Below are positions 1-64,000 of a stretch of 64,000 bases of DNA, piece by piece. Positions within the stretch are counted from its first letter, which is position 1. Each line of letters opens with the position of its first letter. Source of the DNA: Candidatus Omnitrophota bacterium. GTDB taxonomy: Bacteria > Omnitrophota > Gorgyraeia > Zapsychrales > Fredricksoniimonadaceae. The translations under genes were made by a program, and so were the position numbers. The stretch is taken from NCBI GenBank assembly GCA_015233335.1, contig JADFXX010000005.1, positions 65,550-129,549 of the forward strand. Direction: 5' to 3'. Below the pieces are notes generated by a model. It did not search any database. It saw only the letters and a program-made list of their open reading frames with translations, and had not been told where the DNA came from.

Positions 1-320
1 CCGATAAGAGACTGCCGGGGCCGGACCATCAGGCCTCGCTGGATCCGCAGGAGCTATTGTCTTTGGTGAGGAGTATAAGAAATGTTGAACTAGCAATGGG
101 AGACGGTAAAAAGCAGCCTTCGGCTTGTGAGTTAAAGAATATTCCAGTTGTCCGCCGCAGTATTTTTGCGGCACGTGATATCTGTCAGGGAGAGATATTA
201 ACACAGAAAGATCTGATCGCTAAACGGCCTGGAACGGGGATCAGTCCCATGGCGTGGGACCGGGTTATCGGCCGTCGGGCTAAGCGTGATTTCCACGATG
301 ATGAAATGATAGAGTTGTGA
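1..320 (+). CDS. neuB: Nonulosonic acid synthase (NeuB/LegI/PseI family), C-terminal part; 5' end lies outside the window
   Basis: Frame 3 is open from nt 3: DKRLPGPDHQASLDPQELLSLVRSIRNVELAMGDGKK... The GPDHxASL block plus a C-terminal SAF-type domain are hallmarks of NeuB-family synthases. Confidence 0.85.
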   Translation, partial: DKRLPGPDHQASLDPQELLSLVRSIRNVELAMGDGKKQPSACELKNIPVVRRSIFAARDICQGEILTQKDLIAKRPGTGISPMAWDRVIGRRAKRDFHDDEMIEL

Positions 321-351
321 GCGACAAGCCTCTGGGGCGGCTAAAGGAGAC

Positions 352-1515
352 ATGATGAGGAGAAAAATTTGCGTGGTTACAGGATCAAGGGCGGAATATG
401 GCACGCTGTATCAAACGATCCAAAAGATCGCGGCATCTAATGAACTAGAGTTGCAGCTGGTTGTCACAGGGATGCATCTGTCAGGAGCCTTTGGTTATAC
501 TGTCAAAGAAATTGAGAAGGACGGATATCTTATTGCGGATCGCGTCGAAATGTTGATGGCTTCAGACAGCAAAACGGCGATTGGCAAATCTGTGGGATTG
601 GGGGTTATCGGGTTTGTTGATTGTTATAAGAGATTAGAGCCTGATATTGTCTTGTTGACCGGAGACCGTTTTGAAATGTTTGCAGCCGCGACTGCGGCCA
701 TGATGATGAATCTACCCATTGCGCATATTTCAGGAGGGGAGATTTCTGAAGGGGCGCTCGATGAACAGATCCGCCATGCGATCACAAAAATGAGCCATCT
801 TCATTTTGTTGCTATTGAAGAGAATGCTGCGGTAGTTAGACAAATGGGGGAGGAGCCATGGAGGATCAAAATTGTCGGGGGCACTTGGATAGATAATCTT
901 AAGAAATTTGTGCCGTTTAGCCGCGAAAGCATCCAGACACAGTTGGGCGTTGAACTTTTTTCACCCGCGATTTTGGTCACATATCATCCGGTTACTCTTG
1001 AGCTAGATAAGCTGGATCACTACATTGAGGTTCTTTTTGCAGCGCTTGCCAGAGTTAAAGGGGAGATTATTTTTACCTATCCTAACGCCGATGCGGGCGG
1101 AGAAAAGATCATTCGGGTTTTGGAATCCTTCAGGATTGGACGGCCGCAGGTCAAGGTCTTTAAAAGTCTGGGCTGGCAGATGTATTATAGCCTTTTGAAA
1201 CATGTGGATATTATGGTTGGCAACTCATCGAGCGGGATACATGAAGGGATGGCATTCCAGCTTCCTGTTGTTAATATAGGTAACCGCCAGAGAGGGCGTT
1301 TTACGACGGGGAATGTTATCAGTGTTGCGGATGATCAAGAGGCTATTTATAACGCTATACAGCAGGGGTTAAGGAAGGACTTTAAGGCCAATATCAAAAT
1401 GATGAGAGATCCTTATGATAAGGGGGATACTTCAGGCAATATCGTGCAAGCCCTAAAGACGGTAGATCTTGGGTCCAGAATATTATCCAAGAGGTTTTTG
1501 TTAAGCAGTGATTAA
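352..1515 (+). CDS. neuC: Hydrolysing nucleotide-HexNAc 2-epimerase (NeuC/LegG family)
   Basis: 387 aa; KICVVTGSRAEYG N-terminus and AHISGGEISEGALDEQIRHAITKMSHLHF block typical of NeuC-type epimerases; AAAGGAG RBS upstream. Confidence 0.85.
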   Translation: MMRRKICVVTGSRAEYGTLYQTIQKIAASNELELQLVVTGMHLSGAFGYTVKEIEKDGYLIADRVEMLMASDSKTAIGKSVGLGVIGFVDCYKRLEPDIVLLTGDRFEMFAAATAAMMMNLPIAHISGGEISEGALDEQIRHAITKMSHLHFVAIEENAAVVRQMGEEPWRIKIVGGTWIDNLKKFVPFSRESIQTQLGVELFSPAILVTYHPVTLELDKLDHYIEVLFAALARVKGEIIFTYPNADAGGEKIIRVLESFRIGRPQVKVFKSLGWQMYYSLLKHVDIMVGNSSSGIHEGMAFQLPVVNIGNRQRGRFTTGNVISVADDQEAIYNAIQQGLRKDFKANIKMMRDPYDKGDTSGNIVQALKTVDLGSRILSKRFLLSSD

Positions 1516-1573
1516 ACCCGTATTTTGCTGTTGCAACATCCGGGTTAAAAAGAGGCATAAGGAGATTCTATAA

Positions 1574-2632
1574 ATGGTCAAAGAAATCCTGATCCATAGA
1601 ACTGAGTCTATCAAATTTGCTTTAAAGAAATTAGATAAAACAGCGAAAAAAGTACTGCTTGTGGTAGATCATGAGGAAAAGTTGTTAGGGACAATCGCGG
1701 ATGGGGATATTAGGCGGTATATATTAAGCGGTAAGAGTCTGGACAATGATATCCGGGAGGTCTATAACAAAAAACCGATTTATATAAAAAAGGAAGAGTT
1801 TTCCCCCGAGCTCGCCAAAGAGATGCTGGTGACAAGCAAGGTCGGGCTGATCCCTATTGTAGAAAAAGGGGGGAAAATATTAGATTTTGTAACATGGGAT
1901 CAGCTTTTTACCGATATGCCTATAACGGCCAGGGTCAACATTCCCGTAGTCATAGTGGCGGGAGGGATGGGGTCGAGGCTCGAGCCTTTTACAAAAGTTT
2001 TTCCAAAGCCGTTGATACCTATCGGGGATAAGCCTGTTGTTGAGGTGATCATCGATGAATTTAAAAAGCAGGGGGTTAATAGTTTTTATTTGACCCTGAA
2101 CCATAAAGGGGAAATGGTTGAATCTTATTTCAAGAGTGTAAAGAAAGATTATAAATTAACCTATATTTGGGAAAAAACTTTCCTGGGAACGGCCGGCAGC
2201 TTAAAGCTTTTGGAAAAAAAGATAGGGGATCTTTTTATAGTTTCCAACTGCGATGTTTTGGTTAAGGTGAATTTTGAGGATGCTGTCAATGTTCATAAAA
2301 AAGAGGGGGCCTTAATGACGGTCCTATCGTCTATTCAACATCATAAAATACCGTATGGTGTTGTTAAATCAAAAGAAAAAGGAAGAATTGTCAGCATCAC
2401 AGAAAAGCCGGAATATACGCTGACGATCAATACAGGGGTGTACATTTTTAGTAAAGAATGTTTGAAGTTCATCCCTAAGAATTCACCTTTTGACATGCCC
2501 GACCTGATAGAGCATTTAATAAAAAATAATAAGATGGTCATTACTTATCCGGTCAATGAAAGCGATTATATAGATGTCGGTCAGTGGGAAGAATATAAAA
2601 ATGCTGTTGAGAAATTACAGGTGTTGAGATGA
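1574..2632 (+). CDS. CBS-pair + sugar-phosphate nucleotidyltransferase fusion (PtmE-like architecture)
   Basis: 352 aa; N-terminal CBS region (LLGTIADGDIRRYIL) followed by NTP-transferase G-loop VVIVAGGMGSRLEPFTKVFPKPLIPI; same domain order as the Campylobacter legionaminic-acid pathway enzyme PtmE. Confidence 0.75.
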   Translation: MVKEILIHRTESIKFALKKLDKTAKKVLLVVDHEEKLLGTIADGDIRRYILSGKSLDNDIREVYNKKPIYIKKEEFSPELAKEMLVTSKVGLIPIVEKGGKILDFVTWDQLFTDMPITARVNIPVVIVAGGMGSRLEPFTKVFPKPLIPIGDKPVVEVIIDEFKKQGVNSFYLTLNHKGEMVESYFKSVKKDYKLTYIWEKTFLGTAGSLKLLEKKIGDLFIVSNCDVLVKVNFEDAVNVHKKEGALMTVLSSIQHHKIPYGVVKSKEKGRIVSITEKPEYTLTINTGVYIFSKECLKFIPKNSPFDMPDLIEHLIKNNKMVITYPVNESDYIDVGQWEEYKNAVEKLQVLR

Positions 2633-2650
2633 TAAGCTTGAGGCCGACCC

Positions 2651-3373
2651 ATGTATAAGAATCAAAGGATCATAGCGTTGGTGCCTGCCAGGGGTGGCAG
2701 TAAAGGATTGCCGCATAAGAATATCCGTTTGCTTGAGGGGAAACCTTTGATTGCTTGGACAATAGAACAGGCGAAGAAAAGTAAATATATCGACAGGGTG
2801 ATCGTCAGTACAGATGATAAAAAAATCGCCAATATATCCAAACAATACCAGGCCCAAGTGCCGTTCTTGAGGCCTGCCGCATTGGCAACTGATAAAGCAG
2901 CGATGATGGATGTCGTTTTCCATGCCATGGAATGGATAAAGAGGAATAATGATTCTTATGATTTGATAATGCTTCTTCAGCCGACATCTCCTCTAAGAAA
3001 GTCTAGGGATATAGATGACGCGATAAAATGGCTTTTTAAAAAGAATGCTAAAGCCATTGTTTCTGTATGCAAGACAGAGCATCATCCTTATGGGGCAAAT
3101 GTCTTGCCTAAGAATGGCTGTATGGGGACTTTTATAAGACCGGAAATTGTGAATAAGAACAGGCAACAGCTGCCGGTTTTTTATAGAATCAATGGCGCTA
3201 TTTATCTAGCTAATTGGAGCTATTTAAAAAAGAACAGGCAATTTCTGGGCAAGAAAACTTACGCTTATATTATGCCTGCCGTAAGGTCGGTCGACATAGA
3301 CAGTCATATGGATTTTGAATTTGCTGGCTTTTGTTTGAAGACACAAAGAGTGCGCCAAAGGAGTAAGCGATGA
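2651..3373 (+). CDS. neuA: CMP-nonulosonic acid synthetase (acylneuraminate cytidylyltransferase family)
   Basis: 240 aa; IALVPARGGSKGLPHKNI N-terminal motif and LLQPTSPLR block typical of NeuA/LegF-type cytidylyltransferases. Confidence 0.85.
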   Translation: MYKNQRIIALVPARGGSKGLPHKNIRLLEGKPLIAWTIEQAKKSKYIDRVIVSTDDKKIANISKQYQAQVPFLRPAALATDKAAMMDVVFHAMEWIKRNNDSYDLIMLLQPTSPLRKSRDIDDAIKWLFKKNAKAIVSVCKTEHHPYGANVLPKNGCMGTFIRPEIVNKNRQQLPVFYRINGAIYLANWSYLKKNRQFLGKKTYAYIMPAVRSVDIDSHMDFEFAGFCLKTQRVRQRSKR

Positions 3374-4758
3374 GAGTATTGTTAGTGGTTTACGATGACA
3401 GTGCATATATACATTGGTTCCCGCAGGGCCTGGCCTATATTGCTGCAGTACTTTTGAAAGAGGGGCATGAGGTGCAGGTATACAGTCAGGATAAATGCCA
3501 TTATCCAGATGAGCATCTCACCGCTTATTTGGATCAGAATAAATATGATGTCGTGGGCGTAAGCGTGATCGCAGGGTATTACCAATACAGGAAATTATTG
3601 AAGATATCCGAGGCTATCAACAGGTCAAAAAACAGGCCGTTTTACATCATTGGCGGACACGGACCTGCCCCGGAGGCGGAATTCTTTCTTAAGAAAACAC
3701 AGGCTGATGTCGCCGTGATCGGTGAGGGAGAATTGACCGTCGTGGAACTGCTGGAAGCTTTGACCGATAAAAAACCCTTGAATAATATCAAAGGGATCGC
3801 TTACCGCATGGGAGACCGCGTGACTATCAATGAACGCAGGGGATTGATCAAAGATATTGATACGATACCCTTTCCTGCCTATGCGCTTTTTCCGATAGAG
3901 TATTACAGGCTTTTGAGAGCTCCGCATAATAAAAATGTGGATTTCTCAATGCCTGTCTTATCAGGCAGGGGATGTACGTTCACATGTAATTTTTGCTACA
4001 GGCTGGATGAAGGATTCAGGCCGCGAAGCCCACAGAACATCGTCGAAGAAATAGAGTTCCTGAAAAAGACATATAATATTACCTACATCATCTTTTCAGA
4101 TGAGCTCATGATGTCTTCCATAGAACGCACAATGACATTATGCAATTATTTTATTGAAAAGAAATTAAATGTGCGATGGGATTGCAACGGCAGGCTCAAT
4201 TATGCTAAACCTGATGTGCTTAAGCTGATGAAAAAGGCGGGCTGCGTTTTCATTAATTATGGTATTGAAGCCATGGATGACCGGATATTAAAGAATATGA
4301 AGAAATCATTGACCGTGGAGATCATCATAAAGGGGATCGAAGCGACCCTGAAAGAAGGCATTAGTCCGGGATTTAATATCATATTCGGCAATATCGGTGA
4401 AAATAAAGAAACGTTGAACAAGGGAGTGGAATTTTTATTAAAATATGATGATGGTTCCCAGATGAGGACCATCCGTCCGGTCACTCCTTATCCGGGTTCG
4501 CCGCTTTATTATTATGCCATAGAAAAAGGTCTGCTTAAGGATTGTGAAGATTTTTATGAAAATAAACATATTAATTCTGATCTACTCGCGATCAACTTTA
4601 CGGATATGAGCGATGATGAATTCCATCGGAGCCTACTCGAGGCCAACACCAGGCTGATTTCTAATTATTATCAGAAAAGGTTATCTTCGACGATCAGGCA
4701 GATGGAGGAGCTTTATTTACAAAAGAATGCCAATTTCCGGGGATTCCGACATGTTTAA
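3370..4758 (+). CDS. B12-binding-domain radical SAM protein (class B rSAM, methyltransferase-like)
   Basis: 462 aa; N-terminal Rossmann-type cobalamin-domain-like region (VVGVSVIAGYY...IIGGHGP), radical SAM cluster motif SGRGCTFTCNFCY (CxxxCxxC); ATG overlaps the neuA stop (ATGA at 3370-3373). Confidence 0.8.
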   Translation: MRVLLVVYDDSAYIHWFPQGLAYIAAVLLKEGHEVQVYSQDKCHYPDEHLTAYLDQNKYDVVGVSVIAGYYQYRKLLKISEAINRSKNRPFYIIGGHGPAPEAEFFLKKTQADVAVIGEGELTVVELLEALTDKKPLNNIKGIAYRMGDRVTINERRGLIKDIDTIPFPAYALFPIEYYRLLRAPHNKNVDFSMPVLSGRGCTFTCNFCYRLDEGFRPRSPQNIVEEIEFLKKTYNITYIIFSDELMMSSIERTMTLCNYFIEKKLNVRWDCNGRLNYAKPDVLKLMKKAGCVFINYGIEAMDDRILKNMKKSLTVEIIIKGIEATLKEGISPGFNIIFGNIGENKETLNKGVEFLLKYDDGSQMRTIRPVTPYPGSPLYYYAIEKGLLKDCEDFYENKHINSDLLAINFTDMSDDEFHRSLLEANTRLISNYYQKRLSSTIRQMEELYLQKNANFRGFRHV

Positions 4759-4801
4759 AAAAAAGGATGAAAATCGGCGTTAATGAACCCAAGGAGTGTT
4801 T

Positions 4802-5905
4802 TTAAAACTTGGGGGAAGATTCATAGCTATTGAAAATCTTTTTGACTAAATCTGGTCGAGCATGGTAGCTATCATAAAAACCATCCCCGGTCTGATCAAA
4901 CTGACGCGGATCAAAAGAGCCAATAATTCTTACTTTGAGTTTTCGAGCTAAATCTTGGAAATAGCGATCCATCTCGAGGACCTTGAACGTTTTTTCTTTA
5001 AGAGACATCCATTGGTAAGCATACTCATGATAAGGGGGGAAATAAAAAATGACTTCAACCCCTCGGGATTGTAAATAAAGGATCATTTGTTCCATAACCT
5101 TTTCCAGAGCCTGATCTGGCTTGAACGTGAACATTTTTCCCCCGATGTGAACGGTTGGGATCGTTAGTTGTCGCACTTCTTCTTTGGTCCTAGCCCGATA
5201 AGTCTCAGCCCACGAGAGAGTCCCGTCCTTTAATAACGTATACTCAAGTTTTTGGCAATTTTCATCCGTCGGAAAATTTCTTCGCACAAAAAGATGATCA
5301 TGTGTGAATAGGATATTGGCCGCCTGCTGAAAATAACTCAGTGACAATATGATCCAGAAAGATTGATCAAAGGACGGTTTAGTGTGATAATTTGATCCTA
5401 ATTTCTTCAAGAACTTTTGTATATCATCAGAGGTTTCAGATCGCCGTGGCTCTGAGGAGAACATCCAAGGGTCAATTCCTATGATAAGGGTTCGAGGCAT
5501 TTTCTTCTGCTCGTCCATAACAGAAAGCAAAGCTAGATCATCAAGTAAGCTCCCACCGCTGATCCAAAGATTCATGATCTTTTTGTTAGGGAAGATGTTC
5601 TCTCCGATTTCTGCCGAACGGCTTGAACCGAGCACGACAATATCTGACACAGGCATAATTTCAATCGTATACTTTCGTGTTAAAACATCGTCAACGGGGC
5701 GGTAGTTGCCGATATTTTTTCCGCAAGCCAATTGAGTTGCGGTTTTTCGTGCATGGTCTTTCTCAAGGAACATGTCCCCTGGGTCAACCAAAATATTTAA
5801 ACAAACAATCCCTATCAAAATTGGGAAAAAACGGGCTGCTTTTGATAAGAAACGTTTGATATCCTGAATTTCAAAATTGGAAATATATGAAAGAATTTTT
5901 TCCAT
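4802..5905 (-). CDS. DltD/AlgJ/AlgX-like membrane-anchored partner of the MBOAT (putative O-acyl transfer protein)
   Basis: 367 aa; N-terminal TM anchor (FFPILIGIVCLNILV). It lies directly downstream of the MBOAT gene and overlaps it by 35 nt, the usual MBOAT + DltD/AlgJ-type arrangement. The assignment rests mainly on context and size. Confidence 0.5.
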   Translation of the reverse strand: MEKILSYISNFEIQDIKRFLSKAARFFPILIGIVCLNILVDPGDMFLEKDHARKTATQLACGKNIGNYRPVDDVLTRKYTIEIMPVSDIVVLGSSRSAEIGENIFPNKKIMNLWISGGSLLDDLALLSVMDEQKKMPRTLIIGIDPWMFSSEPRRSETSDDIQKFLKKLGSNYHTKPSFDQSFWIILSLSYFQQAANILFTHDHLFVRRNFPTDENCQKLEYTLLKDGTLSWAETYRARTKEEVRQLTIPTVHIGGKMFTFKPDQALEKVMEQMILYLQSRGVEVIFYFPPYHEYAYQWMSLKEKTFKVLEMDRYFQDLARKLKVRIIGSFDPRQFDQTGDGFYDSYHARPDLVKKIFNSYESSPKF

Positions 5906-7346
5906 AAACTCCTAAAAAAACCATAGATAGAACAATGCCATAATAGAAGGACCATCTCAGCCATGCAGGCTTACCTGCAAACATATGGCGGATATTGTTG
6001 TGCCTCTGAACGGCCTCGACTGCATTCAAGCTGACCAACAGCAATAATGGGAGAATAAGCTGCCGTGTTCCAAATCCCAAACAGCCGTAGATGCCTTTTC
6101 CAATACCCTGTGTCGATATATGTTCAAGAAGTTCTCCCCATCCCTTTGGTAACTGAGAAACAATATAAAAAGCGTCATGAATATCTTTAGCTCGGAAAAA
6201 TATCCAGGAAAAACAGATCAGAGAGAATGTCACCCCTGCCTGCCAGAATTTTAAAAGTTTTGGCTGACGGGTCAAGCCAATCGATTGGCTCAGCTTGTTT
6301 CTGATATAAGCGCTCCAGATTCCGAATATAAGATAAAATCCATTGAGTGCCCCCCAAATAAAGAAAGTCCAGTTGGCTCCGTGCCACATGCCGCTTAATA
6401 AGAATGTTAAGAAAATATTCATTTGCCACCGCCAGCGGACGCATCTGTTCCCCCCCAACGAAATATAAACATAATCCTTAAACCAGCTTGATAGAGATAT
6501 GTGCCAGCGTCTCCAGAACTCTGAAATGGATTTTGAAAAATAAGGCCGATTGAAATTATCCATAAGGCGGAAACCCATAACTTGGGCTGCACCAATGGCG
6601 ATATCCGAGTAACCGGAAAAGTCACAGTAGATCTGAAAGGCAAAAAAGATTGTGGCCATAACAAAAGCCGGGCCGTGATATAAAGACGGATCAGTGTAGA
6701 TTTCATTGACAAAAATCGCTAATCGGTCAGCAATTACAATTTTCTTGAACATCCCCCAGGCCATTAATTTAAGGCCATCAGTCACCCTCCTGTATTCAAA
6801 ATAATGTTTTTCTCTGAACTGAAACAACATATGTTGAGGACGTTCAATAGGCCCAGATACGAGCTGAGGGTAGAACATCACATAAAGGGCGTAAATTCCC
6901 AGATGACGCTCCGCTTTTTGTCGGCCTTTATAGACCTCGATCACGTAAGAGAGGCTTTGAAAGGTGTGAAATGAAAGACCAATGGGCAGAATGATTTCGA
7001 AAACATGGTCAGGATAGCTTAAGCCTAAGAAATGTCCGATAGCGGCCAGGTTTTGATTGAAGAAATTAAAATATTTAAAAAAGAATAGGACTATGCAGGT
7101 TGAAGCGATGCTGACGACAAGCCAGCATTGACGAGCTCTCCCTTGCGTGTCCTCAATGAATATCCCGGCGCAATAGTCGATAAGAATCAGAAAAAAGAGG
7201 ATGAAGATATACTTCGGGATGAACCACATATAAAAAAGACAACTGGCGCCCAAGAGAAGCCACCAGCGACAGGTTTGTGGGAATAAAAAATATAATGCCG
7301 TCACAATCGGAAAAAATATGAGGAATGGCAGAGTATTGAAAGACAA
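5871..7346 (-). CDS. MBOAT-family membrane O-acyltransferase (AlgI/DltB-like)
   Basis: 491 aa polytopic protein; FWRRWHISLSSWFKDYVYISLGGNR and SGMWHGANW (conserved His) blocks; MSFNTLPFLIFFP N-terminus typical of AlgI/DltB; TTG start. Confidence 0.85.
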   Translation of the reverse strand: MSFNTLPFLIFFPIVTALYFLFPQTCRWWLLLGASCLFYMWFIPKYIFILFFLILIDYCAGIFIEDTQGRARQCWLVVSIASTCIVLFFFKYFNFFNQNLAAIGHFLGLSYPDHVFEIILPIGLSFHTFQSLSYVIEVYKGRQKAERHLGIYALYVMFYPQLVSGPIERPQHMLFQFREKHYFEYRRVTDGLKLMAWGMFKKIVIADRLAIFVNEIYTDPSLYHGPAFVMATIFFAFQIYCDFSGYSDIAIGAAQVMGFRLMDNFNRPYFSKSISEFWRRWHISLSSWFKDYVYISLGGNRCVRWRWQMNIFLTFLLSGMWHGANWTFFIWGALNGFYLIFGIWSAYIRNKLSQSIGLTRQPKLLKFWQAGVTFSLICFSWIFFRAKDIHDAFYIVSQLPKGWGELLEHISTQGIGKGIYGCLGFGTRQLILPLLLLVSLNAVEAVQRHNNIRHMFAGKPAWLRWSFYYGIVLSMVFLGVYGKNSFIYFQF

Positions 7347-7442
7347 GAGGAATACCTATGCTTTGAGACACCTATTGCAAACAGGCAACAGGAGTATAAA
7401 ATTATATAAATTAATAATTTTATAAGTATAATTTTGAATAAT

Positions 7443-7469
7443 ACTATAGTAATACTTTTTATTTGTCAA
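7443..7469 (-). promoter_or_regulatory. Candidate sigma70-type promoter for the MBOAT/DltD-like pair
   Basis: Minus strand reads TTGACA (7469-7464), 15-nt spacer, TATAGT (7448-7443), inside a very AT-rich 284-nt divergent intergenic region. The spacer is shorter than optimal. Confidence 0.35.
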
Positions 7470-7630
7470 CGCTGATTACGATTTTTGGCGGCTTTAATTT
7501 GGGACTTGGGTTACTCAGACAGCTCAATTTGCTATTGCGCTTTCTTGCTGTCCGTTATATTATTATTGCTCTTGAGTTTTAGGTAAAATCCATTCCCAGG
7601 GATTCTGCCATATTTAAGAAAGGCGAAGAA

Positions 7631-8815
7631 GTGACAAAGATCGTCTTTTTGCTATCATCGGTATTCAGCCAGAAAGATAAAGAGCGTTTTGGCGTTGAAA
7701 TTCTACAACAAAATGGCTTTGAAGTGGAAGTCTGGGATTTTACGCCGTTTCTTAATCCATGGAGATGGGGCATCTCAGAGCCTTTTGATAAAAGTCAATT
7801 TGAGGCTTACCGCGTTTTATTGACAAAGAAAGAAGCTCTTGGGGCATTATCCGGTCTGACCAAGGACTGTCTGATTATTTGTGTCGTTGATTACTCCTAT
7901 GAAACCTTTTTTCTTTATCGAAAAATTTCAGACCTCAGGCTGCCTTATTGTTTGATCGCGTATAATTTTCCAACTTTTGATATGAAATCCGGCAGGAGCA
8001 ATATATTTAAACGGTTGGCAAATTTATCGTTTGAAAAATTGAGGGTACACCTATTCTATAAAATACCATTCCAGTGGCTTGGGGTCAAGCCGGCCAAGAT
8101 CGTGCTGATGCTGGGAGGAGGCGACACCCTCACGAGGTGCACAATCGACAGAACAACCGAGATCATCCGGTCACATTATTTTGACTATGACCTTTATCTT
8201 CAAGAAATTCAAAAGCCTCTGGAGACAGATGATCATACGGCTGTTTTTTTGGATAATTATATTCCTTTTCACCCGGACTGGTGTGGCCCATCTCATGTGG
8301 AACCCGAGGAGTATTATTCGATTCTTTGTAAGTTTTTTGATTTGCTGGAGAACAAATATGGGGTACGTGTGGTTATCGCTGCCCATCCTCGTTCGGCCTA
8401 TGAGGATTTACCGGATTATTTTAACGGCAGGCTTGTTATTAAAGGGAAAACCGCAGAATTGGTTAGGCGATCAAAATTTGCGATCGTTCATTATAGCGCG
8501 TCGGTCAGCTTTGCAGCTTTATTTAATAAACCAATTATTTTTGTGACAACCGAAAAGTTGCATCAGACTCAAGATGCGAAAATTATAGACTTTATGGCGG
8601 GTTTGTTTAATAAATCTGTTATTAATCTAAACGGGGACCTCCAAGTTGATACGGACCGGGAATTTACAGTGGATGATACTGCGTATAAGAAATATATAGA
8701 TGCTTATATCAAGCCCAAGGGCACTTCAGATTTGCCGATATGGCAAGTTTTTGCCAATAACCTTAAAAATGTTAAACAATCTGAGCGGGCACAGTGTTGC
8801 GGTAAGCCGATATAA
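7631..8815 (+). CDS. Hypothetical soluble protein; possible GT-B-like surface-carbohydrate transferase
   Basis: 394 aa, GTG start after AAAGG; no motif I can name with certainty. The C-terminal half (VVIAAHPRS...AIVHYSASVSFAALFNKPIIFV) resembles a Rossmann-type transferase half-domain. First gene of the long + strand run. Confidence 0.5.
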   Translation: MTKIVFLLSSVFSQKDKERFGVEILQQNGFEVEVWDFTPFLNPWRWGISEPFDKSQFEAYRVLLTKKEALGALSGLTKDCLIICVVDYSYETFFLYRKISDLRLPYCLIAYNFPTFDMKSGRSNIFKRLANLSFEKLRVHLFYKIPFQWLGVKPAKIVLMLGGGDTLTRCTIDRTTEIIRSHYFDYDLYLQEIQKPLETDDHTAVFLDNYIPFHPDWCGPSHVEPEEYYSILCKFFDLLENKYGVRVVIAAHPRSAYEDLPDYFNGRLVIKGKTAELVRRSKFAIVHYSASVSFAALFNKPIIFVTTEKLHQTQDAKIIDFMAGLFNKSVINLNGDLQVDTDREFTVDDTAYKKYIDAYIKPKGTSDLPIWQVFANNLKNVKQSERAQCCGKPI

Positions 8816-8830
8816 ATATTTGGAGAGGTA

Positions 8831-9706
8831 ATGCTTAGGGAAAAGGTTGCAGGATTATTACGAAGCTTGGGGATAAAGCCGACCCGTTTTTATGAAAGGC
8901 TGGCTCAACTCTCAATTAATGCGTCTTTAATCGAAAACGGCATGGGGCCGCTGGTCAAGAAGTTAAAAAGTATAGTTCCGGATCTTAGTCGGCAATACTC
9001 ATTCGGGATGGAGGCATTTAATGATTATGCGTCCGTTAAAATGCGGGGCATGCATGCGTTCCAATGTTCTTTGATGCTGACACTTATTGAGGGTATGGGA
9101 AAGAGGACATTAACAGTTGTGGATATAGGGGATTCATCAGGAACGCATATGCTGTATTTAAAGGAGCTGGCTAAAGACAAATTCCATATTGATACGATCA
9201 GTGTTAATCTTGACCCAAGGGCCATAGAAAGAATTAAGGCCCGGGGGTTGGAAGCCATTTATTGTCGTGCAGAAGAATTAGACTTAGGTGATAAGAAAAT
9301 CGATCTATTTACCTCATTTGAAATGGTTGAGCACCTGCATAATCCGGTGATCTTTTTTCGTCGTTTAGCCAAAAAAAGCACTTGTTCTAGGATGCTTGTA
9401 ACCGTACCTTATCTAAAAAAAAGCAGGGTCGGGCTGTACTATATTCGGACTAACTCCGTTAAACCTATTTCTGCGGAAGAAGAACACATTTTTGAACTCA
9501 GTCCGGAAGATTGGTCGTTGCTTTTTAAACATGCGGGCTGGAAAGTTATCCACAGCAAAACGTACTATCAGTATCCGCGTAAAATCCCTTTATTAAGAAG
9601 CCTCCTTGCGGCATTTTGGAGGGCCACTGATCTTGAAGGGTTTTGGGGAGCTGTTTTAGAAAAGGATACGACAGCGTCTGATTTATATCAGGATTGGGAG
9701 GAATGA
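8831..9706 (+). CDS. Class I SAM-dependent methyltransferase
   Basis: 291 aa; motif I VVDIGDSSGTH and DLFTSFEMVEHLHNP block; GGAGAGG RBS. Confidence 0.75.
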   Translation: MLREKVAGLLRSLGIKPTRFYERLAQLSINASLIENGMGPLVKKLKSIVPDLSRQYSFGMEAFNDYASVKMRGMHAFQCSLMLTLIEGMGKRTLTVVDIGDSSGTHMLYLKELAKDKFHIDTISVNLDPRAIERIKARGLEAIYCRAEELDLGDKKIDLFTSFEMVEHLHNPVIFFRRLAKKSTCSRMLVTVPYLKKSRVGLYYIRTNSVKPISAEEEHIFELSPEDWSLLFKHAGWKVIHSKTYYQYPRKIPLLRSLLAAFWRATDLEGFWGAVLEKDTTASDLYQDWEE

Positions 9707-9734
9707 TTCGCCCTTTTTTTAAGGTCATGAGCCT

Positions 9735-10511
9735 ATGGCAGTTAAAAATATTCAATATAAGACAAAGCAGATCTCAGAATATTTTACAACGAACAGGATA
9801 AAATGGGGCCAATTTTATCCGTCTGAAAAATGGATCTTCGAGAAGGTCGCGGGGACAGATGGTAAAATGGGAAAGATTCTGGATGTAGGCTGTGCCGCCG
9901 GCGGGCTTGGGTTGGCGCTAAGGGAGCGTTTTTTTGTGTCGCAATATGTCGGCGTGGACATTAACGCTCCAGCTATTGAGGAGGCCCAAAAAAGGAAAGT
10001 AAAAAAGAATTGTCCAAGCCAATTTATCTGTGGGGATATATTGGACATTCACCAGCTGCCTGCCGAAAAATTTGATAACGTTTTTTCTTTGAGCTGTGCG
10101 GATTGGAATAAGGCGACGGAAGATATCATCAGCGAATGCTGGAAGTATGTTCGTGTCGGGGGACATTTTATTTTAACCCTGCGATTGACCCCGCAGAAGT
10201 CATTACTTACTTTGTCTGAGAGCTTTCAGTATATTTATTTTGGAAAAGGGGCCCCGGAAAAAAAGCAGGGGATTGAAAAAGCGCCGTATATAGTATTGAA
10301 TGCTTCCCATGCATTTTCGTTATTATCCGGTCTTCAGCCTAAGCCGGACCGTATTATGGCCTATGGATATTGGGGGGCACCTTCCCGGACAGCCAGGACA
10401 AAATATGATCGATTGGTTTTTACGGCGTTAGCTGTGAGAAAATCTGATCATAATTTGAAAGATGTATCATGCGAGCTGCATTTACCGGCGGATTTATTTA
10501 TCAGAGGATGA
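9735..10511 (+). CDS. Class I SAM-dependent methyltransferase
   Basis: 258 aa; motif I ILDVGCAAGGLGLAL, later FDNVFSLSCADW block. Confidence 0.75.
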   Translation: MAVKNIQYKTKQISEYFTTNRIKWGQFYPSEKWIFEKVAGTDGKMGKILDVGCAAGGLGLALRERFFVSQYVGVDINAPAIEEAQKRKVKKNCPSQFICGDILDIHQLPAEKFDNVFSLSCADWNKATEDIISECWKYVRVGGHFILTLRLTPQKSLLTLSESFQYIYFGKGAPEKKQGIEKAPYIVLNASHAFSLLSGLQPKPDRIMAYGYWGAPSRTARTKYDRLVFTALAVRKSDHNLKDVSCELHLPADLFIRG

Positions 10512-11629
10512 CTTATATGGATAAACATCATTACATAGCACCGAAAGCCAGGGGACCTGTCGCTGACCCGAAACTATTTAGGCCGGATTGGACAACAGGA
10601 ACTCCCAGGGATCCGGCATTGCTATGGTTGGATAAAAACGAAAATACTGATCCGGAAATGGCGAAATTAGCCAACAGGGTCCTCTCTGAAATTGACCAGA
10701 CGGCTATCGGCACTTATCCGGAGTGTGCTCCTCTTTATCATAAATTAGGGGCCTATCTTGGGATCGGCGCTGATCATTTGTTGTTAACGGCAGGATCAGA
10801 CGGCGCAATCCGCTCTGTCTTTGAGGCTTTTATTGACCCCGGTGATGTGGTGATCCATCCGGTGCCCACATTTGCCATGTATGCTGTTTATTCGGCCATG
10901 TACGGGGCGAAGGTTATCCCGCTGGAATATCATCCTTCGGATCAAGGGCCGTCTTTGCCCGTTGAAGAAGTGTTAGAAATGATTGCCCGGTCGCGGCCTA
11001 AATTAGTCTGCCTCCCTAATCCGGACAGCCCCACAGGTACAGTTTTTGTTCCTGACCAATTGCGCCGCATTATTGAAGCGGCAGGCGAAGCAGGTGCGCT
11101 CATCCTCATAGATGAAGCGTATTATCCGTTCTATGCTCATACGATTATTCCATGGGTCGATGAATATCAAAATTTAGTTGTGACGCAAACATTTGCTAAG
11201 GCTTGGGGATTGTCGGGTTTAAGGATAGGTTTTGCGGCATCATGTCCGCAGGTGGCTCGGCTACTTCATAAGGTTAGACCCATGTATGAAGTGAATACAG
11301 TTGCCCTCGCAATCATGGAAAAGATGCTTGAGCACAGTGATGCTATGACAGCATCGGTGAAAAGATTAAATGCCGGGAAAGAATTCTTTCTGGATGCCAT
11401 GCAAGGTCTGGGGCTCAAAGTATTGAAATCACACGGTAATTTCCTTCACGTTGCTTTTGGTGCTCACGCCTCAGCAGTGCATGAGCATTTAAAAAACAAG
11501 GTTCTTTACAGGCTTGATTTTAAGGAACCCTGCCTGAAAGGTTTCAGCCGGTTTTCTGCAACGACTCCGGAACGGTTTAATCCGCTTATTGAGTGTATTC
11601 GTCAAACTATTAATGGAAAACAGGAATAA
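10508..11629 (+). CDS. HisC-family (class I/II) PLP-dependent aminotransferase
   Basis: LWLDKNENTDP, LLLTAGSDGAIRSVFEAF, NPDSPTG and TFAKAWGLSGLRIGF (PLP lysine) blocks as in histidinol-phosphate aminotransferases. I prefer the ATG at 10508 (ATGA overlap with the upstream stop) over the ORF-track start at 10469. Confidence 0.8.
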   Translation: MTYMDKHHYIAPKARGPVADPKLFRPDWTTGTPRDPALLWLDKNENTDPEMAKLANRVLSEIDQTAIGTYPECAPLYHKLGAYLGIGADHLLLTAGSDGAIRSVFEAFIDPGDVVIHPVPTFAMYAVYSAMYGAKVIPLEYHPSDQGPSLPVEEVLEMIARSRPKLVCLPNPDSPTGTVFVPDQLRRIIEAAGEAGALILIDEAYYPFYAHTIIPWVDEYQNLVVTQTFAKAWGLSGLRIGFAASCPQVARLLHKVRPMYEVNTVALAIMEKMLEHSDAMTASVKRLNAGKEFFLDAMQGLGLKVLKSHGNFLHVAFGAHASAVHEHLKNKVLYRLDFKEPCLKGFSRFSATTPERFNPLIECIRQTINGKQE

Positions 11630-11632
11630 GCC

Positions 11633-12727
11633 ATGAAAAATGAAGAAATCAGAGTTGCTATTATAGGCTGCGGCCGTATCGCCGGTCATCATTGCCGGTC
11701 GATCAGGGACACAGAAGGTGTAAAGCTCTTGGCGGTTTGTGATCTAATTCAGGAAAAAGCGGCGGCGTATGGCAAGGAATTCAATGTCCCTTATTTCACT
11801 AATTATCGCCAAATGTTGCGGGATTTACCGCAGATCAACACAGTCGCTGTGATTACGCCTTCGGGGATGCATCATGAACATGCCATGGAGATGCTAAGCT
11901 TATATAAAAAGAATATAATTGTAGAAAAGCCGACGTTTATGCGGCCTTCACAACTTAAAGAAGCGTATGATTTGGCTCAAAAATTCGGATTATATGTATT
12001 CCCTGTTTTTCAAAATCGTTATAATCTGGCTGTACAAAGAGTACGGAAAGCTTTAAATAATGAGGAGCTCGGAAAAGTTCGTATCGTGTCTGTTCGTGTG
12101 CGCTGGTGTCGTCCTCAGCGGTATTATGATTTAGCTGCCTGGCGCGGGACTTATGCGCAGGATGGAGGCGCATTGACCAATCAGGGCATTCATCATGTTG
12201 ATCTGATGAGAAATTTAGGCGGGGCTGTTAAGAAAGTCAATGCTGTCATGCGTACGCTAGGCGCTGATATTGAGGTCGAAGACAGCGTTGTTGCGACGGT
12301 AGCTTATGAAAGCGGCGCCATGGGAGTACTGGAAGTGACGACTGCGGCCCGTCCCGATGATTTTGAGGCCTCCATTTCTTTTGTTTGTGAAAAAGGGTTA
12401 GCTCAGATAGGGGGGATCGCAGTCAACGAACTACAGATTTTTACACCCGATCCATCGGCCTGTGCGGCGTTTAGCGAAGACTTTTCGGGGTGTATTTATG
12501 GCAATGGACATAAGGAGATGTACAAGGATATCGGGGCATTTTGGTACAAGGATGTTCCTTATCCGGTTGGGAGAGAAGATTGCTTAAGCACAATTAAGTT
12601 ACTTCATTCTTTTTACCGTGCCGATGAAGAAGGGGCATCGGTGGATGTCGATAGCGACAAAGAATCGAAACGTCTGGGGCGTGCGGATGAGGAATTAGCA
12701 AATCTCTATCGGACGCCGATGATCTAA
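11633..12727 (+). CDS. Gfo/Idh/MocA-family NAD(P)-dependent oxidoreductase
   Basis: 364 aa; N-terminal Rossmann RVAIIGCGRIAGHH and IVEKPT (EKP) motif. Confidence 0.8.
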   Translation: MKNEEIRVAIIGCGRIAGHHCRSIRDTEGVKLLAVCDLIQEKAAAYGKEFNVPYFTNYRQMLRDLPQINTVAVITPSGMHHEHAMEMLSLYKKNIIVEKPTFMRPSQLKEAYDLAQKFGLYVFPVFQNRYNLAVQRVRKALNNEELGKVRIVSVRVRWCRPQRYYDLAAWRGTYAQDGGALTNQGIHHVDLMRNLGGAVKKVNAVMRTLGADIEVEDSVVATVAYESGAMGVLEVTTAARPDDFEASISFVCEKGLAQIGGIAVNELQIFTPDPSACAAFSEDFSGCIYGNGHKEMYKDIGAFWYKDVPYPVGREDCLSTIKLLHSFYRADEEGASVDVDSDKESKRLGRADEELANLYRTPMI

Positions 12728-12741
12728 GGAGATTACATCCA

Positions 12742-13788
12742 GTGAAAAAATTAAAAGTCGGCATTGCAGGTTATGGTGTTGTGGGGAAACGGCGCCGTGA
12801 AGTCATTGATAAGCACGCAGGACTGCAGACCGTGGCTTTATGTGACCGCGTGTTTTCGAGTGACGGAAAATTTGATGACGGAGTCAGGTTCTATACCCAT
12901 TACAAAGAACTGCTCAAGGAAGATCTGGACATTCTTTTTGTTTGTTTGACCAATGATATCGCCGCTCAAGTGACGGTTGCGGGACTGGAACGTGGGCTTC
13001 ATGTCTTTTGCGAAAAACCCCCGGGGAGGGATTTGAATGATATCGCCAGAGTAATAGCCTGTGAAAAGAAACATCCGGGACTGAAGCTCAAATATGGTTT
13101 CAATCACCGTTATCACGATTCGGTTCGGGAGGCGTTGAGGATCATCAAGGCCGGTGAGCTTGGGGCTGTGATCAATATGCGGGGTGTCTACGGAAAATCC
13201 AAGATCATCAGTTTTGATTCAGATTGGCGCACCAAAAGAGCCTTGGCAGGCGGTGGTATTTTATTAGATCAGGGCATCCATATGGTGGACCTGATGCGGC
13301 TCTTTGCCGGGGATTTTACGGATGTTCACAGTTTTGTGTCCAATAGTTACTGGCACCACGATGTGGAAGATAATGCCTATGCCTTGATGCGTACAGCAGA
13401 TGGGGTTGTGGCCATGCTGCACTCTTCGGCAACCCAGTGGCGCCATCGATTTCAATTGGAGATCACGTTGGCTCGCGGCATGATCATTCTCTCCGGCATA
13501 TTGTCCGGTTCAAAAAGTTATGGTGCAGAAACGCTTCTGGTCGCATATGCGGATGATAAAGATGAGGGTGACCCTCGGGAGGTGACGATACGTTATAACC
13601 AAGATAACTCCTGGTGGGATGAAATTTGTGATTTCGCTGATGTGGTTTTAAAGGGCAAGCCTGTGGTGGAGGGTTCTTCGACGGAAGCTTTAGAGACCAT
13701 GCGTTTAGTGTACAGGATCTATTGTGCCGATCCCCAGTGGCGAGATAAATATAAACTTAATGATCAGGCGCCGGATATCATTGCTTAA
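12742..13788 (+). CDS. Gfo/Idh/MocA-family NAD(P)-dependent oxidoreductase (second copy)
   Basis: 348 aa; LKVGIAGYGVVGKRR Rossmann motif and FCEKPP motif; GTG start 9 nt after AAGGAG. Confidence 0.8.
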   Translation: MKKLKVGIAGYGVVGKRRREVIDKHAGLQTVALCDRVFSSDGKFDDGVRFYTHYKELLKEDLDILFVCLTNDIAAQVTVAGLERGLHVFCEKPPGRDLNDIARVIACEKKHPGLKLKYGFNHRYHDSVREALRIIKAGELGAVINMRGVYGKSKIISFDSDWRTKRALAGGGILLDQGIHMVDLMRLFAGDFTDVHSFVSNSYWHHDVEDNAYALMRTADGVVAMLHSSATQWRHRFQLEITLARGMIILSGILSGSKSYGAETLLVAYADDKDEGDPREVTIRYNQDNSWWDEICDFADVVLKGKPVVEGSSTEALETMRLVYRIYCADPQWRDKYKLNDQAPDIIA

Positions 13789-13821
13789 TTTTACAGTTAC
13801 AAAGAGCGGGCAGGGAGAATA

Positions 13822-14832
13822 ATGGATATGTATGTTGCCATTGCCAAAGAACTCCTGAAGAGCGTTCATGCGCGGCCTGTGTGTGTTGATGTGGGCAGTG
13901 CAGGAGGATTTCATCAGAGGCTGGAAGCTGTCCGGTCAGAAGTGGATATTATTGGTTTCGATGCTGACCCGGATGAATGCGCACGGCTTAACGCGGCGGC
14001 CAAGCAGGGAGAGCGGCATATTAACGCCGCTATAGGTAGGGAGAATGAAAAGATCACACTTGAATTACATAAGAAGAGAAAGACATCTTCTTGTTACAAA
14101 ACGAATATGGACAGGGTTTCTTATTTTTATGATGCTGAAAGATTTACGCCTGAGGGTGAAATATCTTTTACTACGCACAGCTTGGATGCTATTTGCGCAT
14201 CCGAGGGTATAAAGCGGATTGATTATATCAAGGTTGATGTTGAGGGCCATGAGCTTGCTGTTCTTGAGGGATGTGCTAAGGTTTTTTTGTTTGCTGAGCT
14301 AGAAGTGTATTTTCATCCGTTTCGCGAGGGAGCCTGTTCTTTTGATCAGATCATGAGCCATATGCGCCAGAGAGGTTATATTTTAATGGATCTGCGCAGG
14401 AATTATTGGAGTCCCAAAAGTACAGATGCCATAAGAAATTACAGCGTCAAAGGTATGCTCATGTTCGGGGATGCTTTATTTTGCCTGGATCCTTTCTTGA
14501 AAGTTAACCAGTCTGCATGGAGCACGGCAGAAGCCAGGGCCGGGTATCTAGCTTTGCTTAGTTTGTATGGCTATACAGCCGAAGCGCTGATGTTTATTGA
14601 TGTGCTTAAGGGCAACGGGTCCATGCCGACTGATGAGGCCGAGATTTTCAAAGGGATCATTATGCGAGGATCTGTTCGTCGTAAATGTAAGGCTCGGTTG
14701 GGACGGATTATGCTGCTGATGGAAAAATGGATGCAGTTTCCTATTGCCGTTCGTTCGGGTCTTTCTTTGAGTGCCCATTGTCAGGGGGACGGGGAATTGG
14801 GAAATCTGGATGAACGGGGAGGAGTGGAATGA
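13822..14832 (+). CDS. FkbM-family methyltransferase
   Basis: 336 aa; IDYIKVDVEGHELAVLEG block characteristic of FkbM-type methyltransferases. Confidence 0.7.
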   Translation: MDMYVAIAKELLKSVHARPVCVDVGSAGGFHQRLEAVRSEVDIIGFDADPDECARLNAAAKQGERHINAAIGRENEKITLELHKKRKTSSCYKTNMDRVSYFYDAERFTPEGEISFTTHSLDAICASEGIKRIDYIKVDVEGHELAVLEGCAKVFLFAELEVYFHPFREGACSFDQIMSHMRQRGYILMDLRRNYWSPKSTDAIRNYSVKGMLMFGDALFCLDPFLKVNQSAWSTAEARAGYLALLSLYGYTAEALMFIDVLKGNGSMPTDEAEIFKGIIMRGSVRRKCKARLGRIMLLMEKWMQFPIAVRSGLSLSAHCQGDGELGNLDERGGVE

Positions 14833-15593
14833 AGATTATAGGTGTTGTCCCGGCCCGTATGGCCGCAAGTCGTTTTCCCGGAAAGCCTTTATATCCGATT
14901 TGCGGGAAGCCTATGGTGGAGCATGTTTTTTGTCGGGCGGCGATGTTCCCCAAATGGGACGGGCTGTATCTGGCGACTTGTGATCAGGAAATCTTTGATT
15001 TTGGAAAATCGAAAGGTTGGCCGACGATCATGACATCGGACCGTCATACCCGCGCATTGGACAGGGTTGCCGAAGCGGCCCAAAAGTGCGGGCATGATCT
15101 TGATGATCAGGATATTGTTGTATGTGTGCAAGGTGATGAACCGATGCTCCATCCGGACATGATCACGGCCGTCGTACGTCCCCTTGAAGAAAACAAGCAG
15201 GTCCATGGGACGGTACTTTCCATTGCTATTGCAGATGAAGAGCAATTTAAGAATCCGGACATCGTTAAAATTATCCATAATATCAAAGGGGATGTTCTTT
15301 ATACTTCCCGCTTACCGATACCCTATTGTAAAAAATTCAGCCTTGAGCTTGGTGCGCGTCGGATCGGAGGTATTTTTGGATTTCGATGGCATTTCCTTAA
15401 AACATTTACCGGCTTGCCGGAATCCCCGCTCGAGTTGAAGGAATCATGCGATAGCAATAGGTTTTTGGATCATGGGTATCACCAAAGGATCGCCCCGTAC
15501 CCTTGTAAAGCGGTGTATTCAATCGACAGCCCGGCAGATGTGCGGCAAGTGGAACAGCATATGAAAAATGATCCTCTATGGGGATCATACTAG
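14829..15593 (+). CDS. KdsB-like cytidylyltransferase (CMP-ulosonic acid synthetase family)
   Basis: 254 aa; KIIGVVPARMAASRFPGKPL N-terminus and VCVQGDEPMLHPDMI block match the CMP-Kdo synthetase family pattern; ATGA overlap with the FkbM gene. Confidence 0.75.
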   Translation: MKIIGVVPARMAASRFPGKPLYPICGKPMVEHVFCRAAMFPKWDGLYLATCDQEIFDFGKSKGWPTIMTSDRHTRALDRVAEAAQKCGHDLDDQDIVVCVQGDEPMLHPDMITAVVRPLEENKQVHGTVLSIAIADEEQFKNPDIVKIIHNIKGDVLYTSRLPIPYCKKFSLELGARRIGGIFGFRWHFLKTFTGLPESPLELKESCDSNRFLDHGYHQRIAPYPCKAVYSIDSPADVRQVEQHMKNDPLWGSY

Positions 15594-15611
15594 TTTTATC
15601 ATGGGAGAGAT

Positions 15612-16364
15612 ATGAATCAAAATGAGAGTAAATTTTTCAGTAAAAGCGAGTTGTCCCGCTATGATGCGACAAGTTTACCGTTTATTTATTTATTAAAGTC
15701 CGCGTACATTCAGATACGGCGTAAGTTATGGGGAAAATTCTTTGATAAAGACGCACGAATGGTATGGACGATCGACGCTGTGAGTGATGCTGTCGGGCCG
15801 GCGGATAATGTGAGGAACTATCTTGAAAGAAGGACACTACGTTCGGTCTTGTCTGAAGTAACAAAGAACGGTCCGATTGCGTCGGCCTGTGAAGTCGGGT
15901 GCGGATATGGACGGTTGATCATGGTCTTGAAGGAGTATGCCTCCAAGGTTGTCGGTTTTGAGAGAGAAGGTCATCTTTTAGATGTTGCCAAGTCTTTATT
16001 GCCGGACATAGTCTTTTGTCAATGTGATTCACTGAACATGGTTGATCAAAGAAAACTGGGGCCGTTTGATTTTGCCATGACATGGACGGTGTTGCAGCAT
16101 CTGACCGATGAAGATTGTCAAGCTGTTATTACTGCGATAAAGCATTTAGTGCCTAACGGGTATATATTAATATCTGAGAAGACACAAGCAGTGGCGGTCA
16201 CACAAAACGTTACTGAAGGTAGGCAGTTTATCAGTCGGGCGAGATCGGTGGAAACATATAAAGATTGGATGAAGCCGTACACTCTAGTTAAAATTTTAAA
16301 TACTTCGGTTGAAAATACTTATCATAACAAGACACCGGGAACATGCATGTTGTTTAAAAGATAA
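15612..16364 (+). CDS. Class I SAM-dependent methyltransferase
   Basis: 250 aa; motif I ACEVGCGYGRLIMVL, FDFAMTWTVLQHL block. Confidence 0.7.
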   Translation: MNQNESKFFSKSELSRYDATSLPFIYLLKSAYIQIRRKLWGKFFDKDARMVWTIDAVSDAVGPADNVRNYLERRTLRSVLSEVTKNGPIASACEVGCGYGRLIMVLKEYASKVVGFEREGHLLDVAKSLLPDIVFCQCDSLNMVDQRKLGPFDFAMTWTVLQHLTDEDCQAVITAIKHLVPNGYILISEKTQAVAVTQNVTEGRQFISRARSVETYKDWMKPYTLVKILNTSVENTYHNKTPGTCMLFKR

Positions 16365-16396
16365 TCCGAACAATATTTTTATGTGGAGGCACTGTT

Positions 16397-17308
16397 TTGG
16401 GCATTGAAAAGATCAAGATATTGCTTGGGCCGTCAACTTTTGCAGAAACAGATAAATCTCCATTGGAGAAACTCGCCTCTGCCGGTTTCGAGGTCATCCA
16501 CAACCCTTATAAGCGGAAACTAACAGAGGATGAACTTCTCAAATTGCTGCCGGGAGTGGTGGGGCTGATCGCCGGTTTGGAGCCCTTAAACCGCAAGGTA
16601 TTGCAAGCTTCCTGTTTAAAGGTGATTTCACGATGCGGTTCAGGACTTTCCAATGTGGACCTTCAGGCCGCCCGAGATCTAGGCATTATCGTGCGCAGCA
16701 CTCCGTCCGGCCCAACAACAGCAGTTGCGGAATTGACACTGGGTTGCCTGCTGTCTCTTTTACGGCAGATACCTCCTATGAACCAGTCGCTCCATCAGGG
16801 GACTTGGGTTAAGCGTATCGGCAGACAACTGCAGGGCGCTTGTGTTGCCGTTATTGGATTTGGAAGAATAGGAAGAAAGGTAGGGCAACTGCTGGCAGCC
16901 TTTGGTGCCAAGGTAGTGGCTGTTGACCCCCTGCTTTCTGGGGAAGTAGAAAACATTAAGATCGTTCCTTTGTCAGAGGCGCTTAAAAAGGCGGATATCA
17001 TCACTTTGCATGCAAGCGGTGAAGATCGGTTGTTGGGAAGCGGTGAATTTGAAATGATGAAGGAAGGTGTTTTTATTTTAAATGTCGCGCGTGGCGGTCT
17101 GTTGGATGAAAAAGCCCTGGCGAAGGCCATTGATGGTAAGAAGGTGGCCGGGGCTTGGCTGGATACATTCGATGTAGAACCGTATAGTGGTATTCTCTGT
17201 CGATATGAACAAGTTATTTTAACGCCGCATATCGGTTCATATACGGTTGAATGTCGTCGAGAAATGGAGATGGAAGCAGTTTTAAATCTCATGGATTCCT
17301 TTAAGTAA
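16397..17308 (+). CDS. D-isomer-specific 2-hydroxyacid dehydrogenase (phosphoglycerate dehydrogenase-like)
   Basis: 303 aa; NAD fold VAVIGFGRIGRKVGQLLAAFGAKVVAVDP, NVARGGLLDE and catalytic TPHIGSYT blocks; TTG start 6 nt after GGAGG. Confidence 0.8.
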   Translation: MGIEKIKILLGPSTFAETDKSPLEKLASAGFEVIHNPYKRKLTEDELLKLLPGVVGLIAGLEPLNRKVLQASCLKVISRCGSGLSNVDLQAARDLGIIVRSTPSGPTTAVAELTLGCLLSLLRQIPPMNQSLHQGTWVKRIGRQLQGACVAVIGFGRIGRKVGQLLAAFGAKVVAVDPLLSGEVENIKIVPLSEALKKADIITLHASGEDRLLGSGEFEMMKEGVFILNVARGGLLDEKALAKAIDGKKVAGAWLDTFDVEPYSGILCRYEQVILTPHIGSYTVECRREMEMEAVLNLMDSFK

Positions 17309-17317
17309 AGGCATTTT

Positions 17318-18076
17318 ATGGCCCCTGTCGATCTGGACGGATTGTTGTTATTGGCAACTGATACGGCAAAGCTTGCTGCCGAAATTGCTTTGAAAGACCA
17401 TCCTGCCTTGAGACATGCGAAGGTTGATTTGAATCGAGATATCAAGCTCGAAGCGGATTATGAACTTGAAAGGGTTATCATAGAAAATATTGTACGCAAG
17501 TCGGACTATCCTATATTGTCCGAGGAACGGGGAATGGTGGCTCGTCAAGGGGGCAGGGGCAGTTATCGTTGGATCATTGATCCGTTAGACGGAACGCTTA
17601 ATTTCTATCGCGGTATTCCCATGAGCTGCATTTCTATTGGCTTGTGGAAAGATATGGAACCTTTGTTGGGGGTTGTTCTTGATTTTAACCGTCAAGAAAT
17701 TTTTACGGGCTGTGTCGGGCGCGGGGCCTGGTTGAATGGGGTTGGGGTCAAGGTTAGTCCTGTGACAGAAAAATCAAAAGCTGTACTGTGTACCGGATTT
17801 CCGATTAGTTCTGATTTTTCAAAAGAGCCGTTACTTGAGTTCGTTGAGGATATTAGAATGTTCAAAAAAGTCCGTTTATTTGGTTCTGCCGCGTTGTCGC
17901 TTGCGTATGTAGCCAGCGGAAGGGTCGATGGCTATCGTGAAAATTGTATTAAGATTTGGGATGTGGGGGCAGGATTGGCTTTAGTTAAAGCGGCGGGCGG
18001 AGAGGTATGCGTACAGAAGGCAGGTCATGATTTTGTTTTAAATGTCAAAGCGTCAAGTTCAAGCATTCTTTTTTAG
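17318..18076 (+). CDS. Inositol-monophosphatase-family phosphatase
   Basis: 252 aa; ILSEERG, WIIDPLDGTLNF and WDVGAGLALVKAAGG signature blocks. Confidence 0.8.
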   Translation: MAPVDLDGLLLLATDTAKLAAEIALKDHPALRHAKVDLNRDIKLEADYELERVIIENIVRKSDYPILSEERGMVARQGGRGSYRWIIDPLDGTLNFYRGIPMSCISIGLWKDMEPLLGVVLDFNRQEIFTGCVGRGAWLNGVGVKVSPVTEKSKAVLCTGFPISSDFSKEPLLEFVEDIRMFKKVRLFGSAALSLAYVASGRVDGYRENCIKIWDVGAGLALVKAAGGEVCVQKAGHDFVLNVKASSSSILF

Positions 18077-18085
18077 GAGGGTTAA

Positions 18086-18673
18086 ATGGATACTTCGGGC
18101 AGAAAAGATTATTTTAAAAATTACATCAAGCATTTACATGAGATTTTGATGGGGCTGGACCTCCATGAGGTGGAAAAGGTCGTAGACTGTTTTTTATTAG
18201 CCCGCAAGAACAAAAGGACCATTTTTTTTATCGGTAACGGAGGCAGTGCGGCGACGGCTTCCCATTTTGCGCAGGATATCGGAGAGGTCGGAAGAAAAGC
18301 AAAGGTCACCGGATTTAAATCTTTGAGTTTGACGGACAACACATCCCTGATCACCGCCGCCGCAAATGACCATGGCTATGACAAGATATTCACGGTCCAG
18401 CTCGAAGAGCTTTTTAGCCCCGGGGATGTGCTGGTCGCTATTTCTGCCAGCGGCAACAGCCCTAATGTTGTCAGTGCCGTGGAATTTGCGAAAAAGGCAG
18501 GGGGTATAACCATAGGGTTTATTGGATTTAGCGGCGGGAAACTTAAAAGTCTTTGTGAGCATGTCATTCATGTAAAAACCCAGATCGGTGAATATGGGCC
18601 CGTAGAAGATGTTCATTTGATCATGGACCATCTTATTCAATCTTATTTGATCTCCCTGCTGTCTGATAAATAA
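18086..18673 (+). CDS. SIS-domain sugar-phosphate isomerase (GmhA-like)
   Basis: 195 aa; IFFIGNGGSAATASHFAQDI and LVAISASGNSPNV blocks as in phosphoheptose isomerase-type SIS proteins; AGGAGGG RBS. Confidence 0.8.
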   Translation: MDTSGRKDYFKNYIKHLHEILMGLDLHEVEKVVDCFLLARKNKRTIFFIGNGGSAATASHFAQDIGEVGRKAKVTGFKSLSLTDNTSLITAAANDHGYDKIFTVQLEELFSPGDVLVAISASGNSPNVVSAVEFAKKAGGITIGFIGFSGGKLKSLCEHVIHVKTQIGEYGPVEDVHLIMDHLIQSYLISLLSDK

Positions 18674-18676
18674 ACC

Positions 18677-20686
18677 ATGAAAATCTGTTTAATTTTTGAT
18701 AGCTGGTTTGATACGGATACCTTTCGGGATCTTTTAAAGAAATATCATTCCTCTGAAGTTATTATTTTTCCTCTGGTCAGCGACCCTTTATTGTTGGCTG
18801 CTGTAATACAGCATATCCATGCGGGTGAGCACTCTTCCGTCAAGGTCATTAACAGTGCTCAGGCCGTCAGCGATCAAGTTAAGGAATTAAGGAAAAAGAT
18901 TTGTAAATGGTCTGCGGATATCGGGAATGCCGAAGTATTTTCAAGAACGGTTAAGGATTGGTTGATGGTGCCCGGCTGCTCGGTTAGTTCCTGGTGGTTC
19001 GGCCTACTTTCAGAAAAGAACACATTGAAAACGGATGCGTATTTACGTATGGCTCAAATCCATGCCGTCGAAAAATTGTTCAGCTGTGAAGATCCCGGTC
19101 TGTGTTTATTGTCGATTTCAAACCGGAAACTTCATAAGGCCTTAACGGGTATTTGCCAGAATAGGCATTTGTCCGTTAAAGTAATTCCCATCTCAAGGGC
19201 CCAGTCTGTGAATCATTGTAACTCCCGGTTCTTCGATCATTTGGATTGTCTGGGATTATTGGGAAGCTTTTTACAGGGCATCATTGCTTGGAGGCATCTT
19301 ATTTTGCGCGCTCGCAGGGCGCGCAAAGGTTTGCCGGATTTTAAAATGAGAACAGCATCGGCAAGAGGACTGCTTTTTACAAGTTATTTCCCCAACATAG
19401 ACAAAGAAGCTGCCGGCAAGAGGGTATTTAGGAATAAATATGCATTGGCGCTTCAAGATAAATTGAAAGCGGCGGATATTCCTGTGAGCTGGCTTCTTAT
19501 GCCTGTGCCGCTTGATGGATACAATTTTGAAGATGCCGTAAAGCTGGCGAATGATTTTTCCAAGAATGGGGAGAATCTTTTCATCTTGGAAGAGTTCCTG
19601 ACTTTGAAAGTTGCCATAAAAGGGTTTCTTTTGTGGATAAGACAGATAGCGGTGAGTTTTTTTTTGTTCGACAAGCTTAAAAACAAATATCTTACGGCTG
19701 GTCCCGTCGGATGGCAGGGATATCCTATTGTTCAATCTCTTTGGGAGGTATCATTTTACGGTCCGATTGCCGTTCAGGGCATTCTTTATTCATTGATCTT
19801 CAGAGAAGTGTTTAAGCAAATCTCCGGGATCCGAGATTGCTTGTATTTTTGTGAGATGCATGCTTGGGAAAAAGCATTAAATGCGGCTAAAAAGGACATC
19901 AATCCGCAAATAAGGACAATAGGCTATCAGCATTCATCCGTATCCAATAATGATCTTGGGTATTTTTACGACAGGTCTGAAACAGTGAGTACAGGTAATC
20001 CTTCAGATATGCCACAACCGGATATCTTTGCCTGTAATGGTCAATATTTATATGATCTTTTGTCCCAATCAGGGTACTCAAATCTCACCCAGACGGAGGC
20101 GATCCGCTATTTATATCTTAACAACATTTTCACGAATAGGCTTACAACACGTCAAGGAAGGCCATTATTGTTGGTGGCAGGCTCATATAACAGAAACGAG
20201 GCCAGGGCATTAGTCATGTTAGTTTCAAGGGCTTTTCCTGCGGCAGATCAGTTTGATATTTGGTTTAAGGGTCATCCGTCAATGCCGCTCGAAGAGATAT
20301 TTGCCCAGATGGGGGTAGATTATTTAAAAGCAGGTTTCGTTATTAAGCATGGCAATATTTCTGACTATTTAAAAGATGCCTGGGGCGTGATCGTGTCCAC
20401 CAGCACGGTGGCCATGGAGGCGTTAGGATATGGCTGCGAGATTATCATCCCTGTTTTTCCTGATGCTATGCTAATGAATCCGTTGGCTGACTTCGAACAT
20501 TATTATCACAATGTCACGACCCCCCAGGAGTTGAGGCATGTCATGGAGAAGATCGCAGGAAAACCGTCGCTATATAACAGCGAAAAATGTAAAGATTTCC
20601 TTACAAGGTATTGGAATCTCGACCCGGCGCTTCCTTTATGGTCGAGGATATTGGAGGGGATGAAACATGTTCCAGAGTCTATTTAG
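18677..20686 (+). CDS. Large hypothetical protein of the glycan locus; C-terminal region GT-B-like
   Basis: 669 aa, soluble-looking; no motif I can name. The C-terminal part (LLVAGSYNRNEARALV...VIVSTSTVAMEALGYGCEIIIP) resembles the C-terminal Rossmann half of GT-B transferases. Confidence 0.5.
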   Translation: MKICLIFDSWFDTDTFRDLLKKYHSSEVIIFPLVSDPLLLAAVIQHIHAGEHSSVKVINSAQAVSDQVKELRKKICKWSADIGNAEVFSRTVKDWLMVPGCSVSSWWFGLLSEKNTLKTDAYLRMAQIHAVEKLFSCEDPGLCLLSISNRKLHKALTGICQNRHLSVKVIPISRAQSVNHCNSRFFDHLDCLGLLGSFLQGIIAWRHLILRARRARKGLPDFKMRTASARGLLFTSYFPNIDKEAAGKRVFRNKYALALQDKLKAADIPVSWLLMPVPLDGYNFEDAVKLANDFSKNGENLFILEEFLTLKVAIKGFLLWIRQIAVSFFLFDKLKNKYLTAGPVGWQGYPIVQSLWEVSFYGPIAVQGILYSLIFREVFKQISGIRDCLYFCEMHAWEKALNAAKKDINPQIRTIGYQHSSVSNNDLGYFYDRSETVSTGNPSDMPQPDIFACNGQYLYDLLSQSGYSNLTQTEAIRYLYLNNIFTNRLTTRQGRPLLLVAGSYNRNEARALVMLVSRAFPAADQFDIWFKGHPSMPLEEIFAQMGVDYLKAGFVIKHGNISDYLKDAWGVIVSTSTVAMEALGYGCEIIIPVFPDAMLMNPLADFEHYYHNVTTPQELRHVMEKIAGKPSLYNSEKCKDFLTRYWNLDPALPLWSRILEGMKHVPESI

Positions 20687-20867
20687 AAGACAAGAAGATC
20701 CTGTCCCCCCGCGAAATATCAGGGTTATTTATGGTGTATTTGTCACAACGGTGCTTTTATTTTATTTGTTCGTAATGGTTTCTGATCACTGGAAGTTCGG
20801 AATGGCGGCTGAATTGATCAAGAAGGCGCGAATTACCATAGGCGCCATGTTAAGCCCTGCCCAATAG
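20667..20867 (+). CDS. Possible small single-pass membrane protein (uncertain)
   Basis: 66 aa with one hydrophobic helix (VIYGVFVTTVLLFYLFVMV). It fills most of the only long gap in the + strand gene run and overlaps the upstream gene by 20 nt; no recognisable RBS. Confidence 0.2.
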   Translation: MFQSLFRRQEDPVPPRNIRVIYGVFVTTVLLFYLFVMVSDHWKFGMAAELIKKARITIGAMLSPAQ

Positions 20868-20885
20868 TCAGAGGTGTAAATAGCA

Positions 20886-22799
20886 ATGGCGGTATTAGGT
20901 CTTTTAAGAGCTGTCCTGGTTTTTTTAATGATGGTCATGGCCGGATGGGGACTGGGTGATGGGATTGTATCTTTTATCGAAGGGAAAAAAAGGTCAATCC
21001 CGGGATTAGCCAGAGTTTTTACATCTTTGGCTTTTGGTCTTGGCGTTATAGGGCAAATTGTATTTATGTTCGGGTGTGCAGGTGATTTTTATCAGCCCCA
21101 TTATGCGTGGGGTTTTATGCTGCTTTTATTAATGTTCCCTGTGATGAGATTAAGGAAAAAGTTCCTTCCGTTAGATATTAAGGTTAATTTCGCGAAGACG
21201 GAAACCTTGGTAATTGCTCTAACTCTCTTCTCTTTATTTATCTGGTTTTGGGCGTTGCTTAGCTTTATAACAGGTTCGGATGTCATCTCCGATCATTATC
21301 AATTCGTCAATGTCTGCATTAACCTAAAACATTTTGGTCATAAGTTGACCCTTCCTTTGGGGATGGACAATTTTTCGACGTATAATCCGGCACTGGTGCA
21401 CATGCTTTTTCTTCTGGCGACAATTCTTTCGGATGTCCGTGCGGCCAATCTTATTTTCTGGTTGACCCATGTGCTGGTTATTGCGGCGATTTATATTTTT
21501 GCCAGGGATTTCTTCTCACGTTTTGCGGGATTCATTGCGGTGGCGATTTATTTTGGATTTTCTGTGCTTTTGAATTTTTCTTTGGATGTGAATAATTACG
21601 TTGGTCTTACCTCTTTTATGCTTTTTTCAATGTATTACGTTTTTTTATTCAGAAAAACGGACTCCAATCAATATCTGGTCCTCGCCGGTATCCTGGCGGG
21701 GGTAATGCTCAGCACAAAATATTATGGGATAGCGTTAATGCCGGCGCTTTGCGTGCCGCTGTTATTGAACAGTTCTCAGAAGGTGCATTTGAGGATAAAA
21801 GCAGCCGTCCTGTTCTGCATGGTCGCATTGATCGTCTATCTGCCTTGGATCATCTACAATGTCAAAGAATTCGGTGTACCCATCTATCCCATGATGGCGC
21901 ATATAGAGGATATAACCCGTTGGCGACTCATCAGAGCTGAACAGCTGTTAGATCCCTATGTAGTGTTTAGCGATCACGGTTATTTTTGGCCAAAATTCTT
22001 TTATTATCTTTCCATGTTCATCCCTTTTGAACCTTCTTATTGGGTTTTTGGGCTTACTCCGGTCTTCCTGATAGGCTTGCCATGTTCTTTTTATTATCTC
22101 TTTAAGGCCAGAGGAGACAAGTGGAGGGATATTAACATTCTTTTTTTAACTTCTCTATTGGCTTTTTTTCTTGTTGAGATCTCATCTTGGCCGTTTGCGT
22201 TCTATAAGACGGCGATATTCGCCGGAAGCATCTATGCGATCAGTCTGGCGGCACTTATGACTCTTTTGTCAAAGAAAGGTAAACAATGGATGGTGATGAT
22301 TGTTCTATTGGTGGCAGTAATCAGCACTTTTGTCGGGGCTCACCACATCAGGAAGCTTTTGTATATGCCGCTTGTCATGAATGAGGAATATTATTGGAGC
22401 CCTTTGGTAGAATACATTAATAAGAATCTCGAAAAAAATGCAAGCTTGGCCAATGAAGACGCAGGATCAAGTTATTATATTCGTCCGGATATAAAAAATA
22501 TTTCGGCACGCTACTACTGCCTCCCCTACAATTGGCCCCGAGAAGAAAAATTGATAAGGAGCCAGAGAATTAAATATTATGTTTTTGACCCAAAGGAAAG
22601 AGAGAATACCCTTCCTTATCTTAAACATATGCTTGAAGTATTAAATAATTTACATGCTTTTGACCGTGCGGCTGCATTTGATAGGCAAATACGGAGTTAT
22701 AACCAAAGGACAGATCAACAGGAAGTATTTTTGAATAAAAACGGCAAGATCGTTAAAGAATTTCCTGACGGGACCAGAATATACAGGCTGAGATTTTGA
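20886..22799 (+). CDS. Polytopic membrane protein, GT-C-fold (ArnT/PMT-like) glycosyltransferase candidate
   Basis: 637 aa; many predicted TM helices in the first ~480 aa, then a soluble C-terminal domain; segment ILAGVMLSTKYYGIALMP resembles GT39/GT83-type proteins. The call is architectural. Confidence 0.5.
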   Translation: MAVLGLLRAVLVFLMMVMAGWGLGDGIVSFIEGKKRSIPGLARVFTSLAFGLGVIGQIVFMFGCAGDFYQPHYAWGFMLLLLMFPVMRLRKKFLPLDIKVNFAKTETLVIALTLFSLFIWFWALLSFITGSDVISDHYQFVNVCINLKHFGHKLTLPLGMDNFSTYNPALVHMLFLLATILSDVRAANLIFWLTHVLVIAAIYIFARDFFSRFAGFIAVAIYFGFSVLLNFSLDVNNYVGLTSFMLFSMYYVFLFRKTDSNQYLVLAGILAGVMLSTKYYGIALMPALCVPLLLNSSQKVHLRIKAAVLFCMVALIVYLPWIIYNVKEFGVPIYPMMAHIEDITRWRLIRAEQLLDPYVVFSDHGYFWPKFFYYLSMFIPFEPSYWVFGLTPVFLIGLPCSFYYLFKARGDKWRDINILFLTSLLAFFLVEISSWPFAFYKTAIFAGSIYAISLAALMTLLSKKGKQWMVMIVLLVAVISTFVGAHHIRKLLYMPLVMNEEYYWSPLVEYINKNLEKNASLANEDAGSSYYIRPDIKNISARYYCLPYNWPREEKLIRSQRIKYYVFDPKERENTLPYLKHMLEVLNNLHAFDRAAAFDRQIRSYNQRTDQQEVFLNKNGKIVKEFPDGTRIYRLRF

Positions 22800-22810
22800 G
22801 GAGTAAAAGA

Positions 22811-23554
22811 ATGAGTACTGATGAAACACATATTGAAAAGCGTTTGCAGAATGAAGTTGATCATGCCAAGCATCTTTTAAAGCATGATCCTGGTAAATTA
22901 TGGGGATGGGAAAGCCACGCCGGCAAGATCAGGCTGAAATGCCGCGTTAAAATGTTGACATCTCACATCCATCCCGGGATGAAAGTGCTGGAGATAGGCT
23001 GCGGGACCGGTTATTTTACGAAAGAATTGGCGAAAACCGGCGCCGCAATAGTAGCCATTGACATATCTTCTGATCTATTAGCGGTGGCCCGGCGGGATAT
23101 AAGATGCGGCAATGTGACCTTTAAAGAAGAGAACGCCTACTCTTTAAGTTTTCCGGCGGACTCCTTTGATACGATCATCGGAAGCTCTGTTTTGCATCAT
23201 TTGGATACAGCAAATGCGCTCGCAGAATTCTACAGAGTGTTAAAAAAATCAGGGACGATCTTTTTTACGGAGCCGAACATGATCAATCCGCAAATAATAC
23301 TGCAAAAGAATATCCCTGCTCTGAAAAGAATGATGGGGGATTCTCCGGATGAAACCGCATTTTTCCGTTGGAAAATAGCCAGGATGCTGAGTGTTGCCGG
23401 TTTTAAGAATATACACATAAAGCCTTTTGATTTCTTACATCCCGGGACTCCACGGGCGTTAATACCTTTAGTCAGGTCGATTGGCAATTTCCTTGAGAGA
23501 GTCCATCTGATATCAGAGATCGCAGGCTCTCTTTATATTAGGGCGGAAAAATAG
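22811..23554 (+). CDS. Class I SAM-dependent methyltransferase
   Basis: Motif I VLEIGCGTGYFTKELA, FDTIIGSSVLHHL block. ATG at 22811 (8 nt after GAGGAG) is preferred over the TTG at 22796. Confidence 0.75.
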   Translation: MSTDETHIEKRLQNEVDHAKHLLKHDPGKLWGWESHAGKIRLKCRVKMLTSHIHPGMKVLEIGCGTGYFTKELAKTGAAIVAIDISSDLLAVARRDIRCGNVTFKEENAYSLSFPADSFDTIIGSSVLHHLDTANALAEFYRVLKKSGTIFFTEPNMINPQIILQKNIPALKRMMGDSPDETAFFRWKIARMLSVAGFKNIHIKPFDFLHPGTPRALIPLVRSIGNFLERVHLISEIAGSLYIRAEK

Positions 23555-23583
23555 CAGTGATCAATAAAAGTTAAGGAGCAACA

Positions 23584-24651
23584 ATGGGCTTAATGTTATT
23601 AGAGATGTTGAAGTTTTTAAGATGCCCTGAATGTAAAAGAGCGGACATAAAGGCTTCTTTAGATGAAAAGTTCTTAATTTGTGCGAGCTGTAATTGCCGG
23701 TATGAAATTTGGGCGGAAAATGTTGTTTCTATGCTTTCAGGAAACAGTACATCGCTTAAAAAAGAAAAGATCCAGCGGTTTTGGGGTGATGTATGCAAAC
23801 AATGGTATACAGATTTCGATCTTGGATTAACTTCGGAGTCTTTAGATGGCTATCTTGTTGATCTGGAAGAAATGTTCAAGCAGCGCAGACATTTGGCGGT
23901 GACGGAGATGCCGTTAAAAGAGATCAAAAATAAACAAATATTAGAAATCGGTAGTGGTGGTGGAGCGCATTCCGCTTTATTTAAGAAATATGGTGCCTGC
24001 ATGACGTCGGTGGATATAACAAAGGAACGGGTGGTTTCTACGGCGAGAAAATTGTCTTTGGTCAAAGAAGGCGCAGGCCTAGCTCTCCAGGCAGATGCGG
24101 AAAATCTTCCATTTTTGGATGATTCCTTTGATTTCGTTTATTCCAACGGAGTCCTGCATCATTCGGAAAACACCGAGAAATGTATCAAAGAAGTGCAAAG
24201 GGTCCTAAAACCTAAGGGTAAGGCCATCCTGATGCTTTATTCAAGGCATTCGGCATTATATTGGTTGAATTTGCTGCCTAAAAGCATTTTTTCCGGGATG
24301 GTCTTCCGATATCCCCAACCAGAATGGCTCGGTATTTTAACTGAAGGAAAACCAAAATTCGATTCTATAAAGAACCCAATGACAAGGGTATATTCTAGAA
24401 AAGAACTGCTTGTTCTGCTCGGGTGCTTTGAAATTAAATCGTTACGAAAGAACTCATTTTCTTTTTCCCAACTTCCTATCATTAACCATATCAGTCTGAT
24501 CCTTGCGAAGGCGCTAAAGCGTAAGGCCTGGCAAAGCGGCATTTTAGTTTACGGAGCTCCGAATTACGTTGAAACTGACTTTGAGAAAAGATTAGGGGCG
24601 GCTATAGGATTTGGATGGAATATTGTTGCTTCTAAAAAAGCACGTGAATAA
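23584..24651 (+). CDS. Class I SAM-dependent methyltransferase with N-terminal Trm112-like zinc ribbon
   Basis: 355 aa; CPEC...CASCNC (CxxC x2) ribbon at the N-terminus, motif I ILEIGSGGGAHSALF, FDFVYSNGVLHH block. Confidence 0.7.
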   Translation: MGLMLLEMLKFLRCPECKRADIKASLDEKFLICASCNCRYEIWAENVVSMLSGNSTSLKKEKIQRFWGDVCKQWYTDFDLGLTSESLDGYLVDLEEMFKQRRHLAVTEMPLKEIKNKQILEIGSGGGAHSALFKKYGACMTSVDITKERVVSTARKLSLVKEGAGLALQADAENLPFLDDSFDFVYSNGVLHHSENTEKCIKEVQRVLKPKGKAILMLYSRHSALYWLNLLPKSIFSGMVFRYPQPEWLGILTEGKPKFDSIKNPMTRVYSRKELLVLLGCFEIKSLRKNSFSFSQLPIINHISLILAKALKRKAWQSGILVYGAPNYVETDFEKRLGAAIGFGWNIVASKKARE

Positions 24652-24668
24652 AAAGAGAAAGAAGCCTT

Positions 24669-26462
24669 ATGTGCGGTATTTTTGGTTATTCAAATATAAA
24701 AGAAAATGGTGAAGGTCTTTTGCGTGTTATGGCCAATCAGCAGTTGCACCGCGGCCCTGATTCCGAAGGATTTCATATCGATGCCGGTTTTGGCATGGGC
24801 ATCCGCCGTTTGAGCGTCATTGACCTTGTGACTGGTAATCAACCCATCAGCAATGAGGATAAAAGCGTATGGATTGTCTGTAACGGCGAGATCTATAACT
24901 ATCAAGAATTGACGAAGGAACTTAAGCAAAAGGGGCATAGATTTTATACAAATAGCGATGTTGAATGTGTTGTGCACTTATATGAAGAATATGGGATCGA
25001 ATGCCTTAAGCGGTTAAACGGGATGTTTGGATTGGCGCTTTTCGATGCAAAGAAAAAACAATTATATATCGCGCGTGACCGGTTGGGGATCAAGCCGCTT
25101 TATTATTCCAACAATTCGGGGCGCTTTTTATTTTCTTCCGAACTAAAATCTTTATTGGCAAGCGGCCTTGTCTCAAAGGAGCTTGACTGGCAAGCAATCA
25201 GCCGTTATCTGGATTGCATGTACATCTCTGTACCTTTAAGTCCATTTAAGCAAATCAAAAAATTACAGCCTGGGAATTATTTACGGATCGACAGCTCTAA
25301 TGAGATAGTCATTGAGCCCTATTGGGAATTATCAGACAGGCCTGCTGAAGCTTTGCCGGGCTCTGAAGCTGAGGCGGTTGAACGGCTGACCCTTATTTTT
25401 AAAGATGCGAATAAATTACAAATACGCGCGGATGTTCCGATCTGTGTGTTTTTAAGCGGGGGAGTTGATTCCAGCGCAGTGACAGCTTTTGGGGCAATGG
25501 CGTCCCCTATTCCTTTGAGGACTTTTCACGTTTTCTTTCCTGAATCATCGTCCAAGATTAACGAGCGTCAATATGCAGCGATGGTTTCAAAGAGATATGG
25601 TACGATCCATTCTGAGGTGGCGGTGGGTCGTCAAGATTTTTTACGGTTGATCCCTAAGTTGATCTGGCATTTAGAGGAGCCGTTTGGTGATCTGGCAAGT
25701 GTTCCCACTTATATCATTTCTGAAATGGCCAGAAAAGAAGCTACTGTGTGTTTGAATGGAAGCGGGGGGGACGAACTTTTTTCCGGATATGCCCATCACC
25801 GGAAGGATCTTTTGGTTAGACGTTGGGCCTATTCTGCTTTTGATCAGTTAGGGGCAGGTTCAGTGATCCGCAGATTGCACGGCAAGACTTATAATGCGGG
25901 TAATTGGCGAGACGTTTTTCCGGGGTATACAAATGAATTCCCCTCCCATGCATTAGATGCAATAAAAGCGAGTTTCGGGAACGATGTTTTGAACCGTATT
26001 TTAGCGGAAGATATTGACGGTTACCTTCAGTCGAATGTCCTTTTTCTTTTAGATAAGATCGCCATGGCCGTCTCCCTTGAGGGACGGGTACCGCTTTTAG
26101 ATCACAGGTTTGTTGAGCTGGCGGCCCATTTACCGAGTTCGTGGAAGATTAAAAACGGGGAGAAGAAATATATTTTTAAAAAAATGCTGGAGCCCTATTT
26201 ACCCCATGAAGTTTTATATCGTAAGAAAGAGGGGTTTGGCGCTCCGTTGAATGATTGGCTCGATAACAGGACCAGGATCACTTTGCAGCGTATCATTGAA
26301 GGGGGGATGCTGGTAAAATTGCAATTGCTTAAAAAAGAGAACATCCGTTTTCAAAGCATTGTCCCTTGGGATCTATGGAAGATTGCGTGTCTTGAAATAT
26401 GGTACCGGCTGATGGTTGATCCCATCGAGTCATCCAACCTAACTCTCGAAGGTTTTTTATGA
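24669..26462 (+). CDS. Asparagine synthase-family glutamine amidotransferase (WbpG/PseA-like candidate)
   Basis: 597 aa; N-terminal nucleophile MCGIFGY, PP-loop FLSGGVDSSAV. Confidence 0.85.
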   Translation: MCGIFGYSNIKENGEGLLRVMANQQLHRGPDSEGFHIDAGFGMGIRRLSVIDLVTGNQPISNEDKSVWIVCNGEIYNYQELTKELKQKGHRFYTNSDVECVVHLYEEYGIECLKRLNGMFGLALFDAKKKQLYIARDRLGIKPLYYSNNSGRFLFSSELKSLLASGLVSKELDWQAISRYLDCMYISVPLSPFKQIKKLQPGNYLRIDSSNEIVIEPYWELSDRPAEALPGSEAEAVERLTLIFKDANKLQIRADVPICVFLSGGVDSSAVTAFGAMASPIPLRTFHVFFPESSSKINERQYAAMVSKRYGTIHSEVAVGRQDFLRLIPKLIWHLEEPFGDLASVPTYIISEMARKEATVCLNGSGGDELFSGYAHHRKDLLVRRWAYSAFDQLGAGSVIRRLHGKTYNAGNWRDVFPGYTNEFPSHALDAIKASFGNDVLNRILAEDIDGYLQSNVLFLLDKIAMAVSLEGRVPLLDHRFVELAAHLPSSWKIKNGEKKYIFKKMLEPYLPHEVLYRKKEGFGAPLNDWLDNRTRITLQRIIEGGMLVKLQLLKKENIRFQSIVPWDLWKIACLEIWYRLMVDPIESSNLTLEGFL

Positions 26463-28276
26463 ACGTATCCACCCATCTGGAGTTAAAAGCTTTCCGTAGT
26501 TTTTTGCTAAGGTATCCCTCGGGCGTGATTTGGCTGGTTTTAGGTGGGATTGGATTTGTTGTCAGTTGTTTTGAGCTAAGGGCCATCGGGGCCTTCAGAA
26601 GAGCGGCCGCGCTTTGCAAAGCCGGGCATGGGATGGCAGGTGAAATGCCCCTGTCATTAGATAAATTACCAGATGTCAGATTTAAACTTTATGCGGGGCC
26701 GCTGCCCAAAGATGCGGAAATTAAATTGGCTACCCAGAATATAAAAATTACCTCCGATATCAATTGGAGCCATCCGTATAGAGACCAGGAGGACTCTTTT
26801 GCCTTGAATCGTTTTGGATGGCTTTTGAGCACTTTATTGCGGTATCCTTCGCCCATTTATGCACAGATAGCTTTAAAGAACATCCTTTCTTGGATATCTC
26901 AAAAGGAAGATGTACGTGGAGGCCTTGCATGGGAAAGTTATTCTATAGCAGAAAGGTTGGCCAATTGGCCGTTTATACTTTTAATCATTAAGAAAATGAT
27001 CCCTATTCCTGCTGATGCTTTGAGTGAGATCTCAAAATCGATGAATGAACAGTTGGATCATCTGATCAATAATCTTGAATATCGCGGCAGGTTTACAAAT
27101 AATCATTTACTGAATGATGCCAGAGGGCTTTATGTAAGCGGTATTGTATTAAATAATGAACGTGCTCGACAGAAAGGGAGGGAAATTTTTCTTAGTTGGA
27201 CAAAAAAGACATTTTATCCTGATGGCATGCTGAAAGACGGGTCTTCGCACTACCAGTATTTATTGTGCCAGAGGTATGAACAGGTGTATTATCTTTCCCG
27301 TCATGTCAATGATCAGCCGTTCGCTGATTTTATGCAGCAATGGGTTTTATTCATGCGGGAGTCATGTAAATTCTTTTGTGTTTACGGTGAGGATCATTCA
27401 TGGGCTATCCCCATGTTTGGGGACATTTCACCGGATTTCCCGCCGCAATGGTTCGCTCCTCATGAAAAGGCGGGATGGGAAGAACTTAAAGTTTGGCTCA
27501 ATTGGACACTACCAAGCGATGATGTCAATGAAAAGAGGGAAGGAGCTTGTGATAAAGGTGATTTCATCCGTTTTGATGCTGGCCGCGTAACGGTTTTCTG
27601 GCATATTGATAGGGATAAATCCGGATATTTAAACCATGGACATTATGACCTTGGCAGTTTTGTTTTTTTTTACAATGGCATCCAGATATTTGCGGACCCG
27701 GGGCGTTTCTCTTATGAAGCAGAACATGTATTTACCAAAAGCGCAAAGGCCCATAGCTCGTTGTTGCTCGATTCTTTAGGTCCGTTGTGTGAAGTTAATA
27801 AACTAAATTTGGTTAATGTGTATCGTTCGATCAAAACAGGTTTTAGCGTTGTGCGGTCGGAGGAATGCTTAACTCTGCTCATCACCTGTGAAGGGTTTAA
27901 GAGGTTGTCTGTACCGGTCCAATGGTCTAGAAGATTCAGTGTTTATTCTGATAAGATGACTATTGTGGATAATCTGGAAAGTGCCGGTCATAATATTTTA
28001 GAATGCCGTTTTCAGATGAGCCCGGGCCTGGAGGTCAAAGAAGTATCCGGAGGGTTCAGTATATATCACACTCAAAACGTGCCGATCAGGCTTGCTGTTA
28101 TGGATCCTTTCGAATATAAATGTAAATTGATAAGCGGCAGCAATGCTGACACGGACGGTGGATGGGTTTCATCCGAATACGGCGTCGGTCGACCGGCAAC
28201 TACCGTTGTTTTTCAGAGGGATTTGAGCGGGGTTAAAACATATGTTTATGAGATAAGGTGGCAGGATGTCTCCTGA
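26459..28276 (+). CDS. Heparinase II/III-like family protein
   Basis: 605 aa; N-terminal TM segment, C-terminal HGHYDLGSFVFFYNGIQIFADPGR block typical of the heparinase II/III-like domain; ATGA overlap with the asnB-like gene. Confidence 0.6.
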   Translation: MNVSTHLELKAFRSFLLRYPSGVIWLVLGGIGFVVSCFELRAIGAFRRAAALCKAGHGMAGEMPLSLDKLPDVRFKLYAGPLPKDAEIKLATQNIKITSDINWSHPYRDQEDSFALNRFGWLLSTLLRYPSPIYAQIALKNILSWISQKEDVRGGLAWESYSIAERLANWPFILLIIKKMIPIPADALSEISKSMNEQLDHLINNLEYRGRFTNNHLLNDARGLYVSGIVLNNERARQKGREIFLSWTKKTFYPDGMLKDGSSHYQYLLCQRYEQVYYLSRHVNDQPFADFMQQWVLFMRESCKFFCVYGEDHSWAIPMFGDISPDFPPQWFAPHEKAGWEELKVWLNWTLPSDDVNEKREGACDKGDFIRFDAGRVTVFWHIDRDKSGYLNHGHYDLGSFVFFYNGIQIFADPGRFSYEAEHVFTKSAKAHSSLLLDSLGPLCEVNKLNLVNVYRSIKTGFSVVRSEECLTLLITCEGFKRLSVPVQWSRRFSVYSDKMTIVDNLESAGHNILECRFQMSPGLEVKEVSGGFSIYHTQNVPIRLAVMDPFEYKCKLISGSNADTDGGWVSSEYGVGRPATTVVFQRDLSGVKTYVYEIRWQDVS

Positions 28277-29105
28277 TTATCTGGTGAGTTGTATTATTAC
28301 GACAAAAAACAGGCCCCAATTCGTTATTCGTGCGGTTAAAAGCGTGATAGAGCAGTCCTATCGCAATCTTGAGATTATTTTGGTCGATGATTCAGATGAG
28401 CGGGGCACCTGCGATGATGTCTTGCGCTATGATAAAAAGATTAAATATGTTAAGAATGAAAAATCTTCCGGGGCCTGTTATTCCCGTAATCTCGGGATTT
28501 CTGAATCCAAGGGGGATTTTATTGCTTTTTTGGATGATGATGATTTTTGGATGCCTAGGAAAATAGAACTTCAGTTAAAAGAAGCTGTGAGGTATCCTTT
28601 AGTCGGCTGCAGTTACATTTCTTGCACGGAGAAAAGTATTGAGCGTGTCCTACAATTGGGTGTTATAAATTATGAAGACATGCTGTATTATAATTATCTT
28701 GGATCCTGTAGTTTTGTTCTAGCCCAAGCCGCTGCAATAAAAAAATGCCGTTTTGATGAAAATCGCCCGGCCGCGCAGGATTGGGATATGTGGCTTTCTA
28801 TTATGCAGAAAAATAGAATTCCCCAAGCGTATAATGTTAAGGAGTATCTTGTCAGTTATAACCAGGGCGTACATTCCAGGATTACTAACACTGCTAAACG
28901 TGATCGTGCTTTGTGGACATTGTATGAGAAGCATAATCAAGAATATACGCCGTTTCTTAAAAAAATGTTTGTGCTATACAATTTTACCAAATCCGATAAA
29001 TGGGGATTGAGAGGCTTGGAAAAGGCCCGTTTAAAGCATAAAGGCCTGTGTTTTATTATTTACGTTTTGTTTAAACGATTATTCGGTGAGATCGTGATGA
29101 TCTGA
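28266..29105 (+). CDS. Family 2 glycosyltransferase
   Basis: 279 aa; VSCIITTKNRPQFVIRAVKSVIEQSY...ILVDDSD and FLDDDDFW (DxD) motifs. Confidence 0.8.
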   Translation: MSPDYLVSCIITTKNRPQFVIRAVKSVIEQSYRNLEIILVDDSDERGTCDDVLRYDKKIKYVKNEKSSGACYSRNLGISESKGDFIAFLDDDDFWMPRKIELQLKEAVRYPLVGCSYISCTEKSIERVLQLGVINYEDMLYYNYLGSCSFVLAQAAAIKKCRFDENRPAAQDWDMWLSIMQKNRIPQAYNVKEYLVSYNQGVHSRITNTAKRDRALWTLYEKHNQEYTPFLKKMFVLYNFTKSDKWGLRGLEKARLKHKGLCFIIYVLFKRLFGEIVMI

Positions 29106-29117
29106 TCGGGGTTTAAA

Positions 29118-30257
29118 ATGTCATCAAGGCCTTTCAAAATTGCTTTGGTTTGTTCTACTCTCAATCAGCTCGGTGGGCCAGCGCTGCATATTCGTAATTT
29201 TTATCGGTATCTTAATGGTAGTGAATTTCAGCTAACGCTTATTTTTTGTTCTCAGAATGAAACAGCTTTGCGTGATTTTATGCGCGAGGGCGGTGTCAGA
29301 CCCGAAGATATGATTTTTATACCGCACGCGAGAAAACAGACGGTTTTGCCTTTCATTCTCACGTTGCGGGACATTTTTATTCGGGAAAGTTTTGATATTG
29401 TCCATGCCTTTGAGACGCAGACACAGGTTCTGGCAGGCTGGGCCGCTTATTGGGCCGGGGTCAAGAAATTCATTTGTCATTGCGAAGCGCAGTTTTTGCC
29501 GTCCACCATTTCATTCCCTAAGCGGTTCTTTTTTCGAACACTTAATTTTTTTCTTAAGAATTATTTTACCAAAACGGTTGCGGTATCAGCCGGTCTTAAG
29601 AAGGAACTGATTAAGAATGGCTTGCGACCACCCCAGAAGGTGCAGCTGATTCATCTGGGCATTGAGGTGACACAGAAACAGGGGGTCAGTCTTTCCTATC
29701 CGGGTTTAGCGGCAGGAATGCCGGTCATTGGGACTTTGTCACGGTTAAGTATCGAAAAAGGGCTGGATCGTTTTATAGAAACTATGCCGCGCATTTTAAA
29801 GACGATACCGGCAGCAAGATTTGTGATCTATGGGGACGGTGAGGAGAAGGAGTCTTTGAGGGCATCGGCTCAAAGGCTTGGGATGTCAGAAAAAATTGAA
29901 TTTAAACCATGGGCCAGGGATGTTGGACAAGCCATGCAGGAGCTTGAAGTTTTTGTCATGCCTTCACAGCGCGAAGGCTTGCCGATCGCACTTTTAGAAG
30001 CTATGTCGGTGGGGAGATTATGTGTGGCGTCAGATATTGAAGGGATACAGGATGTTATTTACAACGGTATTGACGGGATCCTGATCGACACAACCAACAT
30101 ACAATCTTTTGCGGATGCGGTTCTATCAGTGTGCAGCAATCCTGTAAAAGCAGTGGCGATGGGTCAAGCTGCGGCGGAAAAAGTGCGGTCATCTTTTAAT
30201 ATTGAACGTGAAATTCGTGAGATCAGGGGATTGTATATGCAAGAGATTTCCCATTGA
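29118..30257 (+). CDS. Family 4 (GT-B, group 1) glycosyltransferase
   Basis: 379 aa; C-terminal EGLPIALLEAMSVGRLCVASDIEG motif (E-x7-E type). Confidence 0.8.
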   Translation: MSSRPFKIALVCSTLNQLGGPALHIRNFYRYLNGSEFQLTLIFCSQNETALRDFMREGGVRPEDMIFIPHARKQTVLPFILTLRDIFIRESFDIVHAFETQTQVLAGWAAYWAGVKKFICHCEAQFLPSTISFPKRFFFRTLNFFLKNYFTKTVAVSAGLKKELIKNGLRPPQKVQLIHLGIEVTQKQGVSLSYPGLAAGMPVIGTLSRLSIEKGLDRFIETMPRILKTIPAARFVIYGDGEEKESLRASAQRLGMSEKIEFKPWARDVGQAMQELEVFVMPSQREGLPIALLEAMSVGRLCVASDIEGIQDVIYNGIDGILIDTTNIQSFADAVLSVCSNPVKAVAMGQAAAEKVRSSFNIEREIREIRGLYMQEISH

Positions 30258-30275
30258 TAAAAAGGAGAATAATCT

Positions 30276-31238
30276 ATGCCCCGTGTTTCTATTATTATCC
30301 CCCTTTATGATGAAGAGAATAATTTGCAGGAGCTTTATCAAAGGCTTAAGAAGGTATTAGACCCTTTAACGCTCGAGGATTATGAAATTATCCTGATCGA
30401 TGACGGAAGTTCGGATGGGACTTGGCCAATAATTCAAAAATTCTCGGAAACAGACCCAAAGGTCAAAGGGATAAAATTATCGCGGAATTTCGGTCATCAA
30501 AGCGCCTTGATCGCAGGCATGGATCATGCCGAGGGGGATGTTCTGATCACAATGGATGGAGATCTCCAGCATCCACCGGAGCTTATCCCGCAGTTTCTTG
30601 CTAAGTGGCAGGAGGGGTTTGATATCGTTTGTGCTCAGCGGGAGCGGACAGAAAATATAAGCTGGATAAAGAACTTTTTTTCAAAATTTTTCCTATTCGC
30701 TTTTAATAAGATTTCTTTTGTCCGTTTGAAAGAAGGGGTGGCAGACTTTCGGCTTATCAGCCGGGAGGTTGTCGGGGTTTTAAAAACCATGAAAGAGCGA
30801 TGCCGCTTTTTGCGGGGACTTGTCAGTTGGGTGGGCTTTAGGTCTGCCTATATTGTTTATACGGCACCGAAGCGTTTATCCGGAAAAGCCAAATATTCTT
30901 TGCGCAAATCTTTGTTTTTAGCTTTGACAGGGATTTTAAGTTTTTCGCCCCAGCCGCTTTATTGGGCAGGTTTTCTTGGGCTTGTGGTCACTTTTTTTAG
31001 TTTTATTTATATTATTTACGCGATTTATCTGAAACTTTTTACACATTCTAGCCTCTCCGGATGGGCTTCTATCTTGATTTCGGTACTTTTTCTTGGGGGA
31101 GTTCAGCTTATTACGATCGGTATTTTGGGAAGTTATCTTGCGATGGTTTTTGAAGAAGTAAAGGGTCGTCCCATCTATATAGTTCAGAAAATAACATATA
31201 AAAATTCCAAGAATTGGAAGGAAGAAGTTAATGGATAA
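30276..31238 (+). CDS. GT2 polyprenyl-phosphate glycosyltransferase (ArnC/GtrB/DPM1-like) with C-terminal TM helices
   Basis: 320 aa; VSIIIPLYDEENNL, YEIILIDDGSSDGT, TMDGDLQHPPE motifs and two C-terminal hydrophobic helices. Confidence 0.8.
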   Translation: MPRVSIIIPLYDEENNLQELYQRLKKVLDPLTLEDYEIILIDDGSSDGTWPIIQKFSETDPKVKGIKLSRNFGHQSALIAGMDHAEGDVLITMDGDLQHPPELIPQFLAKWQEGFDIVCAQRERTENISWIKNFFSKFFLFAFNKISFVRLKEGVADFRLISREVVGVLKTMKERCRFLRGLVSWVGFRSAYIVYTAPKRLSGKAKYSLRKSLFLALTGILSFSPQPLYWAGFLGLVVTFFSFIYIIYAIYLKLFTHSSLSGWASILISVLFLGGVQLITIGILGSYLAMVFEEVKGRPIYIVQKITYKNSKNWKEEVNG

Positions 31239-31926
31239 TAAGGAACTGGCCTATGACCGTATTAGCGATAACTGGGAAGAATTTATCTCTTCGTATGATA
31301 CCGATCGCAGGATAGAGGTTCTTGTTAATGATTTCTTGGGTGAAGGAGGGATTACCGGGAAAAAATGTCTCGATGCCGGCTGCGGACTTGGTTATTTTTC
31401 GAAAGCCCTTTTGGGATATAAACCGGCCGACCTATCGGCCAATGACATCTCTTCCCGTCTGGTTAAGAGATTATCAGAAAAGTTTCCCGCGGTGCATTGT
31501 TTTGTCGCTGACATTTTAGAATTACCCGCCTCTCTTTTAGGGAAGACCTTTGATGTCGTTGTCTGTTCCGATGTCATTGAGCATACGTCAGATCCGAAGT
31601 TGGCAATAAAAAAATTGGCCCAGGCCGTCTGTGGGGGTGGGCTATTATCCATTTCCGTTCCCAATCGCAGATGGCTTTGGTTGTTACGCTTAGCCCAAGT
31701 TTTAGGCCTTCGCAAGAACTATCAAGGTTGGGAAAACTGGGTGAGCCCCGGAGATTTCTTGACTTGGATCACGAAGGAGGGCTTTGAAATACTCCGCTGT
31801 GAGGGTATCCATACAGTGCCGTTTAAACTTTTTCCACAAAAACCACTTCGCTTCCTAGATCAAAAATTGAGAAATTTTAATTATCCGTATGCCTTAAATT
31901 TGGCGATATTAGCCAGAAAGAAGTAG
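31231..31926 (+). CDS. Class I SAM-dependent methyltransferase
   Basis: 231 aa; motif I CLDAGCGLGYFS, FDVVVCSDVIEH block. Confidence 0.75.
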   Translation: MDNKELAYDRISDNWEEFISSYDTDRRIEVLVNDFLGEGGITGKKCLDAGCGLGYFSKALLGYKPADLSANDISSRLVKRLSEKFPAVHCFVADILELPASLLGKTFDVVVCSDVIEHTSDPKLAIKKLAQAVCGGGLLSISVPNRRWLWLLRLAQVLGLRKNYQGWENWVSPGDFLTWITKEGFEILRCEGIHTVPFKLFPQKPLRFLDQKLRNFNYPYALNLAILARKK

Positions 31927-31940
31927 TTCCTGTTTGAAGC

Positions 31941-32810
31941 TTATCGCAACTCTTTAATGATCACATCAACCGGATGGATTTTGTTGAGGGCATAGAAGTG
32001 CAGGCCGGGAGCGCCTCCCTGGAGGAGTTCTTTACCTTGTTTTAGGCAAAATTCAATTCCTGCTGCCAATGTTTTTTGAGGATCATTGGCCAAAGGTCTG
32101 AAAATAGCGTGAACATGATCAGGTATGGAGGCCCCGCACATAGCACAAAACCGCACTAAGGCAGGGTAATCGCAAATAGGCAAAATACCCGGGATGATAC
32201 GGTTGGTGACTCCTAATTTTTTCAAGCGAGCCACATAATCAAAATAATCTTGATTATTGAAGAATAGCTGGGTGATGACATAGTCAGCGCCGCTTGCGAT
32301 TTTATTTTTTAAATACCTTGCGTCTAAATCCCGGTCGGGGCAAAGCATATGCCCTTCGGGAAATCCTGCAACTCCAATGCGGAAATAATTACCGAAATGC
32401 TCTCTGATAAAGGCGACCAATTCCGAGCTGTATTTGAAATTATTTTCTCCCGGTCTCCAGTCGGGAAAATCCTTAGGGCTGTCCCCGCGTAAGGCCAGTA
32501 CATGGCTGATGCCTCGGCGTTTCATATCGCCTAATATATTTTTGATCTCAGTTTTAGTGTGCAAAACGCAGGTTAGGTGCGCGACCGATGGTATATGGTG
32601 ATGGTTTTGAATATGTTCTACGATATCCAGGGTTTTTTCGCGACTGCCGCCACCGGCCCCGTAGGTGCAGGAGATGAAATCCGGGGAAAGTTCGCATAAG
32701 AGGGGAAGGGTGTTAAGAAGTTTTTCGTAACCTTCCTGGGTTTTTGGGGGGAAAAGTTCGAAAGAAAAGGTCGATTTTTTATTGGCGAAGATGTCTTTAT
32801 TTTCCGGCAT
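31941..32810 (-). CDS. metF: 5,10-methylenetetrahydrofolate reductase
   Basis: 289 aa; FSFELFPPKT N-terminal signature and overall MetF-like sequence (CTYGAGG, ALRGD). Confidence 0.85.
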   Translation of the reverse strand: MPENKDIFANKKSTFSFELFPPKTQEGYEKLLNTLPLLCELSPDFISCTYGAGGGSREKTLDIVEHIQNHHHIPSVAHLTCVLHTKTEIKNILGDMKRRGISHVLALRGDSPKDFPDWRPGENNFKYSSELVAFIREHFGNYFRIGVAGFPEGHMLCPDRDLDARYLKNKIASGADYVITQLFFNNQDYFDYVARLKKLGVTNRIIPGILPICDYPALVRFCAMCGASIPDHVHAIFRPLANDPQKTLAAGIEFCLKQGKELLQGGAPGLHFYALNKIHPVDVIIKELR

Positions 32811-32921
32811 GGGCGTTATTATATATCAATTTATTTTTTTAGGGCGTAAAATTTAAGGTAGACATGGTTTAAGAATTTTTAGCGTGACCGTACTCGAATA
32901 AAATGATATTCTCAAAGAACT

Positions 32922-34424
32922 ATGAACTTCATTAAAAAATTAGAAATACACTGTTTTGAAGACACGGGTTCCCAGGAGCTATTGGCCAAGATGGTTTTTA
33001 TTTTATTTTTATTGTTGGTGGTCGGTGGATTTTTATTTTATGCGCCTGGCTGGGGATTTATGGATGATTTATCATTTCACCGGATGGCGGAGGATCTTTG
33101 GTCAGGTAAGGTTACGTTGATTTCTCAGATTTCAGGTGAAATGCACGGACTTGGCAGGTTCCGTCCGGTTATGTTTTTATGGATCGGTTTAGTCTACTGG
33201 GTTCAATATCCTTTATTGATTTATTTGTTAGTATTTTTAACCGGTGCCTATGTGCTATTGCTGTGGGGCCAATTGATGAATCACATTTTTTTCAAATCCC
33301 ACTCGAATTCTTACGTTAAATGGGTGTTTCCGTTGGGCTTCTTTTTGTTCCCTGCTTTTTGGAACATCTTTATGTATATTTCCGTTCTGGAGAAGTTTAT
33401 TTTTATTTTTGGCACCCTTTCTTTGTATTCATTTTTTAAAAGTTATGAAAAACGATCGTCTAAACATCTTATCATCGCGCTGTTTCTAGCCGTGGTTACT
33501 CTCTTAGGGAAAGAAACAGGAGTAGTTTTTCTTATTTCTTATGCTGGTTTTGCTTTTTTGGACCTCGTTATATTCAAACGAAATAAGGGATTATCTTGGA
33601 CAATCCTTGTCACGTCTATAATGATCGGCTCGGCATATGCTGTTTTTATCAAGAGCATCTTAGTGGCTTATACGGCTCCTTATAAGGCGAATATGACCGC
33701 CAGTATTTTGTTAGGGCGGTTTTGCTCGCTATCAGGGGCCATCAAGTTAATATTGGCGATATCAGGAGCTTCCTTTTTGATTTTTATAGGAGACACATTG
33801 CGGGGACGCAAGTTATGTGATTCCATTTTTGTTGTTTTTCCTTTATGGATTTTGGTTTATGTATTATTGTTGTTACCTTGGGGATATCCGACATATCTTT
33901 TGGCTCCGCTGGGCCCGTTTGTGATGGTTTGTGTTTATTTCCTGGCGTTTAGGATAGCTGGTCAACAACTTTGGGCATTACGGGGGCTGGGTATCATTTT
34001 AATTACGGCTATTATGTTAATGCCAGGAATGGATATAATTCCTAAAATTTCTAAAATGGCGGACAAAAGGAAGGTGCTAGAGGCTGTCAAATATTTAAAT
34101 CAAAAGGAAGAAGGCCAGTTTTTTTATCCCCAACCTTATGTGGAGACGGCCAATAATATACGCGGGTTTTCTTTGGCCCGGGTAGTTTATGTAGATATGA
34201 TCAATGCTTCTTTGCTCGAAGATGGAGAAAAGAATTATTTGGTCATCAACGATGAGGCATCGCCCGTATTCCTAAATGGTGTTGATGTAAGTCAGAAGTT
34301 ATATCATAATGGGACTTGGGAGATATGGCTGTTGCATAAGGCCCCGGATGTGCACAAAAAATTTGGGCTTTTGTTGCCACAAAACATATTACAGAAAATT
34401 AAACACATCATCATGCATAGTTAA
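32922..34424 (+). CDS. Polytopic membrane protein, GT-C-like glycosyltransferase candidate
   Basis: 500 aa; ~11-12 hydrophobic segments, acidic pair in the first loop (GFMDDLSFH), short soluble C-terminal domain. Architectural call only. Confidence 0.45.
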   Translation: MNFIKKLEIHCFEDTGSQELLAKMVFILFLLLVVGGFLFYAPGWGFMDDLSFHRMAEDLWSGKVTLISQISGEMHGLGRFRPVMFLWIGLVYWVQYPLLIYLLVFLTGAYVLLLWGQLMNHIFFKSHSNSYVKWVFPLGFFLFPAFWNIFMYISVLEKFIFIFGTLSLYSFFKSYEKRSSKHLIIALFLAVVTLLGKETGVVFLISYAGFAFLDLVIFKRNKGLSWTILVTSIMIGSAYAVFIKSILVAYTAPYKANMTASILLGRFCSLSGAIKLILAISGASFLIFIGDTLRGRKLCDSIFVVFPLWILVYVLLLLPWGYPTYLLAPLGPFVMVCVYFLAFRIAGQQLWALRGLGIILITAIMLMPGMDIIPKISKMADKRKVLEAVKYLNQKEEGQFFYPQPYVETANNIRGFSLARVVYVDMINASLLEDGEKNYLVINDEASPVFLNGVDVSQKLYHNGTWEIWLLHKAPDVHKKFGLLLPQNILQKIKHIIMHS

Positions 34425-34472
34425 AATTTTACTAAAGAGATAACAAGGAGTAGCAGGAAAGAAAACCATTTT

Positions 34473-35873
34473 ATGACACAAGACCTTGCTCGTTACTATG
34501 ACTCTTTGGCCCTCAGGCGTGACGGTTGGCGCCATCGTAACTATTATTATTATTCTTTATTGGAGAAACAGTACCGTTATTTTATTCCCGAAGGGAAAAG
34601 AGTGTTGGAGATTGGCTGCGGCACGGGGGATTTGTTGGCCGCTTTAAAGCCGTCTTGGGGGGTTGGTGTTGACATAAGCGACGGGATGATAGAGCAGGCC
34701 AGGGGGAAATATCCGTCTTTACATTTCTATAAAGGGACCATTCAGGAGGTGGCGCTCACGGAAAAATTTGATTATATCGTTCTCTCAGGGCTATTGAGCG
34801 ACCTTGAGGATATTCAGACCTTCCTGGCGTCTTTAAAGAAATTTTGTACGCCGGATACAAGGATCATTATTGAGTATTACAGTTACCTTTGGCAATCCTT
34901 GTTAAAGGTCGCTGAGCACATAGGTTTCAAAATGCCCCAGCGCGAAGCCAATTGGCTCACTTTTAACGATATCAATAATTTTTTAAGATTAGCAGGTCTA
35001 GAGATCATCAAAAGTGAACGCACGACACTTTTACCTTTTAATATTTGGCCGATCAGTTATTTGGTCAATAGATACATCGCCAAACTTCCCGGGATTAACG
35101 GACTAACTTTGAACCATTTTATTATCGCCCGGGTGTTGTTTGAGCCGGCTTTAGACCATTCTGTAACGATCCTAGTCCCCTGTCGTAATGAGAGAGGGAA
35201 TATTGAGCAAGCGGTCAGCCGGACACCAGCGTTTGGCTCCCATCAGGAATTTATTTTTGTTGAAGGACATTCTCAAGACGGCACGTATCAGGAAGTTGAG
35301 CGAGTCATACAAGCGTATCCGCATAAAGACATTAAATTGTTTAAACAGGAGGGGCGTGGCAAGGGGGATGCGGTGCGCCTTGGTTTTGCCCGTGCTAAGG
35401 GTGAAGTGCTGATGATCCTTGATGCGGACCTGACCGTAGCCCCTGAAGAAATGCCTAAATTTTATGAGGCCCTGTGCAGCGGCAAGGGTGAATTCATCAA
35501 TGGGTGCCGTTTGGTTTATCCGATGGAAGATGAGGCGATGCGTTTTTTGAACAGGGTTGCCAATAAATTTTTTGGGTTATTTTTTTCATGGCTTCTGGGT
35601 CAGCGTTTTAAGGATACGCTGTGCGGGACTAAGGTGATGTTCAAATATCATTATGAGGAGCTTGCTGCTAACCGTCATTATTTCGGTGATTTCGATCCTT
35701 TTGGTGATTTCGATTTGATCTTCGGTGCGGTGAAACTCAATTTGAAGGTCATCGAGTTGCCTATCCGTTATAAAAGCCGTATTTATGGCACAACCCAAAT
35801 TCAGCGTTTTCGTCACGGTCTTCTCTTGCTTCAGATGTGTTGGTTTGCTATGAAGAAGATTAAATTCATTTAA
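34473..35873 (+). CDS. Fusion protein: class I SAM methyltransferase (N) + family 2 glycosyltransferase (C)
   Basis: 466 aa; VLEIGCGTGDLLAAL motif I in the first half; VTILVPCRNERGNIEQAV and MILDADLTV (DxD) in the second half. Confidence 0.75.
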   Translation: MTQDLARYYDSLALRRDGWRHRNYYYYSLLEKQYRYFIPEGKRVLEIGCGTGDLLAALKPSWGVGVDISDGMIEQARGKYPSLHFYKGTIQEVALTEKFDYIVLSGLLSDLEDIQTFLASLKKFCTPDTRIIIEYYSYLWQSLLKVAEHIGFKMPQREANWLTFNDINNFLRLAGLEIIKSERTTLLPFNIWPISYLVNRYIAKLPGINGLTLNHFIIARVLFEPALDHSVTILVPCRNERGNIEQAVSRTPAFGSHQEFIFVEGHSQDGTYQEVERVIQAYPHKDIKLFKQEGRGKGDAVRLGFARAKGEVLMILDADLTVAPEEMPKFYEALCSGKGEFINGCRLVYPMEDEAMRFLNRVANKFFGLFFSWLLGQRFKDTLCGTKVMFKYHYEELAANRHYFGDFDPFGDFDLIFGAVKLNLKVIELPIRYKSRIYGTTQIQRFRHGLLLLQMCWFAMKKIKFI

Positions 35874-35887
35874 ATCTGGGGGTAGGC

Positions 35888-36880
35888 ATGACGCGTAAGG
35901 TACCCAAAAAAAGCTTAATCACCGGGATCACCGGTCAGGACGGTGCGTACCTTGCTCAATTTTTATTAGATAAGGGTTACGAGGTAAGTGGCGTTTTATC
36001 GGACGGGCATCAGCATTCTTTGCATAGACTGAAGATCTTAGGGATTGCGGATCGTGTTCAACTGCTCTCATGCCGTTTGACAGATATCGATTGTGTTGGG
36101 AAGCTTTTATCGGAAGTTCAGCCAAACGAGATATATAATCTGGCGGCGATCAGTTCTGTCGGGATCTCTTTTGAAAAGCCGGACCAAACGATGCAGTATA
36201 ATTGTTTATCCGTTGTCGCCCTTTTGGAGGCTGTTCGTCGTCTGGGGATCAAGACTCGAGTATACCAAGCTTCTTCAAGCGAGATGTTTGGTAATGCGTT
36301 GTGTTTGCCGGTTACTGAAGATTCTATTTTAAATCCGATCAGTCCATATGCCATCTCCAAGGTTGCGGGACATTTACTAGTAAAGAATTATCGTTTAGCC
36401 TATAAGATCTTTTGTTGTTCGGGGATCCTGTTTAATCATGAGTCGGTCTTAAGGCCGGACAATTTTGTGACGAAGAAAATTGTATCTACCGCTGTCAGAA
36501 TTTCTAAAGGGAGCCGTGAAAAACTAAAACTTGGGAATATCACGATCAAAAGGGATTGGGGATACGCTCCGCAATACGTCAGGGGAATGTGGTTGATGCT
36601 TCAGCAGGCCTTGCCCAATGATTATGTGATTGCTTCCGGCCAGACGCATAGCCTTCAGGAATTTGTGGAGCTTGCTTTTATAAATTTGGATCTACGATGG
36701 GAAGAGCACGTCGATATCGATCGGGGTCTCTTTAGGCCGTCTGATATTACCGTGACACTTGGAGATTCGAGCAGGGCCCGGAAAGAAATAGGATGGGAAT
36801 ATGATATGTCTTTTTCTGATCTGGTGAAGATCTTGGTCAAAGATGAAGTCGAATATCAAACAACCCAGATATTGTCATGA
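35888..36880 (+). CDS. GDP-mannose 4,6-dehydratase-like extended SDR (divergent paralogue)
   Basis: 330 aa; [38 protein letters not shown] (YxxxK), GILFNHES blocks. It lacks the RRSSSFNT and [12 protein letters not shown] segments of the canonical copy at 41715. Confidence 0.7.
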   Translation: MTRKVPKKSLITGITGQDGAYLAQFLLDKGYEVSGVLSDGHQHSLHRLKILGIADRVQLLSCRLTDIDCVGKLLSEVQPNEIYNLAAISSVGISFEKPDQTMQYNCLSVVALLEAVRRLGIKTRVYQASSSEMFGNALCLPVTEDSILNPISPYAISKVAGHLLVKNYRLAYKIFCCSGILFNHESVLRPDNFVTKKIVSTAVRISKGSREKLKLGNITIKRDWGYAPQYVRGMWLMLQQALPNDYVIASGQTHSLQEFVELAFINLDLRWEEHVDIDRGLFRPSDITVTLGDSSRARKEIGWEYDMSFSDLVKILVKDEVEYQTTQILS

Positions 36881-38025
36881 AAGGACAATCGTTAAAGGCT
36901 GCTAAAGTCCAGTTTATGAAAATTGCTGTTTATTTGGCAGATCAAAACCCTCACCGAGACAGGACCCTTGGGATCACGAATTATACCCGGTGCTTGTTGT
37001 CCGGTCTTTTGCAAAGAACAGACATTTATCTCTCGACGCTTGTTTCAGCTTCATCTTTTTCCCTTGTTAACAACACAGTAGAGGAGACTCGTCTGCCTTG
37101 GCGCACGGACAATCCTTTTTTTCGTCTTCTTACAGATAACTTGTCAGCTCCCATCTTGGATTCCATGAAGCCGGATGTTGTTTATTACCCCAAGGGTTAT
37201 GTGTCGTATATCATGCGGCCACGCTGTCCTGTGGTGGGGACAGTCCATGATACGATCCTGCAGTATTATGCCGATCACTATCCCCATGCCCGTTCCCCAA
37301 TCGATCTTGTTTATTGGATCGGGCTCATGAAAAGTAGTATAAGAAAGTTTGACATGATTCTGGCAGATTCCTGTTCGACCCGTGATCAAATCCTTGAATT
37401 CTGCAGACGTTACAGGATTGCGCCTCCTCCCATACGGGTCACGTATGCGGCGAGTGATTATGAAGATGTTCAGATCCGGCAGAATGTTAAGAAGGATTAT
37501 ATCCTTCATTTTGCTTCTTTAAGTCCGCACAAGAATACGAAGGCACTGATGGAGGTTTGGTCACATGTGTCACAAGAAAGGCCCAGTTGGCCGCAGTTGA
37601 AATTGATTGGATCGACAAGTGCAGTGGCGGAATTTTTAGAATATCCCGGGGTGTCGCATATTCCTTTTATTGAAAATCATGAGTTTAGTGCTATTATTGA
37701 GCAAGCCCGGGCTATTCTTATACCATCAGCCATTGAAGGGTTTGGTCTGCCGGCGCTGGAGGGGTATTATCACGGGACACCGGTATGTTTTCTCCGTGGG
37801 ACATCAGTGGAAGAGATTCTATGCCCGTTTACGGCAAAAGGCGGTTTTTTGCTGGATGACCCGCAGTCGTTCAAACAGGCTTTAGATCAGGTTCTTGGGA
37901 TGTCCTTTGAGGAAGTAGTTAAGATCAGGGATGGTTTGAGGGCGAAATTTTCCAAAAATAATTTTGTAGAAGCTGTCGCAGGGGCTCTATGCGATGCCGG
38001 GAGTAAAACAGGGATGGTAAGATGA
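36877..38025 (+). CDS. Family 4 glycosyltransferase
   Basis: 382 aa; C-terminal PSAIEGFGLPALEGYYHGTPV motif; ATGA overlap with the upstream gene. Confidence 0.75.
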   Translation: MKGQSLKAAKVQFMKIAVYLADQNPHRDRTLGITNYTRCLLSGLLQRTDIYLSTLVSASSFSLVNNTVEETRLPWRTDNPFFRLLTDNLSAPILDSMKPDVVYYPKGYVSYIMRPRCPVVGTVHDTILQYYADHYPHARSPIDLVYWIGLMKSSIRKFDMILADSCSTRDQILEFCRRYRIAPPPIRVTYAASDYEDVQIRQNVKKDYILHFASLSPHKNTKALMEVWSHVSQERPSWPQLKLIGSTSAVAEFLEYPGVSHIPFIENHEFSAIIEQARAILIPSAIEGFGLPALEGYYHGTPVCFLRGTSVEEILCPFTAKGGFLLDDPQSFKQALDQVLGMSFEEVVKIRDGLRAKFSKNNFVEAVAGALCDAGSKTGMVR

Positions 38026-39527
38026 AAAATGGTATTCCATATATTTGGGTTGACCGTCTGGGAATGGCCGCTATCGCGATGGTGTCAGTAGGGTATGTCC
38101 TTTTTTGGAGTTCGTTTGCACAGGTGCATCTTAAATTCTCTTTTTTGGATTTCCCTGTTTTTATCGGGGAGATCCTTCTTGGGGTGGCTTTTTTGCTTTT
38201 TACGATCAAAAGTGTCGCGCAAAAAAGGGAATTAGGACGCTGGGGGTGGGTGGTGGTTGCTTATTTTTGTTTTGTTCTGTTTAAAGCATTTATGGGCTAT
38301 TTTGTCTGGGGGCCTTTAGCCTTTCGAGATGCAGCGTTATTCTATTATCCTTTTTTTGTAGTCTTGGGATATTCATTTTGGTCCAACGAGCTTTGGTCAG
38401 ATAACATAAGACGTTTGGGGTTAGCGCTGATCTTGTTGATTTTTATTCTTCAACAATTTTATTATTTTTGGCCTTGTTCTTTAGTGATCTTAGGGGTCAT
38501 TTTAGCACTGCAGATAAAAAGGTTTGAGGAAAGGATGATCTGGATAGGGGGGGTTTTTGTCCTTGCCCCTTATGGGGAAATGATCAATCCTTTTTTAAGG
38601 ACAGTTTTTGTCTCTTCGTTGATCACGATGATCTTTATAGTCGTATTATTCGCCATTTTTTCCCGTAGGAATCGGCATCTCTTTATTATGGGAATGGTCT
38701 TAGGGGGGCTTCTTTTGGGTGCAGTTTTGTTCAAGGCCAGTCAAACGGGTGTCTTGGGTACCTTTATTATCAAAGATGAGAAGCCTCTGGTGTCGAGCTT
38801 GCCCCGAGAGGTTCACCGGGGGAGATACCTTTTTCATCCCGTCGGGAGGAGCTCTGAAAAACAGGACGCCTTCAAAGATTTTATCGAGAAAATGTCCCGG
38901 GTGAATTTTTTTGTGAAAAGGGAAGCTATTGTTAATACGAAAGAAGGCGCAGCAATTAATTTTACCAAGAGCGTTGGTGTTAATACGGGGGAAATCTCTA
39001 CTGTTAAGTCTACGAGGGGACCGGATGTTAATTTTGAAAAGCAAGCTGCTGTTCAAGATATCGGCCCCATACTTAGAGTTAAGAAAAGCGATACGAGTTT
39101 TCGATATTATATTTGGGGGGATATGGCGAAAGAATATGTTCACTATAAACCTCTTTTTGGTTTTGATTTTGGTCGGCCACTGCTTTCCCCAACGTTGAAG
39201 AAATATTGTGGGGAGAAGACCTCTCAGCATACGGACGGATGGGTCGGGGCGCATAATTCTTTTCTTTATATGATTTATCGTGCAGGGATTGTGGGAGTAG
39301 TCATGGTTCTTTCTCTTTTTTTTATTTGGTCTGGCCTGCTGCGCGATTTCTATAGGTTGATGGACTGGACAGGTCTATTACTTTGTGCGTTTCTTCTTAA
39401 CTGGATCGTTTCGGCAAATTTCTTCTTGATACTTGAGTTGCCTTATACGGCGATCCCTATCTGGACGATTTTAGGTGTTGCAGCAAAACATAGACTACTG
39501 CTTAAAAAGAAAAATTGCCCCATGTAG
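38022..39527 (+). CDS. Wzy_C-domain membrane protein (O-antigen ligase / polymerase / O-oligosaccharyltransferase family)
   Basis: 501 aa polytopic; IWGDMAKEYVHYKPLFGFDFG ... GAHNSFLYMIYRAGIVG resembles the O-antigen ligase domain signature; unusually long hydrophilic loop (about aa 239-410). Confidence 0.65.
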   Translation: MKNGIPYIWVDRLGMAAIAMVSVGYVLFWSSFAQVHLKFSFLDFPVFIGEILLGVAFLLFTIKSVAQKRELGRWGWVVVAYFCFVLFKAFMGYFVWGPLAFRDAALFYYPFFVVLGYSFWSNELWSDNIRRLGLALILLIFILQQFYYFWPCSLVILGVILALQIKRFEERMIWIGGVFVLAPYGEMINPFLRTVFVSSLITMIFIVVLFAIFSRRNRHLFIMGMVLGGLLLGAVLFKASQTGVLGTFIIKDEKPLVSSLPREVHRGRYLFHPVGRSSEKQDAFKDFIEKMSRVNFFVKREAIVNTKEGAAINFTKSVGVNTGEISTVKSTRGPDVNFEKQAAVQDIGPILRVKKSDTSFRYYIWGDMAKEYVHYKPLFGFDFGRPLLSPTLKKYCGEKTSQHTDGWVGAHNSFLYMIYRAGIVGVVMVLSLFFIWSGLLRDFYRLMDWTGLLLCAFLLNWIVSANFFLILELPYTAIPIWTILGVAAKHRLLLKKKNCPM

Positions 39528-39560
39528 TATTTTTCTGTTATATAATATCCATTCTGAATT

Positions 39561-40325
39561 ATGGTCAAAACAATCTCTCTTTTAGGCGTTCACATAAGCA
39601 GGGTCAATCCTTTTTTTGCGGCCGGTCAGATTTGTCAATGGGTTACACAAAAATACCACACCTATGTATGTGTCGCCCCTGTATCGACCCTGGTGACAGC
39701 ACAGCGTGATTCTCAATACATGTCAGCGGTTAATGGAGCCGGCATGGTCACGCCTGATGGCATGCCGGTAGTTTGGCTGGCAAGGGCCAAAGGTTGCCGG
39801 GATATCGCACGCACCTATGGCCCGGATTTGATGTTGGAGGTCTGCAAACAGGGGCAGATGATGGGTTTGCGGCATTTTTTTTATGGAAGCGCTGCGGGGA
39901 CATTGGAAAAATTGGAGCAGCGTTTAAAAGCGGATTATCCTAAGATCGTCATTGCCGGAAGTTTTGCGCCGGGGTTTCAGGAGAATCTTGGTTTTCGTGA
40001 CCAGGAAGCGGTTGACCGCATTAATCAAACTCAAGCAGATATTCTATGGGTAGGATTGGGTTCGCCCAAGCAGGATTTTTGGATGCAAAATCACAGGCCC
40101 CTGTTAGGCGTGCCGGTCATTGTCGGCGCAGGAGCGGCTTTTGATTTTTTATCCGGTGTCAAACCACAGGCTCCTAAGTGGATGCAAAACAGCGGTTTGG
40201 AGTGGCTGTTTCGCCTGATCTGTGAGCCTCGTCGTTTATGGAAAAGGTATTTGGTCGGCAACACCTTGTTTATTTATTATGTGCTTAAAGATTTTCTTAA
40301 ATTAACAGGACATCATCATGCGTGA
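39561..40325 (+). CDS. WecG/TagA/CpsF-family (GT26) glycosyltransferase
   Basis: 254 aa; VTPDGMPVVWLAR and ILWVGLGSPKQDFWM blocks. Confidence 0.85.
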   Translation: MVKTISLLGVHISRVNPFFAAGQICQWVTQKYHTYVCVAPVSTLVTAQRDSQYMSAVNGAGMVTPDGMPVVWLARAKGCRDIARTYGPDLMLEVCKQGQMMGLRHFFYGSAAGTLEKLEQRLKADYPKIVIAGSFAPGFQENLGFRDQEAVDRINQTQADILWVGLGSPKQDFWMQNHRPLLGVPVIVGAGAAFDFLSGVKPQAPKWMQNSGLEWLFRLICEPRRLWKRYLVGNTLFIYYVLKDFLKLTGHHHA

Positions 40326-41714
40326 TTCTCGACAAGACTGGATCATTCACAGCATTTATGTAGTTGCCGATATTGTTTGTATTTATGCGGCGATTTATCT
40401 GGTGATGTTGCTGCGCCATGCCACTTTGCCGTTTGCGATTTCATGGGAAGGCTTTTTTTCCTCAGCCAATCCTTTTAAAATAGTTTTTTTTCTGTGGGTC
40501 CCCGTTATTTTATTTTTTAATCAAACTCACGGCCTTTATCAGACCCGCCGTGAAATGTTTGAAAGTTTGGAAATTTGGCAGGTCATTAAATCGGTGGCCC
40601 TTTCTACTTTGGTTGCCATCGTTCTGGTGTATTTGCTTAAGATCCAGGATTTTCCACGGGGGATCCTCATATTTAGCGCAGCAGCCCTCAGCGTTCTGCT
40701 ATCTGTTTGGAGAGTTTTGAAAAAGCTGCTGGTTAATTTTTTAGTTGAACATGGCTATAATAACTTCAACGCTGTTATTATCGGGGCCGGGAAAATAGGT
40801 GTTCTGTTGGCCGATGAAATTAAAAAACAACCGGCCTTGGGCATTAAAGTGATTGGATTCCTTGATGATGAAAAAGAGGGCTTGCTCGGAAAGCTCAAAG
40901 ATTTTGAAAGTATTGCCCAGCGTGAATTTATCCGGCAGATTTTTATTACGATCCATCCTGATTATCAGGTTTTTATTAAACTTTTGGAGACGGCCCGGGA
41001 GCTTAATATTGCGGTCAGGGTGGTGCCTCAGGGTTATGAATATATAGCCCAAGATTTTATCAAATATAATATCGGTATCGTCCCTATTTTGGAATATTCT
41101 GATATTGATGTTAACTATCGTCAAAAGGGCAAGCGCATATTTGATTTTTTGGTCTCTTTGTTGTTAATGATCCTTCTTTTACCTTTTTTTATTCTCCTCA
41201 TGATTTTGATTAAGCTGGACAGTCCGGGGCCGGTTTTTTATAATTCCAAACGTTATGGCCACAACGCCCGGATGTTTTCTATGTATAAGTTCCGTAGTAT
41301 GGTCATCAATGCAGATGAACTGTTGGGTCAGCTGAAAGATAAAAATGAAGTGGATGGGCCTATTTTTAAGATCAAAAGAGATCCTCGCACAACCCCAATG
41401 GGGACTTTTTTACGGCGGTACAGTCTGGATGAGCTGCCGCAAATATTTAATGTTTTAAAAGGTGACATGAGTCTGGTGGGCCCAAGGCCATTTCCGATTG
41501 CTCAAGTGGAAAAGGAAGATCTGCGTCAGTTAAGACGTCTGGGCATACGTCCGGGTATAACGGGCTTATGGCAGATCAAGGGGCGCAGTGATGTGTCTTT
41601 TGACAAGTTGTTACGTTGGGACATTTGGTACATAAATAACTGGTCTTTTTGGCTTGACTTATATATATTATTTAAAACTTTTCCGGTAGTTATCAAAGGC
41701 AAAGGGGCATATTG

Positions 41715-41715
<1 letters not shown>
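40318..41715 (+). CDS. Polyprenyl-phosphate sugar-phosphate transferase (WbaP-like initiating enzyme, Bac_transf domain)
   Basis: 465 aa; N-terminal TM helices, central [16 protein letters not shown] Rossmann-like region, C-terminal [20 protein letters not shown]...DSPGPVFY...FSMYKFRSM...SLVGPRP. Confidence 0.85.
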
Positions 41716-43669
<1,954 letters not shown>

Positions 43670-43690
43670 AGTGTCAGCAACAGGGAATCT

Positions 43691-43718
43691 TTGACAAAAC
43701 AGCACACTTCGTTATAAT
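43691..43718 (+). promoter_or_regulatory. Consensus sigma70-type promoter upstream of pgk
   Basis: TTGACA (43691-43696), 16-nt spacer, TATAAT (43713-43718); GGAAGGAG RBS at 43747-43754 and the pgk ATG at 43762. Confidence 0.6.
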
Positions 43719-43761
43719 ATCTGAAATTTATCATCGATCAGATTTAGGAAGGAGCAGCAAT

Positions 43762-44949
43762 ATGCAGAAGATGACAGTGCGGGATATTAATATCAAAGCC
43801 AAAAAGGTGATCATCCGTCTTGATTTTAATGTTCCTTTAGATGGGACATTTCATATTACAGATGACCGCCGTATAACGGCGGCTTTACCGACGATCCAGT
43901 ATGTTTTAAGCCAAGGGGCATCTAAAGTCATTCTGATGAGCCATTTGGGTCGCCCTAAGGGAGCAGGTTTTGAAAAGGATTTTTCCCTTGAGCCCGTAGC
44001 GCATCATTTGCAGGATCTTTTAGGTGAAAAAGTTTTATTTTTAAATGATTGCATAGGCCCATCGGTCAAAGACGCAATTGCCAAATCTTCCGAGCGCGTG
44101 GTATTACTTGAGAACTTACGTTTTTATAAGGCTGAAGAAAAGAACGATCCCGCATTTGCCAAAGAACTAGCATCTTTGGCAGATGTTTATGTCAATGATG
44201 CCTTCGGCACAGCGCATCGCGCCCATGCCTCAACCGCCGGTATTACAGCATATTTACCGTCGGTGGCTGGATTTTTGATAGAAAAAGAGCTGCAATATTT
44301 AGGCAATGCTATTAACAATCCTAAGCGTCCGCTGGTTATTATTTTAGGCGGGGCCAAGGTGTCGGATAAGATCGAATTGATCAAGAACCTGATCCCTAAG
44401 GCCAACAGTATCATTATTGGCGGAGGCATGGCGTATACTTTCTTAAAAGCGCAGGGGATCAATGTCGGTAACTCCAAATTGGAAAAAGACAAGATCGATA
44501 TGGCCCGTGAATTGATGGAGCAGGCTAAAAAGGCGGGTGTTCAGATGGCTTTGACCACGGATTTTGTCATTACCCAGAGTTTCAGCTCGGATGATTGCAA
44601 GATCTCGGATGTCATTCCCGATGGATGGGAAGCCCTGGATATCGGTCCCAAGACAATCCAGTATTATAAAGATATTTTGTCCAAAGCTAAAACAGTGGTG
44701 TGGAATGGCCCTCTAGGAGTTTTTGAGCGGGACGCTTATGCCACAGGCACCCGGGCCATTGCCGATTATCTGGCTTCTTTGAAAGATGTGACGGTGATCG
44801 TGGGAGGAGGGGATTCCGCGGCAGCAGTAGCTAAATTCGGTTTAGAAGATAAAATGACACATATTTCCACCGGTGGCGGGGCATCGCTGGAATTTTTAGA
44901 GGGCAAGACATTGCCGGGTATCGCGGCATTGAATGATAAAAAAACATGA
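43762..44949 (+). CDS. pgk: Phosphoglycerate kinase
   Basis: 395 aa; RLDFNVPL, MSHLGRPKG, GGGDS/GGGASLE blocks. Confidence 0.95.
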   Translation: MQKMTVRDINIKAKKVIIRLDFNVPLDGTFHITDDRRITAALPTIQYVLSQGASKVILMSHLGRPKGAGFEKDFSLEPVAHHLQDLLGEKVLFLNDCIGPSVKDAIAKSSERVVLLENLRFYKAEEKNDPAFAKELASLADVYVNDAFGTAHRAHASTAGITAYLPSVAGFLIEKELQYLGNAINNPKRPLVIILGGAKVSDKIELIKNLIPKANSIIIGGGMAYTFLKAQGINVGNSKLEKDKIDMARELMEQAKKAGVQMALTTDFVITQSFSSDDCKISDVIPDGWEALDIGPKTIQYYKDILSKAKTVVWNGPLGVFERDAYATGTRAIADYLASLKDVTVIVGGGDSAAAVAKFGLEDKMTHISTGGGASLEFLEGKTLPGIAALNDKKT

Positions 44950-44960
44950 GGTAAATAATA

Positions 44961-45719
44961 ATGCGTAAACCTATTATAGCAGGCAACTGGAAACTTAATA
45001 AAACACCGCATGAAGCTATTTTGTTGGCTGATGAATTAAAGCGCGAACTGGTAGATACCACGGGTGTCGATATAGTGGTCTGCCCGCCGTTTGTGGACCT
45101 GACGGATGTGTCGGATGCCTTAGTGGATCATGATATTGCCGTTGGCGCGCAGAATGTGTTTTGGGAAGACGCGGGCGCTTTTACCGGGGAAATTTCCGCG
45201 CCCATGCTTAAAGATCTGGGTGTCAAATACGTGATCATAGGCCACTCCGAGCGCAGACAGTATTTTTATGAAACAAACGAGACCGTGAACAAGCGCTTAC
45301 GTGCAGCTTTAAAACATGGCTTGACCCCGATCGTATGTGTGGGGGAAAATTTGGCTCAGCGTGAATCCAATAAGACTTTTGACGTCGTTAAGGATCATTG
45401 CGAGGGGTCGCTCTCCGGCCTGACTAAAGATGAAATCCAAAAAATTGTTTTAGCCTATGAGCCGGTGTGGGCCATAGGTACGGGAAAGACGGCGACACCT
45501 CAACAGGCCCAGGAAGTGCATATTTTTATCCGCCAATTATTAGGGAAGTTGTTTGATGATGAAATCGCCGGCAGTGTCCGTATCCAATACGGCGGCAGTG
45601 TGACGCCGGATAATATTGTGTCTCTGATGGCTCAGGCAGACATTGACGGAGCGTTAGTCGGCGGAGCAAGTTTAAAAGCGCCTTCTTTCGCGGCCATCGT
45701 CAAAGGGGCTAAGAAGTAA
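44961..45719 (+). CDS. tpiA: Triosephosphate isomerase
   Basis: 252 aa; IAGNWKLN, IIGHSERR, YEPVWAIGTG blocks. Confidence 0.95.
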   Translation: MRKPIIAGNWKLNKTPHEAILLADELKRELVDTTGVDIVVCPPFVDLTDVSDALVDHDIAVGAQNVFWEDAGAFTGEISAPMLKDLGVKYVIIGHSERRQYFYETNETVNKRLRAALKHGLTPIVCVGENLAQRESNKTFDVVKDHCEGSLSGLTKDEIQKIVLAYEPVWAIGTGKTATPQQAQEVHIFIRQLLGKLFDDEIAGSVRIQYGGSVTPDNIVSLMAQADIDGALVGGASLKAPSFAAIVKGAKK

Positions 45720-45775
45720 CTATAGCGTCATCCTGAGGCGTAAGCCCCAGGACCTCAAACAGGAGTCTTAATTTT

Positions 45776-46117
45776 ATGGGATTTATCCTTGTCATTCATG
45801 TGATTGTATGTATTTTGCTGGTCATCGCGATATTAATGCAGGCAGGCCGCGGCGGCGGTCTGACTGAGACTTTTCAATCTGCGGAATCCATGTTCGGCAC
45901 GCAGACCAATGCGTTCATGGTCCGTTTGACGACCGGCTTGGCGATCGTTTTTCTGAGCACATCATTGCTCTTTGCGTTTCACTCGACTAAAGGGGCACAG
46001 TCTCTCATGGCCAATAAGAAATTTTTACCCAAGGCTTCCAGTAAGGCCCAAGAATCTGAAACCCCGGTGAGTGTTAAAGTCGAAGCCCCCAAGCCGTTGA
46101 CGAATGTTGCGAAATAA
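45776..46117 (+). CDS. secG: Preprotein translocase subunit SecG
   Basis: 113 aa; two hydrophobic helices with LMQAGRGGGL...FG motif; conserved pgk-tpiA-secG order. Confidence 0.85.
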   Translation: MGFILVIHVIVCILLVIAILMQAGRGGGLTETFQSAESMFGTQTNAFMVRLTTGLAIVFLSTSLLFAFHSTKGAQSLMANKKFLPKASSKAQESETPVSVKVEAPKPLTNVAK

Positions 46118-47807
46118 ATTAATCTCGTTTTTTGTAGTCAGTTGTATGAGTTGTTTGGCGTTTTGGGCTCATGCGACCACGGGCCGTTACGGCGGCAGTC
46201 TGTGTCTGGCTACTCCTTCCGATCCTAAAACTTTCAATGATATTGTCTCAACAGATGCTTACAGCGGAGCTATCACAGCCATGCTTTTTGAGGGCCTGAC
46301 CACGGCTGATCCTTTTACATTAAAAGTCATTCCTCATTTAGCCCGATCCTGGTCTGTCAGTCCAGACGGGTTGCAGTGGACATTTTATTTAAGACAAGAC
46401 GTGACCTGGTTTGACGGAGTAGGCTTTAGCGCGGACGATGTTTTGTTTACCTTTAACGATGTGATCTATAATCCGGATATCCCGTCTTCTTCAAGGGATG
46501 TTTTGACGATCAATGGCAAACCCCTAAAGGTGGAAAAAATAGATGATCACACGGTCCGTTTTACTTTACCGGTCAAATTTGCTCCGTTTTTACGCGCCAT
46601 GTCGCAGACGATCTTGCCTAAACACTGTTTGTGGGATGCCGTAAAGCACAAGAAGTTCAGTTTTACCTGGGGCATTGATACCCCACCGGATCAGATCATC
46701 GGTACCGGTCCGTTTATGTTAAGCGAATATCATCCCGGCGAGCGGCTGGTATTTAAACGCAATCCCCATTACTGGAAGAAATCCTCACAAGGTGAGGCAT
46801 TGCCTTATCTTGATCGGGTCATTTTTTTAATTATTCCAGATCCACAGGCACAACTTTTAAAGTTTATAGACGGAGAGCTTGACTCAACTTCAGTTGAAGG
46901 CCGTGACTATCCTTTGCTTAAACCCCTTGAAACTAAAAAGAATTTTCATATTTATGATGCCGGGGCTGATTTTGGGACTAATTTTCTGACATTTAATCAG
47001 AACCCAGGACGCAATCCTAACACCTCCAAGGCTTTTGTCGATCCTGTCAAATTGTCCTGGTTTACCAATTTGTCATTCCGCAGGGCCATAGCCCATGCTA
47101 TTGATAAAGCCAAGATCATAGAGATCTTAAACAACGGTTTTGGTCTGCCGCAGAACGGGCCCATGAGTCCCAGCAGCGGTTTTTTTTATGACCCTGATGT
47201 GACAGCATACGACTATGATTTAGAGAAAGCACGTTCGATCTTAAAACAGGCGGGATTTCATTATCATAACGGACAGACGCTTGAAGACCCCGATGGTCAT
47301 CCGGTTGAGTTTAATTTATATACGGCCGATAGTGGTGCCGCCTCCCACCTTCAGGTAGCAGCGATCATCCGCTCGGACATGGAGCGGTTAGGGATGAAGG
47401 TCAATTTGGTGCCGGTGGAATTTAATACCCTGGTCAACAAACTGATGTCTTCTTTTGATTGGGATGCGGTGATGATAGGATTAACAGGGGGAGTGGAACC
47501 GCATTTCGGACAAAATGTATGGCATTCTTCCGGCGGGCTACATCTGTGGAACCCGCATCAGGATAAAGCCGCAACCGCTTGGGAGGCGCGTATTGACGAA
47601 ATTTATGACCAGGGCGCCAAGGAGTTAGATGAAAGCAAACGTAAAGTTCTTTATGACGAATTTCAGCGTATCGTCGCAGAAGAGCTGCCGGTCATCTATA
47701 CGGTCCTTAACATGGACATGTACGCTGTGCGCAACAAGTTCGGAAATCTAAATCCCTCCGTTAACGGAGGGCCGTTTCACAATATTGAAGAAATATACAA
47801 GAAATGA
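46104..47807 (+). CDS. ABC transporter substrate-binding protein, family 5 (peptide/nickel, OppA/DppA-like)
   Basis: 567 aa; signal peptide (FFVVSCMSCLAFWAHA), family-5 SBP-like sequence throughout. Confidence 0.85.
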   Translation: MLRNKLISFFVVSCMSCLAFWAHATTGRYGGSLCLATPSDPKTFNDIVSTDAYSGAITAMLFEGLTTADPFTLKVIPHLARSWSVSPDGLQWTFYLRQDVTWFDGVGFSADDVLFTFNDVIYNPDIPSSSRDVLTINGKPLKVEKIDDHTVRFTLPVKFAPFLRAMSQTILPKHCLWDAVKHKKFSFTWGIDTPPDQIIGTGPFMLSEYHPGERLVFKRNPHYWKKSSQGEALPYLDRVIFLIIPDPQAQLLKFIDGELDSTSVEGRDYPLLKPLETKKNFHIYDAGADFGTNFLTFNQNPGRNPNTSKAFVDPVKLSWFTNLSFRRAIAHAIDKAKIIEILNNGFGLPQNGPMSPSSGFFYDPDVTAYDYDLEKARSILKQAGFHYHNGQTLEDPDGHPVEFNLYTADSGAASHLQVAAIIRSDMERLGMKVNLVPVEFNTLVNKLMSSFDWDAVMIGLTGGVEPHFGQNVWHSSGGLHLWNPHQDKAATAWEARIDEIYDQGAKELDESKRKVLYDEFQRIVAEELPVIYTVLNMDMYAVRNKFGNLNPSVNGGPFHNIEEIYKK

Positions 47808-47814
47808 TTTGATT

Positions 47815-47839
47815 CCCCCTCTTTATAAAAAAGAGGGGG
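47815..47839 (+). promoter_or_regulatory. Intercistronic stem-loop between the SBP and permease genes
   Basis: CCCCCTCTT (47815-47823) pairs perfectly with AAGAGGGGG (47831-47839) around a 7-nt loop, with no U-tract after it. The 3' arm overlaps the purine-rich RBS (GGGGGGAG) of the permease gene starting at 47853. Confidence 0.5.
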
Positions 47840-47852
47840 GAGTTGATGATTT

Positions 47853-48836
47853 ATGTTAAAACACATTTTTTCTCGTCTGTGTTCTACAATTCTACTGCTC
47901 TTAGCCGTCAGCTTTTTTACTTTTTGGCTGATGCATGCCACTCCGGGAAGTTTTTTTGACAGTCTGCGGCTAAATCCCCAGATTTCTCCGGAAACGGTGG
48001 CTCGTTATGAAAGACTTTATCATCTTAAGGACCCCTTGCTGGTTCAGTACGGACACTGGATCATCAATATCCTTCATGGGGAGTGGGGATATTCCTTTTA
48101 TTATAATGTACCGGTCACTCATGTTCTGGGCAGCCGCTTGTTTAATACGTTTATCTTGTCATTGTCCAGCTTTCTTTTGACCTGGGGGATAGGCATTCCA
48201 TTGGGCGTATGGGCGGCACTCAGGCGCAACCAATGGGTTGATCGAGGGCTTTCCATAATTTCTTTTGTCGCATTCTCGACACCCGGTTTCTTTTTGGGGG
48301 TTTTGGTTCTATATGCTGCCAGTAAGTGGGGAGTCCTGCCGTTGGGCGGCATGCATAGTCCTAATTATGATGACATGACACTCATCGGAAAAATTAGGGA
48401 TACTGCTCTTCATCTGGTGATCCCGGCCACGGTCCTTTCTTTGTCAGCCATGGCTTCTTTACAGCGGATCATGCGCGGCAATATGCTGGGGGTTTTACGC
48501 CAGCAGTATATTCTGGCGGCCCGTGCCAAAGGGTTACCTGAGAGCAATGTGATCTACCGGCATGCTCTGCGTAATGCTTTTAATCCGATGGTCACTCTGC
48601 TGGGGTATGAATTTGCGGCACTCTTAAGCGGGGCCGCTTTGATCGAGATTGTCTGCAGCTGGCCGGGACTAGGTTCCCTGCTTTTAACCGCTGTGCGAGC
48701 CAAAGATGTGTATTTAGTGATGAGCAGTACTTTATTAGCAGGGATTCTTTTGGTTATCGGTAATTGTATAGCCGATCTTTTACTGACGTGGGTTGATCCG
48801 CGGATTCGTTATGAAAAAAAGAACTTATCCCAATAG
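47853..48836 (+). CDS. ABC transporter permease (DppB/OppB-like)
   Basis: 327 aa; 6 TM segments, N-terminal MLKHIFSRL...LLLAVSFFTFWLMH and YILAARAKGL block typical of BPD-type peptide permeases. Confidence 0.85.
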   Translation: MLKHIFSRLCSTILLLLAVSFFTFWLMHATPGSFFDSLRLNPQISPETVARYERLYHLKDPLLVQYGHWIINILHGEWGYSFYYNVPVTHVLGSRLFNTFILSLSSFLLTWGIGIPLGVWAALRRNQWVDRGLSIISFVAFSTPGFFLGVLVLYAASKWGVLPLGGMHSPNYDDMTLIGKIRDTALHLVIPATVLSLSAMASLQRIMRGNMLGVLRQQYILAARAKGLPESNVIYRHALRNAFNPMVTLLGYEFAALLSGAALIEIVCSWPGLGSLLLTAVRAKDVYLVMSSTLLAGILLVIGNCIADLLLTWVDPRIRYEKKNLSQ

Positions 48837-49869
48837 CCGCACGCGTACAGGTGTCGATTCGTTTCGCAGCAATCGCTTGGCCATGCTCTGTCTGTGGGGG
48901 CTGGTGATCTTTTACGGGCTGGCTATTTGCGCTGATTTTATAAGCCCTTATTCCTATAAAGATGAGGACCGCAACTTTTCTTATTGTCCTCCGACAACCA
49001 TTGAGTTTGGGGATCATGGGAAACCCGTTTATCCTTTTGTGTATGGCCGAACATTGACATTCGATACCATGCACCGCAGAGTGTATGTCATTGATAAGAC
49101 CAAAAAATATCTGCTGCGGTTTTTAAAAAATGGGCGTTTATTTGGTGTAGATGTGCCGGGCCGCCTTTATTTATGGGGGGCGGATGCACGCGGGCGTGAC
49201 CTGTTTTCCCGTATTTGGTATGGGGCGAGGATATCATTGTCCATTGGTCTATTGGGCGTTGCAATTTCTTTTATGCTGGGGCTTTTGATAGGGGGGATCT
49301 CGGGCTATTTTGGCGGCTGGGTGGACGGCGTTTTGATGCGTATTTGCGAAATGTTCATGATGATTCCGGGTTTTTATCTGATGCTGGCCCTAAGAGCTGC
49401 GGTGCCGGAGAACTTTAATTCCGTGCAGGTTTATTTAAGTGTTGTGGTCATTTTAGCGTTCATCGGCTGGGCATCCCTGGCGCGGATTATTCGCGGCATG
49501 ACCCTTTCTTTGCGTGAGCGGGATTTTGTGTTGGCCGCTAAAACCATGGGTGTGCCGGATATTGTCATTATTTTTAAACATATTCTGCCGCAGACGATCT
49601 CCTATTCGATGGCTACACTGATGTTAACGGTCTCATCATATATTTTAGCGGAAGCGGGATTAAGTGTGGTGGGTTTAGGCATCCAGGACCCGGTTCCCAG
49701 CTGGGGGAATTTGCTTTCGGAGGCCATGGAGATCGTGCCGGTTATTTTTGCTCCCTGGATATTGCTACCGGGCCTTTTTATTTTTATTGCGGTCATGTGT
49801 TTTAATGTTGTCGGGGATGCTTTGCGGGATGCTTTTGATCCTATGTTTCGCAATGATGCTGCGGGATAA
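48811..49869 (+). CDS. ABC transporter permease (DppC/OppC-like)
   Basis: GADARGRDLFSRIWYGARISL and FVLAAKTMGV blocks; ATG at 48811 preferred over TTG at 48793. Confidence 0.85.
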   Translation: MKKRTYPNSRTRTGVDSFRSNRLAMLCLWGLVIFYGLAICADFISPYSYKDEDRNFSYCPPTTIEFGDHGKPVYPFVYGRTLTFDTMHRRVYVIDKTKKYLLRFLKNGRLFGVDVPGRLYLWGADARGRDLFSRIWYGARISLSIGLLGVAISFMLGLLIGGISGYFGGWVDGVLMRICEMFMMIPGFYLMLALRAAVPENFNSVQVYLSVVVILAFIGWASLARIIRGMTLSLRERDFVLAAKTMGVPDIVIIFKHILPQTISYSMATLMLTVSSYILAEAGLSVVGLGIQDPVPSWGNLLSEAMEIVPVIFAPWILLPGLFIFIAVMCFNVVGDALRDAFDPMFRNDAAG

Positions 49870-49883
49870 CACGGGAAGATGAA

Positions 49884-50651
49884 ATGGATTCATTATTGTC
49901 AGTTAAGAACTTAACCGTTGCGGTCGGCCTCAAGGCAGTGGTCAATGACGTGTCTTTCGATGTGTTTGGTGCTCAGATCATGGCTGTTGCGGGCGGCTCA
50001 GGCAGCGGAAAAACAACCATTGGTTTATCAATTTTACGATTGCTGCCGCCGGCCTTGAGGATCGGGCAGGGCAGTATTATTTTTGAAGGAAAGAATTTAT
50101 TGGACCTTTCTGCTGAAGACATGCGCCTATGCCGGGGTGCACGGATAGGCATGGTTTTTCAAGAACCTTTGAGCGCGTTTGATCCTTTATTTACTATTGG
50201 GCAGCAATTAGAGGAGGTTTTAGCGGCACACACGCAATTAACCAAACAGGACAGGCAAAGGAAAGTTTTGGAAATACTATCCGATGTAGAACTGCCGGAT
50301 CCTCTGCGTGCTTACGCCAGCTATCCGCATCAATTAAGCGGCGGCATGCGCCAGCGTGCCATGATGGCGCAGGCCATGGTCTGTGATCCTTCTTTGATTA
50401 TCGCCGACGAACCCACCAGCAGTCTGGATGTCACCTTGCAAGTCAAAATGATGGAATTATTTGTACACTTGAAAAAAAAGAAGAACATATCTTTTGTATT
50501 GATCGCCCATGATCTGGGAATGATTTCCCAGGTCGCCGATGAGATCATTATCTTGCGTGAGGGGAAGATGGTGGAAGGCGGCAAAGTTGATCAAGTGATG
50601 GGCTGCCCCCAAAATGAATACACTAAGCAATTGATCGAGGCTTTTCAATGA
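49884..50651 (+). CDS. ABC transporter ATP-binding protein (DppD/OppD-like)
   Basis: 255 aa; Walker A GGSGSGKTT, signature LSGGMRQR, Walker B LIIADEPTS. Confidence 0.9.
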   Translation: MDSLLSVKNLTVAVGLKAVVNDVSFDVFGAQIMAVAGGSGSGKTTIGLSILRLLPPALRIGQGSIIFEGKNLLDLSAEDMRLCRGARIGMVFQEPLSAFDPLFTIGQQLEEVLAAHTQLTKQDRQRKVLEILSDVELPDPLRAYASYPHQLSGGMRQRAMMAQAMVCDPSLIIADEPTSSLDVTLQVKMMELFVHLKKKKNISFVLIAHDLGMISQVADEIIILREGKMVEGGKVDQVMGCPQNEYTKQLIEAFQ

Positions 50652-51361
50652 GCGTCTTACAAGTGCATAACGCGGTTAAAAATTTTGGATCCCTGCGGGC
50701 TGTTGATCATGTCAGCTTCTCACTTGATCAGGGGGATAATCTGGCTATTATCGGCGAATCCGGCTGCGGGAAAACAACGCTCGCTAAAATGATGATGGGG
50801 TTGGTCAAGATCGACAAGGGGCTCATTAAGGCAGAATCGTTTAGCGTACAGATGGTTTTTCAGGATCCATACAGTTCATTGGATCCCTTATGGAATGTTC
50901 GGGAAATTTTAAAAGAAGCTTTATGGCGCAACCGGTCTCTTTCAGCCGGGCAAGCACAGGAGAAAATGGAACAAATGCTATCGGCTGTCGGACTATCAAT
51001 GGGGGTATTGCAGCGCTTCCCTCATGAATTCAGCGGAGGAGAACGCCAGCGGATCGCCATTGCCCGCGCACTTTTGTGTTCTCCTAAAATACTGATCCTA
51101 GATGAGGCCACATCCGCGCTGGATACCCTTGTGCAAAAACAGATCATGGACCTTTTAAAAAAATTAAAACAGGAGTTCAATCTTACATATATATTTATTT
51201 CTCATAATTTGCGTTTGGTGCGTAATTTTAGTGATAAAATAGCTGTCATGTATCAGGGAAAAATTGTTGAGGAGGGGCAGGCCAAAAAAGTCCTGCAATC
51301 TCCATCTCATCCCTATACGCGGCAATTGTTACAAGCGTCATTTTATATAAATTTTAAATAG
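50648..51361 (+). CDS. ABC transporter ATP-binding protein (DppF/OppF-like)
   Basis: 237 aa; Walker A GESGCGKTT, signature FSGGERQR, Walker B ILILDEATS; ATGA overlap with the upstream ATPase gene. Confidence 0.9.
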   Translation: MSVLQVHNAVKNFGSLRAVDHVSFSLDQGDNLAIIGESGCGKTTLAKMMMGLVKIDKGLIKAESFSVQMVFQDPYSSLDPLWNVREILKEALWRNRSLSAGQAQEKMEQMLSAVGLSMGVLQRFPHEFSGGERQRIAIARALLCSPKILILDEATSALDTLVQKQIMDLLKKLKQEFNLTYIFISHNLRLVRNFSDKIAVMYQGKIVEEGQAKKVLQSPSHPYTRQLLQASFYINFK

Positions 51362-51446
51362 AGCATGCTTTTTTCACACTAGCAGGGATGAATAGGTGTT
51401 ATGTATTCGGCACAATCTGGAATTTTCTTGTAAAAAGTCTGCGAGG

Positions 51447-51487
51447 TTTCACGGGAAAAGTAGTATCTGTCCCTACTTTTCGTGAAA
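51447..51487 (+). other. Long intergenic hairpin (15 bp with a 2-nt bulge)
   Basis: TTTCAC-GG-GAAAAGTAG (51447-51463) pairs with CTACTTTTC-GTGAAA (51473-51487) around a 9-nt loop TATCTGTCC; no adjacent U-tract. Confidence 0.45.
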
Positions 51488-51507
51488 TAGAAAATTGCGG
51501 CGGGTGG

Positions 51508-51628
51508 CTCGGAATTGATGTTACGGGGCGGACGGTGACTGCCCCAAAGTCCGATTAAGGTAAATCCCTGTTCTTTGCTGCTTTAACGTCCGCGTTTCAA
51601 TTAGGAGCACCGTAACATCAAGGCCGAG
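51508..51628 (+). repeat. Imperfect-palindrome structured intergenic element, copy A
   Basis: 12-bp stem TTGATGTTACGG (51515-51526) / CCGTAACATCAA (51610-51621), extended by CTCGG (51508-12) / CCGAG (51624-28), encloses an 83-nt interior. It shares the AGGAGCACC 9-mer and a GCGNACGG..CTGC block with the reverse complement of the element at 59423-59547. Confidence 0.6.
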
Positions 51629-51663
51629 ACAGGCCCCGCGGGCAGATTATTTACGGATTAGAT

Positions 51664-53832
51664 ATGAGCGAACGGTTTTGGCAAAGATTGAGTTTGACCT
51701 TAGGCTGGCTGTCGATCGGCGTCCTTTTTTCCTTGATCACTTTTTCCTCCAGCATTGAGATCAAGGACTTGGATCTTTGGCTGCATTTGAGAATGGGCGA
51801 ATGGATCAGCCGGCACGGCTTCGTCCCCAGTTACGATGTGCTCTCCTGCACTATTGCCGGCAAACCATGGGTCAATCACGAATGGCTATTTCAGGTTTTA
51901 GTTTTTAAGGTCTACAAGGCCTTTGGTTTTGACGGTTTGATCTCCATGCAGTCAGCAGTCGTGGCCGTGACGTTTTTGGTGCTGCTTTTTTTAGGCTATA
52001 ATCGCAACCGGCAATGGCTTGTGGTGTTTGCACTGCTGATGGTGCTGATCGTTTATCAATCCCGTTTTACCATCCGTCCGGATATTTTTAGTCTCCTGTA
52101 TTTCGTTCTTGATATCTATATTCTCGCCTTGCATATTAACAAACGCTGGGCCGTTTATGCACTTTTTATATTGCAAATATTGTGGACCAATATGCACGGC
52201 TACTTCTTTTTTGGCCCCTTATTGATCGGATTGGGAGTTCTCTCCGAGTTTATCAAGCGCCGCCTGCCCCTTCCCTATGAATGGAATACAGTGGGCCGTC
52301 TGACCGATGACGAATACAAGAGTCTTCAGAAGATATTTCCGATCTTGATATTGGCTTGCTGCATCAATCCCCTGACTTTCAAGGGGGCATGGTATCCCGT
52401 AGGTGTTTTCTTTCATTTAGCGGGAGAGAATAAAATATTTTTTGAACATATTCTTGAATTGCAAAGACCCATCACGGCCGTCAATATTTGGACGGACCGG
52501 TACATGCATTATAAGATACTGATCATTCTATCGACAGTGAGCTTTGTGTTCAACCGCCGCAAAATAGATATCAGCAGCTTATTGGTGTGGTTGATCTTTC
52601 TTGGGTTCTCGTTGGCAGCCGTACGCAATTTGATCTATTTCGCGACGGCCGCGTATCTGGTCCTTATGGTCAATGCCATTTCCCTATCATGGGAAGGCCT
52701 GGTGCCCTTTCGTTTTTCATCGTCTAGATTTAAATATATTACCGGGATCGCCTGTAAAGCTGCCTTGATCTGGTGGATATTCAACTTTGGCTTAGAAATG
52801 ACTTTCAACGGTTATTTTGATTTTGATACGTATAGCCGTAAAAGTGAATTTTTTGGCGTATCCAAGCGTGTTTATCCTTATAAGGCAGTGGATTTTCTTC
52901 TGCATCAAGGGATCAAAGGCAATTTTTTCAATGATTTTAATTCAGGAGCTTATTTGATCGGCAGGACTTATCCGAATATCAAAGTTTTTATTGATGGGCG
53001 AACGGAAGTTTATGGTGCGGCATTTTTTGAGACTTACCAGAAAATATGGCAGGAGGGGAATGCTAAAGTGTTTGCGCAATTTGAGCGTAAATACGATATT
53101 ACCGGGGCTTTTTTGAATGATGCACATCAGGAGATCCCGCCGGCGGTCCTTAAGATGTTCCATTCTTTTAAAAATTGGTCTATTGTCTATTTAGATGATG
53201 ATGCGGTGATTTTTTTAAAACAGACTCCGGCCAATAAGCCCTTCATTGACCGGCTTGCCGTCAATTTAAAGAAGTGGGAGCCTGCGGGCATGGACTTGTT
53301 TAAATTGGGGACCAAACGCATTGACCCGTTTCCACTGACTAGCAGGGCGCGTATTTTAGAAACGCTGGGGGCCCCGGATGCGGCTATTAAGGAATGCCGA
53401 GAAGCGCTTGCGGTGGCGCCGGATTATGCTGCTGCCTACAAGATTTTAGGAAGAATTTATCAAAGCCGTAAGGATTATCGGCATGCTTTTGAGTATTTTC
53501 GCTTGGGAGGTGTTTACGCTCCGGGTGATGTTGCCATGCGTTCCGGGTTGGCCTTGGCTTATGAGAATTTAAAGAATTATCAAGGGGCCATTGGTCAGTA
53601 CCAGAGGTGGGTGGAATCGGCTCCGAAGGATCCCCATGCCCTTTTGGGACTGGCGCGTGTTTATGCATTGGCGGGCCAAGACAGGAAAGCTTTGGACATA
53701 TTACAGCAGGCTCAAAAGCTAGCTCCTGAAGATAAGGTTGATGTTCAAAAAATTCGTGATATTATAAAGAACAAAAAAATTAAGCCAAATCCGGCCGTAG
53801 GCCAGTTTGAGCAAAAAAAGAAAGCAAATTGA
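51664..53832 (+). CDS. Polytopic membrane protein with C-terminal TPR repeats (GT-C-like candidate)
   Basis: 722 aa; ~12 hydrophobic segments in the first ~370 aa, a soluble middle domain, and C-terminal TPR-like repeats (AYKILGRIYQSRKDYRHAFEYF..., ALLGLARVYALAGQDRKALDIL). Confidence 0.6.
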   Translation: MSERFWQRLSLTLGWLSIGVLFSLITFSSSIEIKDLDLWLHLRMGEWISRHGFVPSYDVLSCTIAGKPWVNHEWLFQVLVFKVYKAFGFDGLISMQSAVVAVTFLVLLFLGYNRNRQWLVVFALLMVLIVYQSRFTIRPDIFSLLYFVLDIYILALHINKRWAVYALFILQILWTNMHGYFFFGPLLIGLGVLSEFIKRRLPLPYEWNTVGRLTDDEYKSLQKIFPILILACCINPLTFKGAWYPVGVFFHLAGENKIFFEHILELQRPITAVNIWTDRYMHYKILIILSTVSFVFNRRKIDISSLLVWLIFLGFSLAAVRNLIYFATAAYLVLMVNAISLSWEGLVPFRFSSSRFKYITGIACKAALIWWIFNFGLEMTFNGYFDFDTYSRKSEFFGVSKRVYPYKAVDFLLHQGIKGNFFNDFNSGAYLIGRTYPNIKVFIDGRTEVYGAAFFETYQKIWQEGNAKVFAQFERKYDITGAFLNDAHQEIPPAVLKMFHSFKNWSIVYLDDDAVIFLKQTPANKPFIDRLAVNLKKWEPAGMDLFKLGTKRIDPFPLTSRARILETLGAPDAAIKECREALAVAPDYAAAYKILGRIYQSRKDYRHAFEYFRLGGVYAPGDVAMRSGLALAYENLKNYQGAIGQYQRWVESAPKDPHALLGLARVYALAGQDRKALDILQQAQKLAPEDKVDVQKIRDIIKNKKIKPNPAVGQFEQKKKAN

Positions 53833-53836
53833 TCCG

Positions 53837-55039
53837 ATGCGAGATGTGTTGACTTTTATTTTAGCCGGCGGAAAAGGTGAACGCCTAGACCCCTTGACCC
53901 GTGACAGGGCCAAGCCTGCAGTGCCTTTCGGCGGGATTTACCGTATTGTTGATTTTTCGCTTTCTAATTGCGTTAATTCCGGCTTGCGCCGTATTTTTCT
54001 TTTGACTCAGTATAAGTCTTTTTCCCTGCAGAAGCATATCTTAGAAGGCTGGAACATCTATTCTAATCAATTAGGCGAATTCATTGATGTGGTACCGGCC
54101 CAACAGCGCATTTCCAGCGATTGGTACCGCGGCACCGCAGATGCTATTTACCAGAATTTGAATATTGTCGGTGATTATGATCCTAAACGGGTGCTGATTC
54201 TAGCAGGTGATCACGTTTATAAAATGGATTACCGCAAGTTGATCGAATATCACATGAGTAAGAATGCTGACATGACGGTTGCCTGCATTGCCATGCCCAA
54301 GCAGGATTCTATTCATTTTGGAGTGGTTCAGGTTGACAAGCATAATATGGTTGTCGGTTTCCAGGAAAAGCCGGAAACACCTAAGACCATCCCTGCCAAC
54401 CCTGACGAAATTTTTGGCTCTATGGGGATTTATTTATTCAATGCCGATGTGCTGAAGAAAGAATTGATCACTGATGCGGGCAAGATCGATTCCGACCATG
54501 ATTTCGGCAAGAACATCATTCCTCAGATGGTCGCCCGGAAACTTAAAGTATTCGCCTATGATTTTGCCAAGGAAAATACTTCTTCTTATTGGAGAGATAT
54601 AGGGACCCGCGATTCGTATTATCAGGCCAATATGGACCTGTGCGGGGCTAACCCTCAATTTAATTTGTATGAGAAGGCATGGCCCTTGCGGACACACCAT
54701 CATCATTACCCTCCTTTGAGAGTTTATACAACTGGGAAGACTCCGGGAACGATTGTTGACTCCTTGGTTGCCGGCGGCTGTGTTTTAGAAAGCGGCCGGA
54801 TCGAACATTCGGTTGTCTCTAATAATGTGGTTATCAAAGACGGTGTTTTGATTAAGAATTCCGTGATTATGGATGGGGTGACTGTCGGCCGCGGGACTCA
54901 GATCCAGGGGGCGATCATTGATAAGGACGTGGATATCCCCGCAGGAACTAAAATTGGTTTTAATCCGGAACTGGATCGCCAGCGTTTTGTGTTGACGACT
55001 TCCGGGATTGTCATTGTTGCCAAAAAAACATCTTTATGA
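53837..55039 (+). CDS. glgC: Glucose-1-phosphate adenylyltransferase
   Basis: ILAGGKGERLDPLTRDRAKPAVPFGG, WYRGTADAIYQN and C-terminal left-handed beta-helix-like repeats. ATG at 53837 (after the upstream stop) preferred over 53807. Confidence 0.9.
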   Translation: MRDVLTFILAGGKGERLDPLTRDRAKPAVPFGGIYRIVDFSLSNCVNSGLRRIFLLTQYKSFSLQKHILEGWNIYSNQLGEFIDVVPAQQRISSDWYRGTADAIYQNLNIVGDYDPKRVLILAGDHVYKMDYRKLIEYHMSKNADMTVACIAMPKQDSIHFGVVQVDKHNMVVGFQEKPETPKTIPANPDEIFGSMGIYLFNADVLKKELITDAGKIDSDHDFGKNIIPQMVARKLKVFAYDFAKENTSSYWRDIGTRDSYYQANMDLCGANPQFNLYEKAWPLRTHHHHYPPLRVYTTGKTPGTIVDSLVAGGCVLESGRIEHSVVSNNVVIKDGVLIKNSVIMDGVTVGRGTQIQGAIIDKDVDIPAGTKIGFNPELDRQRFVLTTSGIVIVAKKTSL

Positions 55040-55052
55040 TATTTTGTTGCGC

Positions 55053-56243
55053 ATGATTATTCAGCCAAAAATCCGAGGTTTTATCTGTATTACCGCCCAT
55101 CCGCTGGGTTGTGCTGCCCATGTGGCAGAGCAGATTCAATATTTGCAATCGCGAAGTCCTATCAGCGGCGGCCCTAAGAAAGTTTTAGTGATCGGGGCCT
55201 CAACGGGTTATGGCCTAAGCTCGCGGATTACTGCGGCTTTTTCCTGCGGGGCTGCGACTATGGGGGTATTCTTTGAAAAGCCGTCTGACGGTATCCGAAC
55301 GGCAACACCCGGTTGGTATAATTCAGCGGCCTTTGAAGCCCAGGCTAAAAAAGCGGGTCTTTATTCTCGGAGTTTCAATGGTGACGCCTTTTCTGACGGG
55401 ATGCGGCAGGATGTTTGCAAAGCGATCAAAGAGGATTGGGGACAGGCAGACTGCGTCATTTATTCACTGGCCTCTCCCAGAAGGATGGACCCTAAAACCG
55501 GTGCTATTTATAAATCGGCCATTAAGCCTAAAGGCGCTCCTTATAAAAACAAGACTATTGATTTTGAAAACGTTCAGGTCATTCCGATCCTTTTAGAACC
55601 GGCAACAGAACAAGACATCGCAGAAACTGTTAAGGTCATGGGAGGAGAAGATTGGCAGTTGTGGATCGAGGCCCTGACTGCAGAGAATTTGTTGGCACCT
55701 AAAGCCGTGACGGTGGCGTATTCTTACATCGGTCCGGATGTGACAAAACCGGTTTACCGCAACGGGACTTTGGGGGCGGCTAAAGACCATCTTGAGGCGA
55801 CAGCTCAACGGCTCGATCAATTAATGCAGAAACAGGGCGGGCGAGCCTTGGTGTCTGTTAATAAAGCCCTGGTCACCCAGAGCTCTTCGGCCATTCCTTT
55901 TATTCCCCTGTATTTTGTCATTTTGATGAAGGTCATGAAACAAAAGGGTTTAAATGAATATTGTATTCATCAAATGTATCGTCTTTTTAGCGAGCGAGTG
56001 TACAATGGGCGGCCTTTATCGCAAATTCCCGTTGACGATCGTGGGCGTATACGCATCGACGATTGGGAAATGCGCTCTGACGTCCAAGAAGAGGTCAGGC
56101 ACCTCTGGGAGCAGGTTGATAGCGGGAATCTCCCTAAGGTGGCGGACATCCAAGGGTATAACGATGATTTTTTAAGACTTTTTGGTTTTGGTTTTTCTGG
56201 GGTGGACTATAATGCTGAGGTCAACCCTGAAGTGTCTTTGTAA
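55053..56243 (+). CDS. fabV: trans-2-enoyl-CoA/ACP reductase (FabV/Ter family)
   Basis: MIIQPKIRGFICITAHPLGCAAHVAEQI N-terminus and VLVIGASTGYGLSSRI block are diagnostic of FabV/Ter. ATG at 55053 preferred over 55008. Confidence 0.85.
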   Translation: MIIQPKIRGFICITAHPLGCAAHVAEQIQYLQSRSPISGGPKKVLVIGASTGYGLSSRITAAFSCGAATMGVFFEKPSDGIRTATPGWYNSAAFEAQAKKAGLYSRSFNGDAFSDGMRQDVCKAIKEDWGQADCVIYSLASPRRMDPKTGAIYKSAIKPKGAPYKNKTIDFENVQVIPILLEPATEQDIAETVKVMGGEDWQLWIEALTAENLLAPKAVTVAYSYIGPDVTKPVYRNGTLGAAKDHLEATAQRLDQLMQKQGGRALVSVNKALVTQSSSAIPFIPLYFVILMKVMKQKGLNEYCIHQMYRLFSERVYNGRPLSQIPVDDRGRIRIDDWEMRSDVQEEVRHLWEQVDSGNLPKVADIQGYNDDFLRLFGFGFSGVDYNAEVNPEVSL

Positions 56244-56271
56244 GAATTTACAATAGTATACAGGAGGCGTA

Positions 56272-57426
56272 ATGATCGACTATTTGCTGACAGAAGAACA
56301 AATCATGATTCGTGACCTGGCTCGTCAGATTACAGATGAAAAAATTCGTCCTGTAGCGGCCGAATATGACCGTACCGAGAAATTCCCATGGGGGATTATG
56401 AAGGATATAGCCCAAGCAGATCTTTTTGGGGTCTATATTGAAGAGAAATACGGCGGGTTGGGCGGCGGTATATTGGAGTTATGCCTTGCAACAGAAGAAT
56501 TTTCCAAGGGATGCGCGGGGATTGCCATCTGTTATTCTGCATCTGCTTTGGGGACGTATCCCATCATTTTGGCCGGTAATGAGGAACAGAAGAAAAAGTA
56601 TCTTCCGTCAATCGCCAAAGGAGAGAAGCTGGCGGCCTTTGGCCTTACAGAACCTGCCGCTGGTTCAGATGCCAGCGCTCTTCAAACAACTGCAGAAAAA
56701 AAGGGGGACCATTACGTCCTTAATGGGCTTAAACATTTTATCACCAACGGAGGAGATGCGGATATCTATACGGTCATTGCGATGACTGATAAATCGAGAG
56801 GTGCTCGCGGGGCCAGTCTTTTTGTCGTTGAAAAAGGCACGCCGGGTTTCACTTTTGGTAAAAAGGAAGACAAGATGGGAATCCGCGCGTCTTCGACCTG
56901 TGAACTGGTTTTTAATAATTGCAAGATCCCTGCAGAGAATCTGTTGGGAAGAGAAGGAATGGGCTTTATTAGTGCGATGAGGACTTTTGATATGTCCCGT
57001 CCGGGGATAGGCGCCCAAGCCGTCGGTATTGCTCAGGGGGCGTTGGATGAGGCGATTAAGTTTGCCAAGCAAAGAAAGCAGTTTGATAAACCCATCTCCA
57101 GTTTTCAGGGGATCCAATGGATGCTTGCGGACATGGCGACACAGACAGAAGCAGCCCGGGCCCTGGTTTATGCATCAGCCAGAGAAGTGGGCGCCGGAGT
57201 GAAGGATGTTGGCGTGCATTCGGCCATGGCTAAAATGTATGCTTCGGATGTGGCGATGAAGGTCACTACAGATGCGGTTCAGATCTGCGGCGGTTACGGG
57301 TATATGAAAGAATATCCTGTCGAGAAATATATGCGAGATGCCAAGATTACGCAAATTTATGAAGGCACAAATCAGATCCAGCGCAATATCATCGGCATGG
57401 GATTAATCAGAGAGAGCTCTAAATGA
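56272..57426 (+). CDS. Acyl-CoA dehydrogenase (short-chain/butyryl-CoA type)
   Basis: 384 aa; FGLTEPAAGSDA, QIYEGTNQIQR and overall ACAD-like sequence. Confidence 0.9.
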   Translation: MIDYLLTEEQIMIRDLARQITDEKIRPVAAEYDRTEKFPWGIMKDIAQADLFGVYIEEKYGGLGGGILELCLATEEFSKGCAGIAICYSASALGTYPIILAGNEEQKKKYLPSIAKGEKLAAFGLTEPAAGSDASALQTTAEKKGDHYVLNGLKHFITNGGDADIYTVIAMTDKSRGARGASLFVVEKGTPGFTFGKKEDKMGIRASSTCELVFNNCKIPAENLLGREGMGFISAMRTFDMSRPGIGAQAVGIAQGALDEAIKFAKQRKQFDKPISSFQGIQWMLADMATQTEAARALVYASAREVGAGVKDVGVHSAMAKMYASDVAMKVTTDAVQICGGYGYMKEYPVEKYMRDAKITQIYEGTNQIQRNIIGMGLIRESSK

Positions 57427-58205
57427 ACATTATCATTTGCGTTAAACAAGTTCCGGATACCTCTGAAGTCAGGATTGATCCGGTCACGAACAATCTAGTT
57501 AGAGATGGAGTTAAATCCATCGTCAATCCTTTTGACATGTATGCCATCGAGGAGGGTTTGCGTCTTAAAGAAAAATTCGGCGGCAAGGTCACTGTCCTTA
57601 CGATGGGCCCCCCGCAGGCAGAGGCTGCTTTGAGAGAGGCTATTTCTCTGGGCTGTGATGAGGCTGTCTTGGTCAGCGATCGCGCTTTTGCCGGTTCAGA
57701 TACCTTGGCCACTAGTTATACTTTATCTAAAGCAATCGAGAAGATCAAAGATTACGATCTGATCATTTGCGGCAAGCAGGCTATTGACGGTGACACGGCC
57801 CAGGTGGGGCCCGGGATTGCAGCGACACTAGATATTCCTCAGATCAATTATGTACGCAAGGTCGAAGAGATCAAAGACCAAACTATAACGGCTGAACGCG
57901 TCACAGAGGAAGGTTATGAAGTCATCCAGTCAACGTTGCCCTGCCTTTTGACGGTGGTGAAGGAAATCAATAATCCTAGGCTTCCTTCTTTAAAGGGAAA
58001 GATGAAAGCCAAAAGTGCGGTTATTCAGGTTTGGAGTGCTGCGGATATCGCGGCCGCCGAAGACCGTATAGGGCTCAAGGGTTCGCCGACATGGGTGTTA
58101 AACATTTTTACACCTCCGCCCAAACCTAGGGGGAAAATATTTGAAGGCGAAGCACAAAATTCTGTTAATCAACTTGTTGAATCTTTAAAGGGGATAATTC
58201 ATTAA
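57423..58205 (+). CDS. etfB: Electron transfer flavoprotein beta subunit
   Basis: 260 aa; MNIIICVKQVPDTSEVRIDPVTNNLVRDGV, SDRAFAGSDTLATSY, CGKQAIDGDTAQVGP blocks; ATGA overlap with the ACAD gene. Confidence 0.9.
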   Translation: MNIIICVKQVPDTSEVRIDPVTNNLVRDGVKSIVNPFDMYAIEEGLRLKEKFGGKVTVLTMGPPQAEAALREAISLGCDEAVLVSDRAFAGSDTLATSYTLSKAIEKIKDYDLIICGKQAIDGDTAQVGPGIAATLDIPQINYVRKVEEIKDQTITAERVTEEGYEVIQSTLPCLLTVVKEINNPRLPSLKGKMKAKSAVIQVWSAADIAAAEDRIGLKGSPTWVLNIFTPPPKPRGKIFEGEAQNSVNQLVESLKGIIH

Positions 58206-58206
58206 T

Positions 58207-59403
58207 ATGAGCGGGATTACTGTTTATAAAGATAAATGTACGGGTTGTTCGCTTTGTGCCAAGGCATGTCCTTTTGACGCCATCACGATGGTTGACAAGA
58301 AACCTGTGATTGATTTAGACAAGTGTACCCTGTGCAGTTCCTGTGTAGAGGCCTGCCGCAAGTTTGGGGCCGTCGAAATCATACGCACGACAACCCAAAC
58401 ACCGGATATAGAAAAATACAAAGGGGTTTGGGTTTTTGCGCAACAGAGAAAAGGTGTCGTCCAGCCGGTCACCTACGAATTGCTGGGGAAGGCCCGTGAG
58501 CTTGCGGATAAACTGAAAGTCGATGTGACCTGCGTTCTATTGGGACACAATATTAAAGACAAGGCTCAGGACTTGATTTTCCGCGGGGCCGATAAAGTTT
58601 ATGTGGTGGATCATCCTAAGCTTGAGCATTTGCTGGAAGAGCCGTATGCGCGGATTGTTTCGAATCTTATAAGAAAACACAGGCCCGAGATCTTTTTGTG
58701 TCCGGCCACCAGTGTGGGAAGATCAGTGATCTCGAGAGTTGCGGTCCAGTTACGCGTTGGCCTGACAGCGGATTGCACGGGTTTGGACGTTAATGTGGAT
58801 GAACGATATCTGATGCAAACGCGGCCTGCTTTCGGCGGAAGTATTATGGCTACGATCCTGTCAAAACATCACAGACCGCAACTTGCCACGGTCCGTCACA
58901 AAGTGATGAAAGAAGCAAGTGCAGACCCCTCAAGAAAAGGCGTCATTGAAGTTGTCGAATTTGACAACACCTTTTTTATCTCAAGGACAAAGGTCCTGAA
59001 TGTGGTTGATGAAGTGACCTCAACGGTCAATATCGGCGAAGCCAACATAATCGTCGCGGGCGGACGGGCCATGGGGGGCAAAGAGAATTTTAAAATGCTT
59101 GAAGACTTGGCAAAGGTTTTAAACGGTGCAGTGGGCGCTTCACGTGCCGCTGTTGATGAGGGATGGGTGCCTTATTCCCATCAGGTCGGGCAGACCGGGA
59201 AGACCGTATGTCCGACTATTTACATTGCTTGCGGCATTTCCGGCCAGATCCAGCATCTTGTGGGGATGCAATCCTCGGATGTGATCATCGCGATCAACAG
59301 GGATCCGGCCGCTCCGATTTTTAATGTCGCTAATTACGGGATTGTCGGCGATGTCTTTGAGATCGTGCCCCTTTTAACAAAACGATTTCAAGAAGTTCTA
59401 TAA
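58207..59403 (+). CDS. etfA: Electron transfer flavoprotein alpha subunit with N-terminal 2x[4Fe-4S] ferredoxin domain
   Basis: 398 aa; CTGCSLCAKACP and CTLCSSCVEAC cluster motifs in the first 60 aa, then an EtfA body (IVAGGRAMGG, YIACGISGQIQHLVGM). Confidence 0.9.
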   Translation: MSGITVYKDKCTGCSLCAKACPFDAITMVDKKPVIDLDKCTLCSSCVEACRKFGAVEIIRTTTQTPDIEKYKGVWVFAQQRKGVVQPVTYELLGKARELADKLKVDVTCVLLGHNIKDKAQDLIFRGADKVYVVDHPKLEHLLEEPYARIVSNLIRKHRPEIFLCPATSVGRSVISRVAVQLRVGLTADCTGLDVNVDERYLMQTRPAFGGSIMATILSKHHRPQLATVRHKVMKEASADPSRKGVIEVVEFDNTFFISRTKVLNVVDEVTSTVNIGEANIIVAGGRAMGGKENFKMLEDLAKVLNGAVGASRAAVDEGWVPYSHQVGQTGKTVCPTIYIACGISGQIQHLVGMQSSDVIIAINRDPAAPIFNVANYGIVGDVFEIVPLLTKRFQEVL

Positions 59404-59422
59404 ATACACGAATCGTGAGGTC

Positions 59423-59547
59423 TCATTAGCCTCAACATTAAGGTGCTCCTCAAGCGGGGGCAACCCTGACGGCAGCTTCGATGGTGGTTACCCCTCAACC
59501 GCCCCCATGTGCAGGTGCCGTGCGCGCCTTAATATTGAGGCTAATGA
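59423..59547 (-). repeat. Imperfect-palindrome structured intergenic element, copy B (inverted relative to copy A)
   Basis: 21-position stem TCATTAGCCTCAACATTAAGG (59423-59443) / CCTTAATATTGAGGCTAATGA (59527-59547) with one C/A mismatch, enclosing an 83-nt interior. Its reverse complement aligns without gaps to copy A. Confidence 0.6.
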
Positions 59548-59577
59548 CACTTTGCTTGACAAAAGAAAGATAAATTT

Positions 59578-61221
59578 ATGAGCAATGACAATTTGATCGA
59601 AACGGACGTTTTAGTGATCGGCGGTGGACCTGCGGGACTGGCCTTTGCCATCCATTATGCGGATCTTAGCAAGAAAAACAATCTTCCTATAAAGGTCATG
59701 ATACTCGAGAAGGCTGCAGTGCTCGGTAATCATACTCTTTCCGGGGCTGTTATGAATTTAAAGAATATCAGCCAACTATTGCCGGATGTTGATCTTACAA
59801 CCATTCCTACCCAAACTCCGGTCCAGCAAGAAGAGATCTTGTTTTTAACAAAGAAAAATGCCTTTGCCCTGCCGTTTCATCCCAAGGCCATGTCTAATAA
59901 AGGCAACCATATTTTATCTTTAGGGGCCATGGTCCGCTGGCTTGGGCAAATTGCCGAACAAAAAGGAGTTGAGATATTTGCCGGAGTCGCAGGGCATGAA
60001 CCTATTTTTGAGAATGGCAAATTGGTTGGTGTTTTTACAGGTGCGTCGGGACTCGATCATGAAGGCAAACCGATGGCCAATTACCAACCGCCCACGGAAG
60101 TCAGGGCAAAGATCATTATTTTGGCTGAAGGGTCCAGAGGCCATTTGACGAAGAAACTGATCGAAAAATATAGTTTAGCGCAAGATAAGAATCCGCAGGT
60201 CTATTCGCTGGGCGTTAAAGAAGTTTGGGAAGTCCCGGAAGGCGCTTTTCTTCAGGGACGTGTTTGCCATACTCTTGGATTTCCACTTAGCAGCGACCAA
60301 TTCGGTGGCGGCTTTGTTTACGGTTTTAGTAAAACACAGGTAGTCATCGGTTTTTGTTCTGGCCTCGATTATTCAAATCCAGCCTTTGACCCTCATGGTG
60401 CGCTACAAATGTACAAGACACATCCACGGATCGCAGGGATCATCAAAAATGGCAAGCTCATCAAGTATGGGGCAAAGAATATCCCGGAAGGGGGATTGTT
60501 CTCCCTGCCTAAGCTCTATCATGATAATTTTATGCTGATCGGTGATGCCGCCGGGATGGTCGCAATGCCGAGTTTAAAGGGGATCCATTTAGGGATAAAG
60601 GCGGGCATGACCGCGGCCCAGGCGGCTTTTGAGGCGATCAAAGCCCAAGACACTTCAAAAGAAACCTTAAGTCTATATGAAAAATTATTTAAAGATACAC
60701 CTGAATACCGTGAATTGTATGCCTCCCGGAATTTCCGCCAATGTTTCACATCTAATTTATATTTTGGGTTCTTAAAGTTCGGTATCAATCTCATAACAGG
60801 AGGTCGAGGGCTTTCATTAAGCGGAAAATCGAAATTGGAGGCTGATTATAAACATTGCGAGACAGCATCCAAAGACAATCATTTACCGAAGGTTGCCTTT
60901 GACAACAAGATGCTTTTTGATAAAGAAGCGGATTTGTTCTTTTCCGGGACTAAGCACAATGAGGAACAACCTTGCCATATACTTATTTCGAGCAGGGATA
61001 CCTGCGTTGATTGTATAGAACGTTTTGAAGCCCCTTGTCAGCATTTTTGTCCGGCCCAGGTGTTTGAATTAAGCCGTGATGCTCAAACCAATAAGGGAAA
61101 GATTATTTTACACCCCTCGAACTGTGTCCACTGTAAAACATGTGACATCAAAGATCCCTTCCAAAATGTGACCTGGGTGCCTCCCTATGGCGCTGATGGC
61201 CCGCAGTATGACAACATGTAA
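59578..61221 (+). CDS. Electron transfer flavoprotein:quinone oxidoreductase (ETF-QO)
   Basis: 547 aa; FAD fold DVLVIGGGPAGLAFA; C-terminal 4Fe-4S region CVHCKTCDIKDPFQNVTWVPPYGADGPQYDNM typical of ETF-QO. Confidence 0.9.
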   Translation: MSNDNLIETDVLVIGGGPAGLAFAIHYADLSKKNNLPIKVMILEKAAVLGNHTLSGAVMNLKNISQLLPDVDLTTIPTQTPVQQEEILFLTKKNAFALPFHPKAMSNKGNHILSLGAMVRWLGQIAEQKGVEIFAGVAGHEPIFENGKLVGVFTGASGLDHEGKPMANYQPPTEVRAKIIILAEGSRGHLTKKLIEKYSLAQDKNPQVYSLGVKEVWEVPEGAFLQGRVCHTLGFPLSSDQFGGGFVYGFSKTQVVIGFCSGLDYSNPAFDPHGALQMYKTHPRIAGIIKNGKLIKYGAKNIPEGGLFSLPKLYHDNFMLIGDAAGMVAMPSLKGIHLGIKAGMTAAQAAFEAIKAQDTSKETLSLYEKLFKDTPEYRELYASRNFRQCFTSNLYFGFLKFGINLITGGRGLSLSGKSKLEADYKHCETASKDNHLPKVAFDNKMLFDKEADLFFSGTKHNEEQPCHILISSRDTCVDCIERFEAPCQHFCPAQVFELSRDAQTNKGKIILHPSNCVHCKTCDIKDPFQNVTWVPPYGADGPQYDNM

Positions 61222-61243
61222 GGTTGAGCGATTGACCCTAAAA

Positions 61244-61669
61244 TTAATTGGGGCAATAAGTAGGATGAGCAGGGTAGGCACAGCTGGGGTTATTATTTTT
61301 TACGATCGCGGCGTTTCTTACCGCTAGGACGAAAGTGTTATCCGATGTGTTTGTTGCTGTACAGGTGAATCCTGTAACATTGCTGCAGGTATAATTGAAG
61401 TACGCGTCGGTAATTTGTGTCTTGAGGTTTCCGTTGATATTAGCAAGGGTTGAGCAGTTATTAGGGAAGGTGCCAAAGCAATAAGCACCGTTATTGTAAT
61501 AGAAGGTCTTTTGAGCGCCATAAATTGTTATTAAATTGTTTTGGGCAGCATTGGCCTCTCCTTGCAGGATGTTAGCCGTATAACTGGGGAGAATGATAGC
61601 CGTTAAAACTCCTATAATAATTGTAGCCACTAATATTTCAATTAAGGTAAATCCTTTTTTGCCGATCAT
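61244..61669 (-). CDS. Type IV pilin-like / pseudopilin protein with prepilin N-terminal methylation motif
   Basis: 141 aa; MIGKKGFTLIEILVATIIIGVLTAIILP (G|FTLIE class III signal). The C-terminal half has 6 Cys and several N-x-S/T triplets; GAGAGGTGG RBS. Confidence 0.8.
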   Translation of the reverse strand: MIGKKGFTLIEILVATIIIGVLTAIILPSYTANILQGEANAAQNNLITIYGAQKTFYYNNGAYCFGTFPNNCSTLANINGNLKTQITDAYFNYTCSNVTGFTCTATNTSDNTFVLAVRNAAIVKNNNPSCAYPAHPTYCPN

Positions 61670-61797
61670 AGCGCCCCACCTCTCACTTAAGATATAGCAC
61701 GATAGGCACAGAAAATCAAATATAAGCCGATTTTTTGTTTATGGATAAAATTGTCTTAATGTGGTAAATTAAATTTAATGGAAGAAGGGAAATAAAT

Positions 61798-62166
61798 ATG
61801 CCAAAGAAAATTTTGGTGGTAGATGATGATGCGGACATGGTGTTTATCCTCAAATCCACCTTGGAGAAAAGTGGTTATGAAGTCTTCACCGCGTCCGATG
61901 GGGAGCAGGGCTTAAAGCTCATTAAAACTAACGTCCCTGATCTGATGATCGTCGATCTGACTATGCCGGTCATGAACGGCTGGAGCTTTAATATGAGAGT
62001 TCGCGGGGATGAGCGGTATAAAAAAACACCGATCATTATATTAAGCGGATTATTGGAACGTGAAGCATCCTCTGACAAAATGGAGGATGGTATTACGTAT
62101 GTTCCTAAACCATTTGATATATTCGCCCTGATGGATCGAGTCAAAGAATTGTTGAATGAAATATGA
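61798..62166 (+). CDS. Single-domain response regulator (CheY-like receiver)
   Basis: 122 aa; KILVVDDDADM, DLMIVDLTMPVMNG, VPKPF blocks. Confidence 0.85.
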   Translation: MPKKILVVDDDADMVFILKSTLEKSGYEVFTASDGEQGLKLIKTNVPDLMIVDLTMPVMNGWSFNMRVRGDERYKKTPIIILSGLLEREASSDKMEDGITYVPKPFDIFALMDRVKELLNEI

Positions 62167-62687
62167 AAAAAATATTATTGTTGCTCTTAGTGTTAGGTTT
62201 GGCGGGTTGTGCGACCAGTGTTAGATATGTGAGTTACACCCAGCAAAAATTCCGTCCAAAGCCGAGGGATTATTTTATTGTCACGTATTCTAATACCCAG
62301 CCTCCTCCCGCCACTCCAACTTATACAGTTATCGGAAGGCTTGAAATATCAGGTCATGCCAGTGATGGGGTGAGCTCCAATACTTTAACTGATCAATCCC
62401 AAGCCATTGCCCGGCAAAAGGGCGCGGATGCTATCATTAATGCTGAGACTCAAGCCCTGAACTATAGCTGGGTTGTTGTTCACCCTGCGCATACCACCTA
62501 TCATCCTGTAGTCGTATCGGAGACTTACTACGGACACGGACATGAGGTGCTAGAAACTGCGTATGTGCCGCATTATCATCCCACCCGGTATATTCCTTAT
62601 AATGATACCATCATGACATTTAAAGGTGATTTGGTTGTTTTTGTTGCCGCCCAGTCAAGTTCTTCCAGCGTTAATCAAAAGAAATAA
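62163..62687 (+). CDS. Lipoprotein of unknown function
   Basis: 174 aa; lipobox LLLVLGLAGC|A; His/Tyr-rich C-terminal region; ATGA overlap with the receiver gene. Confidence 0.65.
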   Translation: MKKILLLLLVLGLAGCATSVRYVSYTQQKFRPKPRDYFIVTYSNTQPPPATPTYTVIGRLEISGHASDGVSSNTLTDQSQAIARQKGADAIINAETQALNYSWVVVHPAHTTYHPVVVSETYYGHGHEVLETAYVPHYHPTRYIPYNDTIMTFKGDLVVFVAAQSSSSSVNQKK

Positions 62688-62788
62688 CCCCCTTGATCGA
62701 TAAATTTGCTTTTTTGAGTAAAGCCGTATATATTTGAAATAGGAACAAATGGAACATCCAGAATAATAAGAATAGTCTGGAGCTAATA

Positions 62789-63385
62789 ATGAATATCGAG
62801 AATGAGGGGAAAAGACCATTAACCACAGGGCAGATTGCCCAATACTGCCATGTTACCCATAGAGGAGTGCTTAAATGGGTTGAATCCGGCAAATTAAAGG
62901 CCTATCGTACGCCAGGCATGCATAGCCGGGTTAGTATTGAAGATTTTTTATCTTTCCTTAAAGAATATAACATGCCTGTTCCGGCTGTTTTACAGCCAGC
63001 CATGACACATAAGAAAATCCTGATCGTTGATGATGACCGCAGCATTGTCCATTCTTTACAAAGAGTGCTGATGCTTGAGAACAAGTATATTATAGAAGCG
63101 GCCTATGATGGATTCCAGGCAGGTTTGAAATTGTCCGAATTTAAACCTGATTTTGTTATTCTGGATATCTGTATGCCGGGAGTGGACGGGTATCAGGTTT
63201 GCGCTCATATACGAAAGGAGTTGGACAATAAGAAGATTAAGATCCTTGCGGTGTCAGGAATGAATGAAGCTCAGGATATTAAAAAAATTATGGATTTAGG
63301 GGCCGATGATTATTTGGAAAAACCGTTTAGTAATGAAGAATTGCAGAAGAAAATTAATCGTATTTTGTGGGGGCAAAAAGCATGA
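62789..63385 (+). CDS. Response regulator with N-terminal excisionase/MerR-type HTH domain
   Basis: 198 aa; LTTGQIAQYCHVTHRGVLKWVESGKLKAYRTPGMHSRV (HTH), then receiver KILIVDDDRSI...FVILDICMPGVDG...EKPF. Confidence 0.75.
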   Translation: MNIENEGKRPLTTGQIAQYCHVTHRGVLKWVESGKLKAYRTPGMHSRVSIEDFLSFLKEYNMPVPAVLQPAMTHKKILIVDDDRSIVHSLQRVLMLENKYIIEAAYDGFQAGLKLSEFKPDFVILDICMPGVDGYQVCAHIRKELDNKKIKILAVSGMNEAQDIKKIMDLGADDYLEKPFSNEELQKKINRILWGQKA

Positions 63386-64000
63386 AAGCGTTTGGAACCC
63401 ATTTTTCTGTGCGTTTCTTTACAGCGATCCTCATATGTTCAGGGGCGCTGCTGGTTATGCTGGCCATTTATGATTATAGGGCAGAAGAAGCGATAAAGAA
63501 TTTGAAGGAACATTACGATCAGATCGATCATTTTAGAAATGATATTATTCAATTTGATGAAATTTTGACAACCTCAGCCCGTATGGCCGCGGCAACAGGG
63601 GACCTCAAGTGGGAAAAACGTTTTCAAGAATATGAGCCTAAACTCACTGCCGCCATACGTCAGGCCACCAATGTATCCCCGGAAATATACCGGGAAGACC
63701 GCAGTCACATCCGTACGATCGAATTGCTGGATATGGAACACAAAGCTTTTGATTTGATCGGGCATGGTCAGGGTCGGGCCGCTATGGATATTTTATTCGG
63801 CAAACAGTATGAAATTCAAAAGAATGCCTATACCGGCGCAATCGAACGTTTAAACGCACTTCTTAAGCACCAGATGCAGGCGGCCCTGGAGGTTGAACAT
63901 AGTAAAGAATACTTAAGCCGGGTTTCTTTTATCACCGTGCTTTGCCTGCTTTTATTGTCCTGGTTGATCATTTTGCGCATTGCACGAAAGTCGCAGGAAG
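63382..64000 (+). CDS. Membrane sensor protein, N-terminal part (3' end outside the window); probably a sensor kinase or cyclase
   Basis: Not in the ORF track. Frame 1 is open from the ATG at 63382 (ATGA overlap with the upstream stop) to the window end. It reads MKAFGTHFSVRFFTAILICSGALLVMLAIY (TM1), a ~150-aa helical extracytoplasmic region, then VSFITVLCLLLLSWLIILRI (TM2). Confidence 0.5.
   Translation, partial: MKAFGTHFSVRFFTAILICSGALLVMLAIYDYRAEEAIKNLKEHYDQIDHFRNDIIQFDEILTTSARMAAATGDLKWEKRFQEYEPKLTAAIRQATNVSPEIYREDRSHIRTIELLDMEHKAFDLIGHGQGRAAMDILFGKQYEIQKNAYTGAIERLNALLKHQMQAALEVEHSKEYLSRVSFITVLCLLLLSWLIILRIARKSQE

Follow-up and report, generated by a model that had tools for sequence, protein, structure and literature searches.

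Flagella, S-layers, capsules and LPS can all carry nonulosonic acids, sugars that influence motility, recognition by phages and immune evasion. To our knowledge, all characterised routes to these sugars run through ordinary two-electron enzymes. The stretch of DNA analysed here, 64,000 nucleotides of a Candidatus Omnitrophota contig and referred to below as the window, raises the question of what a radical SAM (rSAM) gene with a B12-binding domain does at the end of a nonulosonic acid gene module. The statement in an earlier note on this DNA that such pathways contain no radical SAM step agrees with the literature, since publications on legionaminic acid, nonulosonic acid, pseudaminic acid and flagellin glycosylation gave only incidental co-mentions. 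The phase-variable gene list of C. fetus includes radical SAM genes of the MoaA/SPASM type, a family other than the one considered here, and a 2026 paper on Clostridium flagellin makes no mention of cobalamin or a radical enzyme. The gene would serve an undescribed radical modification of legionaminic acid (Leg), most likely methylation on carbon. The features of the window that bear on this question are the following.

3..320, forward strand: 3' part of a gene for a neuB/legI-type nonulosonic acid synthase, truncated where the window begins
352..1515, forward strand: neuC/legG-type hydrolysing nucleotide-sugar 2-epimerase gene (TIGR03568 NeuC_NnaA, Epimerase_2)
1574..2632, forward strand: PtmE-like gene for a CBS and nucleotidyltransferase protein (CBS residues 5-51, NTP_transferase residues 126-348)
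2651..3373, forward strand: neuA/legF-type CMP-nonulosonate synthetase gene (Pfam CTP_transf_3, 98.9 bits)
3358..3363, forward strand: AAGGAG, a Shine-Dalgarno-like hexamer as read from the sequence, inside the neuA end and 6 nt before the rSAM ATG
3370..4758, forward strand: rSAM gene, ATG start, 462 aa, B12-binding domain plus radical SAM core
3403..3750, forward strand: N-terminal Rossmann-type B12-binding domain (residues 12-127, PF02310, 63.2 bits)
3961..4434, forward strand: radical SAM core (residues 198-355, PF04055, 79.9 bits)
3973..3996, forward strand: predicted [4Fe-4S] motif CTFTCNFC, C202-x3-C206-x2-C209, as read from the sequence

The truncated synthase, whose frame is open to the window edge, carries a SAF domain (PF08666, 48 bits) and scores 89 bits against TIGR03569 NeuB_NnaB (profile positions 246-329) versus 49.5 bits against PseI. 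The epimerase reaches 452 bits against TIGR03568 (cut-off 235.9) and 286.6 bits against Pfam Epimerase_2, and the best NCBIfam model for the CMP-nonulosonate synthetase is PseF, at 179.3 bits and under its cut-off of 205.7. The PtmE-like CBS-nucleotidyltransferase, which from pathway knowledge and not from a curated model we take to be the equivalent of C. jejuni PtmE, marks the legionaminic acid route that runs through GDP-sugars. Judged from NeuC together with this gene, the module is of the GDP-dependent legionaminic acid type, to which orthologous loci add LegB and LegC; the window itself holds the NeuB fragment, NeuC, the PtmE-like gene and NeuA, and LegB, LegC and LegH would fall upstream of its start. 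The rSAM gene closes the module, as had been claimed, being the last of the co-directional run, and the next two genes after it (4802..5905 and 5871..7346) lie on the opposite strand. The reported ATGA overlap is also present: the neuA stop (TGA at 3371-3373) and the rSAM start have letters 3370-3373 in common, an overlap that suggests translational coupling of the rSAM gene to the neuA-type gene. A scan of positions 1-8000 gave 10 terminator-like sites, a number that shuffled sequence would also give (7.5 ± 3.0), and 30 promoter-like sites against 18.8 ± 4.6 by shuffle, with neither kind in the 43 bp between the rSAM gene and the next one. The window yielded no match to any Rfam family, cobalamin riboswitches included, and no tRNA.

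To place this arrangement in a wider context, loci were chosen by rSAM sequence only, giving 80 orthologous loci and, with the window, a total of 81; those with at least 5 kb on each side (48 species) were counted as full-flank, and neighbours were taken within 10 kb. The rSAM orthologues, all about 462 aa long, form a tight group at 57-78% identity, set apart from the paralogues in the same loci, which are at most 31% identical; from Omnitrophota to methanogens the identity amounts to 57-85%. They occur in anaerobes of more than 15 phyla of bacteria and archaea, including Omnitrophota, Nitrospirota, Desulfobacterota, Bacillota, Planctomycetota, Elusimicrobiota, Parcubacteria, Margulisbacteria, Campylobacterota, Alpha- and Betaproteobacteria, Leptospirales, Bacteroidota, Actinomycetota and two methanogen lineages. 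Desulfoscipio geothermicus DSM 3669 and Wukongibacter baidiensis are among the carriers. Identity this high over such a distance shows strong selection, and an eight-gene cassette that has repeatedly been transferred horizontally.

The conserved linkage with nonulosonic acid genes that the earlier note had anticipated was recovered in this set, as 46 of the 48 full-flank loci carry at least one of seven core Leg families, 33 carry at least five of the seven, and NeuC and PtmE occur together in 27. NeuB was found in 41 of these loci, LegC in 36, NeuA in 34, NeuC in 33, LegH in 31, PtmE (the family of 1574..2632, cluster 5) in 30 and LegB in 26, and 215 of the 226 core Leg genes run in the rSAM direction. 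Neighbour families exceed curated cut-offs for LegB (TIGR04180, 546 bits, cut-off 475) and LegC (TIGR04181, 480 bits, cut-off 420), and a NeuD-type acetyltransferase in the orthologous loci scores 212 bits (cut-off 161). The rSAM gene itself takes various positions: it follows NeuA, separates LegC from NeuC or NeuB from NeuC, or precedes LegB. Because gene order is shuffled in this way, the linkage is kept by selection and not by the shared ancestry of one operon. Gene context of this kind supports a functional tie between the rSAM gene and the nonulosonic acid genes. Replacement of a core Leg step by the rSAM enzyme was considered and rejected because 13 full-flank loci keep all seven core families alongside it.

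Two flagellin glycosylation islands narrow the assignment further. Locus L048 reads flagellin-x-Maf-rSAM-NeuC-NeuB-LegH-PtmE-NeuA-LegB-LegC-FliD-FliS and locus L061 reads FliS-flagellin-Maf-LegH-PtmE-NeuA-rSAM-LegB-LegC-NeuC-NeuB, and the only enzymes in either are Maf, the seven Leg enzymes and the rSAM protein. From these minimal islands we infer that the latter acts on a Leg-pathway metabolite, as a probable accessory enzyme dedicated to CMP-legionaminic acid synthesis in anaerobes. On the other hand, the rSAM enzyme might act on something else that these glycan islands make (a different sugar, a lipid carrier, the polymer or flagellin), in which case its nearness to Leg genes would reflect surface-glycan clustering. 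The window and many other loci are polysaccharide clusters of large size and mixed content, rich in genes for methyltransferases, glycosyltransferases and other radical SAM proteins, and in the 81 loci there are 25 B12 rSAM paralogues as well as an rSAM family of the SPASM type. NeuB and NeuA are absent nearby in L045/L081, L046, L055 and L083 (L045/L081 is the closest genome relative, with no NeuB found within 10 kb), and a Magnetospirillum MAG has the gene between flaF and flbT on a 12-kb contig with no nonulosonic acid gene. We nevertheless regard an unrelated target as improbable, given that the minimal islands offer so little else to act upon and that the rSAM gene is set between core Leg genes, often with overlaps or very short spacers (-4 between LegC and rSAM in L064; -11 between NeuA and rSAM and -4 between rSAM and NeuC in L005). 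Linkage to one sugar pathway at 96% across more than 15 phyla is, moreover, far above the random expectation of about 1% (our own estimate for a random gene, an 8-kb cassette and a 3-Mb genome), and the exceptions L082 and L083 still have flagellar or Maf contexts.

With a role in the legionaminic acid pathway thus favoured, the protein itself has to be considered. An identical protein is on record (P0001, 'radical SAM protein [Candidatus Omnitrophica bacterium]'), and the architecture described earlier, a B12-binding domain followed by a radical SAM core, holds in Pfam, where PF02310 and PF04055 both score above their cut-offs (32.1 and 29.5 bits). The CTFTCNFC motif stands equally firm: C202, C206 and C209 are the same in all 77 orthologues and belong to a longer conserved stretch, R200-G-C-x-F-x-C-x-F-C-Y-R211. 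The AF2 model (pLDDT 89.8) has a partial TIM barrel in the core and, in its N-terminal domain, an alternating beta/alpha Rossmann pattern (E2-7, H19-30, E34-39, H48-56, E61-66, H69-84, E91-96, H103-110, E114-116, H121-132). Foldseek matched the model with probability 1.00 to many rSAM structures, among its matches MgmA, TsrM, OxsB, CysS and TokK, so that the proposed cobalamin-type fold is upheld by matches to cobalamin rSAM enzymes and by an N-terminal domain that aligns with cobalamin binders. The family profile likewise runs through the B12 domain of OxsB (residues 49-360; E=1.2e-13, both domains), MgmA, CysS, TokK (70-281) and TsrM (2-360).

Within the B12 domain, S65-x-I67 and G95-G96-H97 are conserved across the 77 orthologues. 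SxL...GG is the nucleotide-tail motif of B12 domains, and the spacing of S65-x-I67 and G95-G96 resembles it. Two structure-guided alignments disagree on the residue under the corrin: one places Y71 (Tyr in 76 of 77) at TokK W76, the other I67 (Ile in 62 of 77) at OxsB N186. According to a 2026 review, radical methylases have a hydrophobic residue at the corrin lower face (PMC12931638). Sequence and model together support assignment of the enzyme to class B, as a cobalamin-type protein of the class I architecture of that review, with cobalamin binding predicted. The N-terminal domain could instead be a cobalamin-free Rossmann remnant, like that of AprD4 or ArsL, and the protein a radical SAM enzyme of the common kind with one cofactor; the B12-rSAM similarity network does include enzymes that have Rossmann-like domains and no cobalamin, the top structural match is AprD4, which binds no cobalamin, and a DxHxxG motif was not found in the rSAM protein, although class B enzymes in general lack it (PMC12931638). 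Only a slight probability is given to this reading, since the PF02310 score is twice the gathering score, N-terminal similarity extends to OxsB, MgmA, CysS, TokK and TsrM with none to AprD4, the S65-x-I67 ... G95-G96 spacing is near-invariant, and 20 of the 73 positions invariant across the 77 orthologues lie in the first 130 residues.

A cobalamin-type enzyme being the preferred reading, the type of reaction comes next. The possibility that the protein belongs to a subgroup with a known, unrelated substrate was not realised, as every NCBIfam match is far below its cut-off. The top scores are those of the cyclase BchE (TIGR02026, 146.8 bits, cut-off 481), the B12 rSAM of ladderane lipids (TIGR04072, 136, cut-off 360) and HpnJ (TIGR03471, 135.9, cut-off 578), none of which is a known methylase, and they outrank the methylase models PhpK (113, cut-off 600), ApyD (105), Sden_1168 (104, cut-off 575), RiPP C-methyltransferase (91, cut-off 282), HpnR (84, cut-off 650), MCR Gln C-methyltransferase (70.5, cut-off 360) and KedN5 (64, cut-off 700). 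Certain JGI annotations name the protein a homologue of BchE or YgiQ, a label that was rejected on scores far under the cut-offs. The top PDB match is AprD4, a cobalamin-free sugar 1,2-diol dehydratase, by sequence (E=7e-17 for the protein by itself; E=4e-19 with the profile, radical SAM core only, residues 193-398) and by Foldseek (E=8.6e-21, TM 0.72).

The AprD4 match and the ranking of the models both count against methylation and agree with a rather unlikely but serious alternative, namely that the enzyme is dedicated to Leg and does not methylate, its 5'-deoxyadenosyl radical bringing about a redox-neutral or oxidative sugar change with cobalamin as electron sink or unused. Candidate reactions would be AprD4-like dehydration or deoxygenation with a partner reductase, epimerisation giving a stereoisomer of Leg, or an OxsB- or HpnJ-like skeletal rearrangement or ring contraction. 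The best-scoring models are filed by the review under 'other or unknown transformations' (PMC12931638), OxsB is matched through both domains, and possible partner reductases recur, an SDR in 17 of 80 loci and Gfo/Idh/MocA in 15 of 80. However, SDR and Gfo proteins are not specific, because Campylobacter clusters without an rSAM gene have them too, as their PtmA/PtmF-type genes, and L048 and L061 have no reductase partner. Leg5Ac7Ac, moreover, has no vicinal diol for AprD4-type dehydration. These matches are also only about 17% identical and far below cut-offs (AprD4 NF033070, 71.1 bits against 500, residues 198-398 only), the N-terminal domain aligns with true cobalamin binders and not with AprD4, and the candidate lower-face residues are hydrophobic, unlike TsrM Arg69 or OxsB Asn186.

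Methylation, on the other hand, is what most characterised class B enzymes carry out, including the sugar C-methylases GenK and GenD1, and Fom3 (PMC12931638). The reading we put forward, tentatively and with a confidence that stays somewhat below one half, is a cobalamin-type radical SAM enzyme dedicated to the CMP-Leg pathway and C-methylating a Leg intermediate or CMP-Leg. In such a reaction, a [4Fe-4S] cluster on C202, C206 and C209 would reductively cleave SAM to a 5'-deoxyadenosyl radical, which would take hydrogen from CMP-Leg or an intermediate of the Leg pathway at an unactivated sp3 carbon; methylcobalamin of the N-terminal domain would give the methyl group, and a second SAM would recharge the cobalamin. 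The product would be a C-methylated legionaminic acid derivative (+14.016 Da), with the added methyl either on the backbone (at C9, for example, or at a carbinol carbon) or carried by an N-acyl group, and it would go to Maf-type flagellin glycosyltransferases or, as in the window, to surface-polysaccharide transferases. Seven full-flank loci have NeuB/NeuA without NeuC or PtmE, and five are without NeuB and NeuA within 10 kb; both groups count against a Leg methylase. Where NeuC and PtmE are missing, NeuB and NeuA are the partners that stay, which speaks mildly for a substrate at the nonulosonate stage or later.

A more specific version of this proposal concerns CMP-activated ulosonic acids whose backbone is longer by one carbon, which have been reported with no gene assigned and whose DMB marker fragment lies at m/z 311.10 instead of 297.09; mass spectrometry has shown these C10 acids in Magnetospirillum gryphiswaldense and, in small amounts, in Methanococcus (bioRxiv 10.64898/2026.04.20.719630; PMC8157484). 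By analogy, they are a chemical precedent for a carbon-added Leg. It is conceivable, though we consider it unlikely, that the rSAM family is a cobalamin-dependent C-methyltransferase adding a backbone carbon (e.g. C9) and thus the missing origin of the CMP-activated C10 acids, which could equally come from a seven-carbon aldose fed to NeuB. Searches with alphaproteobacterial seeds matched Magnetospirillum sp. MAG protein MBI5163052.1 and a Magnetococcales protein, and no M. gryphiswaldense orthologue was named among their best 120 matches, where about one quarter of the proteins carry names.

If true, a radical and probably cobalamin-dependent step would bring a new type of chemistry to nonulosonic acids, and the rSAM gene would be a concrete candidate for unexplained nonulosonic acid masses in environmental and anaerobic microbes, C10 species included. 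A compact class B enzyme of 462 aa with a small, defined and water-soluble substrate would likewise be attractive for mechanism work and for modified CMP-sugars. Were the C10 origin to hold, the rSAM family would define a sugar class of its own, new and passed horizontally between anaerobes of both bacteria and archaea.

Of the known systems nearest to this enzyme, AprD4 (PDB 6FD2), the diol dehydratase of apramycin biosynthesis, is near in size (457 aa) and has an aminosugar substrate, and its core and following C-terminal stretch align with the rSAM family (193-409), whereas the N-terminal domains do not and the rSAM loci are without an obligatory AprD3-type reductase. TokK, CysS and MgmA/QCMT, like the rSAM protein, have a Rossmann B12 domain and then a CxxxCxxC partial TIM barrel (Foldseek 1e-17 to 1e-20), at about 17% identity and in a class without nonulosonic acid precedent; TokK and CysS are about 650-680 aa long, with large C-terminal domains that the rSAM protein lacks, and in one of the two conflicting alignments the residue opposite TokK Trp76 is aromatic or hydrophobic. 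Aminosugars are C-methylated by GenK and GenD1, and Fom3 acts on a CMP-activated substrate, as an enzyme encoded beside a CMP-nonulosonate synthetase would do. OxsB, BchE and HpnJ are non-methylating cobalamin rSAM enzymes from oxetanocin, bacteriochlorophyll and hopanoid contexts, unlike the rSAM loci; OxsB rearranges a sugar-derived ring, as HpnJ reportedly does, and its hydrophilic lower-face Asn186 corresponds to Ile67 in the other of those alignments. We know of no radical SAM step in the characterised legionaminic acid pathway, and while the orthologous loci carry the same seven-gene cassette as the C. jejuni CMP-Leg pathway (LegB/C/H/G/I/F plus PtmE), which is without such a step, they embed an eighth enzyme of the cobalamin-type radical kind.

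Genes at and downstream of the radical SAM gene in the window, with those directly upstream of it
Upstream, cut by the window start: C-terminal fragment of NeuB (profile search)
Upstream: NeuC (TIGR03568, 452 bits)
Upstream: protein with CBS and nucleotidyltransferase domains (profile search)
2651..3373, + strand: cytidylyltransferase (CTP_transf_3), stop TGA at 3371-3373
3370..4758, + strand: radical SAM gene, ATG start, 462 aa (ORF list)
4802-5905 and 5871-7346, - strand: convergent pair directly after the radical SAM gene (ORF list and profiles)
7631-8815, + strand: 394-aa protein, unmatched in Pfam and NCBIfam even at E<=1
14829-15593, + strand: second CTP_transf_3 cytidylyltransferase (in 14829-18673)

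The earlier note had placed the radical SAM gene in a neuB-neuC-NTase-neuA module, starting in an ATGA overlap with the neuA stop and encoding a CxxxCxxC motif behind an N-terminal B12-type domain, and all of this is borne out: the four upstream genes are identified by profiles, ATGA is common to the stop of 2651..3373(+) and the start of the radical SAM gene, and the protein exceeds the Pfam cut-offs for both B12-binding (PF02310, residues 12-127, 63.2 bits vs 32.1) and Radical_SAM (PF04055, residues 198-355, 79.9 bits vs 29.5). The motif CTFTCNFC corresponds to C202-x3-C206-x2-C209, an AAGGAG hexamer lies 6 nt upstream of the ATG, and we infer translational coupling to the upstream gene. Four further cysteines are conserved among orthologues (C272 invariant, C258 and C292 in at least 95%, C392 in at least 90%), and their role may be purely structural or that of a second metal site. 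Of the basic residues, R211, R217, R275, R366 and R369 do not vary among orthologues, and R219 and K399 are kept in at least 95%; some of these may line a pocket for an anionic substrate. The combination of NeuC and a CBS-nucleotidyltransferase is the mark of the GDP-dependent legionaminic acid route, as in the C. jejuni pathway. LegB, LegC and a NeuD-type acetyltransferase are not visible in the window because it begins inside neuB; in orthologous loci they are found upstream of NeuB (TIGR04180, 546 bits vs cut-off 475; TIGR04181, 480 vs 420; and 212 vs 161 bits, respectively).

A database entry identical to this protein comes from a Candidatus Omnitrophica MAG, and the best 120 homologues, all of about 462 aa and 72-85% identical, span several phyla where named. 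GTDB species, represented by one genome each, were scanned with peptide patterns from this protein alone; this gave 80 loci at 57-78% identity, which were processed by our own ORF calling and BLAST clustering. Bacterial carriers belong to Omnitrophota, Nitrospirota, Desulfobacterota, Bacillota, Planctomycetota, Elusimicrobiota, Parcubacteria, Margulisbacteria, Campylobacterota, Alpha- and Betaproteobacteria, Leptospirales, Chitinophagales and Actinomycetota; two carriers are archaeal (Methanolobus and Methanomicrobiaceae) and three are cultured (Wukongibacter baidiensis DY30321, Desulfoscipio geothermicus DSM 3669 and Desulfosporosinus sp. Tol-M). Identity to the query is bimodal, with 80 orthologues at 57% or above and 25 other B12-radical SAM paralogues in the same loci at 31% or below, and 73 positions are invariant across the 77 full-length orthologues. 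Among 1.84 billion representatives clustered at 50% identity, the family comprises a few representatives at 60-67%, followed by farther full-length relatives at 40-52% and then by the general B12-radical SAM cloud at about 35%. Four giant proteins of 1800-2600 aa (P0291, P0294, P0300 and P0372) contain two to four separate stretches matching the query and may be multi-domain fusions with tandem radical SAM modules.

Linkage of the orthologues with nonulosonic acid genes is conserved. Forty-eight loci extend 5 kb or more to either side of the gene; of these, 46 have at least one of the seven core legionaminic acid families, 33 have at least five and 13 have all seven (NeuB in 41, LegC 36, NeuA 34, NeuC 33, LegH 31, PtmE 30, LegB 26), and 215 of the 226 core genes share the direction of the radical SAM gene, with spacers to its neighbours that are often overlapping or very short. 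By our own estimate for an 8-kb cassette and a 3-Mb genome, a gene placed at random would fall within 10 kb of the cassette about 1% of the time. The position of the gene varies: it follows NeuA in the window, L021 and L040, lies between LegC and NeuC in L064 and L077, between NeuB and NeuC in L006 and between NeuA and NeuC in the Methanolobus locus L005, and precedes LegB in L037 and L063. Because the linkage persists despite such reshuffling across domains of life, it is strong evidence for a shared function with the cassette. The cleanest cases are two flagellin islands of Bacillota, L048 (flagellin-x-Maf-rSAM-NeuC-NeuB-LegH-PtmE-NeuA-LegB-LegC-FliD-FliS) and L061 (FliS-flagellin-Maf-LegH-PtmE-NeuA-rSAM-LegB-LegC-NeuC-NeuB), in which the radical SAM protein is the sole enzyme besides the canonical seven and the Maf transferase. 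That it acts on some other component of the glycan island is quite unlikely, as these minimal islands argue otherwise, and dedication to the nonulosonic acid pathway is very probable.

Some loci depart from this pattern. Seven full-flank loci have NeuB/NeuA without NeuC or PtmE, in place of which a SPASM radical SAM protein, a class I methyltransferase and a class III aminotransferase are usually encoded; three have LegB/C/H-like genes only and two have no core gene. The locus of the closest genome relative (L045/L081, 78%) contains four B12-radical SAM genes, and NeuB is absent for 10 kb around the orthologue. In a Magnetospirillum sp. MAG (L082 2547-4900) the flagellin regulators flaF and flbT flank the orthologue, with flgK, a SPASM radical SAM gene and an SDR nearby, and in a Magnetococcales MAG (L083 401-11389) it adjoins an 825-aa MptE/Maf-like protein, a DegT and a Gfo oxidoreductase; both contexts are flagellar, with no NeuB on the stretch covered.

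Other genes recur around the orthologues. The 25 paralogues are spread over the 81 loci (e.g. L045/L081 5103-17078, L084 1-11170, L001 17715-20647); one Thermodesulfovibrionales locus has four B12-radical SAM genes and a SPASM radical SAM gene in 16 kb, and an alphaproteobacterial MAG carries, in order, a radical SAM gene, a 747-aa CBS+NeuB+SAF+AP_endonuc_2 fusion, an Fe-ADH, a cytidylyltransferase, a B12-radical SAM gene, an Aminotran_4, the orthologue and another B12-radical SAM gene. Such an abundance of radical SAM genes around the orthologues suggests that ulosonic acids undergo extensive radical tailoring there. An acetamidino-forming trio of WbuZ/HisH/WbuX type often adjoins the orthologue (L008, L012, L014, L017, L018, L023, L030, L036, L042, L057, L069 and L073), and in 15 of 80 loci WbuX is no more than three genes away. 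The probable product of many of these clusters is therefore a 5-acetimidoyl legionaminic acid, and this could be the form on which the enzyme acts. The 394-aa protein recurs in 10 orthologous loci, adjoins the radical SAM gene four times and usually stands beside a Wzx-like flippase; it is a candidate for the enzyme that transfers the modified nonulosonic acid.

Within the window, the convergent pair consists of an MBOAT/DltB-like membrane acyltransferase (TIGR04091, 152 bits, below cut-off) and an overlapping 367-aa partner without a Pfam or NCBIfam family match, and is probably a glycan O-acylation system. The second cytidylyltransferase lies with genes for a class I methyltransferase, a 2-hydroxyacid dehydrogenase, an inositol-monophosphatase-like protein and a SIS-domain isomerase (14829-18673), which points to another route to an activated sugar within this cluster, one of Kdo or heptose type. 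SAM-dependent methyltransferase genes are unusually dense (8831-10511, 13822-14832, 15612-16364, 22796-24651 and 34473-35873), including an FkbM type and a methyltransferase-GT2 fusion, and the polysaccharide cluster also contains a heparinase II/III-like protein (26459-28276); an asparagine-synthase-like ORF at 24669-26462 was assigned by eye from its MCGI N-terminus.

With regard to the cofactor, the AlphaFold2 model, for which 81 homologues were used (mean pLDDT 89.8, pTM 0.89), begins with a beta/alpha Rossmann domain and continues through a partial TIM barrel into a C-terminal region that is helical. A Foldseek search of the PDB gave, in order, AprD4 (6FD2, E=8.6e-21), MgmA/QCMT (9CCB), TsrM (6WTE), OxsB (5UL4), CysS (9N1D) and TokK (7KDX), all at about 17% identity and TM 0.63-0.72. 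The conserved S65-x-I67 and G95-G96-H97 are spaced as in the SxL...GG tail-pocket motif of B12 domains. AprD4 is also top by sequence, but over the radical SAM core only: the family profile aligns with it at residues 193-398 only, whereas its alignments with OxsB (49-360), MgmA (75-351), CysS (87-363), TokK (70-281) and TsrM (2-360) run through the B12 domain. Since AprD4 has no bound cobalamin (PMC12931638), the N-terminal domain resembles that of true cobalamin binders and not that of the outlier without cobalamin; the B12-type fold is supported by model and alignment alike, and the protein probably binds cobalamin. A cobalamin-free Rossmann remnant, overlapping with a non-methylating function, is improbable.

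Radical methylases have a hydrophobic residue under the corrin, e.g. TokK Trp76, and enzymes that do not methylate by a radical route have a polar one, such as TsrM Arg69 or OxsB Asn186 (PMC12931638). TokK W76 aligns with Y71 (Tyr in 76 of 77) and OxsB N186 with I67 (Ile in 62 of 77); the alignments differ on the residue, both candidates are hydrophobic, and they would hint weakly at a methylase. No NCBIfam model reaches its cut-off (BchE, 147 of 481 bits; ladderane B12 rSAM, 136 of 360; HpnJ, 136 of 578; PhpK, 113 of 600; ApyD, 105 of 750; AprD4, 71 of 500), which places the protein outside any curated subgroup with a known, unrelated substrate, and the ranking, as scored, does not favour methylases. 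A non-methylating reaction on the same pathway (dehydration, epimerisation or rearrangement, as in AprD4, OxsB, HpnJ and BchE) is a possible, rather unlikely, reading. Granted dedication to the pathway and cobalamin binding, methyl transfer is by analogy the reaction we would moderately favour.

An enzyme with this architecture, these cluster ligands and this place in the legionaminic acid cassette would reductively cleave SAM and take hydrogen from an unactivated carbon of a pathway metabolite; methylcobalamin would hand over its methyl group, to be recharged by a second SAM, and the C-methylated legionaminic acid would be taken up by Maf transferases for flagellin or by polysaccharide transferases as in the window. 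Because NeuB and NeuA are the sole remaining partners in the loci free of NeuC and PtmE, action at or after the nonulosonate stage is mildly favoured. Chemical precedent exists in Magnetospirillum gryphiswaldense, where extended-backbone ulosonic acids have been reported (bioRxiv 10.64898/2026.04.20.719630; Kleikamp et al. 2020, PMC8157484). The 2026 preprint describes CMP-activated species with an extended backbone, distinguished by a DMB carbon-length marker (m/z 311.10 vs 297.09) and by four vs three carbons lost down to the keto-acid core (bioRxiv 10.64898/2026.04.20.719630), and 'potential 10 C' acids had earlier been noted in this species and, at lower abundance, in Methanococcus (Kleikamp et al. 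2020, PMC8157484). Leg/Pse-type acids with one CH2 more in the backbone thus occur in nature; neither paper proposes a biosynthetic gene (bioRxiv 10.64898/2026.04.20.719630; PMC8157484). As no orthologue attributed to M. gryphiswaldense appeared among the top 120 hits of two homology searches seeded with alphaproteobacterial orthologues, and as a C10 acid could also come from a heptose-derived aldose, the connection is one of chemical precedent only.

In full-text searches, radical SAM enzymes appeared together with legionaminic, pseudaminic or other nonulosonic acids or with flagellin glycosylation only as incidental co-mentions, and no paper linked the two. Of the interpretation first advanced, the part that stands is that the protein belongs to the legionaminic acid cassette as an accessory member and that a radical step would be new for this class of sugars; C-methylation, then offered as an example of such tailoring, is unproven and is kept as the leading hypothesis. 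Among class B enzymes, Fom3 sets a precedent by acting on a CMP-activated substrate. The present protein comes from an enzyme superfamily already known, found here in the setting of a pathway where it was hitherto undescribed.

Follow-up and report, generated by a model that had tools for sequence, protein, structure and literature searches.

A probable new family of mobile hairpin repeats in the compact operons of Omnitrophota

Correia elements of Neisseria (CREE or NEMIS) are among the closest described counterparts of the repeat analyzed here. Like it, they span 100 to 155 bp, carry long terminal inverted repeats that pair into a hairpin, and lack an ORF, and they occur in many copies between genes or inside operons, with a presence or absence that varies among related genomes. 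Correia elements also exhibit a TA target duplication, an IHF site, and promoter-like ends. They are co-transcribed with their surroundings, and their stem is a target for RNase III. The ERIC (or IRU) sequences of Enterobacteria are similar to our element in that an imperfect palindrome extends over the whole unit of ~127 bp, which lies in transcribed intergenic regions in either orientation, and in that high sequence conservation across species is combined with a patchy presence at orthologous sites. To our knowledge, ERIC is restricted to gamma-proteobacteria, and we know of no enzyme that mobilizes it. The REP/REPIN system (RAYT, Y1 HUH) and the PATEs derived from IS200/IS605 are comparable because they are defined by hairpins, are recognized as folded single strands, and show no target-site duplication. 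REP/REPIN sequences are, in addition, strand-asymmetric and located just after stop codons, and their unit is an inverted doublet of REP palindromes of 20 to 40 nt with a GTAG or CGTC head. Finally, MITEs are likewise small, non-coding, non-autonomous, multi-copy intergenic elements with terminal inverted repeats.

Members of the Omnitrophota, a phylum that is uncultured and depends largely on hosts, have very compact genomes. The stretch of Omnitrophota DNA that we analyzed, referred to here as the window, is 64 kb in length and is itself very compact: it is tiled by 58 stop-to-stop ORF segments, 54 of them on the forward strand, and includes only approximately five gaps longer than 150 nt (one at the window start). 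Two of these gaps are filled by the elements that we call copies A and B. The GC skew is positive over the whole window, and the two copies have opposite orientations within one replichore. Copy B is located within a cluster of acyl-CoA dehydrogenase, etfBA, and ETF-QO genes, and the ETF-QO gene product is 100% identical to a database protein labeled Candidatus Omnitrophica/Omnitrophota. No transposase or recombinase domains were detected in the 58 ORFs of the window, and a search for tRNA and tmRNA genes found none.

An earlier note on this DNA had described A and B as two structured palindromes, at 51508-51628 and 59423-59547, whose 83-nt interiors align without gaps. Both elements are real, but the units are longer than was proposed (Table 1). 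They are the two longest inverted repeats of the window and the sole ones with this stem-and-interior layout, and a covariance-model search with filters off matches only these two places in the window. The distance from arm to arm is 77 nt in both copies, and the 83-nt interiors are those defined by the stem ends chosen in that note. When the interior of A on the forward strand is compared with that of B on the reverse strand, 43 of 83 positions are identical in a gap-free alignment, a value that none of 200,000 shuffles attained (maximum 40), versus 20 of 83 in the other relative orientation. The 9-mer AGGAGCACC, previously recognized as a shared terminal block, has only two occurrences in the 64 kb, at 51603-51611 (+) and 59442-59450 (-), and the block GCGGACGGTGACTGC begins at 51528 in copy A, as had been stated. 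Likewise, the four double compensatory changes reported for the 12 bp of inner stem common to A and B are exactly as listed (U-A to C-G, G-C to A-U twice, and C-G to A-U), and the outer stem adds two more. The two copies in the window also fold much more stably than shuffled sequences (z = -4.0 and -6.0).

Table 1. Coordinates of copies A and B, their parts, and the spacers that hold them (positions refer to the window).
Feature	Coordinates	Strand	Description
Spacer holding A	51362..51663	+	302 nt, lineage-specific; between opp-like ABC ATPase gene and TPR membrane-protein gene (722 aa)
Copy A, full unit	51497..51639	+	Divergent 'A-type', full-length; 114 bits (covariance model R2)
5' closing-stem arm of A	51497..51529	+	Inverted repeat I1, 33 nt, 79% complementary
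Interior of A	51527..51609	+	83 nt; family-conserved blocks GCG.ACGG...CTGC, CG.TT.AGG, GCTGC, AGGAGCA
3' closing-stem arm of A	51607..51639	+	Inverted repeat I1, 33 nt
Spacer holding B	59404..59577	+	174 nt, lineage-specific; between etfA and ETF-QO gene
Copy B, full unit	~59415..59553	-	'B-type', outer termini decayed; 135 bits (R2)
Closing-stem arm of B, 3' on model strand	59420..59446	.	Inverted repeat I2, 27 nt, 89% complementary
Interior of B	59444..59526	-	83 nt
Closing-stem arm of B, 5' on model strand	59524..59550	.	Inverted repeat I2, 27 nt

Copy A is an intact member of a divergent subfamily and is oriented with its operon. Its termini, GCGGCGGGTGG...CAGGCCCCGC (also given as GCGGCGGGTGG...GACAGGCCCCGC), are the termini of the family and are also present in L152, one of the metagenome copies introduced below. 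Copy B is an older B-type copy with eroded ends whose orientation is opposite to that of its operon, and it has 88% identity to the metagenome copies in L152 and L153.

Five syntenic relatives (genomes or contigs) have the same gene order as the window, with ETF-QO proteins that are 80 to 84% identical. At the site of A, the ABC and TPR genes of these five relatives overlap or are 9 nt apart, and at the site of B, the etfA and ETF-QO genes overlap or are separated by 41 to 75 nt. Because the relatives have no room for either copy, both A and B reside in lineage-specific insertions. A covariance-model search of ~100 kb of the relatives' loci found no copy. In the window, the ABC gene keeps its final codons (FYINFK*) and the TPR gene its initial ones. 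Thus, the extra DNA occupies exactly the interval from one gene's stop codon to the next gene's start codon.

To look beyond the window, metagenome contigs were scanned with a pattern of 22 specified bases, which returned 25 loci. The covariance model confirms 10 of the 25 at 80 to 124 bits (106 to 171 bits with a rebuilt model), and the remaining loci have chance-level scores. The confirmed loci are L152, L153, L143, L133, L146, L135, L150 (the same locus as L145), L144, and L154. A later look-up added six contigs of the L152 locus, for a total of 16 contigs. The distinct further copies number eight, at as many further loci, all of them intergenic and all in Omnitrophota contigs. Source samples were mostly peat or bog metagenomes. 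The MurD protein encoded next to the L152 copy has relatives only in Omnitrophota. Most family copies resemble B. Further copies, for which the earlier note had proposed a search, thus exist in metagenome contigs of this phylum.

The family was not matched in viral contigs, plasmids, or phages. A scan of genome contigs with a looser pattern (17 specified bases and a 21-wide gap) gave only chance hits, at 120 loci in unrelated phyla; 100 of these were screened, and not one matches the model. Rfam 15, which covers riboswitches, ribozymes, small RNAs, HEARO, and other families, yielded no match to the whole window at the gathering threshold. With the element itself as the query, A had no match at E <= 10 and three B-type copies had none at E <= 1, ribozymes included, in agreement with the earlier view that no known RNA family is represented. 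In the literature covered by full-text searches, we encountered neither an account of interspersed repeats in Omnitrophota nor any diagnostic sequence of the element. Copies A and B belong to a previously undescribed family of non-coding dispersed repeats of Omnitrophota, ~140 to 145 nt in length. The family is new; the kind of element is well known.

Ten different gene contexts are represented in all, including the ABC/TPR and etfA/ETF-QO junctions of the window. In the metagenome contigs, the element is found between mraY and murD (L152/L155), between cbiM and the gene for a PDGLE-domain protein that is cbiN-like (L153), between two T2SSE ATPase genes (L143), between msrA and a methylase gene (L146), and between genes for an acyl-CoA synthetase and a phosphorylase (PNP; L150/L145). 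It is also positioned downstream of an AcrB-type pump gene (L154) and adjoins genes for a PCuAC chaperone (L144) and a TPR protein (L133). The element is the sole segment shared between these contigs, each locus having its own set of flanking genes. Identity is 75 to 94% between copies at non-orthologous sites and 70 to 85% between conserved coding genes of these related genomes, whose spacers are unalignable. An estimate of host divergence from L153 and the window was set aside, as the one gene that they share is 33% identical and probably a paralogue. Loci L144 and L154 include an identical 123 nt of the element, although their flanking genes differ, and each of the two contigs breaks off within it. 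This pattern is typical of a repeat that interrupts assembly, and the element is present in multiple copies within a population.

The mraY/murD junction reveals an insertion polymorphism. The element is present there in all six contigs of one population, whereas a related genome (L161, GCA_015233675.1) has the same site without it. Homology between the L155 and L161 spacers stops at '...AATT', exactly at the first base of the element. The segment that takes its place in L161 was considered as a diverged copy and rejected: it is unstructured (z = +0.4) and does not match the model. When the L155 spacer is compared with the 135 nt upstream of A, no convincing homology is evident beyond the last few bases.

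The element starts 4 to ~20 nt past a stop codon in L153, L146, L150, and B, and most copies end ~13 to 26 nt ahead of the next start codon. No direct repeat is common to the flanks of eleven copies, with L135 alone showing a possibly fortuitous GTCA; these eleven flanks are the basis for both the right-hand boundary and the lack of a very short duplication. Among the loci examined, no longer element with the same termini was encountered as an autonomous partner, and no transposase gene is present in the window or was recognized in the examined parts of the other loci. From presence/absence polymorphism between species, we infer transposition: the element is mobile, or was so until recently, and it lands in the short spacers between the stop codons and ribosome-binding sites of unrelated genes.

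The family has conserved termini, 5'-GCGGGTG(K)CC ... GGAC(R)GGCCCCGC-3' (also written GCGGGTGKCC...GGACRGGCCCCGC), with a conserved 3-nt bulge. These outer termini are present in all full-length metagenome copies except L150, are kept in A, and are lost in B. The closing stem of ~30 bp (arms of 27 to 35 nt) drifts in sequence but keeps its pairing, and the 83-nt interior includes the invariant blocks GCG.ACGG...CTGC, GCTGC, and AGGAGCACC. An RNAalifold consensus of nine distinct sequences is a long rod, in which an outer 5-bp helix and the 3-nt bulge are followed by a 25-pair closing stem and then by internal loops that hold the invariant blocks. The 25-pair stem is 97% paired over the nine sequences, and 11 of its pairs have changed on both sides. 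A 7-bp helix within the interior (alignment columns 52-58/97-103) is 89% paired with three double changes, and no interior helices beyond it are supported by the nine sequences. For the structure as a whole, neither the pairing nor the covariation that we observe is attained in any of 500 shuffles, and a control in which partners are slid by one to three columns lowers the pairing from 95% to 33 to 49%. The hairpin is under selection. Indeed, the earlier proposal that selection has acted on a hairpin structure, rather than that the copies arose by recent duplication, is supported by the stem covariation across the nine sequences. Covariation in the stem does not by itself separate an RNA, a single-stranded DNA, and co-evolving terminal inverted repeats.

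Several asymmetries distinguish the two strands. G·U cells outnumber A·C cells by 40 to 3 overall, where the interior counts are biased in that the structure was predicted on the model strand, and by 12 to 1 in the register-unambiguous closing stem, where the excess is partly inherited and one stem position accounts for seven of the 12 cells. The folding energy is lower on the model strand in seven of nine copies. Among copies located between co-directional genes, seven of eight point with the genes (A, L152, L153, L143, L146, L150, and L154) and B points against them, a bias that is of marginal significance and confounded with replication direction. Loci L133 and L144 adjoin genes on the opposite strand. 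These strand asymmetries provide modest evidence that a single strand, either a transcript or single-stranded DNA, would be the selected form, rather than a cruciform or a double-stranded protein site. No conserved ORF was found: open frames exist in some copies, but all frames are interrupted by stops in others, and a start codon is lacking. A coding or RPE-like element was rejected on the basis of the same stops and missing start codon.

The explanation that we favor, and regard as likely, is that the element is a non-autonomous mobile hairpin repeat of the ERIC/Correia/REP kind that is co-transcribed with host operons. An enzyme encoded elsewhere would mobilize the element in trans, and insertion would leave no target-site duplication. 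Mobilization may be guided by the hairpin, as with Y1 HUH enzymes. Selection would act on the folded single strand, given that conservation concerns the pairing and not the sequence and that only one strand tolerates wobble pairs. This strand could be the single-stranded DNA present during mobilization (as for REP/REPIN and the ends of IS200/IS605-type elements) or the transcript. Once inserted, the element would be co-transcribed with the operon, and by analogy with Correia, ERIC, and REP sequences, its ~30-bp stem could form a stable intercistronic stem-loop that serves as an RNase III substrate or as an exonuclease barrier.

The family nevertheless differs from each of the known systems that it resembles. 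In contrast to Correia elements, it shows no duplication and no promoter-like site, belongs to another phylum, has no sequence similarity to them, and conserves interior blocks rather than the ends alone. There is also no sequence similarity to ERIC, and the ~83-nt interior does not simply extend the palindrome. Neither A nor B has the GTAG/CGTC head of REP/REPIN sequences in its arms, the arm of A is not self-complementary, and A and B are oppositely oriented in one replichore. A GTAG-headed motif does occur in some other genomes, in the outer flank only. No Y1 gene is present in the 64-kb window. A RAYT-like Y1_Tnp gene flanked by REP palindromes is present in a related Omnitrophota genome (L126); a link to this locus was considered and rejected, given that its REP and flanking repeat are unrelated in sequence.

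The comparison with MITEs leads to the first alternative, which we regard as unlikely. The element could be a classical MITE, that is, a deletion derivative of an insertion sequence with a DDE transposase, such that the stem corresponds to terminal inverted repeats and the 'compensatory' changes reflect two ends that co-evolve with one protein. It is small, intergenic, and multi-copy, lacks an ORF, has long terminal inverted repeats whose outermost bases are conserved, and shows insertion polymorphism, all of which conforms to this interpretation, and in some genomes the unit is nested in a second inverted repeat, GGTAGTGTCAAAAG...CTTTTGACAGAACC, in a manner that resembles the nesting of MITEs. 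However, all eleven copies lack flanking direct repeats, and we looked for a cognate insertion sequence in the window and the loci examined and found none. Pairing runs unbroken for ~30 bp, and the subfamilies differ at inner stem positions that nevertheless stay complementary. Moreover, the 12:1 ratio of G·U to A·C in the stem is not expected from a double-stranded protein-binding site. The earlier note had reasoned that target-site duplications and a linked transposase would identify an ordinary MITE, and the former are absent from the flanks and the latter from the window. A DDE-type MITE would be possible if a very short duplication and a distant partner existed.

A second alternative, which appears more doubtful still, is that the host has selected a structured RNA module and that it has been copied to many operons as a processing or stability element, a protein-binding RNA, or a small self-cleaving ribozyme, with its spread secondary to its function. 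This interpretation draws on unpaired blocks that are invariant between subfamilies differing at ~50% of interior positions, with stems that covary, on wobble pairs that are specific to one strand and a model strand that folds better, on the sense orientation of most copies inside essential operons, and on sequence conservation that equals or exceeds that of coding genes. Against it, the element is absent from the same operon junctions in close relatives, copy B is antisense to its operon and has decayed ends, and L133 and L144 adjoin opposite-strand genes. Furthermore, no Rfam family corresponds to it, including ribozymes and even at E <= 10, and the interior structure past one helix has no covariation support in the nine sequences.

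A mobile version of the same idea, in which selection would keep a functional core (for example a new self-cleaving ribozyme, a processing site, or a protein-binding site) while the module spreads among Omnitrophota, is equally doubtful. The invariant unpaired blocks (amid ~50% interior divergence between subfamilies), the one-strand wobble pairs, and the bias toward sense orientation would fit such a core. If true, a mobile RNA module would install a defined point of intercistronic cleavage or stability in compact operons such as mraY/murD and cbiM/cbiN. As a point against the explanation that we favor, the strong conservation of the unpaired blocks between the A and B types exceeds what a purely selfish repeat needs.

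Far less probable is a gene-specific cis-regulatory RNA (a riboswitch, leader, or attenuator) or an independent gene for a trans-acting small RNA, despite the intergenic position, the strong predicted structure, and the conserved blocks. The flanking genes share no function, A and B are oppositely oriented relative to co-directional genes, and orthologous operons exist without the element. No sigma-70-like promoter corresponds to the element, and neither does a U-tract terminator: the sole match, located inside B, is a stem of 6 bp that lacks a real T-run, which agrees with the earlier judgment that the element is not a simple terminator. Several copies begin and most end close to coding sequence, at the distances given above, and Rfam has no match. 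Because neighboring genes are unrelated from copy to copy and the element is missing from syntenic relatives, a gene-specific cis-regulator is excluded, and neither A nor B regulates its neighboring genes in a gene-specific manner. The earlier note had suggested either a palindrome like ERIC, REP, or Correia elements or a cis-regulatory RNA; the evidence favors the dispersed repeat, and the gene-specific regulator falls away.

An integron attC-type recombination site or a chance palindrome is the least credible explanation of all: the size (~140 nt) and imperfect-palindrome architecture are compatible with attC, and a B-type stem strand has CCTCAAC ... ATTGAGG, loosely like the R'' (RYYYAAC) and R' (GTTRRRY) boxes, but the GTTRRRY box reads ATTGAGG in seven of nine copies, A has no such boxes, and the copies are solitary, kilobases apart, and in core operons rather than cassette arrays, with no integrase nearby, whereas a chance palindrome is excluded by the folding z-scores, the 43/83 interior identity, the further copies, and the covariation.

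Knowledge of a defined repeat, together with its covariance model, has several practical uses. It explains contig breaks in Omnitrophota metagenome assemblies, and it offers a marker with which strains can be typed and exchange between lineages traced. It also flags operon transcripts that carry a ~30-bp double-stranded stem, which may uncouple the expression of neighboring cistrons. The combination of no target duplication, conserved pairing, strand asymmetry, and conserved loops makes the family a reasonable candidate for hairpin-guided (HUH-type) mobilization or for a functional RNA in its own right.

Two features of the interior sequence deserve mention. The CUGAGGA sequence of B-type copies resembles the CUGANGA of hammerhead ribozymes, and a hammerhead was considered and rejected: A has AUUAGGA at this position, GAAA is missing from the required junction, and Rfam gives no match. 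Separately, ACGGCA may form a pseudoknot or an alternative pairing with UGCYGU.

Some genomes carry the hairpin element enclosed within an outer inverted pair, with GGTAGTGTCAAAAGTTTTATGAAAA located on the 5′ side and GTCATCAGGAAGCGAACTTTTGACAGAACC on the 3′ side, such that the element and the pair together form a composite of ~210 nt. In the metagenome locus L135, an extra copy of the upstream outer motif is placed after the downstream motif. The outer inverted-pair motif is absent from the 64-kb window. This motif may constitute a second repeat family, or else it may be a preferred hairpin target.

Positions of the outer inverted pair in metagenome loci, of the Y1_Tnp insert in a relative and of the pilin-like gene
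Feature	Locus	Positions	Strand	Context
Outer inverted pair / composite	L143	1363-1571
Outer inverted pair motif	L144	1160-1191
Outer inverted pair motif	L154	124-159
Outer inverted pair motif	L135	1200-1267
Outer inverted pair motif	L133	1414-1448
Y1_Tnp insert	L126	11640-12760		Related Omnitrophota genome
Pilin-like gene	Window	61244-61669	-	Directly 3′ of ETF-QO

Other hairpins also occur near the element or apart from it. A separate hairpin of 15 to 17 bp, TTTCACGGGAAAAGTAG ... CTACTTTTCGTGAAA (window 51447-51487), lies immediately 5′ of copy A, and both reside within one lineage-specific spacer of 302 nt. Likewise, the mraY-murD spacer of L155 holds an independent, perfect 14-bp hairpin (9708-9721 / 9772-9785) that is 5′ of its element copy. 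The fact that L133 carries a long hairpin (14-96) that is unrelated to the element, and that gives weak matches to microRNA-precursor models, suggests that these genomes carry further hairpin repeats.

The related genome L126 differs at the junction of the ABC ATPase and TPR genes, which is where copy A resides in the window. Here an additional ORF of 596 aa (L126:460-2250), with no Pfam match, separates the two genes. Nucleotide BLAST reveals that this ORF is partly similar to the TPR gene of the window, which suggests that it is the product of a tandem duplication. The same genome carries a 225-aa Y1_Tnp (RAYT/IS200-like) gene directly 3′ of ETF-QO, wherein REP-like palindromes (AAAGTCGTGCCTGTCACGACTTT) are present as one copy on one side of the gene and two on the other. 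A direct duplication (11650-11735 and 12675-12760), ~85 nt long or longer, encloses the entire insert, which has no sequence relationship to the element studied here.

Most of the window is occupied by a long, nearly gap-free plus-strand run (1-47800). At the start of this run is a cluster for polysaccharide or glycan biosynthesis that includes epimerases, many methyltransferases and glycosyltransferases, a Wzy-like protein, an asparagine synthase and a heparinase-like protein, followed by pgk, tpiA, secG and the beginning of an opp-type transporter operon. Of the 58 ORF segments in the window, only 4 lie on the minus strand; GC skew stays positive across the whole window.

The EtfA protein of the window (58207-59403) and that of the relative L128 are both 398 aa in length, with a 2x[4Fe-4S] ferredoxin domain at the N terminus; in the syntenic relatives L121, L122 and L126, EtfA is annotated as a 334-aa protein without this domain. 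The product of the pilin-like gene has a methylation motif at its N terminus, together with a ComP_DUS (DNA-uptake-sequence receptor) domain. A similar N_methyl gene occupies the same position in the relatives L128 and L129, and is located farther downstream of ETF-QO in L122 and L126.

Follow-up and report, generated by a model that had tools for sequence, protein, structure and literature searches.

The palindrome between etfA and the ETF-QO gene of a Candidatus Omnitrophota bacterium is probably a lineage-specific insertion of a dispersed MITE-like repeat

In a Candidatus Omnitrophota bacterium (assembly GCA_015233335.1, contig JADFXX010000005.1), the gap between the stop codon of etfA and the start of the ETF-QO gene at 59578 measures 174 nt and is filled by a palindromic element, which raises the question of whether this element is a regulator that belongs to the operon or an insertion that happens to lie in it. 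All positions given here are those of the window, the whole stretch of 64,000 nt that was analysed, unless a locus is named. A first-pass annotation of the window had described the gene order, the gap, the element (copy B) and a second copy (copy A), and had offered copy B as an insulator, an attenuator, an mRNA-stabilising structure or the origin of an antisense RNA controlling ETF-QO expression. Pfam searches confirmed the gene run TER/FabV, ACAD, EtfB, EtfA and ETF-QO, and the coordinates confirmed that the element fills the gap (Table 1). Directly 3' of the ETF-QO gene, on the opposite strand (61244-61669), lies a gene whose product is a minor type IV pilin (PF16732, ComP/DUS-receptor family), and relatives carry at the same position a gene for a pilin-like protein whose N-terminus has a methylation motif.

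Table 1. Coordinates of the operon genes and the repeat copies in the window, target-site duplications (TSDs) of family copies, and etfA/ETF-QO junctions of relatives. L-numbers denote the loci compared.
Feature	Position	Strand	Basis or description
TER/FabV gene	55008-56243		Pfam
ACAD gene	56272-57426		Pfam
EtfB gene	57423-58205		Pfam
etfA (Fd-EtfA, 398 aa, N-terminal 2x[4Fe-4S] ferredoxin domain)	58207-59403	+	Pfam; stop codon 59401-59403
ETF-QO gene	59578-61221	+	Pfam; product 100% identical to a Candidatus Omnitrophica MAG protein
ETF-QO ribosome-binding region	59562-59577	+	AAAGAAAGATAAATTT; native, outside the element; homologous to AAAGAGGAACAATTTT in L147
Copy A, A subfamily, end motifs intact	51496-51646	+	Family profile, E 3.7e-41
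Copy B, core-only form	59405-59550	-	nhmmer with the 52-copy family profile, E 4.4e-28
Copy B, outer-stem arm 1	59420-59446		21-nt arm of the first-pass annotation: 59423-59443
Copy B, outer-stem arm 2	59524-59550		21-nt arm of the first-pass annotation: 59527-59547
Copy B, 77-nt non-palindromic interior	59447-59523	-	Contains the GGGGGC/GCCCCC helix; family blocks read GCGCACGGCACCTGC ... AGGAGCACC on the sense strand
Copy B, decayed 3' end motif	59414-59424	-	GAGACCTCACG versus family GACAGGMCCCGCG (alignments)
Copy B, decayed 5' end motif	59548-59555	-	GCAAAGTG versus family GCGGGTG (alignments)
TSD of L068			8 bp, ATTTGATA / ATTTGATA, directly outside the terminal repeats
TSD of L071			8 bp, AAAGAGGG / AAAGAGGG, directly outside the terminal repeats
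TSD of L057			8 bp, TTGGATAA / TTGGATAA, directly outside the terminal repeats
TSD of L023			8 bp, AGGGCCAG / AGGGTCAG, directly outside the terminal repeats
TSD of L126, divergent copy with ends GGTTCTTTTG			8 bp, AATTAAAA / AATTAAAA
Junction in L001 (GCA_015233675.1)			75-nt spacer; not significantly similar to the element, p=0.74
Junction in L002-L004			etfA and ETF-QO overlap (ATGA)
Junction in L005 / L006			etfA and ETF-QO overlap
Junction in L149 / L150			etfA and ETF-QO overlap
Junction in L147 / L148, closest relative			41-nt spacer; same 398-aa Fd-EtfA, same downstream genes

The palindrome itself was read directly from the sequence and is real. The inverted repeat of copy B has arms of 27 nt that are 89% complementary and lie 77 nt apart, and within the window the 21-nt arm sequence was found only at the two arms themselves (plus strand at arm 1; minus strand, with one mismatch, at arm 2), with 0 chance matches expected. 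The mismatch, C at 59436 and A at 59534, is a C/A mismatch on the plus strand and a G.U wobble on the minus strand, and the interior helix is formed by GGGGGC (59456-59461) and GCCCCC (59501-59506). Relative to shuffled sequences both strands fold strongly (plus strand -65.9 kcal/mol, z -6.1; minus strand -67.3 kcal/mol, z -6.6). The hairpin lies 17 nt after the etfA stop codon, and about 28 nt separate it from the start codon of ETF-QO.

Copy A is situated in sense between an ABC ATPase gene and a TPR gene, whose start codon follows after about 24 nt. Its arms (51497-51529 and 51607-51639) enclose 77 nt, as in copy B. The plus strand of copy A aligns without gaps to the minus strand of copy B (67 of 143 columns identical), and the family profile matches copy A on the plus and copy B on the minus strand, confirming the opposite orientation of the two; they are the only copies in the window. 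The sense strand of the family thus runs antisense to the etf operon at copy B. The outer stems of the two copies differ in sequence, yet both pair. The site of copy A is empty in L001-L004, and no TSD could be called for it. Upstream of copy A, about 135 nt of extra DNA (51362-51496) is absent from the relatives; it has its own 17-bp hairpin at about 51446-51488 (TTTCACGGGAAAAGTAG / CTACTTTTCGTGAAA) and showed no similarity to any of the loci compared.

Whether copy B belongs to the operon was examined at the etfA/ETF-QO junction of relatives, which were collected as ETF-QO homologs at 80-84% identity and compared together with their flanks. Copy B is absent from the junction in all six distinct relatives. 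The annotation had itself named absence from this spacer, in close relatives of the same gene order, as the sign of a neutral insertion, and that absence extends to the closest relative, L147, which has identical local gene content. There, AAAGAGGAACAATTTT stands directly upstream of the ATG, and alignment shows that the etfA product ends in QEVL* exactly as it does in the window. Around copy B nothing is lost from the stop codon of etfA, the ribosome-binding region of ETF-QO or its start codon, and on this comparison the element is extra DNA within a spacer that was once about 41 nt long. A TSD duplicating the stop or start codon, or an etfA stop codon lying inside a terminal inverted repeat (TIR), was rejected, as the closest relative shows that both the QEVL* end and the ribosome-binding site are native. 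The 75-nt spacer of L001 was also considered as a degraded remnant of copy B and rejected on its similarity to the element, which is at the level of shuffles, and on the lack of a match to the family profile. The 398-aa EtfA with the N-terminal 2x[4Fe-4S] domain was seen in the window and in the closest relative (L147, 1263-2459); in other relatives, whose gene order is the same, EtfA has 334-335 aa and lacks the ferredoxin domain (L001, 8921-9925; L002, 9000-10004), and overlap of etfA with the ETF-QO gene is a feature of relatives with this shorter EtfA.

Searches beyond the window showed that copy B has many scattered relatives. A search pattern derived from inner motifs common to copies A and B matched 85 stretches in the genome collection, 13 of which are family copies, nearly all with the same 84-nt span, in four Candidatus Omnitrophota MAGs; eight of these are in nDJH13bin20, which has at least nine copies on five contigs. 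A related pattern matched 54 metagenome contigs, of which about 44 carry genuine family copies. The remaining matches (about 72 in genomes, 10 in metagenomes and one, L007, in the viral collection) were dismissed as chance matches in GC-rich or coding DNA. The core of the repeat is about 150 nt and its long form about 206-236 nt, with no gene inside. Copies A and B represent two subfamilies that co-occur in the same genomes, with 73-78% identity between and 85-95% within them. Copy B is 88% identical over 128 nt to L018 of nDJH13bin20, and has the lowest full-length profile score apart from L018b. Searches of Rfam 15 gave no match in the window at the gathering threshold, around copies A and B at E<=10, or with 20 diverse copies at E<=0.01. 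The family appears to be an undescribed, MITE-like repeat of a poorly known uncultured phylum.

Intact copies run from GCGGGTG(G) through the two stem arms to CAGGMCCCGC. The outer hairpin, which every copy can form, comprises 27 pairs, with 89% of cells paired and 15 of the 27 pairs changed on both sides; covariation was 0.232, compared with 0.116 in shuffles (reached in 0 of 500) and at most 0.087 with slid partners. Judged from the aligned copies, the outer hairpin is maintained by compensatory change. RNAalifold returned the outer stem as the only conserved fold; no interior fold common to the variants was found, the MFE folds of single variants being weak and inconsistent. The GGGGGC/GCCCCC helix belongs to the B subfamily and is not family-wide. 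The blocks GCGGACGG and AGGAGCACC, in a family whose search patterns forced some motifs to be invariant, are kept in three full-length copies that lie outside the stricter pattern, two of which match neither pattern.

Clear marks of transposition were found on the long form. In nDJH13bin20 it is bounded by TIRs of 13-16 nt (GGTTGTGTCAAAAG...TTTTGACAGAACC, also given as GGTTGTGTCAAAA...TTTTGACAGAACC; end sequence GGTTSTGTCAAAA), and a systematic scan found junctions with both TIRs and TSDs in 5 of 49 copies (5-6 long-form copies overall), whereas 0.3 were expected when left and right flanks were paired from different copies. TIRs together with TSDs of this kind are the mark of transposition mediated by a DDE transposase, and the TIRs and 8-bp TSDs of the long form indicate that it transposes. 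No transposase gene was seen adjoining the TIR matches in the examined loci. Most copies, A and B included, are core-only, with no recognisable TIR or TSD; in these, homology begins at GCGGGTG and ends at CCCGC. The outer flanks of copy B were tried as decayed long-form TIRs and rejected (flank similarity p=0.50 and 0.32). Mobility of the core-only form is suggested by cores that are almost the same in sequence while occupying unrelated loci of one metagenome (L095, L098, L111 and L112), where the flanks are not conserved, and by the empty sites, rather than by junction signatures. At one orthologous site, L101 and L103 have the same stems around different interior modules, which points to recombination or gene conversion among copies.

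The family has several of the features by which MITEs are recognised: small non-coding units in multiple dispersed copies, TIRs (in the long form), and orthologous sites that are occupied in one genome and empty in another. We consider it likely that copy B is a lineage-specific insertion of this small non-coding, hairpin-forming repeat, which is dispersed in a group of Candidatus Omnitrophota. Since the family is scattered and the element is missing from close relatives, an ordinary mobile-element insertion accounts for the spacer better than a dedicated etf regulator. On this reading the repeat entered the etfA/ETF-QO spacer of about 41 nt without damage to the stop codon, ribosome-binding site or start codon. 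Copy B itself is of the core-only form, its end motifs are decayed, and it lies in antisense, the orientation of the minority. The suggested role specific to etf or ETF-QO is thereby removed, and the spacer becomes a transposon scar in one lineage.

The gene pairs that flank copies elsewhere have little in common. They include dnaK|dnaJ, an unassigned gene and clpB, amtB|glnB, nuoK|nuoL, purB|purC and DUF1015|accD, as well as pterin dehydratase|Rrf2, YfhO|epimerase, yggS-like|proC, ABC|TPR and etfA|ETF-QO. The functional diversity of the neighbours (dnaJ, clpB, glnB, nuoL, accD, purC, Rrf2, epimerase, TPR and proC) excludes a riboswitch-type or gene-specific leader, and this candidate was rejected. 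An integron attC site was rejected as well: the R''/R' core sites (RYYYAAC...GTTRRRY) are lacking from copies that end in GCGGGTG...CAGGMCCCGC, and the copies stand singly and in both orientations between genes of housekeeping operons, not in cassette arrays of one orientation.

Among copies with two good flanks, 31 of 32 are between co-directional genes, and the next start codon follows at a median of about 22 nt. The strand corresponding to the plus strand of copy A lies in sense in 24 copies and in antisense in 7 (p=0.003), or in 42 and 11 (p=2e-5) when single-flank cases are included, and in 49 of 52 copies this sense strand is the one that folds better, the mean advantage being 6.5 kcal/mol; these counts are not independent, because the copies are related by descent, and a G-rich sense strand alone favours folding. 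The main non-Watson-Crick pairs are purine-purine, including a tandem 5'-GA/3'-AG in one stem type, and favour the sense strand only. The suggestion that the functional strand is of the copy A type, and hence antisense to the etf genes at copy B, agrees with both counts. The single G.U wobble that had been offered as its evidence does not carry it, since that wobble (columns 28/132) was inherited by the whole B subfamily of 20 copies and is not an independent observation; a family-wide comparison of G.U with A.C (36 versus 11, leaving out mis-registered cells) is likewise a weak strand test, dominated by one inherited site. Copy B belongs to the antisense minority and is one of the three exceptions in which the antisense strand folds better.

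The folding advantage of the sense strand, the orientation bias and the conserved non-palindromic blocks hint at selection at the RNA level beyond that expected of a purely selfish element. On the alternative reading, the hairpin of the core would have been exapted as a functional RNA module between cistrons (for example a protein-binding RNA, or a site for processing or stability), which was spread by transposition, homogenised by recombination and selected on its sense strand in operons, and copy B would act through its hairpin in spite of being inverted. Besides the folding, the orientation and the closeness to start codons, it would account for the compensatory changes in the stem, the mismatches that stabilise only the sense strand, the persistence of GCGGACGG and AGGAGCACC outside the stricter pattern, and cores that are conserved where flanks are not. 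Set against it are the shared descent of the copies and the G-rich sense strand noted above, the variants without a common interior architecture, the polymorphism of sites between relatives, and gene conversion, which can explain the conservation of the cores; copy B in particular is inverted and decayed and folds better on the antisense strand. We regard this alternative as unlikely. Also rather doubtful is the related proposal that the core of about 150 nt is a previously undescribed structured RNA of Omnitrophota, selected in sense just upstream of start codons in operons, hitch-hiking on TIR-bearing transposons and homogenised by recombination; if true, the core would be a mobile regulatory RNA (acting in processing, stability or protein binding) and not mere junk.

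The orientation of copy B also bears on the proposed antisense RNA. A small RNA encoded by, or originating in, copy B and controlling ETF-QO or etfA expression would suit a preferred family strand that runs antisense to this operon and a minus strand that folds stably. No sigma70-like promoter was found on either strand of copy B, with the caveat that the scanned consensus may differ from Omnitrophota promoters, and no terminator was found on either strand. At other sites the same strand is mostly co-directional with its flanks and fills the spacer, so it would be read through rather than transcribed independently, and all relatives examined lack the element at this junction. An antisense RNA is therefore highly improbable here. 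An attenuator or terminator role is disfavoured, as neither strand has a U tract after the hairpin; the terminator scan returned one terminator-like match, a weak internal stem occurring at the background rate of shuffles.

Under the preferred reading of an ordinary insertion, copy B would be read through within the etf operon mRNA, which is the most likely course given the lack of promoters and terminators on both strands and the co-directional flanking genes. The transcribed strand, antisense with respect to the family, would then fold into a hairpin of about -66 kcal/mol between the cistrons. Such a hairpin might have a generic effect, either as a barrier to 3' exonucleases or as a cleavage site for double-strand RNases, and cleavage or blocking of this kind would let the etfBA and ETF-QO parts of the message decay independently. 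Effects of this sort have been reported for Correia and ERIC elements, and by analogy with these and with REP elements (PMC3184786) copy B may affect mRNA processing or stability, in a way that would be at most generic. Most probably copy B is near-neutral at the etf site, as suggested by its decayed sequence, by an orientation uncommon in the family and by the empty junctions of relatives.

REP/BIME and REPIN elements are multi-copy hairpins between the cistrons of operons, and REP sequences stabilise mRNA 3' ends; REPs are palindromes of 20-40 nt linked to RAYT genes. The Omnitrophota unit differs in being larger, with a conserved interior, a long form with TSDs and no link to a RAYT gene. 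We nevertheless considered copy B as a REPIN or REP doublet mobilised by a RAYT (a Y1 HUH transposase), as its long hairpin is formed from two inverted arms, most copies are without a TSD, and a Y1_Tnp gene of the IS200/RAYT type adjoins ETF-QO in the relative L005 (11778-12455, minus strand, just downstream). That gene, the only Y1_Tnp seen, has no homolog in the window or at the other loci and is bounded by an unrelated palindrome of its own, AAAGTCGTGCCTGTCACGACTTT, and the family profile does not match its flanks. Moreover, the 77-nt interior is conserved and non-palindromic, neither arm is a conserved palindrome in itself, and the long form shows classic TIRs plus 8-bp TSDs, which HUH transposition does not make; this origin has hardly any likelihood. 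The palindrome AAAGTCGTGCCTGTCACGACTTT occurs on both sides of the L005 gene (11780-11804, 12589-12611 and 12649-12671) and recurs in L133 (2490-2510), L108 (4892-4915) and L145 (5076-5097). The L005 gene and this palindrome look like a separate REP/RAYT-like system, unrelated to the family of copy B.

A further parallel is offered by the Correia elements (CREE/NEMIS) of Neisseria, non-coding MITEs of about 100-160 bp with long terminal inverted repeats that form long hairpins; they are dispersed in intergenic spacers, frequently immediately 5' of genes, undergo co-transcription, and occupy sites that vary from strain to strain (PMC3184786). The Omnitrophota family is likewise hairpin-forming, non-coding, dispersed and polymorphic by site, whereas its sequence is unrelated and its long form duplicates 8 bp where Correia elements duplicate TA. 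Correia elements also contain an IHF site and promoters, none of which was detected in the Omnitrophota family. That family, for its part, has a 77-nt interior that is conserved and not palindromic, and its stems fall into several subtypes that co-exist. The ERIC/IRU elements of Enterobacteriaceae are imperfect palindromes of about 127 bp in transcribed intergenic regions of operons, and co-transcribed ERIC copies have been reported to alter mRNA cleavage and stability (PMC3184786). An effect at the RNA level is thus demonstrated for ERIC and would be conceivable for copy B by likeness, while the sequences and host phyla are unrelated and ERIC termini are TA-flanked.

Taken as a whole, the family shows signatures of transposition, compensated stem subtypes, exchange of modules and a preference for intercistronic sites in the sense orientation. 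Such elements are useful as strain markers, are a source of assembly and annotation artefacts, and are candidate natural modulators of operon expression; their orientation and strand asymmetry provide a testable hint of RNA-level selection.

A lead on the mobiliser of the long form comes from the ISL3-family transposon Tn7546, which has the inverted repeat GGGTCTTCGGA and an 8-bp TSD (PMC9782665). The ends of the long form, GGTTCTGTCAAAA / GGTTCTTTTG, likewise belong to GG-initiated TIRs with 8-bp TSDs, and an ISL3-type transposon is a candidate on this likeness, with the caveat that other IS families also make 8-bp duplications. In L071, a long-form terminal repeat (GGTTCTGTCAAAATTC, 314-329) stands alone just past the Rrf2 gene. 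A complete copy with the same orientation is 538 nt away, and the solitary repeat is either what is left of another insertion or a second possible end for transposition. L100, a contig of 1.7 kb, has two inverted copies (471-629, minus; 1458-1605, plus) that bracket proC (P5C reductase), a layout that is composite-transposon-like around a housekeeping gene. At the 3' end of L101 (oriented, about 330-370) the end motif is duplicated or interrupted (GACAGGACCCGCTGTCAGGACAGGACCCGATGA), and at the 3' ends of L098 and L145 12-30 nt are inserted before GACAGGACCC. In L001, a truncated copy consisting of a solo A-subfamily 3' arm and end motif (…TAATATCAAGACCAAGACAGGCCCCG…, 18084-18130) is located between the genes for ADP-forming acetyl-CoA synthetase and PFOR.
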